From Macrostomum lignano (Eukaryota), in the NCBI GenBank assembly GCA_002269645.1, contig NIVC01000080.1:62001-126000 (forward strand): DNA of 64,000 nt, written 5' to 3'. Each line of letters starts with the position of its first letter. The first letter of the stretch is position 1. Positions 1-64,000 of the stretch are shown in pieces. A program made the translations under genes and the position numbers. The notes beneath the pieces are model-generated. The model made no database searches. It was not told the origin of the DNA and worked only from the letters and a program-made list of their open reading frames with translations.

Positions 1-3000
1 TTGCACGCTATTTGACGCTCACGGATCAACAACTCGGCTGGAAGAACGACAGCGAGCAGCTGAAAGCATTAGCTGCCGAAAACAACGACCTATTGTGCCG
101 TGAAAAAATCCTCGAATTGAACTCAACGGGCATGTTCAACAAATCCTCAGAGTCAAACAAGTATCCGAGCTTGGGTTCAACGACATCGGAATCACCCGCG
201 TCCAATCAAGCTGAAGCCCGCAAAGTAGTCTATGTCATCTTTATGATTGTCGGCATCGTTCAGGGCGCCGCTTCTGCCCCCTCTTGGTCAGTGCTATTCA
301 CAATGGTCGAGGACTCAGCCACCCCGTCTCGTTCGCCAATCTACATCGGCCTGGTCATCACTGCTCGATCAATATCACCCATGCTGGGCTATTACTTGAT
401 CGGGCAGTTTTTAGCACTGCACGAATCATTTGGCGAATCTGGTCTGCGTGAATCCGACAGCATGTGGATTGGCAACTGGTGGCTGGGGTTTCTCAGTCTC
501 GGCCTGCTTACCAGCCTGCTTGGCATTCCCATGCTGCTGTTTCCCCGCCAACTTGAAGACGCGTTCTGCTGCTCAGAAAGACCGGATAAGCAAAAAGACG
601 ATCCCTGTTATGCTGAAGACGATCCGGACGCCTCTCAACCTGAGACTCCGCTAAACGAGGCAAATATAGTGCGCCGTATGAGTCGCCACAGGTCGTGCGA
701 ATCGCAGCCGCGTGGGGCCGGGAATTGCGCAAAACTCCTTCACAGTCTTCGCGACTTGTCACTCGCCGTGAAGCGCACCATGACCAATGCGATCCTCATG
801 CTGGTCATGCTGTCCTGCGTGGTCAGTTTGCTCGGTTCAGGTCTCGAAGTGTTGTTTATTGTCAAGTACTACGAGAACTACTTTAACGTATTGCCCTCGG
901 CAGCAGGACAGTACGTTGGCATCACCTATGCGCTGCCAACCGCACTGGCAACACTAGCTGGAGGCTACTTGGTGTCGCGCCTGCAGCTTAACGTGGTTGG
1001 AATGATGCGACTCATCTGTGGTATCTTTCTGGTGACCACCGTACTGAATTCGCCAGCATTTTTTCTGGACTGTCCCTCCGAAAGGATCAATACGGACGTG
1101 TAAGATTACATATTTTCATCTCGATTCTTTGTGCTATCGATTTGTCAATGCATTTCAATGCCTTCGTTCAGAAAACACCGAACAAGATGCGAACTCAGAT
1201 ATATTCACATGCTAAAATATCAAGGTATTGTGCTGGGTGTATCCATCCAAAGTTACCAATGCATCGCTGTAGATGTGTAACGTAATCACGCTAGATTTTT
1301 CAATCATGCAGGGTACTGGTTCCCACTACCTGCACACGTAAGAATGATCCCAGGTACGTTAAAGGTAAAGTTAGTGAAATCCTCGAGTCTAGAACTTTGA
1401 TCCTATGGCTCATTTCATATATCCGTGAGTATTTATAAAAAGGCAACATTAACCGCTTCGTTGATTCGTAAATCGACATTCATTTTTGCCAACAAGTGCA
1501 AAACGGCTTTATTTCCATAAAGCTAGCTCGTAAGACCGGTAACCGCCGTCACAGCCTCACAGAAACAATGGACGGCAACGTCAGAAGCGTCTCCGACTGC
1601 GCTGCAAAGTGCAGATGCGATGCCACTCTGTTGAACAATCTGCCAGTTTGCGGAGCTGATGGAAACTTATACATGTCACCGTGTCATGCTGGGTGTACAG
1701 GGACAATGTCTGTAGCAGCTGCTAAGAACGGGACACACCAGGTACAAACATTTGTTATTATCGAAGATCTGTTTCTGCTAATCAATTTCTTTTATTAGGT
1801 GATTATTCATTCTAACTTATTTCCGATGTCAGCCTACGGAGACGGTGTTTAGCAACTGCAACTGTTTAGAACAGGCATATGTAAACTACAGTTTAACGGA
1901 CTCCGCTGAACAAGGCCTTGTCAGCAGCACTGCACTGGCAGGCAGTTGCTACGGCGTATGCGACATGGTCTACGCCTTCTCTGTGCTGAAATTCATCGCA
2001 CATTTTGTTGACGGCCTGTCGTATGTGTCATGGTTCTTACTAGTGATGAGGTGCGCATGTTGCAAAAATTTGACAATAATCACATTAGGCAATAATCAAA
2101 AGAGAAACCTTACGAATTTTTTAGAGTGACAGACTCAAAGGACGATGAGGCCATGGGTGTCGGGATTATCTCGCTGTTCTTCAGTCTTGCCGGTAACATA
2201 TTAGTAATACTTAATCGCATTGCTGAGAAATTTTCAACTAAACTATAGGAATAGAAGGCTCCATACATACAACCCTATCGATATTTTTTTACTTTATGGA
2301 TAAACTTTTGTGAAAAAAACACAGTACGAGGGTAATGCAAAAACTCATATAAAAAGTTGTCCTAAGCGTTGTCTTAAGTTTTTCTCAAGTCTCCATGACA
2401 AACATCAATGTCCCATGCCGTACGCTAGTTATTCAACGCTTCGAAATCACTATTTAAGGCTACTAAAAATACATTCATGAGACAATGTTCCTGTGCATAT
2501 AGTTTTGAAGGTAGACAATGATTACCTTAATTCTTCACGAGTGGCGAAGCCATACACCAAAACAATATACACAACCTACCATTGTTTCTCTATGGTCCGT
2601 GCATCAATGGTTGATTCAGTTAGATTGTGTATATGGTTTTGAAGGTAGACAATGAATAATTTTTCACAAGTGACTAAAAGCAAGAAGCAAGAAAGCAAGA
2701 AAACGCACCCCCATGTTAATGAGTAGTGAAATGCTTGAACCCATCGGGTACTTGAAAATTTTTTAGACTTCCGTATTGTGTGTGAGCCTATGGCTATGGC
2801 TTGGAGTTTCCCAGGAATTAATGTCCCTAAATGTTCTAAATGTTGAGAGGAACCCACTGGATTCGCCAGCGCAATTGATGTCTGGGCGCATCATTGATTG
2901 TCAGAGTTACAATTAAACTGGTTAGGAATTTTGTACTCATTTTTCTTAACAATCGCGCTCACAAACAGCAGGTTGTTGTGTCGATCGCTACTCTACTCTA

Positions 3001-3695
3001 TGCGTGTGCCTAATTGTGTGTACATTCGATGTACACCTGTTAGCTATCGATCGCAGTACAATATACGAGCGTATGATATAAGTTAGAGAGTGGAGAGTTT
3101 GAGAGCTTGAGAGTTTCGCCTACAAACTTGCAGACTGGCTGGCTTACTCATTCTACAACACAGGTGACTTGCCTACGCACAAGTACCCTTTAACAAGGAC
3201 CCGCTAGAACCTAGAACCGCAAATATTCTGGCCCGTCCTCAGCCCCTTTCTGTGTCTAAAATCGCCTAGGCTTCCGATGAAGAACAAGAATCAAATTGAA
3301 TTAAACAAAAGCACTTGAAAGCACTTGATGACCTTTCAGCCTCCATCATGGGCGGCTTCTGCGGTCGTATTTATGAATCCGCGTGCCTGGTAGCCACCAG
3401 CGGCTCAGCTGGAGAGCGCAATTGCCTACTGTACGACAGGACGCGACTTCGGATTCTGTTTAACGGCATCCCCATGCTGGCCAGGCTGCCTTACTTCGCC
3501 CTGCTGCTGGCCGCCTATCTGCTAGTTAAACGCCGCTTCGGCAACACGACCGGAAATTTTGCGGAGCAGCCGAGTGAAAATGCAGAGGAAAATTGTCAAC
3601 TGGGTAACATCAGCTCCGAATTGCCTGACAACAAATCTGAGCAGGATGACGTTGAAACCGCTGCTGTAGCTGGTGCAGAAGAAATGTACCTCTAA
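1..3695 (+). CDS. Organic anion transporting polypeptide (OATP/SLCO family), 5'-partial. Exons <1-1099, 1312-1337, 1563-1741, 1833-2050, 2125-2192, 3340-3695
   Basis: OATP motif WIGNWWLGF, several TM segments, Kazal-like loop (CAAKCRC...PVCGADGNLYMSPCHAGC), and C-terminal GRIYESACLV...RNCLLYD. All five introns are GT-AG and their phases join into one frame (2,1,0,2,1). The frame is open back to the window start. Confidence 0.9.
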
Positions 3696-5476
3696 ATTTT
3701 AGGAGAAAATCAATCACAAGGTTAATAACATCTGAGATTTGTGTCCGAACGTCGGCTTAGGGTATTTTTGACCGACTGACTTTTTAAGTAAGAAAAAAAA
3801 ACTTGGCCGCAAGTAAATGCTACTTTTTTCTATTACGAGCTATAGCTAAAAGTTTGTTTTTAAAGCAATTAGCAGTGAAGTGGCATATATTGCATTCCAA
3901 TTTTATTTTTTCTTTTATAAACCAGCTGTTCTACTCGAAGCATCTGAATATAGTCGTAGTTTCGACTGCAAAAGCACATGTAGTCACTAAGCAAAACACC
4001 CAAAACTGACTAAGATATTTCAGAAGTGGAACTAGAAATAACTCTCAGGCAAATGAATGTGAACTGATTTTGCTTTTTGATACACAGAGTTCATTGTGAT
4101 TTACTTACTTAACGATGTCCAGCAAAAATACAACAGTAGCTCGTAAACTAATCACCCAATCAAAAGCAAAAAAGCCCGCAATTTTTTTAAATAAAATGTT
4201 AAATTTTCTTAATAATATTTTTATATATTAGAAATGCATTGTATATTTATTTTCCCCACGATTATTTTTTATATCGACTGTATGACTCCTCAAGTTTCAA
4301 TCCATCAAACCATCTTCACGCCCCATGCAGCCCTGGAACGTAATGTTATTTGAAGTGAAAACTGAAATGCCATGAACTTTTTACCTTCATACGCTTGAAT
4401 ATGTTTATGCCCTCGCTCAGTTTTGAATACGCAAGTAAACTTTTAATTATTTATTCATTCATGTTAAAGCCCGTTGAGCTGCATTATGGCTTCAACTGCA
4501 AATTTGGCATTCTGTCTTATGCTCGGTAGTCATCTTTAGTCATGCGGAATTAGAAATGGGACATCCAAAGCTAAAGCCTTTTAGAATAAAGAATGGATAC
4601 ATACTAGTTATTGAGTAGTCTCTGAGATACATATTTTTAAACAACTGAGCACAGACTTCTGGGACCAATTTATGACAGCACAGGTGAACAACCAAAAAAT
4701 AAAAATCACTGGTCGCCAATAATTCATGTAAAACTGATATTCTCGGTTTTCAATACTTGAATACTGATGCAAGCAGTCACTTGGCAGATAGCTAAGTAGC
4801 AAACCAGTGAGTTTTAGATCTTCAAATGTGTTTCTGCTCAAACGAAAGGGCTACACAAAATCCCTGTCGTCCTCTAAGAATGTCCTTTGGGTGAAGACTC
4901 TCTGCACAGTCAACGGGTTCTTTCATTGACTTTCCATAATTGAAGAAGGTCCATGACTTTTGCTTGGTTTTATCCAGCTTTTTAACCACTAGTAGACTGC
5001 AGAGAGGAGCTTTGTAGAATTGAAGTTGCGTCACTATCACAAAATTTCTCTATGGCGAACACTCCTGATGGTTGATAGCCACTCTGGTTTGCAGATTTTT
5101 AACTACGCTCGTAGTAATCATGCAGTGCTTCATAAAACTGGTGGTCCCTGAAGCCTCACTGTATCTGGGCAAAGCCGCTTTCATAAATTCGTATGCTGGC
5201 TCCAAGGACAACTTGAAGCACTATTAAAGAATCAAGTTGTCCTAGGCTGGCTCTCAATCTTTTTACAGAGTCTATGGCAAAATTGATACGCCATGTTGAT
5301 GGCGACTTCAAATTTGTCTCTCAATCATGTTTTTCGCTCAGAAATTTGCTCCTATGGCCCAAACTATCTTTGTTCCGTAGGCTTTCAACTTTGAATGTTC
5401 AGTTTCTAGCTAAGCATGGCAATGGAGCTATTATGAACTACATGTACATTGCAATAGTTGTCAGTCGGCAAAACTA

Positions 5477-6769
5477 ATGAGGCTGCATGCAGTAATTGCA
5501 ATTTCAGCATTTCTAACGGGCTTCAGTGCTGGTGAGTAACTTGATCTTACAAGATTAGCTGTATATATAATTACTCATGTTTTCAGCATATGAGTCATGA
5601 CTACTCCGCGACGTTCGGTAGCAGTTAAGGTACTTTATCCAATCTGAAGTATTTGAAGTTGTACTTCATCAATCTGAATAAAATCAACGTTGGGTAAACA
5701 GGTAACGGCTTAATATAAACAGCTTAATAAGTAACTAATCAGCGATATGTACGATGTACAAGTGTACTTAGGGGCGGTGGGCAGAGCAGCTTGCACCACA
5801 GGCCCACAACCCAATTGGTTTGATTTAGTGGGCGGCTACATTCATTCGGGCTTGTGCACCAAGTACACTGGTGCTAGGGGTTGTCGTATGATTCATACCC
5901 ATGAGGTCCTACCCCCCCCCCCAAGGTTACAGAGAGTGTACATGCCTGGCGATTAGAAAGTAGGGGCTGCTGTACACCCTGTGTGAGCGTGTGTGTCAGG
6001 AATCAGGGGAATAGGCAGAATTGCCTCGACGCTGGTTGTTGGATGATGTCGTCGAAGGCGTTGCGCCGCAGGGTGCCCGCAGCCCCCTGCGAATACTTAG
6101 TTCTTCATGCACAACTGTAGGCTATGTCGTACGTACTTTGCCATTCAATCAAAAGTTTATGAAATTGGTTAATTTATCAATGAAATAATAACGCATAGTT
6201 ATTTATGTACTTTTGTATTATTGTATTTATAAGGCCTTTTAGCCGTTTGCTAATTGAATACAACAAAGTTAAGCAGAGATGACTGCATCTCATATTTGAG
6301 ATCCTATACGCAGCTGACCTTCAAGAGAGCTACATGTAGGCAAGAGTGAGCTAGTCGCTAGTGGAAAATTAATAAAGCAGAGCTCCAGATCACTCATTGT
6401 GTGATAGGGTAGCAGTTTTGGTGTAAATGCATAGTAATTTGTATCATGTACTGATCACCCATATAATGCAACTCAGGCCAAATTCAAGAAGCTCTGTTCT
6501 GCCCAGGAGAGACTATTCAGCTACGGTGTCCAAGGGGGCACCAAGTCGTGGTCAGCTACGTATTCTATGGCAGGCGCCAGAACCAGTGGCAGTGCCATCT
6601 GTACGTCAGGCATTGGTGCACGGACCCCGACGCTGTGCATAAGATCCGACGACTCTGTCAAGGCAAACGGAGCTGCCAGGCCACCGCCGACGAGAGTTTG
6701 TTGGGGACAAAGTGCCCGCCATATACGAGCTATCTGATCATCGAGTACTACTGCTTTAAACTGATGTGA
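5477..6769 (+). CDS. Small secreted SUEL/rhamnose-binding-lectin (Gal_Lectin) domain protein, 115 aa. Exons 5477-5531 and 6477-6769
   Basis: Exon 1 encodes a signal-peptide-like MRLHAVIAISAFLTGFSA followed by G|GTGAGT (phase 1). It joins CAG|GC at 6477 in frame. The domain has 8 Cys in SUEL spacing (FCPGETIQLRC...FYGR...LCQGKRSC...KCPPYTSYLIIEYYC). Confidence 0.75.
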
Positions 6770-7417
6770 ATTTCATACACTCGAATTGCAACTCTCAAAA
6801 CTTGTAATGTTATTTAAATTTCCCTAAGATACTACTGTTGGTGATGTGCTCTTTGTGATGATTCTAAAATATGCAACAATTTTTTCTGAAGCTGTATTTG
6901 ATATTGGCGTAGATATTATTGGATAATGAAATGAAGATATTAGATACTGTTAAAATAATATTTTTAAATTCATAAAAATTTATTTGATAATGGTATGAAT
7001 ACTATTTGAAATTGATATAAATATAATTGATTAAAAACTGCTCTTGCGCTTCGAGCGATGACGTACATGTAAGTTGGTTGACCTCGCCATGAAATAAGCA
7101 GGGAATTAAACTGTCAGTTCGGTTACAAAGCGCTCACCAGCCGTGACAAGATTGTCACCGTTTATCAGTCACAGAAATTTCTAACTAAAGTAGGTGCACT
7201 TCAGTACGCAAGTATCGGCACTACTCACGCCATAGGCCGAAGCCTTCGATTGGTTCAGCAGTAGACTCAAGCAAGGGGAGAGGCCCGCCCTTGCATCAAT
7301 AAATCAGCTAAGCAGGCATCGAAGGCAGGACCCGCCGCCTCTGAAGTTTTCAGGTGCAACCTACCGTTCGGTCTCAAACCAATTTGTAAGACGTAATCTT
7401 GCTACAGCAAATTCGGC

Positions 7418-7798
7418 ATGTCGGTCAACCAGATCTTGTAAGTGCCAATTTCACTAATGCCATTTTGACAGCTTATCTAGCACACAGATTGTCAGCCATA
7501 ACACGGCTGTAAAAGCTAAACTAATGCTTTTCTCATCACCCACAGTGGTCTGAGTCTGCTCATGGCAATCGCCATCGCCGGAGCAGTCGGCGGAGTCAAC
7601 AAGCGCTCCTCGTTCTCAGCCGAGCAGCCGCAGCTCTACTGCTACGAGAAGCACCCAGAAGAGGCGCGGTGCAACAAGTGCTGCGAGGAGAACTACAAGT
7701 TGTGCAAGAAGGAACTTGGCTGCGGGAAGAACGACTGGCGCTGCCAGAACCCCTGCTGGGAGTCTATGAAGTACTGCGACTACCAGTGCAAGATCTGA
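7418..7798 (+). CDS. Secreted cysteine-rich prepropeptide, 90 aa, family unassigned. Exons 7418-7437 and 7546-7798
   Basis: ATG TCG GTC AAC CAG ATC TT|gtaagt ... cacag|T GGT joins in frame. The product has a hydrophobic signal region, a KR dibasic site and a 10-Cys C-terminal domain. Exon 2 is GC3-rich. Confidence 0.8.
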
Positions 7799-8331
7799 CT
7801 GGACTGACAACTGCAAAACTGGACTTTTTAATTTAGAAGCCAAGGGTGGAGCCTGAGAGACTTGAGACAGACTAATCTGCAAAAATACTGATATACTACT
7901 TTTCTACAACTGAAACTAGCAAACAGAAAGGTACATCTTATCCTTCCCCCGCACAGCCACCCTAGTCCGCTATAGTTGACGTGGAAAACTGAGATAACCA
8001 CCTTTGTTTGTCACCCCAGCGCCGAGCTGTGCGAATTCTGGCACAGCTGTCCCAAACCTGACAATTTAAAAGCGCAGCATCGCAATATTGAATAGAGTTC
8101 TGTTGTCTCTGGCTTAATTTTTTCAACACATCAAAAACAAAACTGCAACATCTGCTGGAGCAGTGTACTGGATAAAATCTACAAAAATGACCGGTAGATC
8201 AATGGACAGTGTTTAAATCACAAAGTCCAGGAAAAATTTCAGTTTGGGTCAACATTTAGGCGAGTTTCGATATGAATGCAAATTAAAAACCGTGTGACAA
8301 GCTCACTGTAGTTCTATGAAAATTCCATGAA

Positions 8332-8465
8332 GGGGCTATAGCCTAGTGGTTAGAGCGTCTCTCGACCCACTCGGAATAATTTGTGTCCTTGAGTAAGACA
8401 CTTAACTCTGTATTGCTTCAGTTCACCCAGCTGTAAAATGGGTACCAGAATTAGCTGGGTTAATA
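8332..8465 (+). mobile_element. tRNA-derived CORE-SINE fragment
   Basis: A-box-like head GGGGCTATAGCCTAGTGGTTAGAGCG, then TGTGTCCTTGAGTAAGACACTTAACTCT...TGCTTCAGTTCACCCAGCTGTAAAATGGGTACC, which closely resembles the MIR/CORE consensus. No clear B box. Confidence 0.7.
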
Positions 8466-9484
8466 GTACATTAACACCCATGCTTTAAGGGCGTTAATGG
8501 GAAAATCAGAGGGCGCCGTTATTATGCCAAATGTCTATGGCACAATGTAACGATATATACCGATTTTTACCGATATATACCTATTTTTTTCGGCAGCAAT
8601 TGCGTAAGCTGAAGCCGCTACTACGCGGCTTCAGCTTACGCAATTGCTGCCGAAAAAAATCGGTACATGTCATTATTGTACCCTTTTGACTTCCCTTGTC
8701 TATGGCCCAGACATAGTGCGGATGCTGAGTATGAAATGCGATTGTTGCCGGAATGCGCTTTGAAAGGGTTGTAGAGATAATCAATCGTCTATGGCAAATT
8801 TAGTTGCTCTCTAAATGAAAGGGTTGTAGAGATAATTAATCGTTTATGGCAAATTTAAAGGACAGTGAAGACAGCTAGCCTGGCTGCCATGAGTTAATTC
8901 TCAAGTTGATTTTGAGCTTGAATTAATTCTCCTATTCGGAGTGCAAATAGGAAAAGTAGCTATGATTCGCTACGCAAACATTCCTGGCGGAGAAATATGT
9001 GGACTCTCCACGGACGAGTTGGCTTTTGTCACCCGAGAGTCGAGCACGCGCTACGTTCTGGAGATGGACAACCTGGATGCGTCGTCCAGTTCCAACGGGC
9101 TGCCTGAGCTAGGTAGCGAAGATCTGGAAATGTTGGACCGACTTGAGAGTGACTCAGTGCCGAAATCGACCGAGACGCAACGGAAGCTTCACGTGCTCTG
9201 TTCCACAACTGCACATTCAACTTTTACGGAAAGTAAAACAATTGATTCGATCGGTTTGTTCTTAAGAACTTTTTGTGACTATGAAACACTTTCGCCGTGT
9301 TGCTATTGTTGTTCCTTGTTTTGATAGCCAAATACATTCGTCTGAAATCCGGCAACAATCGAAAAAAGCCGACAAACAATTAAATTGTTACCGCAAGTAT
9401 GAATGCCGGAAACCATAGACAAAAGGGAACAATAATAGTAATACCCATGCTTTGCGGGCGTTAATGAGAAATCCTCGGGCGCCT
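8461..9484. mobile_element. Putative non-autonomous DNA element, possibly a Crypton/DUF3504-like remnant
   Basis: Imperfect direct repeats at 8461-8517 and 9433-9484, and four GTCTATGG/CCATAGAC motifs inside (a fifth at 9621). An internal ORF fragment LPELGSEDLEMLDRLESDSVPKSTETQ resembles, by eye, the N-terminus of DUF3504 tyrosine-recombinase-like proteins. Confidence 0.35.
8583..8660. repeat. Perfect 36-bp inverted repeat with 6-nt loop
   Basis: ATTTTTTTCGGCAGCAATTGCGTAAGCTGAAGCCGC-tactac-GCGGCTTCAGCTTACGCAATTGCTGCCGAAAAAAAT; the arms are exact reverse complements. Confidence 0.97.
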
Positions 9485-10603
9485 AACGGCGCCCTCTGTG
9501 TCATTTTAGACATATTTGTCCTTGACAAAGTGGGACAAAATTAGCGGGCAGTTAATGACATTACCTGCCCGCTAATTTGCATTAAAGTAAGTTTGACTCC
9601 TGTAAGCGGGCTTAAATGTAGTCTATGGCATTAAAAGGCAAGAATAGTGCCCAGCGGGCACAAAGGTCATGGTACAATTGAGGGTGTGTGTGGCGACCCC
9701 CAGTCCTTGGACTGAACAGCCGTACACAGCCTTCAGATACAGCTGAGGCTGAGCTGTTGGTTGCACATCTGGCCATTAGGGCAGGTGTAATCAATTATTA
9801 TATTATTATTATGAGTTTATGCATACTGAATGCTAGAAAGCCTCAATATTTTAGGGTAACTGGCTCAACCACGGTACATGTACACGGAGGGCATAAAAGC
9901 ATCAATGCTTATGAAAATTGCGGCGAACAACTTCGAAAACAATTTCAGGCAGCAAATAGAATCTGAAAATTTCCAATGGAACTTACACATTCGTGTCACC
10001 TTTCCTTACAGTCAACTGACAAACTTTAATGAAAGTCAAAGTTATTGCCTTAAAAATGCCAGCAGAATGAAAGAACTTTAAACCAACAAAAGTTTAAAAT
10101 CAATCAAGTCGTTTTCTCGTTTTCTTCAACTCCCAAGTGAATGTGAAGGAGAGATTTTTGTAGTTTTATATTTGCGCTAAGTTTAAATAATATTTCACAT
10201 ACATTAAAAAGTAAATACACCTTCGCACTAACTTTATCCATCGCAGCATCTTAGCGGTCTGATCAAGTTAAAATACGACTGTATTGAACAGATATTAACA
10301 AGGTTACACATAAAATCAGGGGAAATAGTTTCGCTCGCAGAAAATCAACTGCTGCTCTAAAGAATTAATCACCCGGAATTCTGATAAAATTACAAGCTAA
10401 GCAGGTAGGTGAATGCTAAAATCCGTTTTAGATAAACAAAACAATATTGAGGCTTAACTGGATCTCAATTATTATTTAGGATAAAAAGAGAAGGTCATGT
10501 TGACTTGGAAGAAAATTGAATAATAAGTTAAGAGACAGGGCTTACTGAATGATAATAATAACAAGATTGCAGTTACCAGCTAACAGCCACCACAGCTAGA
10601 AAA

Positions 10604-12691
10604 TCACTTCTTTCTTTTCTGTCCAGCCTTTCTAGTCTGTACATTACTAACTCTGCCAGATTTACTCTTGACGCTTTTCCCGGTGCAAATTTTCTTGTCC
10701 TGCTGCTTCTGGCAGCGCCGCTCACGGAGCCGGCCCGACCACACGGTGGCTTCCACTGGGGCGCTGCCCTGCTTACTTGCTTGCTTCCTTGAAGCAAGTA
10801 TCAGCTCTTCCTTGTGCTGCTGCTGCAGCTGCTTCAGTTTCTGCTTATTTGGCCATCGTTTTCGCTTGACCTTTCGCTGTTTTGCCCTGCCAGCTGGCGG
10901 AGCATCGCTGAACTGTCGGCAGCTGCGAATGACTTCCAGAGCTGCACCAGTTGAATTCAACAGTCGGCATCGTCGTTTGAAGTTCAATTTGTGCAGATAG
11001 TTGTGAGAATCCGCCACCTCCAGCACCCAGGCTTCCATCCGCTGAGCCATCTGCGCCTCCTCCTCCGGTGTGGACGGCTGGTAGCCGTGCCGGCGCCAGT
11101 AGCGCAGCCGGTTTGCCAGCTTTTTCACCTGCGATCGACTGGTGCCCTCGGGCAGAAGCTGGCGAGCCATGGCTCGAAGCTGGTCGAGCTCGACTCGGAA
11201 GCTGCTGCTACTAGCCGCCTGCTGCTGGTATAGCGGTATGAAGGCCTCGCCAATTTGAGCTGCTGGGCGGCGGTCGGCCGAAGCTGCTGCTAGGGTGTCA
11301 CAGTTCGCAGCCTGTTGGTCCGGTATGGATTCTGCGGGTTCTGAGCGCGAGTTTTGACAAGCTGACAACAGCTCTGTATGCCTGAGAAATACATTGAGTG
11401 GCTTAGCTAGCAGTTTAACATGTCACATATATAATCATAGCTGATGTGACCACTGCTGTTTGGGATAAAGACAGGCTAGGTAGCTACCTATTTTTCTAGG
11501 GGCACTGTCCCAAAGGAAGGCGAACAAAGATCTACTGATAAAGCCTTATATAGAATGTCAGCAGGGCCGAAAATTTGAAGCCAGTGTTGAGCTCCTAACC
11601 GCCCCGTCCGGTCACAAATACGTCTGTATGTGCCTGGAACTTCAGGCTAAATTGGTGTACACAGGCTTAAGCTCTATTTTAACTCAGAAAGACGAGTACA
11701 AACAAACAGAAAACACATGCAACTAAGGCATAAATACATACATAATAGAAGTGCCGGTGATAAGAATGGGTGGTTTGGAAGTTTAAAAACAAGCTAAACC
11801 CGGGTACTGTGGAGCAAGACTCGGACGCGTTCACCGCTGAGCTGCCCTCCCACGGTATAGACTAGCAGCCTGTACTATTCTGGTAGGACAGGTCGAAGAA
11901 ATCTTTGAACCTTTTAGCTACCTGTACTGTCCTTTCAGTTGACAACAATTAATTAGCACTTTGAGGGAAACTAGAACTGAATCAAGGCGGTATATCCTAT
12001 ATACTAAAAAAGATTTTTTTTTCTATTTGCCAATGTCTTATTGGTGAGCGCGGATGCTAAAAAGCAAGCCGAGTCAACTGCACAATGGGCGAAGAAGGCA
12101 GGTAGACAAGGAAAATCAAAGCGAAAGTTTGCCAAAAAAGAGAAAAATCCAATAGCATGTCAACCACAATCAGGTACTGATCTTTCTAGTAAAGAACAAA
12201 AAAGGCAGCAGATAGAAATGGCATACAAGGCAGTCTTACCATCATAGTTGCTCCTGTCAAGGTAGTTTCCGGTTTCGGTACCAGCGGAAGTGCCAGAGGA
12301 AGCAGCAGCGGCAGCGGCAGCAGAAGTCTGCGACCGGTGACTGTTGGGCGAGAATTTATCAGTCAGATCGTAGCGACAAACCAGTTGGGAGTGAAAGGAG
12401 CCGACGCACTTGTTTAGCGAGCCAGCAGGCTGAGAGCATTGCTGCGGGATGGAGACAGATACAATATACCCGCTATTCCACTCGATAAGTTGTTGGAAAA
12501 TTTAAATGGCATTAAATATTGTTAATAGACAGAGTCAAAGTATCCGAGGTGTTTCAGCATTTTCAAAAGTATCTCACTAAGCCTGTACGTCTTGTCAATC
12601 TTACCATGTTTGCTTGATAACGGAAGTTAAAGGTAGCGAAGAGCTTCCCTCCCCGGGAAGTGGAGAATTGTAGAGGCGACAGATGCGGTAA
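10604..12691 (-). CDS. Hypothetical multi-exon protein, 3' part. Exons 12691-12605, 12441-12240, 11373-10604
   Basis: Three GT-AG-bounded exons with compatible phases (0,1) form 353 continuous codons ending at the stop of the 254-aa ORF. The product has Ala/Gln runs and a Lys/Arg-rich C-terminus. No family recognised. Confidence 0.55.
11790..11852 (-). mobile_element. Possible degenerate tRNA-derived SINE head
   Basis: The minus strand reads GGGAGGGCAGCTCAGCGGTGAACGCG...CCCGGGTTTAG, with weak A-box and B-box-like motifs. A related sequence appears near 17285-17315. Confidence 0.25.
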
Positions 12692-14943
12692 CTGCAGTAA
12701 AATTCGGAGGATAGCATCGTAAAACGATGCGCTACCTCCACCGATGCATCGCTGGCGTACCTATTCTCTGAGTTGAGTAACTTTTGGAACTGACTATTCA
12801 GCACGATGGCTCTTCTGTTATGTTGCACTGTTCCGCATTGTGTTGCATTATTAAGATAGATGCTTGATGTGTGTGCTTTTAAAATTCAGGACTAAAGTCC
12901 TACTGACTAAAGTAACTGCTCACAGGACCTAATTGAGTGGGAAATGCTACATAAAGACTGCGATGTGCTCTGAAACTGTCTTTGCCAATATTTTACTTTG
13001 CACACCGAAACGAGGAGAATAGTTTTGTACCATGCATAGATTTTCCAGTTGACCAATGGTTTCTCAGCAAAAGTACACAAGCCAGTGTGACGTCTTAACC
13101 ATAATCACTCAGTTCATTATTTTTGCCGTACCATTAGAAGTAGAAAAAAACCACGGCTATGCCAAGTAGTTGTTTAATTAGCAGGAAAAATGACCCCAGG
13201 AACTTTGATGAAAGCTATAAAATTTGATTTCCGGAGAGCATAGTCAAGGTCGGTGCTTAGATTTCCCAAGGACAGAATCCGATTTGTGAACTTTTATCAT
13301 TCAGTCATGCGCAGAAGCGAGTCGCATGGATAAAAAGGGTATATGCTAGATGTGTAAACAGTAAGGCAGTAAAATGCGCTTCCAATAGAAAAAGACGGCG
13401 GTTGAATTTCTTTTTATCCCCACATTTTTCAAGACCTCGTGTCGGTTTTATCGCACAAATTCAGTTGAGAAGCATGCCGGAGGATCAGCGGCTCCTTAAC
13501 TCATGGGAATTCAGTTTTAAGGAGAGATGGGCTGATAACGGCTAGTATCCTTCCGTTCAGAATGCTTAGCTATGAAACAAATATGAGCAAATCGCTAGGC
13601 ATTGAGACTGTGCGAGCAAGCCACAGCACAGGCTAAGACAACCTTGAGTAACAAGACTCGATTTATAAAGTGCCAATCAGACCGAAGTTTAAAGCCGTTT
13701 TCTCACTTCGAAGCCGGTTGCGGCCAAAACTTTGTCTTTGTAAATGCACCAGAAAGCTTTGTCAGAGAAAGTCCGTGACTGATGCAATATACAAAAATCG
13801 GCTTTTGGCCTAACTGGCACTATATCTGGCGCTCTCAGTACTCTGACTTAAGCTGTACTTAATTTTCGACCGCAACTTTCCTGTTTACAGCACACAAGAA
13901 CGTTGAGATGTTTAACAGTATCTTTCAGAAATGTTTTTTAAGAAATGCTTAATTTTGCATACTTTCAGTCGAATGCATTTGGAAGCACGTCCTTATCTGT
14001 TCTGTAATCTAGCTACGAAGCAAATTTATTGCTAAAAATTATTACTCCCCAGACAGTTAAAAATATCCCCTCGTCCGTTGTTTTATCGGATGAAGCCCCG
14101 TCTAAGAACTGATATTCGCTGCCACATCTGAGGGGCGTTTGGCGGGGTCGTAAAACTCAACAAACTAGCGGTTAAGCCATGGCGATGAATTCTGCCTCTT
14201 TGTTAACAACTGAGATCAACGCAGCATTATCGGCAACCAAACTCAAAGTATTCGTTCAAGCGAGGCTTAAATAACGACTAAAAAGCGATTTACGATTTAG
14301 TGGCTTCATCAGTAAAGCAGCAATTCTTTGTTAGTCCATTAACTGCACGCGCAAATGAGCTGCGCGACGATAATAAGAGCTACAAACTGGTTTTCACGAG
14401 TCAATGGAATCGGGTGCGGAAAATTGACTGCAAGCACTGGAATGTTAATTGTTGTGGCCTTAAAAGTCTCGCGACTGATTTAGGATTTTAAAGTACCCAA
14501 GTACGCTGAGACTGATAAGAATCCCATCGATTTCGTATCAAAGATACCATCCCATTTAATTAAGGGAATCCCTCACTGCTGTATAAGAATCGAAATTATG
14601 TGCAACCATTTGAGAAGTAAATGTGAATTGTCTGAAACAGTCAGAAAATTAGAAAATTAGGTTGCAAGTTCAAATGTTTATGGGCTGAATGAAAATATGG
14701 GCTTCAAAAGGCGGATCGGTAATTAGCACTCTAATTGGTTCAAGTGCTGCTATTTAAAAAATTATCTCGCTTTTAATTAAATGTGCTAAACTAGCTCCAA
14801 GGTACAAAAACATTCTCGCTAAGGATTCTAATTCTCGCGTTTGAACATGAAATTAGAGGCGGCCAGTACTGGCAAGGTGCTAAGAACACCTTTCTCTCTT
14901 CGCTTTCCTGCATATGCTTTGCAGCTCTTGACTAAAATCTCAC

Positions 14944-15328
14944 CGCATGTAGACTGCTTCAGCCGCCCTGAACACCATGTGCGAAGCTTTCTGGGACTGA
15001 GCAGAGAAGTGAGAGCTGGGGAATTGAAGAAGAAGAAGCGACAGGAAATTTGAGCTCTCTCTCATTTCTTCATTTTCCATTTCCTTCGCGGCAGCCAGGG
15101 CACCTTTTGCCTTATTATCCCTACACTTAAATCCCCAGCGCAGACAGGGAAAAATAGGGAATATCCTCTCATCTCAAAGGGGATATACCAGCCAATTTCT
15201 GATCCCTGCTGGAACTTAGCTGGCCAAATCCCAAATCCCACCCGTGCACAACAGCTCGGATGCAGGGATTTGTTGGGCAGCTGGCAGCTAAGTCGCCGCT
15301 GCAGATCCCTGAGATTATCTTCCTAGCG
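14944..15328 (-). CDS. Two candidate upstream exons (15328-15242, 15120-14944), possibly of the 10.6-12.7 kb gene
   Basis: Both are AG/GT bounded with phase 2 at each end and open when joined (ARKIISGICSGD...VVHGDNKAKGAL...AEAVYMR). Linkage to the downstream exons would need unseen intermediate exons. Confidence 0.3.
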
Positions 15329-17716
15329 CTAAGGAAAAGTAGGAAAGCAAATTAATTAAAACGCTTGCTGTCGGATGGAGCAGACAGGTTGGGATCAATT
15401 ACCATAGCACTTTTTTAAACTTGTTCAAACTGACAGACAGATTCATCTTCTACCCAATTGCTAAATGTATTATTATCCCTTAAGTCGAACTATTTATGAC
15501 TTTTAGCATAGAACTCACAATACATCAACATTCGCAAGAAGGCTGTGGAAGTCTTTGGAGACACCGTCCCGCTACCAGCGGTTAGGCAATTCTGTTTATT
15601 CTGCTGACTCTTGAGTACATACGAGTAAAAGCGTGCCGATACTGCACGCAGATGCGCACTCGTACACACGCTTACAGGGTGTACAGGTGCCTTACTTTCT
15701 AATTTTTAGACATGTACACTCTTTGTGCCTTAGAGGAGTGTGAGTCGCACGACACGCGTTTACCACTAAGCTGCACTGCTCATTGTTTATGTAAAGTGTT
15801 AGAAAATTTAAGTACAATGGATGTAATTATTTACATACTTTGATATCAAGTTCCCTACATCATTTTAAATAAAAGCGTACTTCAAAACAGTGCCTAATAT
15901 ACAGTAATTAAGATCCCTACAGTTCTTGCTTCTATGAGAAGTAAATAGCAAGTAATTTAGTTATCAGGGGTCTACAACTATAAGCAGAAATGAATTTAGC
16001 ACACGGGATTTTCTATAGGCTACTTATTTATAGGGAAAAAAACGTGTACGAAGACAAGGCTGCATAATAGAAAGCACAAGCGTGAATGCATGTATCGCAA
16101 CGCCGTGCATCACATCGCTTACTGTTACTCGCTCAGACTCTTTATCTATAGGAAAAAAGCCTACCGTAAAATCGTCTGAGAGATACACGGAAAGTGCAAG
16201 ACTAGACTACAGAACTGGGGAGAGAGAAAGAGAGAGAGAGATGGGGCAGCAGCCTGTCAATGTCGCTTAAGTTTTTAGGCGCCGGCCTGGTAAAAAGTCA
16301 CAAGTAGAAGCAGAAGCAGCACCAGCCTCGCTTTGGGGGCTTAAACTAAACGTATAAGCATGTAAGCTTTCATTTTTATCCGGGATAGTTATTAACAGTA
16401 GGAATAACAAGCCATTTTCCGCTCGAGGGGAGGGGGGACAATCCACATTGGTAGTTCTACTGTTAAGGCAGTCAAGAGTTTCAACCAGTTTGAACCCTAT
16501 TGAAAGCATTAAGAAAAATCTTTTTTGAATATCTACGCCATTTTTTTATTTTAACGAGAAAACTTGTGTACGTACAGAACGTGGGAAAGGGCCTGTCAAC
16601 TTAAGCTCATAAAGTGGAGCCCGAGTAACCTATGTACACAAATGATATGTCATTCTGCTCACAGTGACACCAGGAAGCTGGATTTGGCAAAAAAAACTAC
16701 AAAAGTTGGACCTGGGATTGGAGAGAACAAGCAAGGGGACAATTAGGGACTATTATGTAAACTTAAGCTCATAAGGTGGAATCCATAATTGAGACTGAAT
16801 TCGAGCAATCAAACTATGAGATTTGATATCTCAGAAATTCTCCAATGAGCCTTGAAATCTGAGCGATTCCCCATGAGCCTTGACATCTCAGCAATTCCCC
16901 CGTGAGCCTTGATGCCTTTAAGGCTTTGCCTCAGTTCCTTACTTTTAGCCATAAACAATCGAGAGTGAAACGGGGAACTGTCTACATAGTGGCTGCTTGG
17001 ATCGACAGACAAGACTTATATAGGTTGATTTGCATGTTTCTAACTGAAATTGAAAAGATTATGCCTAAAAAATAAGCTACTGAGCTATGAATAAAAATGC
17101 TTTTAAATATGTACGTAGAATTTACTGTTTCCATGCGGGATTCGGCTACTCTATATGTTTCAGATTTGTAATGAATTATTACAGATCAGATCTAAACAGT
17201 CCTATCTGTGAGTCCCCAACGCACAGCAGTCTCTGAGGTCTTGTATCCATCTGAATCCAATCAAAAGGCTGGGGATTGGGATGACTGTATAGCGAGGAGA
17301 GGCAGCCCTCGGGCGGTCTAAACACTCCCATGGGAAGACGCACATAGTATACATGTATAAGTGTATGAGTAGTGTGCTAGTGGCTAAATCGACGTCTCAT
17401 TTTTGCGCCGCCATCTCTCGCCCTCTCGAACAAGCAGCCCAACCATCTCTTTGATTGCGTTTCCTGTTTTTTTCTATCTACACCCTCTTGACGCTATTTC
17501 TCCTAACACACGCACGCACACACATACAATACTTCCCTACTGCTACATCTTTCTAATGTATCTATCTATAACCCAAGTATTTACTGTACTCATGCATGTG
17601 AGACTGCCAGATAAGCAGTTTCATTTTTGTTTGCCAAGCAAAACAGCTACTTTAGGACGCCTATTTCAGGGCGTACAAAAATAAATCCCGCTCTGGCCAT
17701 AGACTATATGCATACA

Positions 17717-18790
17717 TACACTGGACAGCATTTAAAATGCAACTTACTCTAACTAGAAGAACAATCAACTAACTCAGAAGAGTCAAAGCGCATAGTCTAT
17801 GGTTCATATCGAGCTTCAGAAACATGAGTAGCCTCCTCTCACAAGTAACGGGCGTTGACTCGACGTGGCATTCCCAGAACAAGGCGTCGGAAAAAATCCT
17901 GGGGAATTTGTTGCCATGCGATAGCAATAGTGCTTCGCAGGTCAGCGACTGTCTGTGGCGGATTCCGCCATACACTCCGCTTGATAAAGTCCCATGTTCA
18001 CTTGAGTTCATATCAGGGGATCTGAAGGCCACTAGAGTACGCAGGTGCAGCTAGTCCTTGAGTTCGCTGACAGCTTCTGCAGTATGCCGTTTGCGACGCT
18101 ACCGAAGTGGTTGTTAACAAAAGGGAGCAGATGCATCTGCAGCAAACGAGCGTACCCATCGCTATTCCCGTTTGCGTCTAAGAAAACCAACTGGGTCTTG
18201 TCTCGTATTGAAATTCTGCCCACCTGTGTACGCAGGGTCCTTGCCGATCGCAGCTTTGCACGTGCTGCTGCAAAAGCTCTTGCCGTGGCTCACGCTAAAC
18301 GCGAATTCGAGCATTCGACCACCACTGCAAGAAAGACAAAACTGACGCTCATCTGTAATGATAATGCGCTGCCACTGTCCTTGCCGACAGTGCGCCCGCT
18401 GCATGACCCGCAGTTCCCTATTAACGACATGTGCAGCGCTCAGACGCGGCCTCCTCTCCGCATTTTTCTTGACCTCAATCCTGTAGCTTCTCTGGCTTCT
18501 CTCTGCCATATCAATCACAGAAGCGTGGCAGGCAGTGTGGGGTTTCCACGCACTATTCTCATCAGGCGTCGATTTGCCCTCGCTGTTGTACTGAAAAGTT
18601 GGTGAAGCACCGTAACTTTTCTTAATTGAGTCACGCTTCCAGTGACCTCTGCTTTATTTTGCAGCAGACGTAAAACTATTGAAGGTGACTTCCCGAAGTG
18701 GTTCACAACTGTTCGAAGAGTACAACCTACTTTTAACATTTCAACTGCTCGCAATCTTTCTGTGTCTGTCATCTGTTGAACCATTTTCTC
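17717..18790 (-). mobile_element. Decayed Tc1/mariner transposon (transposase pseudogene split across frames)
   Basis: Consecutive minus-strand ORFs give an N-terminal HTH (TDTERLRAVEMLKVGCTLRTVVNHFGKSPSIV), RRPRLS, WQRIIITDERQFCL (first D), a mid-domain (YARLLQMHLLPF), and FRSPDMNSSEH (SPDLNPIEH motif). Candidate terminus TA|CACTGG at 17717; a matching second TIR was not found. Confidence 0.85.
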
Positions 18791-19625
18791 TATCTATCTG
18801 AAAAACATATCTATCATATCATAGGCAGTCCTTAGTCAACGCCCTGTTACTTTCGACAGGAGGCTATAAGCGTTTCCTTTCGCCTGGTTAAAACCATAGA
18901 CTAAGCGTTTTCAGGATTCTGAGCGAATAGATCTACCTTCTAGACATTTGCTCGAAACCAATCAACTACGAGCGAAATATGTGATGCCAAGACCAGAGAA
19001 AAGACAGTGGGCATTGGCCTACTTGCCTCATTGTCAAGGTTGCATCATGAAAGGAATTCTCAAAAAATCGATAGCATCACTTCCAAAACTTCGTGCTTGA
19101 AACCACAGCCCTCCTGCGAATATGTATTTATAACTATGCATTTTGACGACAACAAAAGCATATGTCTAACTACTGCTTTTTAAAAACCCAAATTTTGCGA
19201 CCCAGTTTGCTCAATCTTGAAGATAAAAAATCAATCGATTGAAGTGACTGACAGTCAGTTAGGGAGAATGAAAGATGAAAGGAAGCAGGAGCTGTAAAAT
19301 ATTAATGAATACCCGGCTATTCGCACAAGAGGAACACAAGGGCCAAATCTGACAATTGCGCCAGTTCGCCTGAAATTCAAAATTTTAAAGAGCACTTAGA
19401 CAAATTGGATGGGATGGTTGGTGGCCTTCCTGATATGGAACGAAAATTCACTAAGAAATATTAAAATGCACGTTATGTTGATGTTGGAGAGCTCGATTCT
19501 CACAGGGTAAAATTATATGCAATGCAATTCCAGCATGTCTGTATAGTGTATACCTAGACAAGGATTTTGAAATATTGGATTTTAATGCAGAACAAGTGAA
19601 CCACAAGCAAGAATCGTGCACTCAC

Positions 19626-22600
19626 ATGTACCGAGTGACCCCGTCTGGCACAGTTGCAGCAGTAGGCAAACGGACTGACTTGTCCCACAATGCTATCAAA
19701 GCAAGTACTGTCGCAGTCGTTCAACAAATCCATTGTGGATTCTCCTTGCCGTTTTTCATTGCCCTCGGATTCATTGCCGACTGTCGGATTCGATGTCTGT
19801 TGATGTTGCTGGGACTGCACTGGCGGACATCCTGGCAACACCTAGTAAAAATGAGCGAATATGCGATTCTGCATAGTCAATCTAATAATAGCAAGCAGCA
19901 GGTGAGGTGAAGCACAAAAAATGCATTTGCGTAATTGTATTATCATGTACTCTAAGCTAATTAGTACTAGGTTCTTTACCTGCACAGTTAACAGTAAGAC
20001 GAATAAGATAGTTAAATTAGCAACTGTCGAAGTGAAAGATGTCAAGGCAAAAAAGAGTGCTCAATATGGTTCAAGTGCGCAATGAAGCATAATATGGCGC
20101 TATCTGACTACTTTTGCAGCCCACTGTTTCTGACGCTGAATTCGATTTAGCTACTTCAATGCTCAGATTTTTACGCTACGTTTAACTTACAAGTGTCGCT
20201 GAACATAGTATAGGCACATAGCAGTAAATGTCTTGAGCTACTTCTCATAAATGTCTTGGGCTGTTCATAAAGCTCGAAATTTTACATTGTGGAAAGTTAT
20301 AATCGCTTATAAAGTCGAAACTTTACATCGTAAAAAACGTCTTGCCAGTAACTTTCACAAGCTCACCACTTGAACTATTTCGACTTTGTGAAGTCGTTTG
20401 GCATTCTAGGCATGGGCGTAAAAAACCTCGATGCCGAATGGCCAAAGTCAATGAGCTAATTGGCATCACAAAAATAAAATAGTTTCAGATTCTACTTTGG
20501 CTAACATCCAATATATGACCCCTTGACCTGCCTTAACCTCCCCATTGCAGTTAAGCAATAGTTTCAAATGGCAGGGAGCAGCTAGTGCCAGGGGGCAGCT
20601 GCTTCTTCTTTCCAACATCCCTATTCCGTTTTATCCCAACTTTTTAACTCCCGAGTTTCTGAAAAGGGATATTCTCAAAGCCGGGAAAAGGACATTTAAA
20701 TTAGTTTAGAAATAAGACACGGCAATGGTAAATGTGCCTCAATGACACTATGCTATAGCATCTGTATACAACGAAAAGCTTCGCATTAAGTAAGTATCAA
20801 TCCCGTTAGTTTCAGTTTATTAAAACAAATGGATAAGCAAAATCTAAACTGTTACAATATTAGTCGCCGAACGTGACTGACTGTCTGACTTCGAAAAAAA
20901 CTTTCCAACTCGATGAAGGAATAAGCGGAGCTAAAACTTGGCAGTTTTCACACGTTCTTACTTATACTTCCATCTGGGAACATAAACTCTACTATACTCT
21001 CCGTGAAGCGGCCTGTCCAATTAAGCCACACGTACGTCTCAATCAAAACAGATCCTATCCCAGCAACGTGACAAATTTTCCAAAATTTTTAAGAGATGGA
21101 CATACTCTGGGTACTAATGAGACTTATTTCTCATTATACTTATGTGGGTTAATATTACATTTCTATTATTATTTAAGTTTATCAAAACATCTAGTAATTC
21201 TACATCTAGTAGGGTTAGGGTTAGGGCTAGGGTTAGGGTTAGAAGGTTGACAGATTTTTTAAGATTTCAAGGCTTATGGGGCATTGCTAAGATGTCAAGG
21301 GGGTTGATATGCTAAGGCTTGTGGGGGGATTTTCTGACATGTCAAGGCTTACAATGTATAATGCAAAGAGACGCTTACATGTAGTTTATTAAGAAAACTT
21401 GTACTGCATTTTTTCGCTCCCCAACGGGGGGCGCTGATTGCTAGTTACATTTCTATTATTTCTATTATCATTTAAGTTTATCAAAACATCTAGTAATTCT
21501 TCCCATTAAAAGTATGAAATTGTGTTAGAAACTCTAAGCAGCTGAGGGAGCTTTTTTAAAATAAACAGTAAAAGTCTAGTGAAAGGTAGAGGATTAAACA
21601 AAGACCGCCCGAAATTATTCCGACAATTGTATCTTACAAGCCGGAAGTGACTTATCTAAATGATAAGCCTTAGTAATATTTAATGATTTAATAATTGTCT
21701 TGCTGCAGTGCTAATAACAACATGCATATTACACTACTAATGCTAATATGTAAGTAGCGCCTCAAGAATTTCACTATAATTGCATGAAAAGTAATACGGA
21801 AGAAGCATCAAAACTTACAGTTGAATGATACTGTCGCCAGATGTCGGGGCATTGCTGCAATGATTGAAAGGGGAACACATTATATAAGTCAAACTAATAA
21901 GAAATCTATACTGTTATATAAAGCCTTACTAAACTTATAGTAACGGATTACAGTCGTTTCGGTGACAAGACGTTTCGGTGACAAGCAGAAGTCATTTCGG
22001 TGACAAGAAAAATACAATTTTAGTTATAGCCGTTCTTAAAATTATCTTAAGGGATATTGAGCCTAAAATTTTATATTTTTTTAAACAGTTAAGTATTTCT
22101 GTATTTAATTTTGTTTATTTACAATTATAGAGTTGCGGTCTTTTGAATTATGTTTTCTAATTTAAACATGCAAAAGCGTCGACGAGTGAATATCTCCGCC
22201 TTTCTCGTGGTCTGCATTTCATGAGGATTCTCTCTAGGTTTATGGTTTGTGTCTGAACACTCTGGGACAATTCAAAACGATCTGCACAGGAAGAAAACAA
22301 TATAATTAGTTTGCTTTCTTTTTTTAAATATATTCTTTCGACGAAAATTTTTAAATACATTACGAAACATAAATCTTAACAAAATAACTACAACCGAATA
22401 TTATGAAACGCCTCTTATCACTAAAATAACAATACTCATGAAATCTTTGATTTTTCATTGAAAATGAAGTGTGTCTATCACAATTGCAACTTGTCACCGA
22501 AACGACTATTTGTCACCGAAACGTTTGTCACCGAAACGTCTTGTCACCGAAACGACTGGTACCCATAGTAACTATTGAATAGATTGGCCACTCAGGCACA

Positions 22601-24829
22601 TTTGCTTGGCATAGAGTGTAGCAGTTGCTTTACTTGCAGTCCAGTAGTATGGTAGAATGCGCAAGCTATTTTATTGCTTTTGTGTTAAATTTGCTGCAAT
22701 TAACTATAATAGAGCTACATTAGCAGCATTTAGTTCATACAAAAATATTTCTCTGTTGATCCCCAACGGGGGGGGGGAATCAGACCCACGTGTCCCAGAT
22801 GATCAGACACCAGCATAGCCATAGAATCACGCGGCCACCTTGTAAATATTCTGGGATTAATTAATGAATTACGGCATAGGGAACAGTTCTGCTGTCCTCA
22901 ACCCTCGGTAACTCACATCTTTCCAATGTCCGAGAGAGCCACATCGATTGCACGGTGTCCGAGTCAGCAGGCCGAACCGATGACAGGCTTCTACGCCGTG
23001 TCCGGAGGTCAAGCAGAGTGGACAAAGCCTGGCCGGGCAGCTGGTTTTTGCATGACCCTCGCAGCCGCATAGGATACAAACTGGACCGGCACGGGAGCAC
23101 TGCTCGCTTAGATGGCCGCGTTTTAAGCACACACTGCACTCGACCTGCATTGGATCAATAGGCTGCTGCTGGACTGCGGCAGCTAAAGCTGGGCTAATTA
23201 CGCGTTGCTGTTCCAGTCGCCTTGGCAACAGATCTTCCGGATCGACACGCCAAAGATCTGCAATAAAGCATGCATTTTAGTTAAGTTGGTTAGCCAGTTC
23301 ACAAGGCGGGCACCGGCGCAAATCAAGGCGACAGTCGATCCGCAGTCAGCGAGGGGCCAAGCCGTCATGCTCTGAGCATGCACACGCACTCATAAGCAAG
23401 CACTCAGTGAGGCTCAGGCACGCTGAAGTCGATGCAGTATTGATTTTGAAACCCTACGCATAAAAGAGGGTGTCTCAAACAAGAAGTGGTGCTTATTTAC
23501 TTGCAAATTAGAGGACACATACATAGCAGCACTTTTGTGCATGACCTTGAAATCAAAGTTGACAGGCATGCAAGCTGAGATATTGATGGACCAAAAGTCA
23601 ATACATTTATTTTAAGCATTTCTTGTATATGGTTAACAATCATGAAAAGCGTGCCTCAAAGCATCAAAATGATTAACTGCTTGTTTCAAAAATAAACTGA
23701 GAAGTTTATGTAAAAATGCTAATCATGGATGTGCACTCTAAAAAAAGACAGCGATATGCCATATTCACTTTCTAGAGCATTTGAAAAGTTTGGGATTTTC
23801 GCTCCCCGGCCGCTGCCCTCTCTTCCTCTTGCCTCTCATTTCTCCCCTCACCTTGTTTCTCTATCCTCTCCTCTGAATCCTCTCCCCTTTTCCTACTATT
23901 TTGTGTTCTCTATTCTACCCTCTACGCAGTACCAAATACACAGAAGAAAAACAACTTAATGCGCTTCTTATTCAGTTTGACAACACTGGCCCGGAGACAT
24001 AAGTTGAATCATTTATCTGACCCTCAAAGTATACATGTTGGTCCCAACAGCTATGCAGATAAAATAGGAGGTAGGCTAAATAAGAAAGCGTGTACATTTT
24101 ATACTTACCTTTATCCGGTCGCATATCGACCAAAAACTCGGCCAAATCACGCCTGTGCACCCGATTGAAAGCTGGCGCATGATGGGCCGTTGCCTTGACG
24201 CCCAGAGTAACACTATCATCATCGTTATCGCCATCAACGGCAAGGACACTGATATCAGTTTCATTTTCAAGCCTGCGCTCATCTTTAATAATAGAGGCCG
24301 CCAATTGATCATTGATAGATTGCAGAAAACGCATTTCGCGACTAGTGCTAGCTATAGCAGGTGTATCTGCAGGAATGGTTGCAGTTGCAGCACTACTTTC
24401 TTCGCTGCCTGCAAGCTGCTTCAGTTGTTCAATAACTCTACGCTTTGCACTGCCAATCAAACCTCCAATGCTGCTGTCACTGTCACCATTTTGCCAACCT
24501 TTTTTACGTCTCTTACGCCTTTGACGCGAGGTAGTAGTAGGCTCTGTTTCAGCCGGTTCAGCTGTTTCAGGAACATCAGCAACATGAGAGGTGCTATTAA
24601 CTGCTGCATCAGAGTTTAACACAGATAAACTGCAACTGTCAGTTACTGTGGATTCTGCAACTTCATCAATGCCGCCAGTGTCAATGCAAATGCCAGTGCG
24701 GTCAACAAAGAATGGCAATTGCTGATTGAGCTGCTCAGTTGATTTCTTGTGTGCATTGCGATTTAAAGTCTTTGTTAAATTAATACCTCTTAAGCCAGTC
24801 TTGACCTCCCGCGGTGTGTTTGTGTCCAT
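19626..24829 (-). CDS. ZCCHC7/Air1-like multi-zinc-knuckle protein (TRAMP-type). Exons 24829-24109, 23257-22917, 19841-19626; final exon(s) not resolved
   Basis: Four consecutive CX2CX4HX4C-type knuckles (CSVCLKRGHLSEQC, CILCGCEGHAKTSC, CPLCLTSGHGVEAC, CNRCGSLGHWKD) and a fifth AYCCNCARRGH after a spacer, the arrangement seen in ZCCHC7/Air proteins. Splice phases are compatible (1,0) and the N-terminus is acidic/Ser-rich. Confidence 0.75.
21211..21242 (+). repeat. Short interstitial (TTAGGG)n tract, about 5 units
   Basis: AGGGTTAGGGTTAGGGCTAGGGTTAGGGTTAG seen directly. Confidence 0.85.
21945..22564. mobile_element. 620-bp MITE-like DNA transposon with repeat-containing TIRs and 8-bp TSD (Merlin- or MULE-like)
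   Basis: The left end GGATTACAGTCGTTTCGGTGACAAGACGTTTCGGTGACAA is inverted at the right end (...TTGTCACCGAAACGACTGGTACCC). ATAGTAAC flanks both sides (21937-21944 and 22565-22572). Confidence 0.85.
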
Positions 24830-26371
24830 GATGTCTAGGTTTAATAGTCAGAAATGTGATGAATAAAATTGAGCTATAACAATATCTGCTAAAATACCTT
24901 TCAACAAATAAATGAAGCTGAAATCCATAAGGACAGTATAACAAAATTTACTAAATTATTAGTTACCAACAACAAATAACAATAGCAAATGGATATAATG
25001 GATAAGACATGTACACTCCAACTTAATGTTGATTAAGTGGTATTTTACAGATAGGCTTCTGTGTACATAGAAAGGCTTAAAAGTTTAAGGATTTTGTGGA
25101 AGGCCTTTTTTATACAATAAATAAATATTTTTGTACAGCTTAAATTTGTATGCAATCTATGGTAATACTTTCCTTAAATATGCCAGAAAACTATACACAC
25201 TTTTATTTTTGTTTTAAATGACCAAACATTCAGCATACTTGTCAATAGATACAAATTTTGTGATGATTAGGGCAACTGTTTGCTTACTTGATGTGACTTA
25301 ATTTAGAGTAGATATGGGACAAATATTAAGAGTATTTAGAATCAAAATCAAATTGGCAAAATATTTGGTTCAAATCAGAAAGTTGACAATCTGAATACTA
25401 AATAGTCACTTTGATATGGCTCAAAGATATGGAACAAGTCAAGATTGAGTACAAGTATTGGTACTGTAGCTAATAAATGATGGGAAAGAATTAGGGATAG
25501 ATAGGAATTAGGGAATTAAGGACTGAGAAGTTTGCATTTAGAGTTTAGAGTTTAAGGGGTTGTGGGACTATGGGATAGGGTTATGGGATTGGATTATGAG
25601 ATAGGGTATGATTATGGGTTGTGGGACATGGCACATCTTAAGGCAGGGAGGGGTGCCTGAGCAGTTGCAAGCAAATTTTACTCAGAGTACTGAGGCTTTA
25701 AGAGAAATAGGGCATTAGAAATGAAGTTTATGAAACATAGGTTCAATTGCACTAATTCCTACAAACTCAAAGGGGTTAAGGTTGGCATTTGGTCTAGGTG
25801 CATTTCATTAGAAAAGAAGTAAAGATACAGGCCTATTGGTTGAGAGCTGCTAGCTTATAAAGAAAATAGGGCTAGATATAGAAAAATATATTCTTCTAGC
25901 AGTTAGTATAACTACTTAGATAGACATTTTTACAAGTTTAATCATTGCAATTCATGGCTTTACCAAATTACACAAATGTGGCAAAGAATTTTCTTATAGC
26001 TATTTAAAATGTATGTCTTTTGTGAATCATTTTATCACTGTTCCTTTAAATATATTGTACTTAAAATGAAAATATGAAATCCAAACCATATTCATATTTA
26101 TAATTGCTTTTATAGCAAACTATCCAAAATGAATTCATTTTAACAATCAATTAGCACTTCTGACAAATGACTAATGAGTAGTATAGTGAGATGGGTATAT
26201 TATTGACTGAAATATTTGTATTTGGTCTTATTCAATATTTGAATTGGTTTTGTCAGATATTTGAATCAACTTAAATTTGTTTAAAAAATTCATTTTATCC
26301 CATTTTTAATTAAGAGACTCAAAATTCATGCTATGATTTGCTACATATAATTGCACTATTCATGTGATCAT

Positions 26372-28529
26372 TGTAGAGAAAATAATAACATAAATTAAAT
26401 TAGAGTTAAATGAATAGACAGAAGAGAAGTAAGGAGCAGTAAGTAGGTGCAGGGCCCAAACCAGTATATTTATACAACATTAAATTTCAGGGGGGGGGTT
26501 TGAATTGAAGATAATAAAGAAAGGGGTGGAGTGCGCAACTAGAGAGGTGATAATGGAGAGCCAATCAAAAGGCAGCAAGGTAAGATAAGAATAACAAGAT
26601 TGAATGAGACAGAGAGCAAAAACAGAGTAAACAGAGACAAGTGAAGGTGAACTAAAGAAATGACTAAGAAAGTAACAACACTCCACCCAAAAAATGGAAC
26701 ATTTTTTAATTCTCAAGTAGCAATGGGAATTGCAAGTTTGGTTGAACTGAGTAGAGTTTTAATTGGACAACAAATCCAAACAGGTGTACAACCATCAGAA
26801 AAGTCTAATACAATATCAATACAAATACAAAATGACATTCCAAGCTACAAAATTTTTGATCTCATGCAAAGTTAAGAGTTTTGACAAGTTAGACTTTGAA
26901 AAGAATAAATGTTTTACACGATAGACTGAATAGACAGAATAGAGATGAGACTGGATAGACCTGCCCTCCTCCTTAAAAATTTGCAATTTTTAACAAAGAC
27001 AACTGGTTCATGTACAGTACAGAAAAAATGTTAAAATATTGTCAGTTGAGTACAAGAGATGAGATGAGATGAAAATCAAGTTGATGAAAAGAATGACTGG
27101 AGACATTGACAAGAGAGGAGTGGAACTGAGTGAAGAAAATCTGACAAGAGACTAGTAAGATTGACTGCCAACACAGACTCCAAAGACATGACGATGGCCA
27201 GAGTTGAATTGTGACTATGCTGCCGGCACTGCCTCCATCATCATGAAGTCATGTATAGCTAAAACAGTTATGCAAACTGAAACAGATATATCAGCAGTGT
27301 AATAAATCCGCTTTTCAGCTGTTTATTCATTGAAACAGATATATCAGCAGTGTAATAAATCCACTTTTCAGTTGTTTATTCATTTACTGTCTTTTTAATT
27401 TCCTATTTAATTCAATATTTAATTGCGATACTGTATCACGAGCTTTCAAAAATACTATATCTTTTTACAAAAATCGCCTATTATTGAGAACAATCCTCAA
27501 TTATACTAGATATTTGTTATATTGACAAAATAATATTTAACTACATTTTCTGAATCGCATTTTAGAAGAATCATTTTGCATTAAGGTCATATATATACAA
27601 CATCGATTTTCTATTTTTCCCTGCTTAGATTCTTGCTGCTTCCGTTGTTAGTCGTTAATCGGCTAAAAAACCATAAAAATTCTTAACGCCCTTTCAAATA
27701 CCTTACTTAATACAAATATCGTGTAGTACTTATTTTCAGCAACCGTGTAAAATTTAACCTTTTGAATAAATAAATTGGATCATTAAGTAAGTAATCATTA
27801 AGTAATCATCATGGATCATTATACAGGCTAATTAAGCCTGAGCCAAATTTACTACTACTACTACTACTGCCTCCCAAAGACAAGATCAACAGCTGAGTAA
27901 GAGAATATGCTGCCAGCCCAACTCCAAAGCAGAGACCGACAGCCCAAGTAAAGCTGCGAAAATGCTGCCAGCCCAACTCCGAAGCAGAGACCAACAGGCG
28001 ACAGTCTAAATTGAGATGCGAAAGATATTATGTGAAGATTTGAGAACCTGTTCACAAAGTGACAAAAGGTGAAAAGAGGCTGACAGATGAGACAATTGAG
28101 AGGCCAGCAGACAGCAGACAAGGCAATTGAGCAATGATGATAGGATGAGACAATGATAAGATGACGCATGACAAACAAAGCCAGCCAGCCAAGCTGGCAC
28201 TTAATAAACTAACTACATCTTAGGTTCTATTTTAGTTCAGGCACCATGTAGAGAAAATAATAATATAAATTAAATTTGAGTTAGATGAATAGACAGAAGA
28301 TAAGTAAGGAGCAGTAAGTAGTTGCAGGGCCCAAACCAGTATATTTATACAACATTAAATTTCAGGGGATGTTTGAATTGAAGATAATAGAGGGGTAGAG
28401 TGCGCAACTAGAGAGGTGATAATGGAGAGCCAATCAGAAGGCAGCAAGGGAGAGAGATAAGAATAATAAGATTGAGCTAGACAAAGAGAGAGAAAATAGT
28501 AAACAGAGACAAGTGAAGGTGAACTAAAG
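26372..28529 (+). repeat. Local direct duplication of about 285 bp (26372-26659 and 28247-28529)
   Basis: Both copies share TGTAGAGAAAATAATAA...GCAGGGCCCAAACCAGTATATTTATACAACATTAAATTTCAGGGG...GTGAAGGTGAACTAAAGA with scattered substitutions. Confidence 0.9.
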
Positions 28530-29449
28530 AATGAAATGTCTTATTCACTTTTGTCAAAAAAATATTATACAATCTTCCCATTTAAATCATTGCAAAAAAA
28601 CTGAATATATAGGCCCCATTTTTGCCTTTTCTTGCACTAGGTGCTATTTTTTATTTGATATGTTACTTGTAGTGAAAGCATAGGCCCTAGAACAAAATAT
28701 AATTATTATATGATAGGGCCTATCTTTATCTTTTGTTGATTAACAACATTGCTTTTTTCATTCATTTATTAATTAGGATTATAAGACAAAACTGAGTATA
28801 ATTGGGGATTGCAGGAAAAAAGAATGCGAATAGGCCTAAAGTTGAAAATTTTCAAAATTTCAAGGATTATTAACTATTAAGGATTATTTCAAGTATTATT
28901 ATAGCTAGCTAAATAGTGATAAGCTTATTTGACTAGTAGACTAGTTTGTCTTATTTGACTAGTCTTATTTGACTAGTTTGATTAGCTAAATTTTAATAGG
29001 TTTATTTGACTAGTGCTAGCTAAATAAACACATTTTATTATTTAGCTAGGCTTTATATGTTTAGGCTAGCAATCTTTTACTTTGTGGCATTAAACTGTTT
29101 TTGTTTTATTCAACTTATTAGACATAAAAAGGTTGGCACACATTGGGTAAACCTATTTTTATAGTCAACAAGCTGTTGAAACCCGTGGATTTTGAACCCG
29201 GGGAATTCCAATCCCTGGAACTACTTTTGCATGTATTCTGAAATCTAAGGCCATACACAAACAAATTAATGTTAGTAGGATAGAGGTAGACATAAAATGG
29301 AGCACATTCGTGTAAAATTAGGGTTTGAGGCAAACGTTGATATTGTTTGCTAGGGTACTCCACAGAATGCCAGGCAATGTCTGTCTGACTCTAAAACATG
29401 TATTGGCACACTCTGGCCTCTCCCTGACTTTCCCTATGTCCCTTGGATC

Positions 29450-30112
29450 CTTTAAAATTTCTATTGTCTCTTCTGTTTCCTTTCTTCTCTCTCATCCCTC
29501 GTCTCTCGTCTCTCGTCTCTCTTCTCTTCTCTCGTATCTTCCCTCATCTCTCTTCTCTTTCATCTCTCTTATCTCATCTCTTCCCTATTCTTTTCTCTCT
29601 CTTCTCCTCTCTCCTTTCTACATTTCATTTTCTCTCTGCTCTCTTCTCTCCTCTCTACTCTTTCATTTTCTCTCTCCTCCCCTCTCTCCTCTCTCCCATC
29701 TTCTTTTGTATATTCCCTCTCATCTTTCTTCTCTATCATATCTTTTATCTCATATCTTCCCTCTTCTTTTCTCTCTCCTCTCCTCTCTACCCCTCTTCTC
29801 TTGTCTCTTCCTTGTCTTCTCTATTCTTTTCTCTCTTCTCTTAACTCTCTCCTCTACTCTCTCATCTCTCCTCTCTATTCTTTCCTCTCTCTCTCTCCTC
29901 TCTCCCCTCTTCTCTCGTCTCTTCCCTCACCTCTTTCCTCTCTCTCTTTCCTCTCTCTCTTTCCTCTCATCTCTTTTCTTGTATTATCTCTTCTCTCTCC
30001 CCTCATCGCTCGTCTTTTCCCTCACCTCTCTTCTTTTTTGTCCGCTCTTTTATCTCTCCTTTCTCTTCTTTTATCTTTTCTTTCTTATCTCTTCTCGTTA
30101 CTCTTTGCTCTG

Positions 30113-30187
<75 letters not shown>

Positions 30188-30950
30188 CCCATCTCTCTTC
30201 TCTCTACTCTCTCCCCTCTTCATTCTCCTATTTCCTCTTCTCTCTCCATCTCTCTTCTCTTCTCTAGTCTCTGTAATTTTTTCTCTCTTATCTCTCCTCT
30301 GTTCTCTCTACTCTCCTATCTCTTTCTGTTCATCTGTTCTGCTCTCTCATTTGTCATCTTTACTCTCTTATACGTTCTCACTTATCTCCTCTGTACTCTT
30401 CTCTTTCACCTCTTCTGACTCTTCTCTTTCCTTAATCCTTTCTTTTCTCTTCGCTCTTCTCTATACTCTCTCTCCTCTATTATCTTCTCTCGTCTCTCTC
30501 TACACTCTCCTATCACCTTTTTCTCTCATCTCTTCTTTCATCTGTCTCATCTCTACAATCTCATCTCTTTCCTCTCTCCTCCTCTTCCCTTTACTCTCTC
30601 ATCTCTCCTTTCTCCCCTCTTCTTTCTCTTCTTTCACCACTCTCTTATCTCTATCTCTTCTCTTCTCACTCCTCTATCCCCCTCTTATCTCCTCTCTTCT
30701 CTATCCTTTCTACTCTTTCCTCTCTAATCTTTCCTCTCCTCTTGACCCTCTGTCATCTTCTTTCTGCTCTCTCATCTCTACTCTCTTCTCAATCTTCTCT
30801 ACTTTCTTCTCTCATCAATCCTCTGTCTCATCTTTCCTCTCTTCTCACCTTTACTCTTTCCTCTCCTTCTTTTCTCCCCTCCTCTCGCTTCTTCCTCCCT
30901 TCTTCTCTGCTCTCTCCTTACCACTTTTCCTTTTCACTCTCATCTGGCCC
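29450..30950 (+). repeat. About 1.5-kb degenerate CT-rich polypyrimidine tract with a perfect (CT)n core near 30119-30181
   Basis: Almost exclusively C/T on the plus strand. It produces the spurious Leu/Ser ORFs in the track. Confidence 0.97.
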
Positions 30951-32696
30951 ACAGCCATGAGCTAGATTCTTTATCTGGCCTTTGAGATAAAAATCTGCCA
31001 ATCCCTGCTTCGAAAGTACTATCATGGTTGTTATCATTTCTCATGCTTTAATCACGTCATCTTTCTGGCCAATTAGCAGCCCTGAGAGGAATTTGTGTAT
31101 CTCCATTCTCTAGCACCACCACCACAGTCTGCAGCAGTCTAACAACCAAGGAAATACGTATTTCTTAGGAGGCCATTTAAATTTTAAAGTTACCCTATGC
31201 GAATCTTAATGTTAAAATTTTCATGGTGTAACTAATTTAGTAGGATTGCATTGTAATCAGTTATTCATTAATCCTATATACTAAAAATGAAATGTCTGTA
31301 ACTAACTAGCTATGCGATAGATTTCAGAAAAATTGGCTCAACCGATTTTCTTCAAACTTGCACCATTCGATCAGAAATTTTCCATGGACGGTACATGCAT
31401 ATTGGCTAAGAAATTGCTCAATGTTAAAGGGATTAAATATTCGAAAAACATGCTTTTTTGCAAAGGTCAAGCAGCTCTTTCGACCTGGAATGCATTGTAT
31501 GAGTTGTAAGAATGCTAGAGAAAAAACCTACTGGCTGAATTCCGATTGTGATAAAGATTGCATCACAACTGAATTGTAACTCCGACTTGAATTGCGTCAC
31601 AGTGTTGAAAACACTCTGTGGAAACATAGCACGAGACTTGATTTAGACTGCGTAACCATATTGTTAACTTTAATTAGAACTGATACTGACCGATTGAAAA
31701 ATTGATTATGTCATAACTCTCATAACTGCTTCGTGTTCATCTCTGCTTCGTGCTCATCTCGATCGCGTTAAACATACGAGTAAAAGAAGCGTTATGTAAA
31801 ACGCTTAGTGGGGGAATTGCTGAGATGTCGATGCTTACTCCAGAACCAAGAACCAAATGTTTCATTTCAAGCATAAGTAGCTCATGTAAAGCATAGAATA
31901 TAAACGAATATTCCATAACACATGCCTTTCTGCAAGGGTCAACAGAACTTTCTACTGCGAGCCATTCTGACTGGAATTAAACTAGGCAGCGTCAGTAAAT
32001 TAGTATTTTTTGTCGCCACTCTAGAGAATTATAAATGTACACTGCGAGAAGAGATGTGTATTATAAAATGTTCACGTGCACAATTAACAAACTAACTTTA
32101 AAAGCTGGAAATAGGGAGAGTGAGAGAGTGAAACACATACGAGCGTACGAGTATATTTAATCGATTCACATCGCAAGCTAAAGCTAAAGAAACCTGAGTT
32201 GCCTTTTCATATGCGATATTCAAGACCCCCAATCTATAGGCTAAAGTACGTTTTAGTAAGACCGTCGTATCATAAAAAGTGCATACCATCCATCGATAAA
32301 TAGAATTATTATTAAATGCCACAGAGATGTACATTGGCTACTGAGATTTGCGCCTCCTTAAGAAAATTTATCTCAATCCTTTAACATGGGAGAGTTAGCC
32401 TTAGGCTTAAAAATTCATTACAGTACTGGGCCAAGGTGTTTTAGAGAGAATATTAAATAATAAAAAGTCCTGACCAATTAGCAGGCGGGTGTTGGAGACA
32501 GAATTTAGGCTTGCTGTACACACTGACAGTCTGACGACAGTGTACAAATGGTGTCCAGCTTTTTGGGGTTGTGTGGTTGATGAGTTTAAAACGCGTGACA
32601 TGATAGATTTCATACCATACTCTTTTCTTGCACACAACCCCCATACTATTTTTTCATTATCACTCAAAATTCTTATTTTTCAATTCGAATTCCAAT

Positions 32697-35600
32697 ATGG
32701 CTCGACGTGGCACCAGCGCATTGAAGAAGAGCAGAGATGCCAAGAAGAAGCGTCAGCAAGAGAGTGCCGTTCAGCGAGAAGAGCGCCTGATGAGACTCCG
32801 ACAGCAGGAGGCTGAGCGAAGAGCAAGTGAAACCGATGCTCAGCGAGAAGAGCGCCTGACGAGACTCCGACAGCAGGAGGCTGAGCAAAGAGCAAGTGAA
32901 ACCGATGCTCAGCGAGAAGAGCGCCTGACGAGACTCCGACAGCAGGAGGCTGAGCAAAGAGCAAGTGAAACCGATGCTCAGCGAGAAGAGCGCCTGACGA
33001 GACTCCGACAGGAGAATGCTGAGCAAAGAGCAACTGAAACAGACGCTCAGCGTGAAGAGCGTAGATCTGCAGACAGAATTCGTGCAGAGAAGCGACGCGC
33101 TTCAGAAACCGAAGATGAACGAAGAGCTCGAATCGAAGCCGAACAAATTCGCCGTCGAGGAGTGTCGGTTAGCAGGTAGGATGACGTTTTAATCTGAGCT
33201 ATTATATATTTCTGTGATCATTCTTAACACACTGTGACCGTTAAATGATAATAATCAATGTGCCCGTTGTGTTCATGTTTATTCTTTTATGGGTATTTTG
33301 TATTGTAGTTGTTGTTTAATTGGTACATAGGCTTATACTGAAAAACTAGAGCCCATTTCTAAGTCTTTTAACGCAATTTTTCTCATATTTTTGAGATAGG
33401 CTTCCAGGAATTATACATATGAGATAAGTATTTTAGATAGAATCTACAATTAAAATAAATTCGGTTTCTAATAATATTAAGTTTTGAAGCCTGTTTCTAA
33501 GAATATTATATGTGTGAGTCGGCTTCGAAGAATCTTAAATCTATGAGATAGGTATTTAATATAACAATATTAATTTATGAGAATCGGTTAAGCATTTTTT
33601 ACTGATGAAAATGGTTTTCGAAGAATCTTTGTTTATAATGCAATTACATTTTAGACTGGTTTGTAAGAATGTAGAATGGCATAAAAATATTCTTCACTAT
33701 TCTAAGAACCGCCAAATGAAGTTGTGTATAATCCAAATATACTAAATCTTTATTTCCTCTATTCCAGGTTTGATAGTAGTGAGTTGGCCACACCGTCTGT
33801 GGTACCTTTTGATGCGTTGCGCATAATTCGAATTCCTGGTGATGGGAACTGTTTTTTTCATGCAGTCTGTGACCAGTTGCAGGGCACTCCACTTGAGACC
33901 GATGCAGCATCTTTAAGACACGAGCTGACGAGCCGTGTAGTGCAGATTATGCCAGAATTGATTGAACAAGGCTTTGTTTTGCCAGAAAATGCTGATTTCA
34001 TTGTTGATTCATCTTTTTCTGAAGGCACATATGTGCCTGATGAAGTTGTTCCGCTTTTAAGCCGTTGTTTTAATGTTGATCTGGTAATTTATCAAGAAAA
34101 TGGCAGTGTATTGCAGTACTGTATGTCCCCTTTGCAGCCACCGATTGCAATCGTCCGAATTCTTTTGCGTCATGAGCATTATGAGTCATTGCGATTTGCT
34201 AATCCGATTTCAGTTTCTGAGCCCATTGCAGATGCAGAGGAGCCAAGATTAACTCAGCAGAGTGCAGGTCATTTTGGCGCAAGACCTGCTCAAGAGAGGT
34301 AGGTCATTGGTGTGACTGGTCATCATAATTTATTTGTCATCGAAATCAAGTTTTAAGTTTTATTCTAATATTTTTTTGTAAAATGAAAGATTAACCGGGA
34401 AAACTATTTGCCATTAATCCTTCCTAATCCTAATCCTTCCAATCACAGGCCAGAACGGATTATCAGGCCTGAAGCGCCAGCCCATAACTGTGGCCCAATG
34501 GACAGAGCATGCGACCAATGCGGTGCATTACTTTGGTGCTCTGAGACGAGGAATTTCTGCTGCGCCAAAGGCAAGGTAAAGCTACCCAGCCGCACCGTGC
34601 CTCAAGTGCTGGCGGATCTGTACATGGGGCAGCACAGAATGAGTGCTGAGTTCCTGACCAACATTAGAAGTTACAACTCGGCGCTGCACCTGACATCGCT
34701 GGGTGCCAAACTGCGGTTGGTGCCAGGCTGGTGTCCCAGCTTCATCATCAGCGGCCAGTTGCATCACAACACGGCGTCGCTGTTTGCAGAAGATTCAGCT
34801 GAGCCCCATGGCTGGCAAGTGTATTTCAATGATCGCGAACTTGAAAGCCGCCAGAGTCTCAGCCAGAAGGTGAAGCCGGAGCTACTGGAGCTGCTGCAGA
34901 CGCTGCTTCACGAGTGTAACGGCTATGTCCGCAGCCTGAGGGCAGTCGCTCATCGAATCAGTCAAGATCCGGAGTTGGGAGATGCGCGAATCGTGATTCA
35001 CCCTGACCGTCGACCATCTGGGGAACACATTCGGTATGTCTGCAAGACACTTTAATAACATATTTTGCGTAATAAAGTATCTAATTATCCAATTTGTACA
35101 GACTCTGTATCCCACAAAATCCGTTTGAAATCAGGCGCTACAACTTGCCTACGGCGAACGAGGTCGGTATCCTGATCGTTGAGGACAATGAGAACACACC
35201 GGCCAGTCGGGACGTCGTGATTCAGCTGCGTGGAGGCGGTTCCCAGCGAATCAGTGAGACGCACCGCTCATACGACCCGCTGGAGTATGTGCTGCTGTTC
35301 CCGAATGGCGAAGATGGCTGGCACCCGGAGTTGCTGATGAGTAATGGCAAGAAATTAACGCCCATGAAATACTATGCGAGCGAAATCATGGTGCGAGCGG
35401 GCCAGTTCAGTGTGCTGCACTATGGCCGAAGATTATTTCAGCAGTACTTGGTGGACATGTGTGCCAAGATTGAGGCAGAGAGGCTGCTGTATTTGCGGAC
35501 CCATCAGCAGGACCTGCGCAGCGAGACGTATAGCGGTCTGCGGGACGCTTTGTTTGCGGCTGATGGCAGGTCTACCGACAGAGATCCGAGTGACATAGGC

Positions 35601-37805
35601 AAGCCCGCGCATGTGCTTCTGTCTTCGAGCTTCGTTGGCGGGCCAAGGTACCTGATGGAGAGGCTACAAGACGCTATGACCTATGTTCACAAGTTCGGTA
35701 AGCCGGACCTGTTTGTCACCGCAACGTGCAATCCGAAATGGCCGGAGATCAGCGCCCAGCTGCTGCCTGGACAGCGGGCAGAAGACCGGCCCGACATTGT
35801 TAGCCGAGTCTTTGAAATGAAGAAGAAAGCTCTGCTGGCCCAGTTGACCAAGCGCTATGGGAAAGAGGCCGCTCACGTTTGCTCACTGGAGTACCAGAAG
35901 CGTGGTGAGTAAAAATTCTGACTTGCAAGAATCAAAGTTTTAAGATTTATTGAAATTTAGATTTACAAAGGTTTGTGATTTTTTCTACTTTTTTGACGCT
36001 CCAGGTCTTCCTCATGTGCACTTTCTGCTGTGGCTCGTGAGCGGTCAGCGAGTGACTCCGGACCGATACGATGACATCGTGTCTGCCGAGATTCCGGACC
36101 CAGAGCAGCAGCCCGTGCTGTATGAGCTGGTGAAGACGCACATGATCCATGGCCCCTGCGGCAAGGACAATCCAGCGTGCCCTTGCATGGAGAATGGCGA
36201 ATGCAGCAAGGGCTTTCCTAAAGAATTCCAGCAGGTGACGCTGACCAGCGATACAGGCTACCCACTGTACCGCAGACTGTCGCCTGAGATGGGCGGATTT
36301 ACAGTGGACAAGCTGTTTAAAGGCCGGAGCATTCGCATGGACAACAGGGGAGTTCAAACGCTAATATATTGCTCAGTTGTGCTTTGCTGCTTTTGTTTCT
36401 GAAAGTTAATGATATTATTTTTTCATTAAAACAGGTGGGTCGTTCCGTACAGCCCTGACCTGTTGCTCCAGTTTGTATGCCACTTGAACGTCGAAGTTTG
36501 CGCCACTGTGAAGTCGGTCAAGTACGTGATCAAGTACCTGCTAAAGGGTGGCGACATGGCGACGTTCAAAGTCGATGCCAATAGGAATCCAACTGAACCG
36601 AGAGAGCAGGCAGTGGGTGACCAGCAGCCGACGCAAAGGACAGGAAATGAGCCACGTGATGAGATCAAAGAGTACCTGTCCGCGCGCTACATTGGTCCAA
36701 TGGAAGCCGTGAATACCATCTTGGGCTTTGAAGTAATTCGCATTTTAATTATTATTGGCTCATTTTAACCAGAGCTGTGAACACCTCGTCATAGTATAAA
36801 TTGAATTTCCATTGAAACTTAAAGGCTGTATATTTCCTTCCACTTTCTGATCAGGTGCACAACAGATTTCCGGCGGTCATCCGACTCTGCGTTCACAAGT
36901 CGGAAGAGCAGCTCGTGTATTTCAACGAGGGGACCGCAAGAGCAAAAGTGAGAACGCCGAAGGATTCGACGTTGACGGCATTTTTCAAGCTGTGCCGTAT
37001 TGACGAATTTGCTGGGTCCTTGCTCTACACGGAGGTGCCGTCCTACTTTGTGTGGCACTCCAGCGAAAGAGAGTGGCGGCGGGCCAAGCAGGGTGTGCGA
37101 GTCGATGGCCATCCGGGTGTAGTGCGGAACAAAAACGTTGCACGCATGTACACGGTGAGTCCAAGAGCAGGTGATTTATTTTATGTTCGAATGCTCCTTT
37201 TGAATGCTAGGGGACCGACTAGCTTCGAGGCGCTGCAGACCGTGGACGGCGTTGTGCATCCGAGCGCCAAGGCTGCTTGCATGGCACTTGGCCTGCTGCA
37301 GCGAGATGACCACTGGCGGCGGTGTCTAGCTGAGGCCGTTCAGTCAAGAATGCCAAGAGCCCTGAGACATCTTCTGGCCGTAATTCTCATATGGGGTGAG
37401 CCTGAGGATGGCAGCGACCTCTGGTGCAGTTTTGCCGAGGATCTCAGCGAGGACCTGCGGTTTCACCACCGAGACTTGAGCACCGAGGAGATTACTGACC
37501 TGGCGCTGCGTGAGCTTCAGAGCATGCTGATCTCCATGGGCGGGAGAAGCCTGCCAGAGTACGGCCTGCCTGCGGCCTCCGTGACACCTCAAGATGGACC
37601 AATGCAGTTTGATACGGTTGAGCAAGCACTGATTACTGAGGCGCGCTTACCAATGCTGACAGATGAGCAGAAAGCGGTGTACGAGTCCGTGACTCAGAAT
37701 CTTGTGGACGGCGCCAGCGGCTTGCACTTCCTGGACGCACCTGCTGGCACTGGCAAGACCTTCCTGCTGGAGGTTCTGCTAGCCTTCGTGCGCAGCCGGG
37801 GTGAA
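32697..37805 (+). pseudogene. Helitron RepHel (STPR repeats, OTU, Zn finger, Rep, start of PIF1 helicase). Exons 32697-33175, 33768-34298, 34449-35033, 35135-35904, 36005-36347, 36435-36732, 36855-~37805
   Basis: OTU PGDGNCFFHAV...HYESL; Zn finger CDQCGALLW...CCAKGKV; Rep motifs PDLFVTATCNPKW, EYQKRGLPHVH, DNRWVVPY, KYVIKYLLKG; Walker A DAPAGTGKT. The exons join into 1319 codons. The fifth donor is GG rather than GT and helicase motifs after Walker A are absent. Confidence 0.9.
32772..33060 (+). repeat. 69-bp coding tandem repeat (4+ copies) encoding 23-aa STPR-like units ETDAQREERLTRLRQQEAEQRAS
   Basis: CAGCGAGAAGAGCG(CCTGA) recurs at 32772, 32841, 32910 and 32979, with a diverged copy at 33048. 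Confidence 0.92.
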
Positions 37806-38663
37806 GTCAGACAGACAGACACACAGAGTTTTGATTTTTATATGTAGAGATAGTAATAATTAGATTTGCCTTTGTTGCTAGTCTGATCTATTAGAAATCT
37901 AGATCCCAATTTAATTGAAATCTAGACCTACATCTATTTGAGATCTAGATCTTGATCTATCAGAGATTTATCCTAATCTATCAATGACCTATACTGATCT
38001 ATCTTGAAGATAGATCAAGAAAAGAAATTCTTATTTAAGAAAAATATAAAAATAATTTAATGCCACAAACTAGGAGATTGCCATTTAGGCCTAGGTCTTA
38101 TTGTTTAAAGGCTTATATTCTTTAGACCTTTACCACTAACACTAATAAGCTATAGGCCTATTGATAGGCCCAGTTATCATAACCTAGCTAGCTATTGCAT
38201 ACCTAGCACCTATAGCTAGCTAGTTATATCATTCAAGCAGAGCAATATTGTCTTAATATTGCCCTAAGATTTTTAAGCCTTATAGACTTATTGTTCTATA
38301 TAACTTGGTACCCTATTGTAGCCAAGGTCTAAACTGCACTAGATGACCCCTGCCCTTTTGCACTTGCATATACTTTTCAATAGAAACCTAGGGCCTAGCT
38401 TGGCTTGTCTAGGGCTGCTATAGTTTGTTGTTATTGTTGCCATATCATGAATGTTAGGCAAAGTTTTGGCACTTTTAGTACTAGAAATAGGAAATGCAAA
38501 TTAAGTGTGTATTAGAAAATGCTCTAGCCTTTAGCTTTTATCTATTGCTCTATTTATCACTCAATCTATTGCTTTATCCACTATTCTATATATCATTACT
38601 TTTACTGCCCTATCTATTGCTCTATCTACCACTTTAGGTACTGCTTTATTTATTTCTCTATCC

Positions 38664-38885
38664 AAAGGGGGGCAGATTCTGGGAAGTAAAGACCCAAGGA
38701 GCAGATTCTGGAGTGTAAAGACCCAGGGCCAGGGGCAGACTCTAGAATATATTCTAGAATAAAGACCAATAGTAGATGGATTCTAGAGGATAAAGACCTA
38801 GGGGGTAGATTCTTAGAGGCAAAGACCCAGGGGATGGATTTTAAAGAGTAAAGACCTAGGTCTAGGAGGGGGCAGATTTTAGAAG
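38664..38885 (+). repeat. Degenerate minisatellite of roughly 29-30 bp (GGGGCAGATTCT...TAAAGACCCA)
   Basis: AAAGACC and GATTCT motifs recur at near-regular spacing. Confidence 0.65.
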
Positions 38886-41800
38886 CTAAAGAAAATCTCT
38901 TTTAGCCCTCAATTTGGAAAAGGTTGCCAACTTCTGATCTAATGCTCAGAGGCATTATCTTATGGTACTAGTTTAAACTTAAAAATAAAATTACAAAACA
39001 AATTGGAAACTTCAGATTGTTGATTTTATCATAGGACTACTTATATTATATTTAATATACTTCATGTTAATAATATTAATAAGCTTAATATTGAAATTAA
39101 ATAATCATTGTTTTTCTTTTTGTTATCATTATTGTATATTAGGCTACTAAGTAATAAAATAATATAAGTAATATTGATAAATAGAATAGCATAAATAGGT
39201 CTTAATATTGAATCTTGATCATCTCAAAACTCAAAAGTATAGATCTTGAATCTCAAAAATCTTTTTTTCTTTTTTTCTAAATTTTTAGAACTGTTAAAAT
39301 AACTAATAATTTTTATACTAGTTTAATAGGCCTACTAGTCCATTTTTTAATTTTTATTTCATTTTCATTTTTTAATTTTCTACTTTTTCATTTTTTAGTT
39401 AAAAAAGACAAAAAACAAATTATTTGCTATGTCTATGAGTGTTAAGACTTACTTTAGTAGGGCCTAAGCCTCCATAGGCCTAGACTAACATTAACATATA
39501 AGTGATAGACCTAGGCCCTAGCCTAGGCCTAGTTTGTCATCATCATCATCCTAACATAATAAAAAACCAAATATGTATATTTATGCCAGTTTAGGCCTAT
39601 TGACTCTACAGTCTATAGTCCTGAATTTTCTTTTAAATGCATGCATATATCGGCCTTTGGCCTAAGGCCAAGGGGCCTACAAAGTCATGGCCATTAGAAA
39701 AGCCGCTGTTTGGACATGAAGCTTCATTATTTTATAGTTCACTACATACCACGATACCATTTCGGATAAATAAAGAAGTGTCCAAATTTCTGGTTTAGTT
39801 TTGCACGCCATGTGATGTTGCCGATGTATTATTAACTAAAGATTGGCATCTTTGTTACAAAGCATTCCCGATTCCCATTGTTACAAACCATGAAACCTTT
39901 TTTGTTACAAACCAATGTTGCTGAGAAAGTAAAGTAGGCCTATTATATGGTCTCAGATATTACTATACAATACAATACAAGTAGTATTACAAGTCATTTT
40001 TACAAAACTACTGCCGCTAGCCACTTCGATATCGGAATGCAAAATGGAATTATAAAGTCAACTTAAAAGCATTTTCTCTAAGGTAAAATTAATTTTTTTT
40101 TATTTTAAAACCTGAAAGCCGAAAATGTGCATACTGGTAGAACACATAGAACACCTCGATTTTTTTATAAAATATCTGAAACAATGTTAACTACTTAAAT
40201 ATTAAAGGCAGCTTAATAACTATTACGACATTGCGTAACAAAATAACATGGGCCTTTTCACATTACCAATTCCAGAACCAGAATCGGTTTGGAATTCCAA
40301 GAAAAACAGCAGTATAACTATTAAACTCTGCTAATATTTGACTGCCTTAACAACCTCACTTAGCACAATTTTTCACTTTCTTCTTGGCGATTGTCATTTA
40401 ATAATAAAAACTTTATAGCACGTATCTCCCTCTAGTTATGAAGACTAAAAGTTATACTTCACAAATTGGTTCTGGTTCTAGAACCAGAACAAGCAATATG
40501 AAAAGGCCCCATGTTAAATATTTGCTCGTTGCAAAAATTTTAAATTTAAATGGATTCATAGAAACTACCAAATTCCAGAAAATGCGAAAATAAAAAACAT
40601 TGGATTAAAATTTTAGACTATAGTGTCAGAGTTTATAATAAAGGAATTGTAGGCCTATCGTATGTCATGAAAAAAATCTAATAAAATGGTGATTTCGTTT
40701 GCTACGTTTTGTGGAGAGTGTCATTGCTTCTACCATAAAAAGCCACATTAAGTTGTAGCACTCGGAATTCAAGAACTGGATAAAGAATTCTAAGTCTTAG
40801 GCCTAGTCTTGGTAGAATCCTTCCAGATAATCTTTACTAATCTTAAGATTTTCCACACTTAAATTCACATAATAAATTATGTATAGGTTAATGCATACAT
40901 TTAAGGGTAAGGACCATTTTAGCAGATTCTCAATTAAGACAGTTTTGTGCTTTGCATTGCAAAGGCAGCAAGGCCCTATGCTACTAATGTATTTATTTTT
41001 ATTAGGCCTACATTGTGTTACTTGTATATCAAGTATGCACTTTTATATTTATATATAATATAAAAGTATTGCAAACATATAACATGCCATTTAAATATTT
41101 AAAAAGACTATTCAAACAAATGAACTATGATGTTTACAGTTTTGTTTATACAAGTCCATTTAATAGGCCACACTAGGTTTTTGTGTATAATGTCTAGTCT
41201 AGTGTGTGTAGGCCCCTATACACCCTAAATTTTGAAATCACACCTTGAAATTAAAAAGTAGATACAATTTAAATGCAGTATTACAACCTATTTTTCCTTT
41301 TAAGGCCTAAGTCTCATTTAATAAAAATACTCTGGGTCTAATCCTTATAATTGCACCCTAAAATTTGCACTTTAGATTTTGCATTTTGTCTTTAGCAAAA
41401 AATTTAGAGGCCACAACTAGGCCTATTGAAGTGCTCTATTATAGCTAAGGTCTAATTTGCATTTGATATACCCAGTATACCCCTCCTTATTAATATTAGA
41501 ATTTTTGCACAAACAGCTTAGACATGCACCAAGAAGTGATAGCCTTCAGCTTAAAAGTGCGCCAAGGCCAAAAATTTAGCCCAAAAAGTGCACAAGCTGT
41601 TATATTACTCTGCATTATGCTACATAGATATTTCCTTGTTGCATTGCACCATGCTACGCCGTACTATGTCACACCTCACACTTGCATTATGCTAGGCCAC
41701 TGTGTTGCACAGCATGTAGGACCTCTCGCACTGTGCTGCACTGTTCCACAACTTGGCCATAGCCATACATGTGCAACCTCCAAAATTTTGTCAGCTATGT

Positions 41801-43772
41801 GACTTAGTTTTAACAAAAATGTGACATAGTTTTTGGCCAAAAATTTGACTTACATGTAAAAAATGCTAAAGCAAAATTAATGCAACTATGGATATACAGC
41901 AGGAGTAATTATGACTATCTTATCAAGCCAAAATGCCTCATCAGCTACTTGGTACTACTACTTTGGTTTTTTTTGGGTGGGCATTTTTGTGACTTCCTTG
42001 ATTGGCCACCAATTCAGTTGGCTAGATCAGCTAACTCGGTTGACTATTGCGTATGTATGGCCATAGCCATGCTGCACTGACTTAAAAAAATTTAAAATTT
42101 AAAAAATGTGCCGGACACATGTCTGGGAAAATGTCATTCTTTCTTATGCCCATTTTATTAAAGAAATTTTTGGTAAAAGTGAATTTTTATTTTTAGAAAA
42201 AAGTAAATAGATAAACCCCTATTTTGAGAAACAAAAGTGATCAGTTTAGCAAAAAAAATTGAAAAATACACTATATTATTAGGCCTAATAATAGCTTTTA
42301 ACAAATAATTCATTGACCACTTTGCAAATACATATGATATTTGAACATTGAAAACTCACAATTGAGCTTGATTAATTATATATTTATATATTTATACAAA
42401 GTACAATGAAATGATTAAGTATAGTTTTACAAATGATCAAATTTAAGAACTTGATTGAGCACAATTTAAACAAACATAATAGTTGCTAAAATGTTCACAA
42501 TGTTTTCAATTCATGCAATCACAACTTGTATATCAAGTTTGATTACTTTATACATTAGTTATATAATTTGGTAGCTCATTTGATGTCAGTGATAGCATCC
42601 AACCTTGTGTTATACAAGTAAAATTATGATAAATAGAATTAATTTTACTTTAACTTTTTAGCATAAGTGGCATTTTTAATTTTCATCAAACTTACCTATA
42701 GACTATTTGCCAAAGTAGATCAACCACAACTAACTTTCTTGATTAGGCCTACTCATAAAAAAACTTTATTCTCAAATTAAAAAATGGTAAAATATTAAGA
42801 TGATATACTAGCCATTGCTAAAAGGATAGCCTAAGACTAAGTAAATTATAGAAGCAAATACAATAATGCTATTTTATATATTAATTTAAACTTGGTAATA
42901 TTTAGGACTGCAAAAACTTTCAGGTGAATCAAGCATATCAATAACATGATAGTTATATAGTTTAGTTCTATAATATTAGAAATATTTTTATTGCCTTCTT
43001 CCTTCTAGGAAGGTCTTCTACCTTCCTAATTTTGCCTGGCTAATGCAATTTAGTTTTTTTCAAAGAATGAAAATTCCTTAATGGTTTTTGACTATGAATA
43101 ATCTTTTTGTTGATTGTTTTATATTCAACAAATACCTTCTGATTTAAGCTTAGTTGTTATAGGCTACAGATTATTTGTCACATGCTACAAATTAGTTATC
43201 ACAGACTGCAAATTAGTAGCCTCTGGCTGCAATATAAATACCTTTTGTTGGATGCTATAACTTTGTATTTGCTTCTCTTCTCTCATTTTTATTTTTTCAT
43301 CTTTTCCCTTACTTTCTTGCCTTCATTCTTTCTTCCCTTCATTTTTTTCTGGTCTGATTTTTTGGTACCTTAGTCAGGACTCTTGCCACCTGGCTGGATT
43401 GGTCCACATTAGCCAAGTGTTAGGCATATACTCTGCCATCATGGTTTCAATGGCTGTTATCTTGGTATCTTGGTCTTTGAATTTGACAATAGTTCTATAG
43501 TATGAGCACTTGCTCATATCACTCTTTTTAAGTGCATAATCTAATTGTTAAACAAAGCAAGAAATTGTAAAATTTGTTTTGTAATACTCTTTATTATTTT
43601 CCTTCTAGTGCTTGCTCGTTTTTAAAAAGTCAATGAATAACTCTTCGCTCCTTCCCACTTCCTCAGATCTCCAAGAACTTTTTAAGCAGTAAAGACCTGA
43701 ACTTGCCAACAGCAGAGCTACAGAACTGGATAACTAACTCCAAATAAAATAATTACTAAGCTACTCAAAGCC

Positions 43773-45161
43773 ATGGCCGATATCAGCAGCAGTGGCTCCG
43801 AGACCTACTCTAGCAGTAGTGGCAGCGACAGCAGCAGCAGCCGCAGCAGTAGCAGTCTTGGTCGCCACCGTCACCGCAGCAGGCAGCGCCGGCGTGATCG
43901 AAGTGGCAGCAGTCGCAACCAACACCGACAGCATCCGCAGCAGCACGTTGATGACATCAATGAAACTGCAGCCATTGGAGCGTCAGTTCGCGATGCCGCT
44001 TCTGCATCTGTTGTACTCCCCATGTCGGTCATTGCGCCAATGCCGTCTTCGCTTGAGGCTGGTCAGTCTTCGTCTGCTGAGACCACTGCTGCCACCGGTA
44101 CCTCTGTTTCCACAGCAACGGCTTGGCCTGAGTCATTAATTATTAATTGCTGTTCCTCTTCAGCCGGTTGCCAACAGATGCAGCTGCTGGAGCAGCAGTC
44201 AAAGCAGCCAACTGTAACGCCCTCTGTAGCCATTGCTGGTACTAGCGGCGGCTGCGCCGGCGGCAGCTTCCCGACTGGCCGCCCGAAATATCCTCTACCG
44301 GATGATTCGGAATACTCCAGCTACGAGTCGCTACTAGGCCAGGGCGGGGGCGGCCGCGCCTCTAAGCCGTTTTGCCGGATCTGCCATCTGCCAGGCGACG
44401 AGGCCAGCAGCGGTGGCGCTGCCGGCGGCGCGGCCAGCGTCAGCGGCGCGAACAACCGGCTGCTGCTGTCGCCATGCCGCTGCTCCGGCACCCTGCAGCA
44501 CGTGCACCCGGCCTGCCTAGCCAAATGGATTGAAGCCTCGGCCAGGATCCGCCGCTCCCTCGATCCGGCCGCTGAAGCCGAACGTCGCCGTCGGCATCGA
44601 GGCGGTCGCCGACGAAACGGCAGGTCGCCGCCGCGATGCGAGTTGTGTAATTATGAGTACAGGCGGCGGGCGAAGTTCAGCTTGGCCGCTAACGGCGGCT
44701 GGAGAATGCCTCGGGTGTCGCGAGGAGACCGAGTGCTGCATCTCATCTTCTTGCTCTGTCTGCTAGTCATGACCGCTTGCGCTGTGATCACAGTCATGTG
44801 CTTTGTGCGCGATCGGGACCGGCCTGTTCAGCAGCAGCAGCTGGTGACTTCTGCTTCTTCCTCTTCTATTGCTTCGTCTGCTTCTGCGTCGCCTGGCGCG
44901 GCCTCGGAAGCCGCTTCAAAGCAGCAACCTCTGCCGCCGCAGCATCCGCACCAACCGCCGCCGACTCCGCTGGTTCTGACTGGCTACGAAGCCTTGACTC
45001 TTGTGTCCGGCATTCTATTTTTCTTGGCATTCTTCACGGCTATGAGTGTTCAAATTAAAAGCAGGCACACTGTGTACAAACTGATTGTGAAGTGCTATCG
45101 AATGAATATCACGTATTCGTTTTTGCCCTACGAGCGGTCTAGAGATTCTCAGTTGGCGTAG
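43773..45161 (+). CDS. MARCH-family membrane-associated RING-CH E3 ubiquitin ligase, single coding exon, 462 aa
   Basis: RING-CH C4HC3 (CRICH...[21 protein letters not shown]...RCELC) followed by two hydrophobic TM segments. The start is GCCATGG with an in-frame upstream stop at 43731. Confidence 0.92.
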
Positions 45162-48100
45162 CTGTGTGTGCACTCTCTTTGTGAGGCTCCTGCTTGAAAG
45201 TTGTTTTAAGTTGGGCAAGTATATGTATATTATGTATTATAGTAATAGTAGTAACACCAATGAGCTTTTGTTGATATGTATCAAGCATCTGCCAGGCTTT
45301 ATTTGCGTTTCAATCGTGATGTTACAGAACAAGGAAATTCAACCATAAAATTGCTTTTTGAGCATAGAAACAGTCGGATTCAGCCTGCCACCCACTTCGA
45401 GACAAGCTGGTTATGAATTTGAAATAATTTGGAATTGTCTCGCGTGCTGCAATGAAAACGCATATTTGTCATCCATGCGCGTGTCTAGGCGGATTTGGGG
45501 TTCGGGTTTCTCTCTTTTGAACTGATGAGATTTTCTGATCAGAATTCAGAATGAGAGCTGTGAAGAAGTATGGCCCAGTATGACATTAAGCCAGATTATG
45601 TTGGAGCGAATAGTCCGGACTCGAATTGCGTAGGAAATATTTATCGGGCAACGGGCACTGACTTGCTGGGTGGGCTGGAACATTTCAGCGAGCAGCATTA
45701 GCCTAATGTCTTGTCGGTAAGCTGAAGCGACTGACTGCACTGCGTACACAGGTCGGTTCGCAGAATTTCTGCTTGCTTTTCAGCCCTTTATAATTTCGTG
45801 CTGCCCTTTATTGGCGCCAGTTGCGCAAAACTAAACTGAATTCTCCGCTGCAAGCGACGCGGCGCTTACCCAACTGTGTGCTTTTTCGTAGATTATCTCG
45901 TTTCTCTCTTGTCAGGACTTTAGTGGTTTTAATCAACAGTAGCTTATCTCTGTGTGAAATCAACAGATAGGCTGGCAACTGTCTGCTTTAATTCGCCTGT
46001 CTGTTCAGTCTTATCTGTGCAGTTGTGGCTCTGCTATTCTCATATTATCAAAGCATTGATTCTCAGTACTCAGTAGATTAAAAAACCGTCTTTTCGATGG
46101 CGCCCTTTCTAGATTTGTTAAAACCTTTAAGCTAATTGAAAGATTGATTCTATTCAAATGCTGGATTCGTGTCGTTTGTTGTATTTCACTGAGGCTTGAG
46201 CAAAATTTATAGCATATTTTCTTTGCTGAGCTACAAGTATTGCTGAATAAAATGCGAATATGTTTATGCATTATTATTGCAATGCTTAATGATGCAAAGC
46301 TGATCATGTTTTTGGGGACAGTTTTATTCAACTCTTCGTTGCGTTACTCATGAACAACTAACATAGCTAACATAGAAGACCAATGATTGCTGTAAAATGC
46401 ATTAGCGAGATGGGAATTATTCATTTTAGTATTAAAATTCTCGATATCTCACCCTTGTGGACTTCCGAATTACAAACGGAGCTTAAGGTTGGTGCGAGGT
46501 TTGTTCACAAGTTTATTAATCTCGCTAATGCATTCTGCAGCATAAATTGGCCTCCAGCAGTACATGAATCAGTGCCCGAAACTGACTACTGTGGCTCCTG
46601 TCTTATGTGCTGCTTTTCACCTTTAGGATTGAATCTGCTGTTGAATGAGCTCGTACCGACCGATTGAAATTCTTGCAACAAATGTACTTTCAATGATTGT
46701 TTCATACTTTGCTCCACTGCTTTACATTGCCTATTATATAATTATTACTGCTTTTTACACTAAACTGGTCTTGCATGCCTACTTCTTGCAGTAGAGCGTT
46801 GCGCCTGTATAATCTATAAAAATCTATATTCTCGTATATATTACAATTGTATATATACTATATATAAAATTTATGTTGATCAAATTAAAATGCAAATAAT
46901 TCGGCATCGTATATAACTATTTACATGTAGCTTGTAAGCCACTCAGAAGCCCATGTTTTCAGTGCTTTTTGAGTCTCATTTTTTGGTCTCTAATCATGTT
47001 GCTAATTCTCACTATTGCTTTGAGAACTATTACACGATTATGCTTACATTGATTCGCTTATTTGCCTAGCATACGAGTAGCACTTGTTCACGATATGTGG
47101 ATTCAAAATCGAAAGGCTTGTAATTGATTATGAAATGTTTTTATTGCTAAATATTAGCTTAGCTTGCACCGTCTTTTCTGTTATCAGTTTTTACATAAAT
47201 CTTCAATATTGCACACTAAGAGAGTTTATCCATAATTGTTCTTTGATTTAAAACTGCGTCAATTCGTATCATGAGATTACGCAATTGTGTATAAATGTAT
47301 TAAACTGTTATATAGTCTTTATGATCTTTTTCAAGTCTGTACGCGCGCCTTTCACTAACAGCACTGATATGAATCTGTTTTTAACAGCAATTAGCATATT
47401 GCGACTAACAGCAAACCATGCTGGAGAATACAAGTGTCGAACAAGTGTACACTGACCCTATAAGCTCTTTATAATACACGCGTGTAACTATATAACTCTT
47501 TCTTTGTCGCCGTTGCCGTATTTTTGCTAATAAACTTTTATCTCGCAAAGCCTGCACCAATCAATTAATAATGAGTTTGCGTATGAATTTCAATTTACTA
47601 AATTAAGTGCACAAAATAAATGTATACTGTTTGTTTTCGTCAGACTGTAACAGGTATTTAATCCCGGAAACTGATTTGGACTTCATTTGTGTTTTTTGTA
47701 TTAGTTTGTGATTGCTTTGAATGCTACTGGTAATAAGTAGTCTATATGTTGAATGCTTCTGCGAGCTAAATTGTTATTTTAGTGCTGGAATCTGGTTTTG
47801 AATAGGGGATGAATACTTATTATATATAAGAAAGCATTCTAGCAAAATTATGTAAAAGGTGTTGCCAATTCAATCCTATAGCACGTAGCTTGTGTTGATT
47901 TCAACCTTGAATTCAAATCAATAGTTTAGTTATTAGATTGAGAAGGATACAGGAAATATAACACACAGATATATGTCTGACAAATCGATTTCGTCAGTTA
48001 TGCAGCCAATATTAATGCTTTGTACTGGTAAGCGACTCGCACGTAAATACAGTACTGAGACTGTTGTGATCGCTGGAGTCGGTTTTTGCCACTGCAGCTC

Positions 48101-49465
48101 AGCCTAATTCATCACTTGCTCATGTGTCTCACATGCAGACACAGCTGAGTACTACTAACCACGGCTAATTCTGCTTATCTTGCAGGATGCGTCATTACGA
48201 GCGCATGCTATGGCCTCTCAAACTACTGTCTATTATTTAGGCACGCCAGTCTGTCAACCCAAAAGTAGCTCGTAGAACTCAGCCAGAAGCTCCAGCAAGC
48301 AAACTGCGAGCTGCATTGACTTGCAACAGACTACTACTATACGCATTGTGTGTAGCCGTAAATCATCCAACTCTGCGGTGTATGCAAACTCAATTTGAAC
48401 AAGCAATAGACAAGCAAAAAAACAAGGAGCAGAGATAGGCAGCAATTGAAAGAACGCACCAATTTTGTAGGTAGAGGGCGGGGTGGATGGTTAACTAGCT
48501 ATATAAGTCATGCATGAAATTCTTGTTCTAGTAAACTCGAGAACAATGTAACAGATTTGTCTACTCAAAGCGAGTTAGTGTTGTCCCTCGCCATCGCTCA
48601 CTAAGCTTATACAATGTCTGTGAAGCAGCTTGGCGACCAAAAGACTGGCAGTTGTGACTGGCAGTCACTGCATGCAACATTTATTTGGTTCGCTTAGAAT
48701 ACACACAGCTTCTCTCTATGCCTCACATTGCCTGCCCTCTCTCCAGTCTTGCCCAGCCATTCAATTCAGTTGCTGATGAGACGGCAGGTTTTCTCTCTCG
48801 AGTTTCTGAGGTTTTTTTAGCTCTAATTCTATCCCTCTCCTACTGCTTAAGTATACAAATTATGTTTTTTAGTTTCTGTAGATTACATATATGTTTCTTT
48901 TATTTTCAAGTGCATGCGCATGGCTATATAAATATTTACGCAATATAGGGGTATATCTGAGTATCTTAATACGCTCGTATAGACTGGAAGGCATTTGAAA
49001 TTGCAATAAAATATATCCTTTAAAAGGATGCCATTTTAGTCTAGATTTTTTCTCATTTGCTCTACACATTGTGAAAAGAAGTTTTTTTTAATTTGCATCT
49101 TCTGTATGCTGAATTTACAACTTACAGATAGACGCCAAGTGATACAGTTTCAATTCAAATAGAAAGCGCATAATATTGCCTTGCAACAAGTGCAGTAGCC
49201 TTACAACTCTTAGGTTTTACCAGCTTTAATCGACAGTCACTCGAAGCTATTTCATTAGCAAAGTTTAATAAGCTTGTAATAATCCTAATCTGATGCGCAT
49301 GCGGTTTTTTGTACGATTTAGAAGACTCAGCAACTAAGTGCATTTACATGTATGTTACCATTGTACGGACCTTTCTATTAACAGTTGCAAATTGAATCTT
49401 TTTAAAGTGCTCTACTCGTATACTCGTAATTTGTAACCACCTGGAAAATTTACATGCAAGGTGCT

Positions 49466-50283
49466 GTGGGAAGGGCGCTCTCCCTTGGGGAGGACACTGT
49501 CCCTGAGGAGTGGCGCTGTCCTTGGGGAAGGACACTCTCCTTGGGTAGGACACTGTCCCTGAGGAATGGCGCTGTCCTTGGGGAAGGACACTGTCCCTGA
49601 GGAGTGGCGCTGTCCTTGGGGAAGGACACTCTCCTTGGGTAGGACACTGTCCCTGAGGAATGGCGCTGTCCTTGGGGAAGGACACTGTCCCTGAGGAATG
49701 ACGCTTTCTTTGGGGGAAGGACACTGTCCCTGAAGAATGGCGCTGTCTTTGGGTAAGGACTGTCATTGAGGAGGGCGCTGTCTTTGGGTATAAGGACACT
49801 GTGAGGAAGGGCGCTGTCGTTGGGGAAGGACGCTGTCCCTGAGGAAGGGCGCTGTCGTTGGGGAAGGACGCTGTCCCTGAAGAATGGCGCTGTCTTTGGG
49901 GAAGGACACTGTCCCTGAAGAATGGCGCTGTCTTTGGGGAAGGACACTGTCCCTGAGGAATGGCGCTGTCTTTGGGTAAGGACACTGTCCCTGAGGAATG
50001 GCGCTGCCTTTGGGGGAAGGACACTGTCCCTGAGGAAGGGCGCTGTCTTTGGGTAAGGACACTGTCCCTGAGGAATGGCGCTGTCTTTGGGGGAAGGACA
50101 CTGTCCCTGAGGAATGGCGCTGTCTTTGGGTAAGGACACTGTCCCTGAGGAATGGCGCTGTCTTTGGGGGAAGGACACTGTCCCTGAGGAAGGGCGCTGT
50201 CTTTGGGGAAGGACACTGTCCCTGAAGAATGGCGCTGTCTTTGGGGAAGGACACTGTCCCTGAGGAAGGGCGCTGTCCTTGGG
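49466..50283. repeat. About 38-bp minisatellite (AGGACACTGTCCCTGAGGAATGGCGCTGTCTTTGGGGA), roughly 20 copies
   Basis: Tandem units seen directly. Each unit is a diverged dimer of about 19-bp halves. Confidence 0.96.
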
Positions 50284-51848
50284 AGTTTTGTTCTTAGGGA
50301 ATGGGAGCTGTCTTTATGGGACTGCCCTAAGTAGCATATCTGGCGTTTCAGGCTTTCCGATCCACGCGATCCCACTGCACCTGCCTATCTTTTCTAATTA
50401 CTAACGGCCTATTGAAAGGAAAACAATTCCAATAAAGACACCGTGAAACAGTAAGTCACTAGATACTAGAAATTTGAGATTTTGACTAAACTTTTGCCAG
50501 TTTGTTGCTTAAGCATGTATTGGCCTCTCAGCCAATAGGGCGCTCCTCTGCATAGAGGAGCCCTGTTCCATGCTTTGCCTAGTATTATCATGAACAGGTA
50601 AAGTTAGAATAGGTAGTCTAGCCAACCACAGCTACGCAGAAGACCCAGAAAGTAGCCCCCCCAACCTTCTCCCTCCAGTGCTTTGAACAGACAAGAGAAA
50701 ATTCTGTTCGAATATATTGAGCTTTTGCGCTCAGCCTGGTCCACAACATTGGAGAAGCAGCTTTCACTCGCGTGCTTGGTAGCTGCTAGCCATATCGTGT
50801 TTCTGCTGCCCCCTCATTACACACGCGGCAAGGTATCCGCGCTTATATCATATATTTCCCCGAGCCCTTCTTTATCCACCTGTCACAAGGTCTCTGACAT
50901 ATCAAAAAGCCGGCCTTTGTATTTTCTCTCCCTCCCTCTCCGCGGTTGGTCGTGTCGTGTTTGGCTGGATATCTTTATCCATAGCATCAAATATATATCG
51001 GAGGCACCAAACACACGGAGCATTCGACTGAGCAGGAGGGCTCAAGATTGCAATCTCTAACAAGCCCATATTATAGACTCAGTCAACTCCCCCTGCGCTG
51101 GCCTGTCAGTCAGTCGGAGCCCCACCTCGCCTCTCTGGGTTACGTAAAGAGCCACTGAGGTTTTGAGTCCCGAAAGCCTCGCTATACAGGCGGCTCCTCC
51201 AGAAGTCAAACGGAGCAACGGCAAACTGGAAACTCGAATAAGTCTCATCTGAACTCGATTTATCAACCAGTTACAAGTCAAAAAGCTTTTCGCTGCGAAG
51301 TGTTTTCATTGAAGCATCGAAACAGGGCATCTGCTTGCATTACCTCGGTAAGTACAAGTATTATTTTAGTAGTTTAGCTTGCGTTTTTAGCCAATTTTCT
51401 CGCGCATGACTAGCGAGAGGAACACGAGAGAGGGAAAGAGTCCATTGAAAGTTCCTGGGAGATGGAAATACAATAGAAAAAACCCTAGGCAGTTCTGGGG
51501 CATTGTTTGTCTCTATAGTGAAGACAAGAGTGGCAGGTTGATAAAATCAATAATTTATAGACTAACCTGGTTGATAGACAAGCTCAAAGGGATAGAATAA
51601 AATGTAAAATGTCAAGCAAATTCCGTGATGGCAGGCCTGAGCTGGTCGGCTGCTGCCAATTCTGATCTGACATCAGCGGAGAAGGCATGCAATTATAGTG
51701 GTCGGGTGGGAGCTGAATTCCCACGAATGTCCTGCATTTCCCCTATCGGCTCCCAAAAATCTAAGAGCGGGCTCTAAATACTGGGGACAAGACCTATGGT
51801 TCTCATTCGATACTCGCCAGCTCATCTGTTGCTTTGCTAGGCTTCGCC

Positions 51849-52969
51849 ATGGCCGCAGTGTCAGGATGCTCTTCTATGTTGCTTCTTCTGCTCCTAGTGG
51901 CGGCTGTTGTTGTCCCGCATCAGCCAGTTTCGGCGCAGCTGCAGAACCCTGACTACAGTGGAAAAGCTTCAGTCCGCCTGAGCACGCTGTACGACAAGAA
52001 AGACGAGCCCGTGGACAAATCCTGGCCCCCGCAGGGGGTGCGGAGTTCGCGCAAATCGACGTCACCGTCATGGGTAAAAAAGTGAGCGGTGCTGCGGTGA
52101 ACATGGAGCCGCAGATAAACCAGATGAAGCCGAGGAAGCTGCGCAAAGTGCTGGACGGCAAGCTCGATCCGAACTGGGTGTCTATCGATCGGCCGCGTCA
52201 GGCCGACGCCGCTGCGGTGGGCAATGACACCGCGTCATCGACTGTGTCTTCCCAGGAGCATCTGCAGCCGCCGCAGTCGGCGCCAGATTCAAAACTCCTG
52301 GCTCACCTAGAGAGAATTCACCTGCGAACGATGAGAGACGAGCTTGGCCAAATTGTCACATTCGACGACAAGACTGTGCGCCTGTTCAAGTCCTGGCTAA
52401 TGAAGCAAGCCGCCTGTCCGGTTGAGTACCTCTGGGAGGACCTGGGCGCGCTGTTTTGGCCGCGTTGGATCCGCCGCGGTGTCTGCAGTTCGCTGAGCAG
52501 CTGCAGCTGGCCACCCGGAATGAAGTGTCGCAAGAGCGGCCAGAAGGAGCTGAAAGTCCTGCGCTGGGTCTGCAACGACAAGGCCTCGATGGACGACGCC
52601 CAGGATCCAAGGCGCGGCTCAAGGCGTCGATCTGCTCACCGCGGCGTCAGCCGGGAAGAGCGCCGGCGTCGACGCCAGCGTCGACGAGGAAAGAGGCGCC
52701 AACGACGACCGCGCCGAGATGGACGAGCAGCGGCGGCCACTGGGGCCGGTTCAGCTGCCTCGTCGTCGAGACGCGGATCCGCCTCGGCGGGCTCTCGTCG
52801 CCTGCCTGAAGGCTGGCAGGCGCGGAAGTCACGCCGACGCGAGGGCCTGCGGGAGAGGCGACGCCGCAGGCTGATTATGCGCCTGTCCAAAACTGTTGGC
52901 GACTATTTCTGCTACTGGCGGCAGATTAACTACTACGTCACTGATCGGTGCGCCTGCATGTGCTCCTGA
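51849..52969 (+). CDS. Noggin-like (nlg-type) secreted cystine-knot protein, with a -1 frameshift at about 52034-52038
   Basis: Signal peptide from GCCATGG at 51849. Noggin motifs: KLRKVLDGKLDPNWVS, WLMKQAACPVEYLWEDLGALFWPRWIRRGVC, SCSWPPGMKC, VLRWVC and CYWRQINYYVTDRCACMC, giving all 9 C-terminal Cys. There is a 112-aa insert between C5 and C6. Confidence 0.9.
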
Positions 52970-55094
52970 ATTTGAGCTCCCATTGGGGGTTTGGGAACAG
53001 AACTAGAGTCCAGCTCGAACTTTTTGCGCTCTTTTCTTGTCATTGTGCGCTACAGACTGCAGTCTCTCCATCTGTATTGCCTAGACTCTGCATGTAAAAT
53101 TATTGCTGCCAGATCTGCTTAGTGCTTTGTACCTCGAGTGTGCTAGCTGGAGAGTCTTAGAGCCGAAGTTCTAGATAGAGAATGTTATGGGAGTAGTTCG
53201 GATAATTTCGATTATCAGTAACTAACCAAGTCATTTTAGTTCATTATACTCGTACATCTGTCTAAGTATTACACAGTCAACCATTATAAATGTCCCTTGC
53301 CTAAAATTCTAGAAATTTACCTCTACCTACTAGGAATAGGGTCAAAAGTAATACAACCAACTTTTACCCCTGCACGACCCGAACCTACAAGAACACTTGC
53401 ACTAAAGTTTGCTTGTTACTCATTTGAATTAGTTAAGTCCTAGTATTGTTGTTTTTCCTACACACGAAAACTCTTCGAAGTTTGAAGGACGTCTGTAAAT
53501 TCTTTTTAAAAACCTGCATTGCCCTTTGAGCCGAGTCATCTTGTTCGTGCATCCCCTTTTCCTGCAAGTGCATTGTTCCGTAGCGCGTCTCTGACTTACC
53601 TTCATCTGTTCTTCATATTTTGTTTTGTTTTTTGCAATCGTATCTAACTTCGTACGTTAATTTATTTTTTGACAGTCATTTTCTAACAATTCTTGGAATT
53701 GCTGCTCCTTTGCCTTCCTTTGTCAAAACCTGCTTTGGCCAGAATTTACTGCGTCTCTCCCTCTGTGCTCTCTCTCACTCCCAACCCAACTCTCCTCACC
53801 CTTCTCAGTCTCCTTTATGGCTCTAAATCTCACCTTCTACCCTCACTTACCTCTTTCCACTCTTCATTTTCGATATTTTTTTAATTTGCAAAATCATTAT
53901 CGGACCTCACTGTACATTTCCAGTTGAATAGTTGTCTGCATTATTCGACAAAATCTCTGTTCTAAATCCTTCTCTCCCGCCGTGCACGCAGGCTGTTCAG
54001 AGTCGGGGCATGAGTAGCTCTTCTCCGGACTGTATAAAACCGAAGCTGTCGTAGCTATTAGGTGATGAGGCACCGAAATTTGTTTATTAGTAATTTTAGA
54101 AATCCGTTTTATGTTCCAGCAGTATCCCCGCGAAAAAAGAATATTTTCACACAGCACATCATGTCTGTCCTGTTAATCCCGAATCCTCTGTTTTTGCAAA
54201 ACCGAGCAACATGTTTCAAGCTAATGCAGCTGTTGTAATATCAAATTTTGCCTGGTACTTACATGCCCAAGATTAACCAGTTTACTTACGGACTGTACGT
54301 AGCTATGGTTGTTGAGAATAGCTGAGCGTCGCGTACTTCGCTGGTTTCAATGGCTTGCTAATAAAATTGGTTGAACTCCTTCCGTAAGGAGCAGCGCATA
54401 CGATTGTACCATGCATAGCCGTTTCTCTCAGTTTGTCTATACCCCCTTCCTTGCACCGCTATTGGACTTCTGTACTGTTTCAAGTCACACCGAAAGTGTT
54501 CGGAAATAGCTCTGTTCACTTATTTCGTTGTTTTTATTTAATCTCCTTTTCCAAGCAGAGGTTGTCGGTTGACCCTAGAAAGAATGCAGAGAATCGGCAT
54601 GATTTTTTCGGCCCAAAAAGTGGGGGAAATTCCTGCTAAAAATAATCTGTGCATTACATATAGAAATCTGCAACAAGTTGCAGTGCTTATGTTTTACCGA
54701 GAATTTTCTCGCTAATTCATTCATTATGCTATGCAAATGTATTGCTTTCTCATTCTGACCCCGATTGACCCCGAATGCGCTACTGAAGTCGCATATTGAG
54801 CAGCGATCTGGCATTGGATTGAAATGTGCAGCTGCTTATAGAGTTGCGTGGCTACTGTCTTCCGTAGAATGACCTCGAATCAGTGTCACTATGGGCACTG
54901 ATTTCTGACATAGTTGTCAATCGCAATCGGTTTTATTTCTGATTGTGGATCATTTAGTAAACATTGCTATAACTCGTAGGCTCATTTTTAGTTAGTTAGC
55001 TGGGATCGAGGGTGTCAAGGCGACAGTCGGCCCGCAGCTTGAGAGAAGTCAGGCAGTTATGCCCATTCCATTCCGCAGAAGAGAGATCAAATAG

Positions 55095-55400
55095 GAGAGA
55101 TGAGAGATGAGAGTTGAGAGGAGAGGAGAGAAGAGGAGAGGAGAGGAGAGGAGTGGAGAGGAGAGGAGAGGAGAGGAGAAGAAAGGAGAGGAGAGGAGAG
55201 GAGAAGAAAGGAGAGGAGAGGAGAAGAGAGGAGAGGAGAGGAGAGGAGAGGAGAGGAGAGGAGAGAAGAGGAGAGGAGTGGAGAGGAGAGGAGAGGAGAA
55301 GAAAGGAGTGGAGAGGAGAGGATAGGAGAGGAGTGGAGAGAAGAGGAGAGGGAGGAGAGAGGAAAGAAAATAGAAGGGAAAGGAGATTAGAGAGAAGAGA
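55095..55400 (+). repeat. (AGAGG)n pentanucleotide microsatellite
   Basis: GAGGAGAGGAGAG... runs with GAGAA/GAGTG variants. Confidence 0.96.
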
Positions 55401-55480
55401 GCAGTTAAGTGACCCAAACCTTGAGCAGGGTGGCTATTGTAAAGTTTCAAAGGCCCCGAAAGCTGGATAGAGAGGCTTCT

Positions 55481-55522
55481 CGGGCCGCATGTGGCCCGCC
55501 GGCCGGAGTTTGCCGACCCCTA
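55481..55522. mobile_element. hAT-type terminal remnant
   Basis: CGGGCCGCATGTGGCCCGCCGGCCGGAGTTTGCCGACCCCT resembles the right end of hAT/Charlie-like MITEs. No partner TIR or TSD was found. Confidence 0.4.
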
Positions 55523-57600
55523 AAGTACAGCGACCCCGACATACTGTGCCCCGGTGGTTGGCCCTCGTGTGCAGGAATTGCACAACAAGCCCCAAGACCA
55601 AATTTCGTGCAAGGAGCCACAATTAGTGTGGTGCTTTGGGGCGAAATTCAGACGCTCTAACTGCTGAGCAACTTTGCCTCCCCACCCCAGTGATCAATCA
55701 GGTTTAGAATTGGAAACTTAGGGGGCGTCAACAACAGCTGGTAACATTTGAACCTAAGTCTTTTCAAGAAAGTGAGGTTCTCCCAGTTTACTGTATCCCA
55801 AGATTATCGATATGTCAGGGAGGTCGAGGGCTTGGGTAGTTGGAATGAAATAATGGAGTAGCCTGGCTGACAATCTTCATCAAGTCAGACTGTATCCAGC
55901 TGAATTGGGTTAATAACTTGGCCTGCCGTCAAACTGCAAGCGGTACTGAATGATTTGTTTTGTTTATACAGACGCTCTTAGGTTCGTGCCGACAAGTTGA
56001 TGGTTTACTAAATAAAATCAGACAAGGAGCAGATTATTGTGTTGTAATGCCTGGCTTTTTCTGCACGGCTTTCAGGTCAGCAGGCTTACGTAGTCTGGAT
56101 AAATAATATGACATCAAGCGAGGACTAAGACACACAGAGGCTAAGCTTATTAGTCATGCCAATGCCGGCCACTTCCTTACTCCTTTCTGGGAGCCCTGTG
56201 TTTAGCTTGAGTTTTAGACAGCTTTTCCTGTTCGATTAGGATCACTGTGCTGGCTTATCATCGCGAGGGCGCGGGTGCAGGTTTATCGCGTCAACACGAT
56301 CATTGCGTGTCCCGGATCCTTCGTTCATAGTGCAATAGAGCTGCTGTCCCCGTGACTTCATTGCGAATTCTTAAAATGCGTTTTATAACAACAAGATGCA
56401 AACGCTCGTTACGTGTCTCCTACGACCCCGATTAAAGCTGTCCAAAGAAGTCCCGCATGCGCGTCTTGGACAGTAGCCAACGCATCTAAAAGGCGTTCCA
56501 TTTGTCTCCTACTTTTACAACCCTTGCAAAATGGGAACAAAAAGATCGGTTCCGTGCTCAAGAAATGTAACTTCATTCGTCCAATGCTCTGTATACCCTA
56601 TTTATCCAAATTCCTTGTGCAGGAATACGCCTGACCTGATCAAACAGTAATTGTCAAAAGAGCACCAGCCCTTTGATCAAAAGTTGAACAAATGCATCGG
56701 AAATCAAGCAGCTTTGCGATCTGTAGTTTCTCTTTGTGGGTCCCTACATGTACGTACAAGTGAACGAGCTTGTCTTTTTCCATCATATTCTGCTCCTGCA
56801 TGCCGGAATCGTATGCAAATTTTTGCCTGTGTTGTGTTTTGATAAAAGTTTTATCGGCATTAAAAGTTGAAAAAAAGCAACTGCTATCTGACAAAAAGAT
56901 AGCTTTTCTTGCCTTCAGACGCAAGCAAACGAACGGTATTAAAGTTGGTACCGAGCTGCTCATTTGGCTTTCTCGAGCTCAGATCTACAAAGCGAAATTT
57001 GAACCAGATCGACAATTCGATCCCCCTGCTCTACTGGCCACCCGCCTGGCTCTGATCCTGGAGCATCTTTTGGGTGTGGCTCGTGGCTCAATCAACCAGC
57101 TCTTGCTCGTATCAGCTGCAGCCCCCATGAGCAGCCGCACTCACCAACCAGAGACTCGCTTCAAAGTTGCATACCGACCGTGATTTCTCATGAGACTGCG
57201 TGAGAAATTCTGACTCTTTACTTAATTAATTTCACCATCGTTGAGCTAAATTCTGGCATAGTGAAATCGCAGATCAGCTTATTAAATATTGCTGACAATC
57301 TATAGGGACTATTCCCGCTTCCACAGTATCGATTAGACAATTAATTATTCATTTACTCACTCAAATATTGTTCTCAGGTTCCCGTCTGCCACAAGACTAT
57401 CCTTGAGATTGCGAGGGTATTTCTGGACGGGAGCACAGCATTTAAGTTTCCTGTGGCCTCTAAAATGATATCTAGGAAGCGGTACAAATAGAATAAAGTT
57501 AAGGTAAGGTAAAGGTAAAACAAATTTCTTTAGAAACGAAAAAGGAAAACATATGCTGCTTGGAGGGAGAAAAGTAAAGATGGCACATAGGGCTGTTGTG

Positions 57601-58080
57601 GAGGTTTGTGATAGAGAAGGTTGTTTTGGAGAAGGTTGTGATGGAGAGGGTGGTTGTGGAGAAGGTTGTGATGGAGAGGGTTGTGATGGAGAGGGTTGTG
57701 ATGGAGAGGGTTGTGATGGAGAGGGTTGTGATGGAGAGGGTTGTGATGGAGAGAGTTGTGATGGAGAGGGTTGTGATGGAGAGGGTTGTGATGAAGAGGG
57801 TTGTGATGGAGAGGGTTGTGATGGAGAATGTTGTGATGGAGAGGGTTGTGATGGCGAGGGTTGTGATGGAGAATGTTGTGATGGAGAGGGTTGTGATGGA
57901 GAGGGTTGTGATGGCGAAGGTTGTGATGGAGAGGGTTGTGATGGAGAGGGTTGTGATGGAGAGGGTTGTGATGGAGAGGGTTGTGATGGAGAGGGTTGTG
58001 ATGGAGAGGGTTGTGATGGAGAGGGTTGTGATGGAGAGGGTTGTGATGGAGAGGGTTGTGATGGAGAGGGTTGTGATGGA
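57601..58080. repeat. 15-bp minisatellite (GAGAGGGTTGTGATG)n, about 32 copies
   Basis: Near-perfect tandem units. Confidence 0.97.
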
Positions 58081-59018
58081 AAGGGGGGAAATAATTGAAG
58101 GTGGAGTAGAAAGAGGAAATCATGCAGTGGAGGTGAGCGATTACAAAAAACGGGTTAAGATTAGAGACATAAATAAGTATATGGACTATGGTTGAAGCAG
58201 CTCAACTAAAATAATATCCTGTCCAACTCCACTGCTCCGTCTGGTTCAGTATGCTGCTGTGATCAGTAGCGAGTTTATAGTTTAAAATAGTTCGGTATGC
58301 TAACAGACATACTTCTGTCTGTAACAGATTCAAGTAGAACTGCTGGACCAACAGATCAGCCCAGCAGGCAATTTCTTCAGTTTGCCGTTTTAAAACGGCA
58401 GCCCCAATCCAGCCCAGCGCAGGAATCAGCTTCCTATAACCGCAGCGATGGAAACCGCGAGATAAGAGCCCGGGCCTTCCTCACTACAAGAGCCTCCTGC
58501 GCGGCGAATTCCGGCCTGACGTTCGGAAGGCAGCAGCCGAGCTTCGCATCGGCGATCGTAAACTTTCTGGAATCGGCATTCTTTTCCCGGAGGCGAGCCC
58601 AGCTTCATCTATCATCAATCAGAGAGTCGCATACTGCAGATGGAGACTAACCCGCCCTTTGTTTCATGCAAGCTCCATGCTGGCTCATCCCGATAAAATG
58701 TTGTTGCAGACAAAACTTACAAACGTCTGGCAGTTCAAGTTCCGTGTTCAAGTTTCAATATGACAAATAGCTGACCGAATAGAACACTGCCCTCTGTGTG
58801 GGTTGTTCTTGCATTCTCTTCTAGCATTCCTGAACTATTGTTGTTTTTCTAAGCTGAAGTATTGCATTATCCTCATTTGATATATGGATCTGACAACTGG
58901 GATTGGAAGTTTAGTTTTCATCTATTGGAAACAAAACCTATTGAAAGATCGCCATGTCAAAGTTTGCAGAGAAATTGTCTCACCAGACAGAAAAATGGCC
59001 TTCAAACCGAGACACAGA

Positions 59019-59912
59019 TACTCTAAATACAGCGACAGGTAGGCACTCAAACCGAGACAGAGGAGGTACTCTAAATACAGCCACAGGTAGCCACTCAAAC
59101 GGAGACAGAGGTACTCTAAATACAGCCACAGGTAGGCACTCAAACGTAGACAGAGGAGGTACTCTAAATACAGCCACAGGTAGGCACTCAAACGGAGACA
59201 GAGGTACTCTAAATACAGCCACAGGTAGGCACTCAAACGGAGACAGAGGAGGTACTCTAAATACAGCCACAGGTAGCCACTCAAACGGAGACAGAGGTAC
59301 TCTAAATACAGCCACAGGTAGGCACTCAAACCGAGACAGAGGAGGTACTCTAAATACAGCCACAGGTAGCCACTCAAACGGAGACAGAGGTACTCTAAAT
59401 ACAGCCACAGGTAGGCACTCAAACGTAGACAGAGGAGGTACTCTAAATACAGCGACAGGTAGGCACTCAAACGGAGACAGAGGTACTTTAAATACAGCCA
59501 CAGGTAGGCACTCAAACGGAGACAGAGGAGGTACTCTAAATACAGCCACAGGTAGCCACTCAAACGGAGACAGAGGTACTCTAAATACAGCCACAGGTAG
59601 GCACTCAAACCGAGACAGAGGAGGTACTCTAAATACAGCCACAGGTAGGCACTCAAACGTAGACAGAGGAGGTACTCTAAATACAGCCACAGGTAGACTC
59701 AAACGGAGACAGAGGTACTCTAAATACAGCGGTAGGCACTCAAACGGAGACAGAGGTAGGCACTCAAACGAGAGACTCTAGAGGTACACTCTAAAATACA
59801 GCGACAGGTAGGCACTTACTCTAAATACAGCGACAGGTAGGCACTCTTAACACAGACAGAGGTACTCTGAATACAGCGACAGGTAGGCACTCAAACGGAG
59901 ACAGAGGTACTC
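59019..59912. repeat. Minisatellite with alternating 45- and 48-bp units (93-bp higher-order repeat)
   Basis: Unit GGTACTCTAAATACAGCCACAGGTAGGCACTCAAACGGAGACAGA, with or without an extra GGA; long and short units alternate. It decays after about 59700. Confidence 0.95.
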
Positions 59913-61389
59913 TAAAAAACACAGGCATTGCATTGGGACTTACAAAAAAGACAATATAAAATCAGAAGCAAGAATTAGGCAGCACAGAAGTTTTATATAG
60001 CGATTACATCTTTATCGCTATCGTTATCGATAAATGTAACGATAGCAATAATGACTGCTTTAGTTTTTGCTTGACTTTTGCTCCTGACGAATGTTCCACC
60101 AGGCACCCCCGAAACCTACCCTGGGTAAGCGCTTCTCTTTTGCCTTGCGATCTCTATACTAGCCATGACATCCCTGTTCAACAAGCAGACTATATTATTC
60201 TATTTTTATTCATTCAGTCTTGGGAGCGCATCGAGCGGTTTTACTAACCGACATGATGAGGCCTACATGTCCACGGTTGAGATTTGAAGGGAAAATGCAG
60301 GGACTAAAGTGGAGATAAGAGCTCTTAGTGTGCAATTGGCCAGATTTACATGCGAGAAAGTGGGATAAGTTTGATTCTTGAACTGAACAATAGATGCAAA
60401 GCTATTCGATGTATGCAAAACTCATTTTCATTTAATCCTGTATATTTAATTATTCTTGTACTAAGTCTACGTTCAGTCAGTATCTGTCAGTATCTGGCAA
60501 TGTTTGAATTTCCTGGCATTCTGCAAAGCTGATTACGTCGTATCTCCCGTCAGCATATTCCTATCTGTGAGAAGCTTTTAGCACCTAATTTTCACCTGGG
60601 TAACACCAATAACAATTAATTTTGTCCCCGCCTGCAAATCTTGCAACCAATTTGCGGGGCAGTCCAACTTAACGGTTATTTCTGTCTGCGACAACTCAAT
60701 TCTTTCGGCTATTATGGTTAATTATCACCTTTTGAATAAAATCGACCAGTAATCGTGCCCATATGTCAGCTCACAGATTTTGCACCTGTGAATTTACCCG
60801 AATTACAATAGAGTTGCTTGCTAATAAGCAGCTAAACAAAGTGCAAGGTGCTGCTTGCCATAAATCTTGGCTGAATTGACAAGCTCAAATGAAATATTCA
60901 TCGCAGGACTGGACGCTACCAGTTCTCAGCTGCATTTATTTTGCTTATTAAGGCTTTGCGTGACGCTCTTTAGCAGTAAAATCTTTAGCTTGCTGAGGGC
61001 TTCGCCTTTCACTCCTCTGATGGTGACGCAGAGACGCTGGATAGGGGATTTTTGCGATGAAAAGTGGGATAGTAAAATTAACATGGACAGTGAACTGCGA
61101 AAGCTATCTAGATATCTACCCGCCCATGATGAGACCTTTGGGATGAGCAAGAGATGGGATCGAATCCCCATCACCTGCAATATCGCGTGTCTATTAATAT
61201 TCCTTAGGGAGTCAGTCGGGAGCCGCGCTCTGACAGCCGACGGGACTGGCCAAGGACCTCGGAAAATCTGGACTGGAAGCTGGAATAAAATCCAATGATT
61301 TGAGCCGATTTTAAGTAAGGGGACTTCTTTTACTTTTCTCAAAGATGTTCATGCCTTTGGCTTTAATCAACTGCCCCAGTGCCTATTCA

Positions 61390-61866
61390 GCGTCACAACG
61401 TCGCAAGACACAAACTTTCATAAGCTCTAAATTTCATAAACCCTTATTTTCACAACGTCGAAAAGTTGTGCACAGTATTTCATATGGACTAAATTTCACA
61501 ACGTCGAAAACAAAACTTGTATCAGACTGCATAAACTATAAATTTCACAAGCCCTAAATTTCACAAGCCCTAAATTTCACAAGCCCTAAATTTCACAACG
61601 CCTAAAAACACTATGGAGATACAGAAGGATTGTAGAAGAAAGATTGTATGCCCATGGTGTTTTTAGGCGTTGTGAAATTTAGGGCTTGTGAAATTCTGTG
61701 CATGTCTTTAAGGTGTTTTGAAATTTAGGGCTTGTGAAATTTAGGTGTTGTGAAGTCTGCTGCATTGCTTATTGTCGACGTTGTGAAAATTGGGGTTCAT
61801 GAAATACAGGTCTTATGAAAGGTTCTGCTTTCGACGTTGTGAAAAGTAGGGATTGTGAAACGACCC
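61390..61866. mobile_element. Foldback-like element: inverted arms built from TAAATTTCACAAGCCC / TTCACAACGTCGAAA sub-repeats around a short spacer
   Basis: Left-arm AAATTTCACAAGCCCTAAATTTCACAACGCCTAAAAACAC is mirrored by GTGTTTTTAGGCGTTGTGAAATTTAGGGCTTGTGAAATT at about 61657-61695. CACAACGTCG is mirrored by CGACGTTGTG further out. Confidence 0.7.
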
Positions 61867-62517
61867 TCTCCCTGCTTGAATCATTTTTGGTCTAATTGAG
61901 TGATTTTCAGATTTTCATCAAAAACATACATTTGGTTGGGTATTCTCTGAGGAACAACTGTTCACAGCTTTCTGCTGTCCTTGTCGCGAAAGACTACAAA
62001 AAGTCCGTATACTTTAGGGCGAAATGCCCTATTTTGCAGGTTCAGTCATATGCACCTAGTCGGTTCCGTAATTTATTTTAATCGCATCCCAGGACCGCAG
62101 GAATTCTCTCTGCGTCATGTTGATGTCACTTTGAATAAGCCGTCAAATCGTTCAACAATCTTAGCATTTCTTTCAAGTGAAAAAGAAAACATGGGACAAT
62201 CGGGAACAGATAGATAGGGAGAAAAATGTCATGATCATTGCGCTTGAAAAGAAAAACAGCTGTTCTCCAGTTTGCTCTCCGCATCGGGTTTGGTCAGTGC
62301 AGTTAATTGATTGACTTTTTTTAGCTGGGATCGCTTTTTATTCAAGTGTGAGCCATGGATCCTGAATTATGTGAGAGGGGTGTTTCAACAGTAACGAGAA
62401 TTTTGGCATAACTTTTGAATGGGTGAGCTTATCAACTGAAAATTCAGTTTTAACTTTATGAGCCTGTATGCATCAGTGATATCTGACAGGAAAATCGAAT
62501 GATTTTTCAAAAGTACA

Positions 62518-63304
62518 TTGTTTCCCATTTGACACGAGTGTTTCCCATTTGACACGAGTGTTTCCCATTTGACACGAGTGTTTCCCATTTGACACGAGTG
62601 TTTCCCATTTGACACGAGTGTTTCCCATTTGACACGAGTGTTTCCCGTTTGACACGAGTGTTTCCCATTTGACACGAGTGTTTCCCATTTGACACGAGTG
62701 TTTCCCATTTGACACGAGTGTTTCCCGTTTGACACGAGTGTTTCCCATTTGACACGAGTGTTTCCCATTTGACACGAGTGTTTCCCATTTGACACGAGTG
62801 CTTCCCATTTGACACGAGTGTTTCCCATTTGACACGAGTGTTTCCCATTTGACACGAGTGTTTCCCATTTGACACGAGTGTTTCCCATTTGACACGAGTG
62901 TTTCCCATTTGACACGAGTGTTTCCCATTTGACACGAGTGTTTCCCATTTGACACGAGTGTTTCCTCTTTGACAGGAGTGATTCCCATTTGACTCGAGTG
63001 TTTCCCATTTGACAGAAGTGTTTCCCATTTGACAGAAGTATTTCTCATTTGACAGAAGTATTTTCCATTTGACGGAAGTGTTTCCCATTTGACAGGAGTG
63101 TTTCCCATCTGACAGGGGTGTTTCCTATTTGACATGAGTGTTTCCCATTTGACAGAAGTGTTTCCTATTTGACAGAAGTATTTCCCATTTGACAGGAGTG
63201 TTTCCCATCTGACAGGAGTGTTTCCTATTTGACATGAGTGTTTCCCATTTGTTACAAGTGTTTCCCATTTGACATGAGTGTTTCCCATTTGGCAGGAGTG
63301 TTTG
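62518..63304. repeat. 20-bp satellite (TTTCCCATTTGACACGAGTG)n, about 39 copies
   Basis: Near-perfect units to about 62960, more diverged units beyond. Confidence 0.97.
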
Positions 63305-64000
63305 ACAATGACTACGAGGCTATCTTAGCATGATTGTACGCTCGTAGCTTAATCAAAGCAAGTCCTAAAAAACTCCTTTGAGTTCAGGTAAACATTAAAA
63401 AAAGCCAACACAATGATTAACCAAATCAGGTATTGAATGTGGAAATTATAACTAAACTATGAAAGAAATGATTGCTCGCAAAATGAGAACTGCGCATTAG
63501 TAAGCACGAACACTGAAAGGTAAGCGAGTCAGTATATATTTAGTATATTTAGATATAGTAGGATTATTATTCTCGGGGAAAACTGAAGAAAAGCATTCAT
63601 GTTTTTACAAAGCTAAAATTGAACAAAAATCGTCGCAGAACGTAGCCAGAAATAATAAAATATCAAAGCAGCTATTTCATAAAAAGTTATTACATTGCAA
63701 TACTACCGTATCAATAAAGAAAAATTTAAGCAAATGTAAAGACAGATAAGGAAATAATTTTCACTCATTGAGAAAATTAATTATTACATTCACCGATATG
63801 TGCAGCAAAATACAAAGAGAAAGTGGAATAAATTCGAGAATAATCTATACTTTCCCTACTTACTTAAGTAGGCATAGTCGAACGTGTGCAAGAAATAATA
63901 ACAAATAAATTCTTATGTATGCGGCCATGCGAACCAGAGGGAGAGGTCAATCTGCACCTGGACCACATCAGCAGCTGGAGACAGCGTATTATTTAACAGC

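Follow-up and report, generated by a model that had tools for sequence, protein, structure and literature searches.

Positions 7418 to 7798 of the DNA analysed here (64 kb of contig NIVC01000080.1, in the following referred to as the window) are a real, transcribed, stand-alone two-exon gene of Macrostomum lignano, Mlig024245, the product of which ends in a domain with ten cysteines that matches no curated family and no solved fold among the collections searched. With a probability of about 0.55 we take the product to be a three-helix mini-protein, stapled by disulfides, secreted and restricted to its lineage, which would exert its effect by binding a target outside the cell; the binding of a target is suggested at the level of the class, by composition and modelled fold. 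The gene is not newly discovered: it is public as a hypothetical protein, yet it is undescribed in the literature. The original prediction, which was made from the letters of the window and had singled out the locus as its best candidate for a novel effector, was thus right that the product belongs to no described family, but not right as to novelty, the gene being public already.

The gene model follows from direct reading of the forward strand. The ATG at 7418 opens exon 1 (7418-7437; ATGTCGGTCAACCAGATCTT), which codes for MSVNQI and contributes the first two bases of the codon for F7, the start of the putative signal peptide. The phase 2 intron (7438-7545; 108 nt) begins with GTAAGT and contains CTAAT, a branch-like site, followed by a pyrimidine tract and CACAG. 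Exon 2 (7546-7798; 253 nt including the stop) encodes in its first part (7546-7606) the rest of the putative signal peptide, with the hydrophobic core reaching to about A20 or G23, then a short linker and K26-R27 (7601-7606); the Cys-rich domain of 63 amino acids, with ten cysteines and three predicted helices, occupies 7607-7795, and the stop codon TGA 7796-7798. The spliced coding sequence of 273 nt yields a product of 90 amino acids. An in-frame TAA at 7394 shuts the frame 5' of the ATG, and the 305 nt before the start (7113-7417) contain no other ATG. The unspliced frame meets stops within the intron, and without splicing the longest open reading frame is one of 78 amino acids starting from M13 (7562); an exact look-up of this 78-residue frame in the public protein records gave no entry, which fits the spliced model as the annotated form. 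A TATA-like AATAAAT (7298-7304, forward strand), about 115 nt 5' of the ATG, may belong to the core promoter, and a probable 3' untranslated region extends from 7799 to 8287 on the same strand, its putative extent set by the ATTAAA at 8282, which is the only canonical-type poly(A) signal near the stop at 7798.

By exact-sequence look-up the product was found to be identical over its full length to GenBank PAA91690.1, PAA55050.1 and PAA55054.1 and to UniProt A0A267E0I3, and it is encoded on three contigs, one of which is NIVC01000080.1. The three GenBank records, labelled "hypothetical protein" under the locus tags BOX15_Mlig024245 g2 and g3, contain the same sequence and name neither a family nor a domain nor a function. 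The GenBank genes of the assembly Mlig_3_7 derive from transcripts only (PMC5730564): these were assembled from RNA-seq with StringTie/TACO and from a de novo transcriptome, spliced-leader and poly(A) reads set the gene boundaries, TransDecoder called the open reading frames, and any novel transcript with an RPKM below 0.5 was discarded. Since the annotation of Mlig024245 was built from transcripts only, the splice junction 7437-7546 has RNA support: the deposited transcript-derived model uses this junction, and its product is the spliced translation. The original prediction had arrived at the same two exons and had named a transcript with this junction as the check to be made; the deposited annotation contains both.

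The gene ID and three short peptide strings occur in no searchable paper, and literature searches for secreted, Cys-rich or single-cell data from M. lignano turned up nothing on Mlig024245. Nor are the gene IDs found in the text supplements of Grudniewska 2018, Brand 2020 and the 2026 ploidy paper, or the peptide and coding-sequence strings in those of Weber 2018 (a prostate screen), which is weak evidence, the files being possibly incomplete or using other transcript identifiers. Two other, long open reading frames of the window are likewise exact gene products on NIVC01000080.1 (assembly GCA_002269645.1), namely a RINGv protein (43773-45158) and Noggin (52070-52966). A suggestion of low expression of Mlig024245, drawn from missing Logan transcript contigs, was dropped, as the RINGv protein and Noggin are also found on NCBI contigs only.

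A gene for a SUEL-type lectin precedes Mlig024245 on the forward strand (5477-6769; exon 1 5477-5531, intron 5532-6476, exon 2 6477-6769). It was called in the extract NIVC01000080.1 63418-75798, which starts at window position 1418 and thereby places the first base of the window at contig base 62001, and its product of 115 amino acids, PAA91689.1, matches Pfam PF02140 over the whole profile (positions 1-80 of 80) with an E-value of 1.1e-15 and 58.1 bits (cut-off 31.4). The lectin gene has the same build as Mlig024245, a short signal-peptide exon followed by one main exon, and its stop at 6769 lies 649 bp 5' of the ATG at 7418. The two genes bear different transcript-cluster names, which offers no evidence for co-transcription, and they lie side by side in the two genome copies alike, which a duplication would lead one to expect. 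What had been described as another small, secreted, Cys-rich gene at a distance of about 650 bp, hinting at a secretory-cell micro-cluster, is correct in distance, orientation and secretion; the neighbour is an ordinary SUEL lectin, however, and two adjacent secreted genes with no sign of co-regulation are not enough to establish a micro-cluster.

Since the open reading frame of the lectin ends in a stop of its own and covers the complete domain, and since the transcript-cluster names differ, the Cys-rich gene stands alone. Hardly credible, and the least probable of all the alternatives considered here, is that the Cys-rich exon is not a separate gene and rather supplies the C-terminus of a SUEL-lectin or OATP-SUEL protein of greater length. 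Two UniProt models from the older ML2 assembly, A0A1I8G1Y5 and A0A1I8J989, do join a SUEL exon in frame to the acceptor at 7546, but A0A1I8G1Y5 also merges the tail of an upstream OATP transporter with 12 transmembrane segments (identified by Pfam). One of the two models cuts the SUEL domain at profile position 60 of 80 via the weak donor TT/GTTGGG; the other uses the donor AT/GTGAAT at 6766, the GT of which is destroyed (G>A) in the copy of the locus on NIVC01002815.1. In such a fusion the signal-like hydrophobic segment would end up internal. In the annotation built from transcripts the two genes are separate, and an ATG, a signal-peptide exon and a stop are present in each of them. The fused ML2 models were rejected as prediction artefacts on account of their weak or non-conserved donors, their truncated or buried elements and their clash with the transcript annotation.

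The composition of 7418-7798 argues strongly for genuine coding sequence. GC3 of the coding sequence is 0.846, compared with 0.46 for GC1 and 0.41 for GC2, and the overall GC content is 0.57 in the coding sequence versus 0.41 in the intron and 0.43-0.46 in the flanks. The codon-usage log-odds peak at 0.50 in the frame of the gene, versus at most 0.27 in the other five frames. Stop-free stretches with at least ten cysteines per 52 amino acids occur four times in the window, and only the one in Mlig024245 is neither repetitive nor off-frame; the other three lie in a 15-nt tandem array or on GC-rich antisense and off-frames of other genes. High expression, of the kind seen in gland products, is a conceivable, though for M. 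lignano speculative, reason for the very high GC3.

M. lignano, a free-living flatworm, has a genome that is duplicated in part (PMC5730564), and the 90-residue protein is identical in at least two diverged genomic copies. The window was compared with the copy on NIVC01002815.1, which is 99.8% identical to a further one on NIVC01002816.1; in the flanks, both diverge by 4-9% from the copy in the window. The intergenic region 6770-7417 shows 38 mismatches and 4 indels in 659 columns, unevenly spread, with about 30 mismatches plus indels in 6800-7112 and 7 mismatches in 7113-7417. Exon 1 has two changes (7423 G>C and 7435 C>T), both synonymous, the intron has one in 108 positions, exon 2 none in 253, and over the 304 columns of the region 7799-8100 there are 2 mismatches and 1 indel. 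For two changes placed at random among the 51.7 synonymous and 218.3 non-synonymous sites of the coding sequence, the probability that both are synonymous is 0.037, a pattern that suggests purifying selection, thinly, from two substitutions. Since the intron and the 3' flank are also near-identical between the copies, some of the apparent constraint could be due to gene conversion or to a locally low divergence. In the neighbouring SUEL exon the copies differ at three positions, all of which change the amino acid.

The N-terminus has the features of a signal peptide, as the original prediction had it. Residues 6-24 are uncharged and hydrophobic, the Kyte-Doolittle mean over nine residues rises to 2.8 within residues 9-20, and candidate signal-peptidase sites with small residues at -3 and -1 are AIA/GA, AGA/VG and VGG/V (after A18, A20 or G23, respectively); the n-region contains no basic residue. 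On the strength of the hydrophobic core, the small -3/-1 residues and the hydrophilic domain behind them, in which the number of cysteines is even, the protein is predicted to be classically secreted. The dibasic K26-R27 follows 4-9 residues past the likely signal-peptidase site. The domain behind it (63 amino acids, 7.57 kDa) contains ten cysteines, five tyrosines and two tryptophans, and with eight lysines and two arginines versus eight glutamates and two aspartates it has a pI of 6.5, a net charge of about -0.5 at pH 7 and a GRAVY of -1.18. Its cysteines are spaced 9, 2, 0, 6, 5, 6, 3, 6 and 3 residues apart, which is the framework C-x9-C-x2-CC-x6-C-x5-C-x6-C-x3-C-x6-C-x3-C read originally.

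AlphaFold2 was run on the single sequence without an alignment, once with the mature domain and, separately, with the full precursor. For the mature domain it predicts helices at 8-15, 20-37 and 44-62 (mature numbering, also used below for the cysteines) with a mean pLDDT of 77 and a pTM of 0.55; three of the five models lie at pLDDT 71-77 and two are poor (50 and 41). The same three helices appear in the model of the full precursor, in which residues 1-33 are unstructured (pLDDT below 50-60). On helical wheels C22, C25, C26 and C33 fall at 140-240 degrees of helix 2 and C46, C50, C57 and C61 at 200-260 degrees of helix 3, so that each of these two helices bears a stripe of cysteines, while C12 sits on helix 1 and C39 in the loop. 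C33-C46 and C22-C57 are equidistant from the loop. A three-helix bundle is thus predicted with moderate model confidence.

The C-terminal CX3C-x6-CX3C had been likened to helical-hairpin disulfide peptides. Alpha-hairpinins, CS-alpha/alpha peptides and the twin-CX3C small Tims do carry CX3C motifs on helices, with disulfides stapling antiparallel helices; they have, however, one CX3C per helix, a loop of at least ten residues and four cysteines in total, whereas the flatworm peptide has ten cysteines and three predicted helices, with both C-terminal CX3C motifs (C46-C50 and C57-C61) on the one helix 44-62. The small Tims (zf-Tim10_DDP) differ also in the spacing CX3C-x11-16-CX3C, compared with a spacer of 6 in the flatworm peptide, and in having no signal peptide, where one is predicted for the flatworm peptide, which has no Pfam match. 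The likeness to a hairpin fails because a turn does not fit into a spacer of only six residues and because both AlphaFold models place the two motifs on a single continuous helix.

The original prediction had also recognised the framework in no named family, and the searches agree with this. The 90-residue product found no Pfam family at E-values up to 10, and phmmer no match among the PDB sequences at E-values up to 10; Foldseek gave best E-values of 8.1 against the PDB and 1.4 against BFVD, none of them significant. An exhaustive phmmer search of 1.84 billion cluster representatives returned two matches. One is A0A1I8G1Y5, the chimeric M. lignano model of the older ML2 assembly mentioned above, which includes exon 2 of Mlig024245. 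The other, the sole match outside M. lignano and a borderline one, is an uncharacterised metagenomic protein of 147 amino acids with two Cys-rich repeats (JGI 3300028647; P0002 in our list). P0002 shares with Mlig024245 a module of 34 residues, C-x6-C-x5-GCG-x-N-x2-RC-x-N-x2-W-x5/6-C, with an E-value of 6.6e-5 in the library-wide phmmer search, 8e-9 in a pairwise BLASTP and a pairwise hhalign probability of 94.7%; it differs in having other residues at the positions of C22, C25 and C50. The metagenomic protein belongs to no family and is encoded on a contig of 1.5 kb with closely packed open reading frames, one of which has a lipoprotein-like signal. Scans of metagenomes and of bacterial and archaeal genomes found no further members beyond P0002, and its similarity may reflect either a true remote relationship or compositional coincidence.

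A metagenome match over 13 residues, on a high-GC bacterial contig, lies outside any open reading frame and was dismissed as chance. The homologue search with the 90-residue product and a three-sequence alignment came back empty and is uninformative, identical stretches being present in the collection. A tBLASTn search of the 64-kb window with the peptide revealed no paralogue, no diverged paralogue was found among the annotated proteins, and scans of the window with Rfam and for tRNAs gave nothing.

In build the predicted protein comes closest to disulfide-stapled helical-bundle ligands such as the pheromones of the ciliate Euplotes and the attractin of Aplysia, an analogy of build and mode only. 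These are soluble ligands of 40-100 amino acids with 3-5 disulfides, and, as is predicted for the flatworm peptide, they are small, secreted, all-alpha and highly charged; they differ in having other Cys frameworks and in belonging to unrelated taxa, and neither by sequence nor by Foldseek does the flatworm peptide resemble any PDB entry. With insulin and relaxin it would share three helices, a CC doublet, secretion and possible dibasic processing, but the insulin signature (B-chain C-x11-C; A-chain CC-x3/4-C-x8-C) and the dibasic-flanked C-peptide are absent, and the insulin/relaxin family PF00049 gave no Pfam match at E-values up to 10 and no match among the PDB sequences.

From these properties the following mechanism can be proposed. 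The first 18-23 residues would serve as signal peptide for the endoplasmic reticulum, where the remaining 63-70 residues would fold into a compact three-helix bundle, the core of which would be formed by the five disulfides and the aromatic residues, with the Cys stripes of helices 2 and 3 turned towards each other and with helix 1 and the loop tied in by C12 and C39. The resulting mini-protein, highly charged, overall neutral and presumably protease-resistant, would be released from a secretory cell, probably of the gland type. Outside the cell it would bind a macromolecular target (a receptor, a channel, an enzyme or a component of the matrix) and would not disrupt membranes. As to the setting in which such a binder could act, a water-borne or contact signal and a seminal-fluid or other gland secretion come equally into question, each as a tentative suggestion; a defensive or predatory toxin-like binder is a still more tentative one, and a setting other than these three is the least probable.

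Among the competing readings a neuro-endocrine prohormone, stored in dense-core vesicles and cut after K26-R27 by a convertase of the PC1/3 or PC2 type so that a peptide of 63 residues starting at S28 acts on a receptor, comes first; we regard a classical prohormone as possible but do not favour it. The KR directly behind the signal region speaks for it, and in size and disulfide-stabilised helical build the product recalls the large peptide hormones of invertebrates. The pro-segment would, however, comprise only about 4-9 residues, further dibasic sites separating peptides are absent (the KK at mature positions 34-35 is part of helix 2), the C-terminus bears no signal for amidation, and Pfam gave no match to insulin, CHH/ITP or any other hormone family at E-values up to 10; moreover, a single KR is frequent by chance in a protein with 16% lysine plus arginine. 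We consider it unlikely that the product is a toxin-like peptide used for defence or predation, its effect being to block an ion channel or a receptor in prey, in predators or in competitors. It is, to be sure, small, secreted, disulfide-dense, lineage-specific and single-domain, its GC3 of 0.85 is of the kind to be expected where strong codon bias is typical of abundantly expressed gland products, and the absence of homologues fits fast-evolving effector genes. But toxin genes usually come in families, and there is no paralogue expansion in the window or among the annotated proteins; the protein is the same in the duplicated genome copies, with no sign of diversifying selection; and M. lignano feeds on diatoms and has, to our knowledge, no described venom apparatus.

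Less probable again is a membrane-active peptide with an antimicrobial role in mucosal immunity, deployed together with the SUEL lectin. This reading, which corresponds to the antimicrobial-like label of the original prediction, draws on the adjacent, same-strand gene for a secreted lectin and on the fact that SUEL/rhamnose-binding lectins are pattern-recognition molecules in several animals. Against a lytic peptide speaks the neutral, very polar surface without an amphipathic cationic face, to which the net charge, pI and GRAVY given above amount, and so do a predicted all-alpha fold that is not of the CS-alpha-beta or beta-defensin type, the lack of a match in Pfam or the PDB and the different transcript-cluster names of the two genes. 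Very unlikely, finally, is a transcribed but functionally unimportant young orphan reading frame, even though no homologue was found outside M. lignano apart from the borderline P0002 and the constraint was judged on two substitutions, since ten cysteines, even in number and in phase with the helices, together with a predicted signal peptide, a canonical intron and the high GC3 would be unexpected for a random or very young open reading frame. The target-binding secreted mini-protein is therefore the reading that we prefer.

In a bolder version of this reading, which we hold to be doubtful, Mlig024245 would be the founding member of an undescribed fold family, a five-disulfide three-helix bundle with a GCG-x-N-x2-RC-x-N core, that serves in Macrostomum as a secreted signalling or mate-manipulating ligand of the pheromone or seminal-fluid type; P0002 would then point to an older, as yet unrecognised Cys-rich domain occurring beyond flatworms or to horizontal transfer.

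As it stands, Mlig024245 joins the many genes of M. lignano that are restricted to its lineage and uncharacterised. It will not surprise a specialist, orphan genes for secreted Cys-rich products being frequent among invertebrates, nor does it open a question of long standing. The main practical results are that the gene model is right, that UniProt's older fusions are wrong and that neither antimicrobial nor helical hairpin is a label that fits. The significance would increase if data on orthologues, localisation and the peptide showed a role in signalling or mate manipulation, or if the metagenomic module proved to be homologous. Stable helical scaffolds of 7-8 kDa are also of interest for protein engineering. 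Should the product be a functional ligand, the disulfide-rich secreted mini-proteins would gain a new Cys framework and, in all likelihood, another small fold, from a flatworm that is genetically tractable by transgenesis and RNAi and in which such effectors are almost unstudied.

Upstream of the gene for the 115-aa SUEL lectin (5477-6769), and separated from it by about 1.8 kb, a gene for an organic-anion transporter of the OATP/SLCO type is represented by its 3' exons (12-3695; Pfam OATP, E = 2.3e-51). Two UniProt gene models from the older ML2 assembly, A0A1I8G1Y5 and A0A1I8J989, fuse adjacent genes in frame over 3315-7798: one joins the OATP tail to the SUEL exon and to exon 2 of the Cys-rich gene (7418-7798), the other only the SUEL exon to this exon 2. 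Both look like chimeric predictions, and because of them the 90-aa Cys-rich protein and the 115-aa SUEL protein fall into one 90% cluster.

The collection behind the word-indexed protein search includes both the exact sequence of the query and longer proteins of which it is a part, yet the search yielded no candidate; a negative result of this search on a protein of the window is therefore not trustworthy. The only outside match of the Cys-rich peptide, a borderline one, is a metagenomic protein of 147 aa with two Cys-rich repeats, P0002 (616-1059 of JGI 3300028647 contig Ga0272412_1068694, our L004); its repeats and the flatworm peptide have the module GCG-x-N-x2-RC-x-N-x2-W in common (library-wide E = 6.6e-5).

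In the window copy, about 880 bp (8547-9425) are inserted downstream of the Cys-rich gene; the insertion is missing from the second, diverged genomic copy on NIVC01002815.1 (L007), where the empty site reads ...GGCACAAT|AATAGTAAT.... The insertion, which has a short ACAAT repeat at its borders and contains a palindrome (8572-8671; 47 nt, 94% complementary), is probably a non-autonomous mobile element. At 8330-8460 a conserved-looking core comes after a tRNA-like head (GGGGCTATAGCCTAGTGGTTAGAGCG...), an arrangement reminiscent of a tRNA-derived SINE; in this stretch ARAGORN called no tRNA and Rfam gave no match.

A further mobile element may be represented by a run of ORFs at 33724-37847, which looks like the remnant of a Helitron transposon: two of its ORFs have Pfam matches, one to Helitron_like_N (35094-35909, E = 3.4e-46) and one to the start of a PIF1 helicase (36855-37844), and between the ORFs the reading frame is broken. 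Tandem arrays are numerous in the window (29467-30918, 32771-33061, 49469-50283, 55116-55359, 57601-58085, 59002-59907 and 62519-63303): besides a TC-rich, strongly GC-skewed tract about 1.45 kb long, there are arrays with units of 69, 38, 5, 15, 93 and 20 nt. The arrays give rise to long spurious ORFs in several frames.

Two single-exon genes in the window encode a RING-variant (MARCH-like) protein (43773-45161) and a Noggin homologue (52070-52969). The identical Noggin protein is encoded on a second contig, NIVC01005188.1, an example of assembly duplication. Compared with its second genomic copy, the SUEL-lectin gene has three substitutions in exon 2 (at 6605, 6613 and 6766), every one of them non-synonymous (V>L, H>Q and M>I), a pattern between copies that is the reverse of that of the Cys-rich gene.
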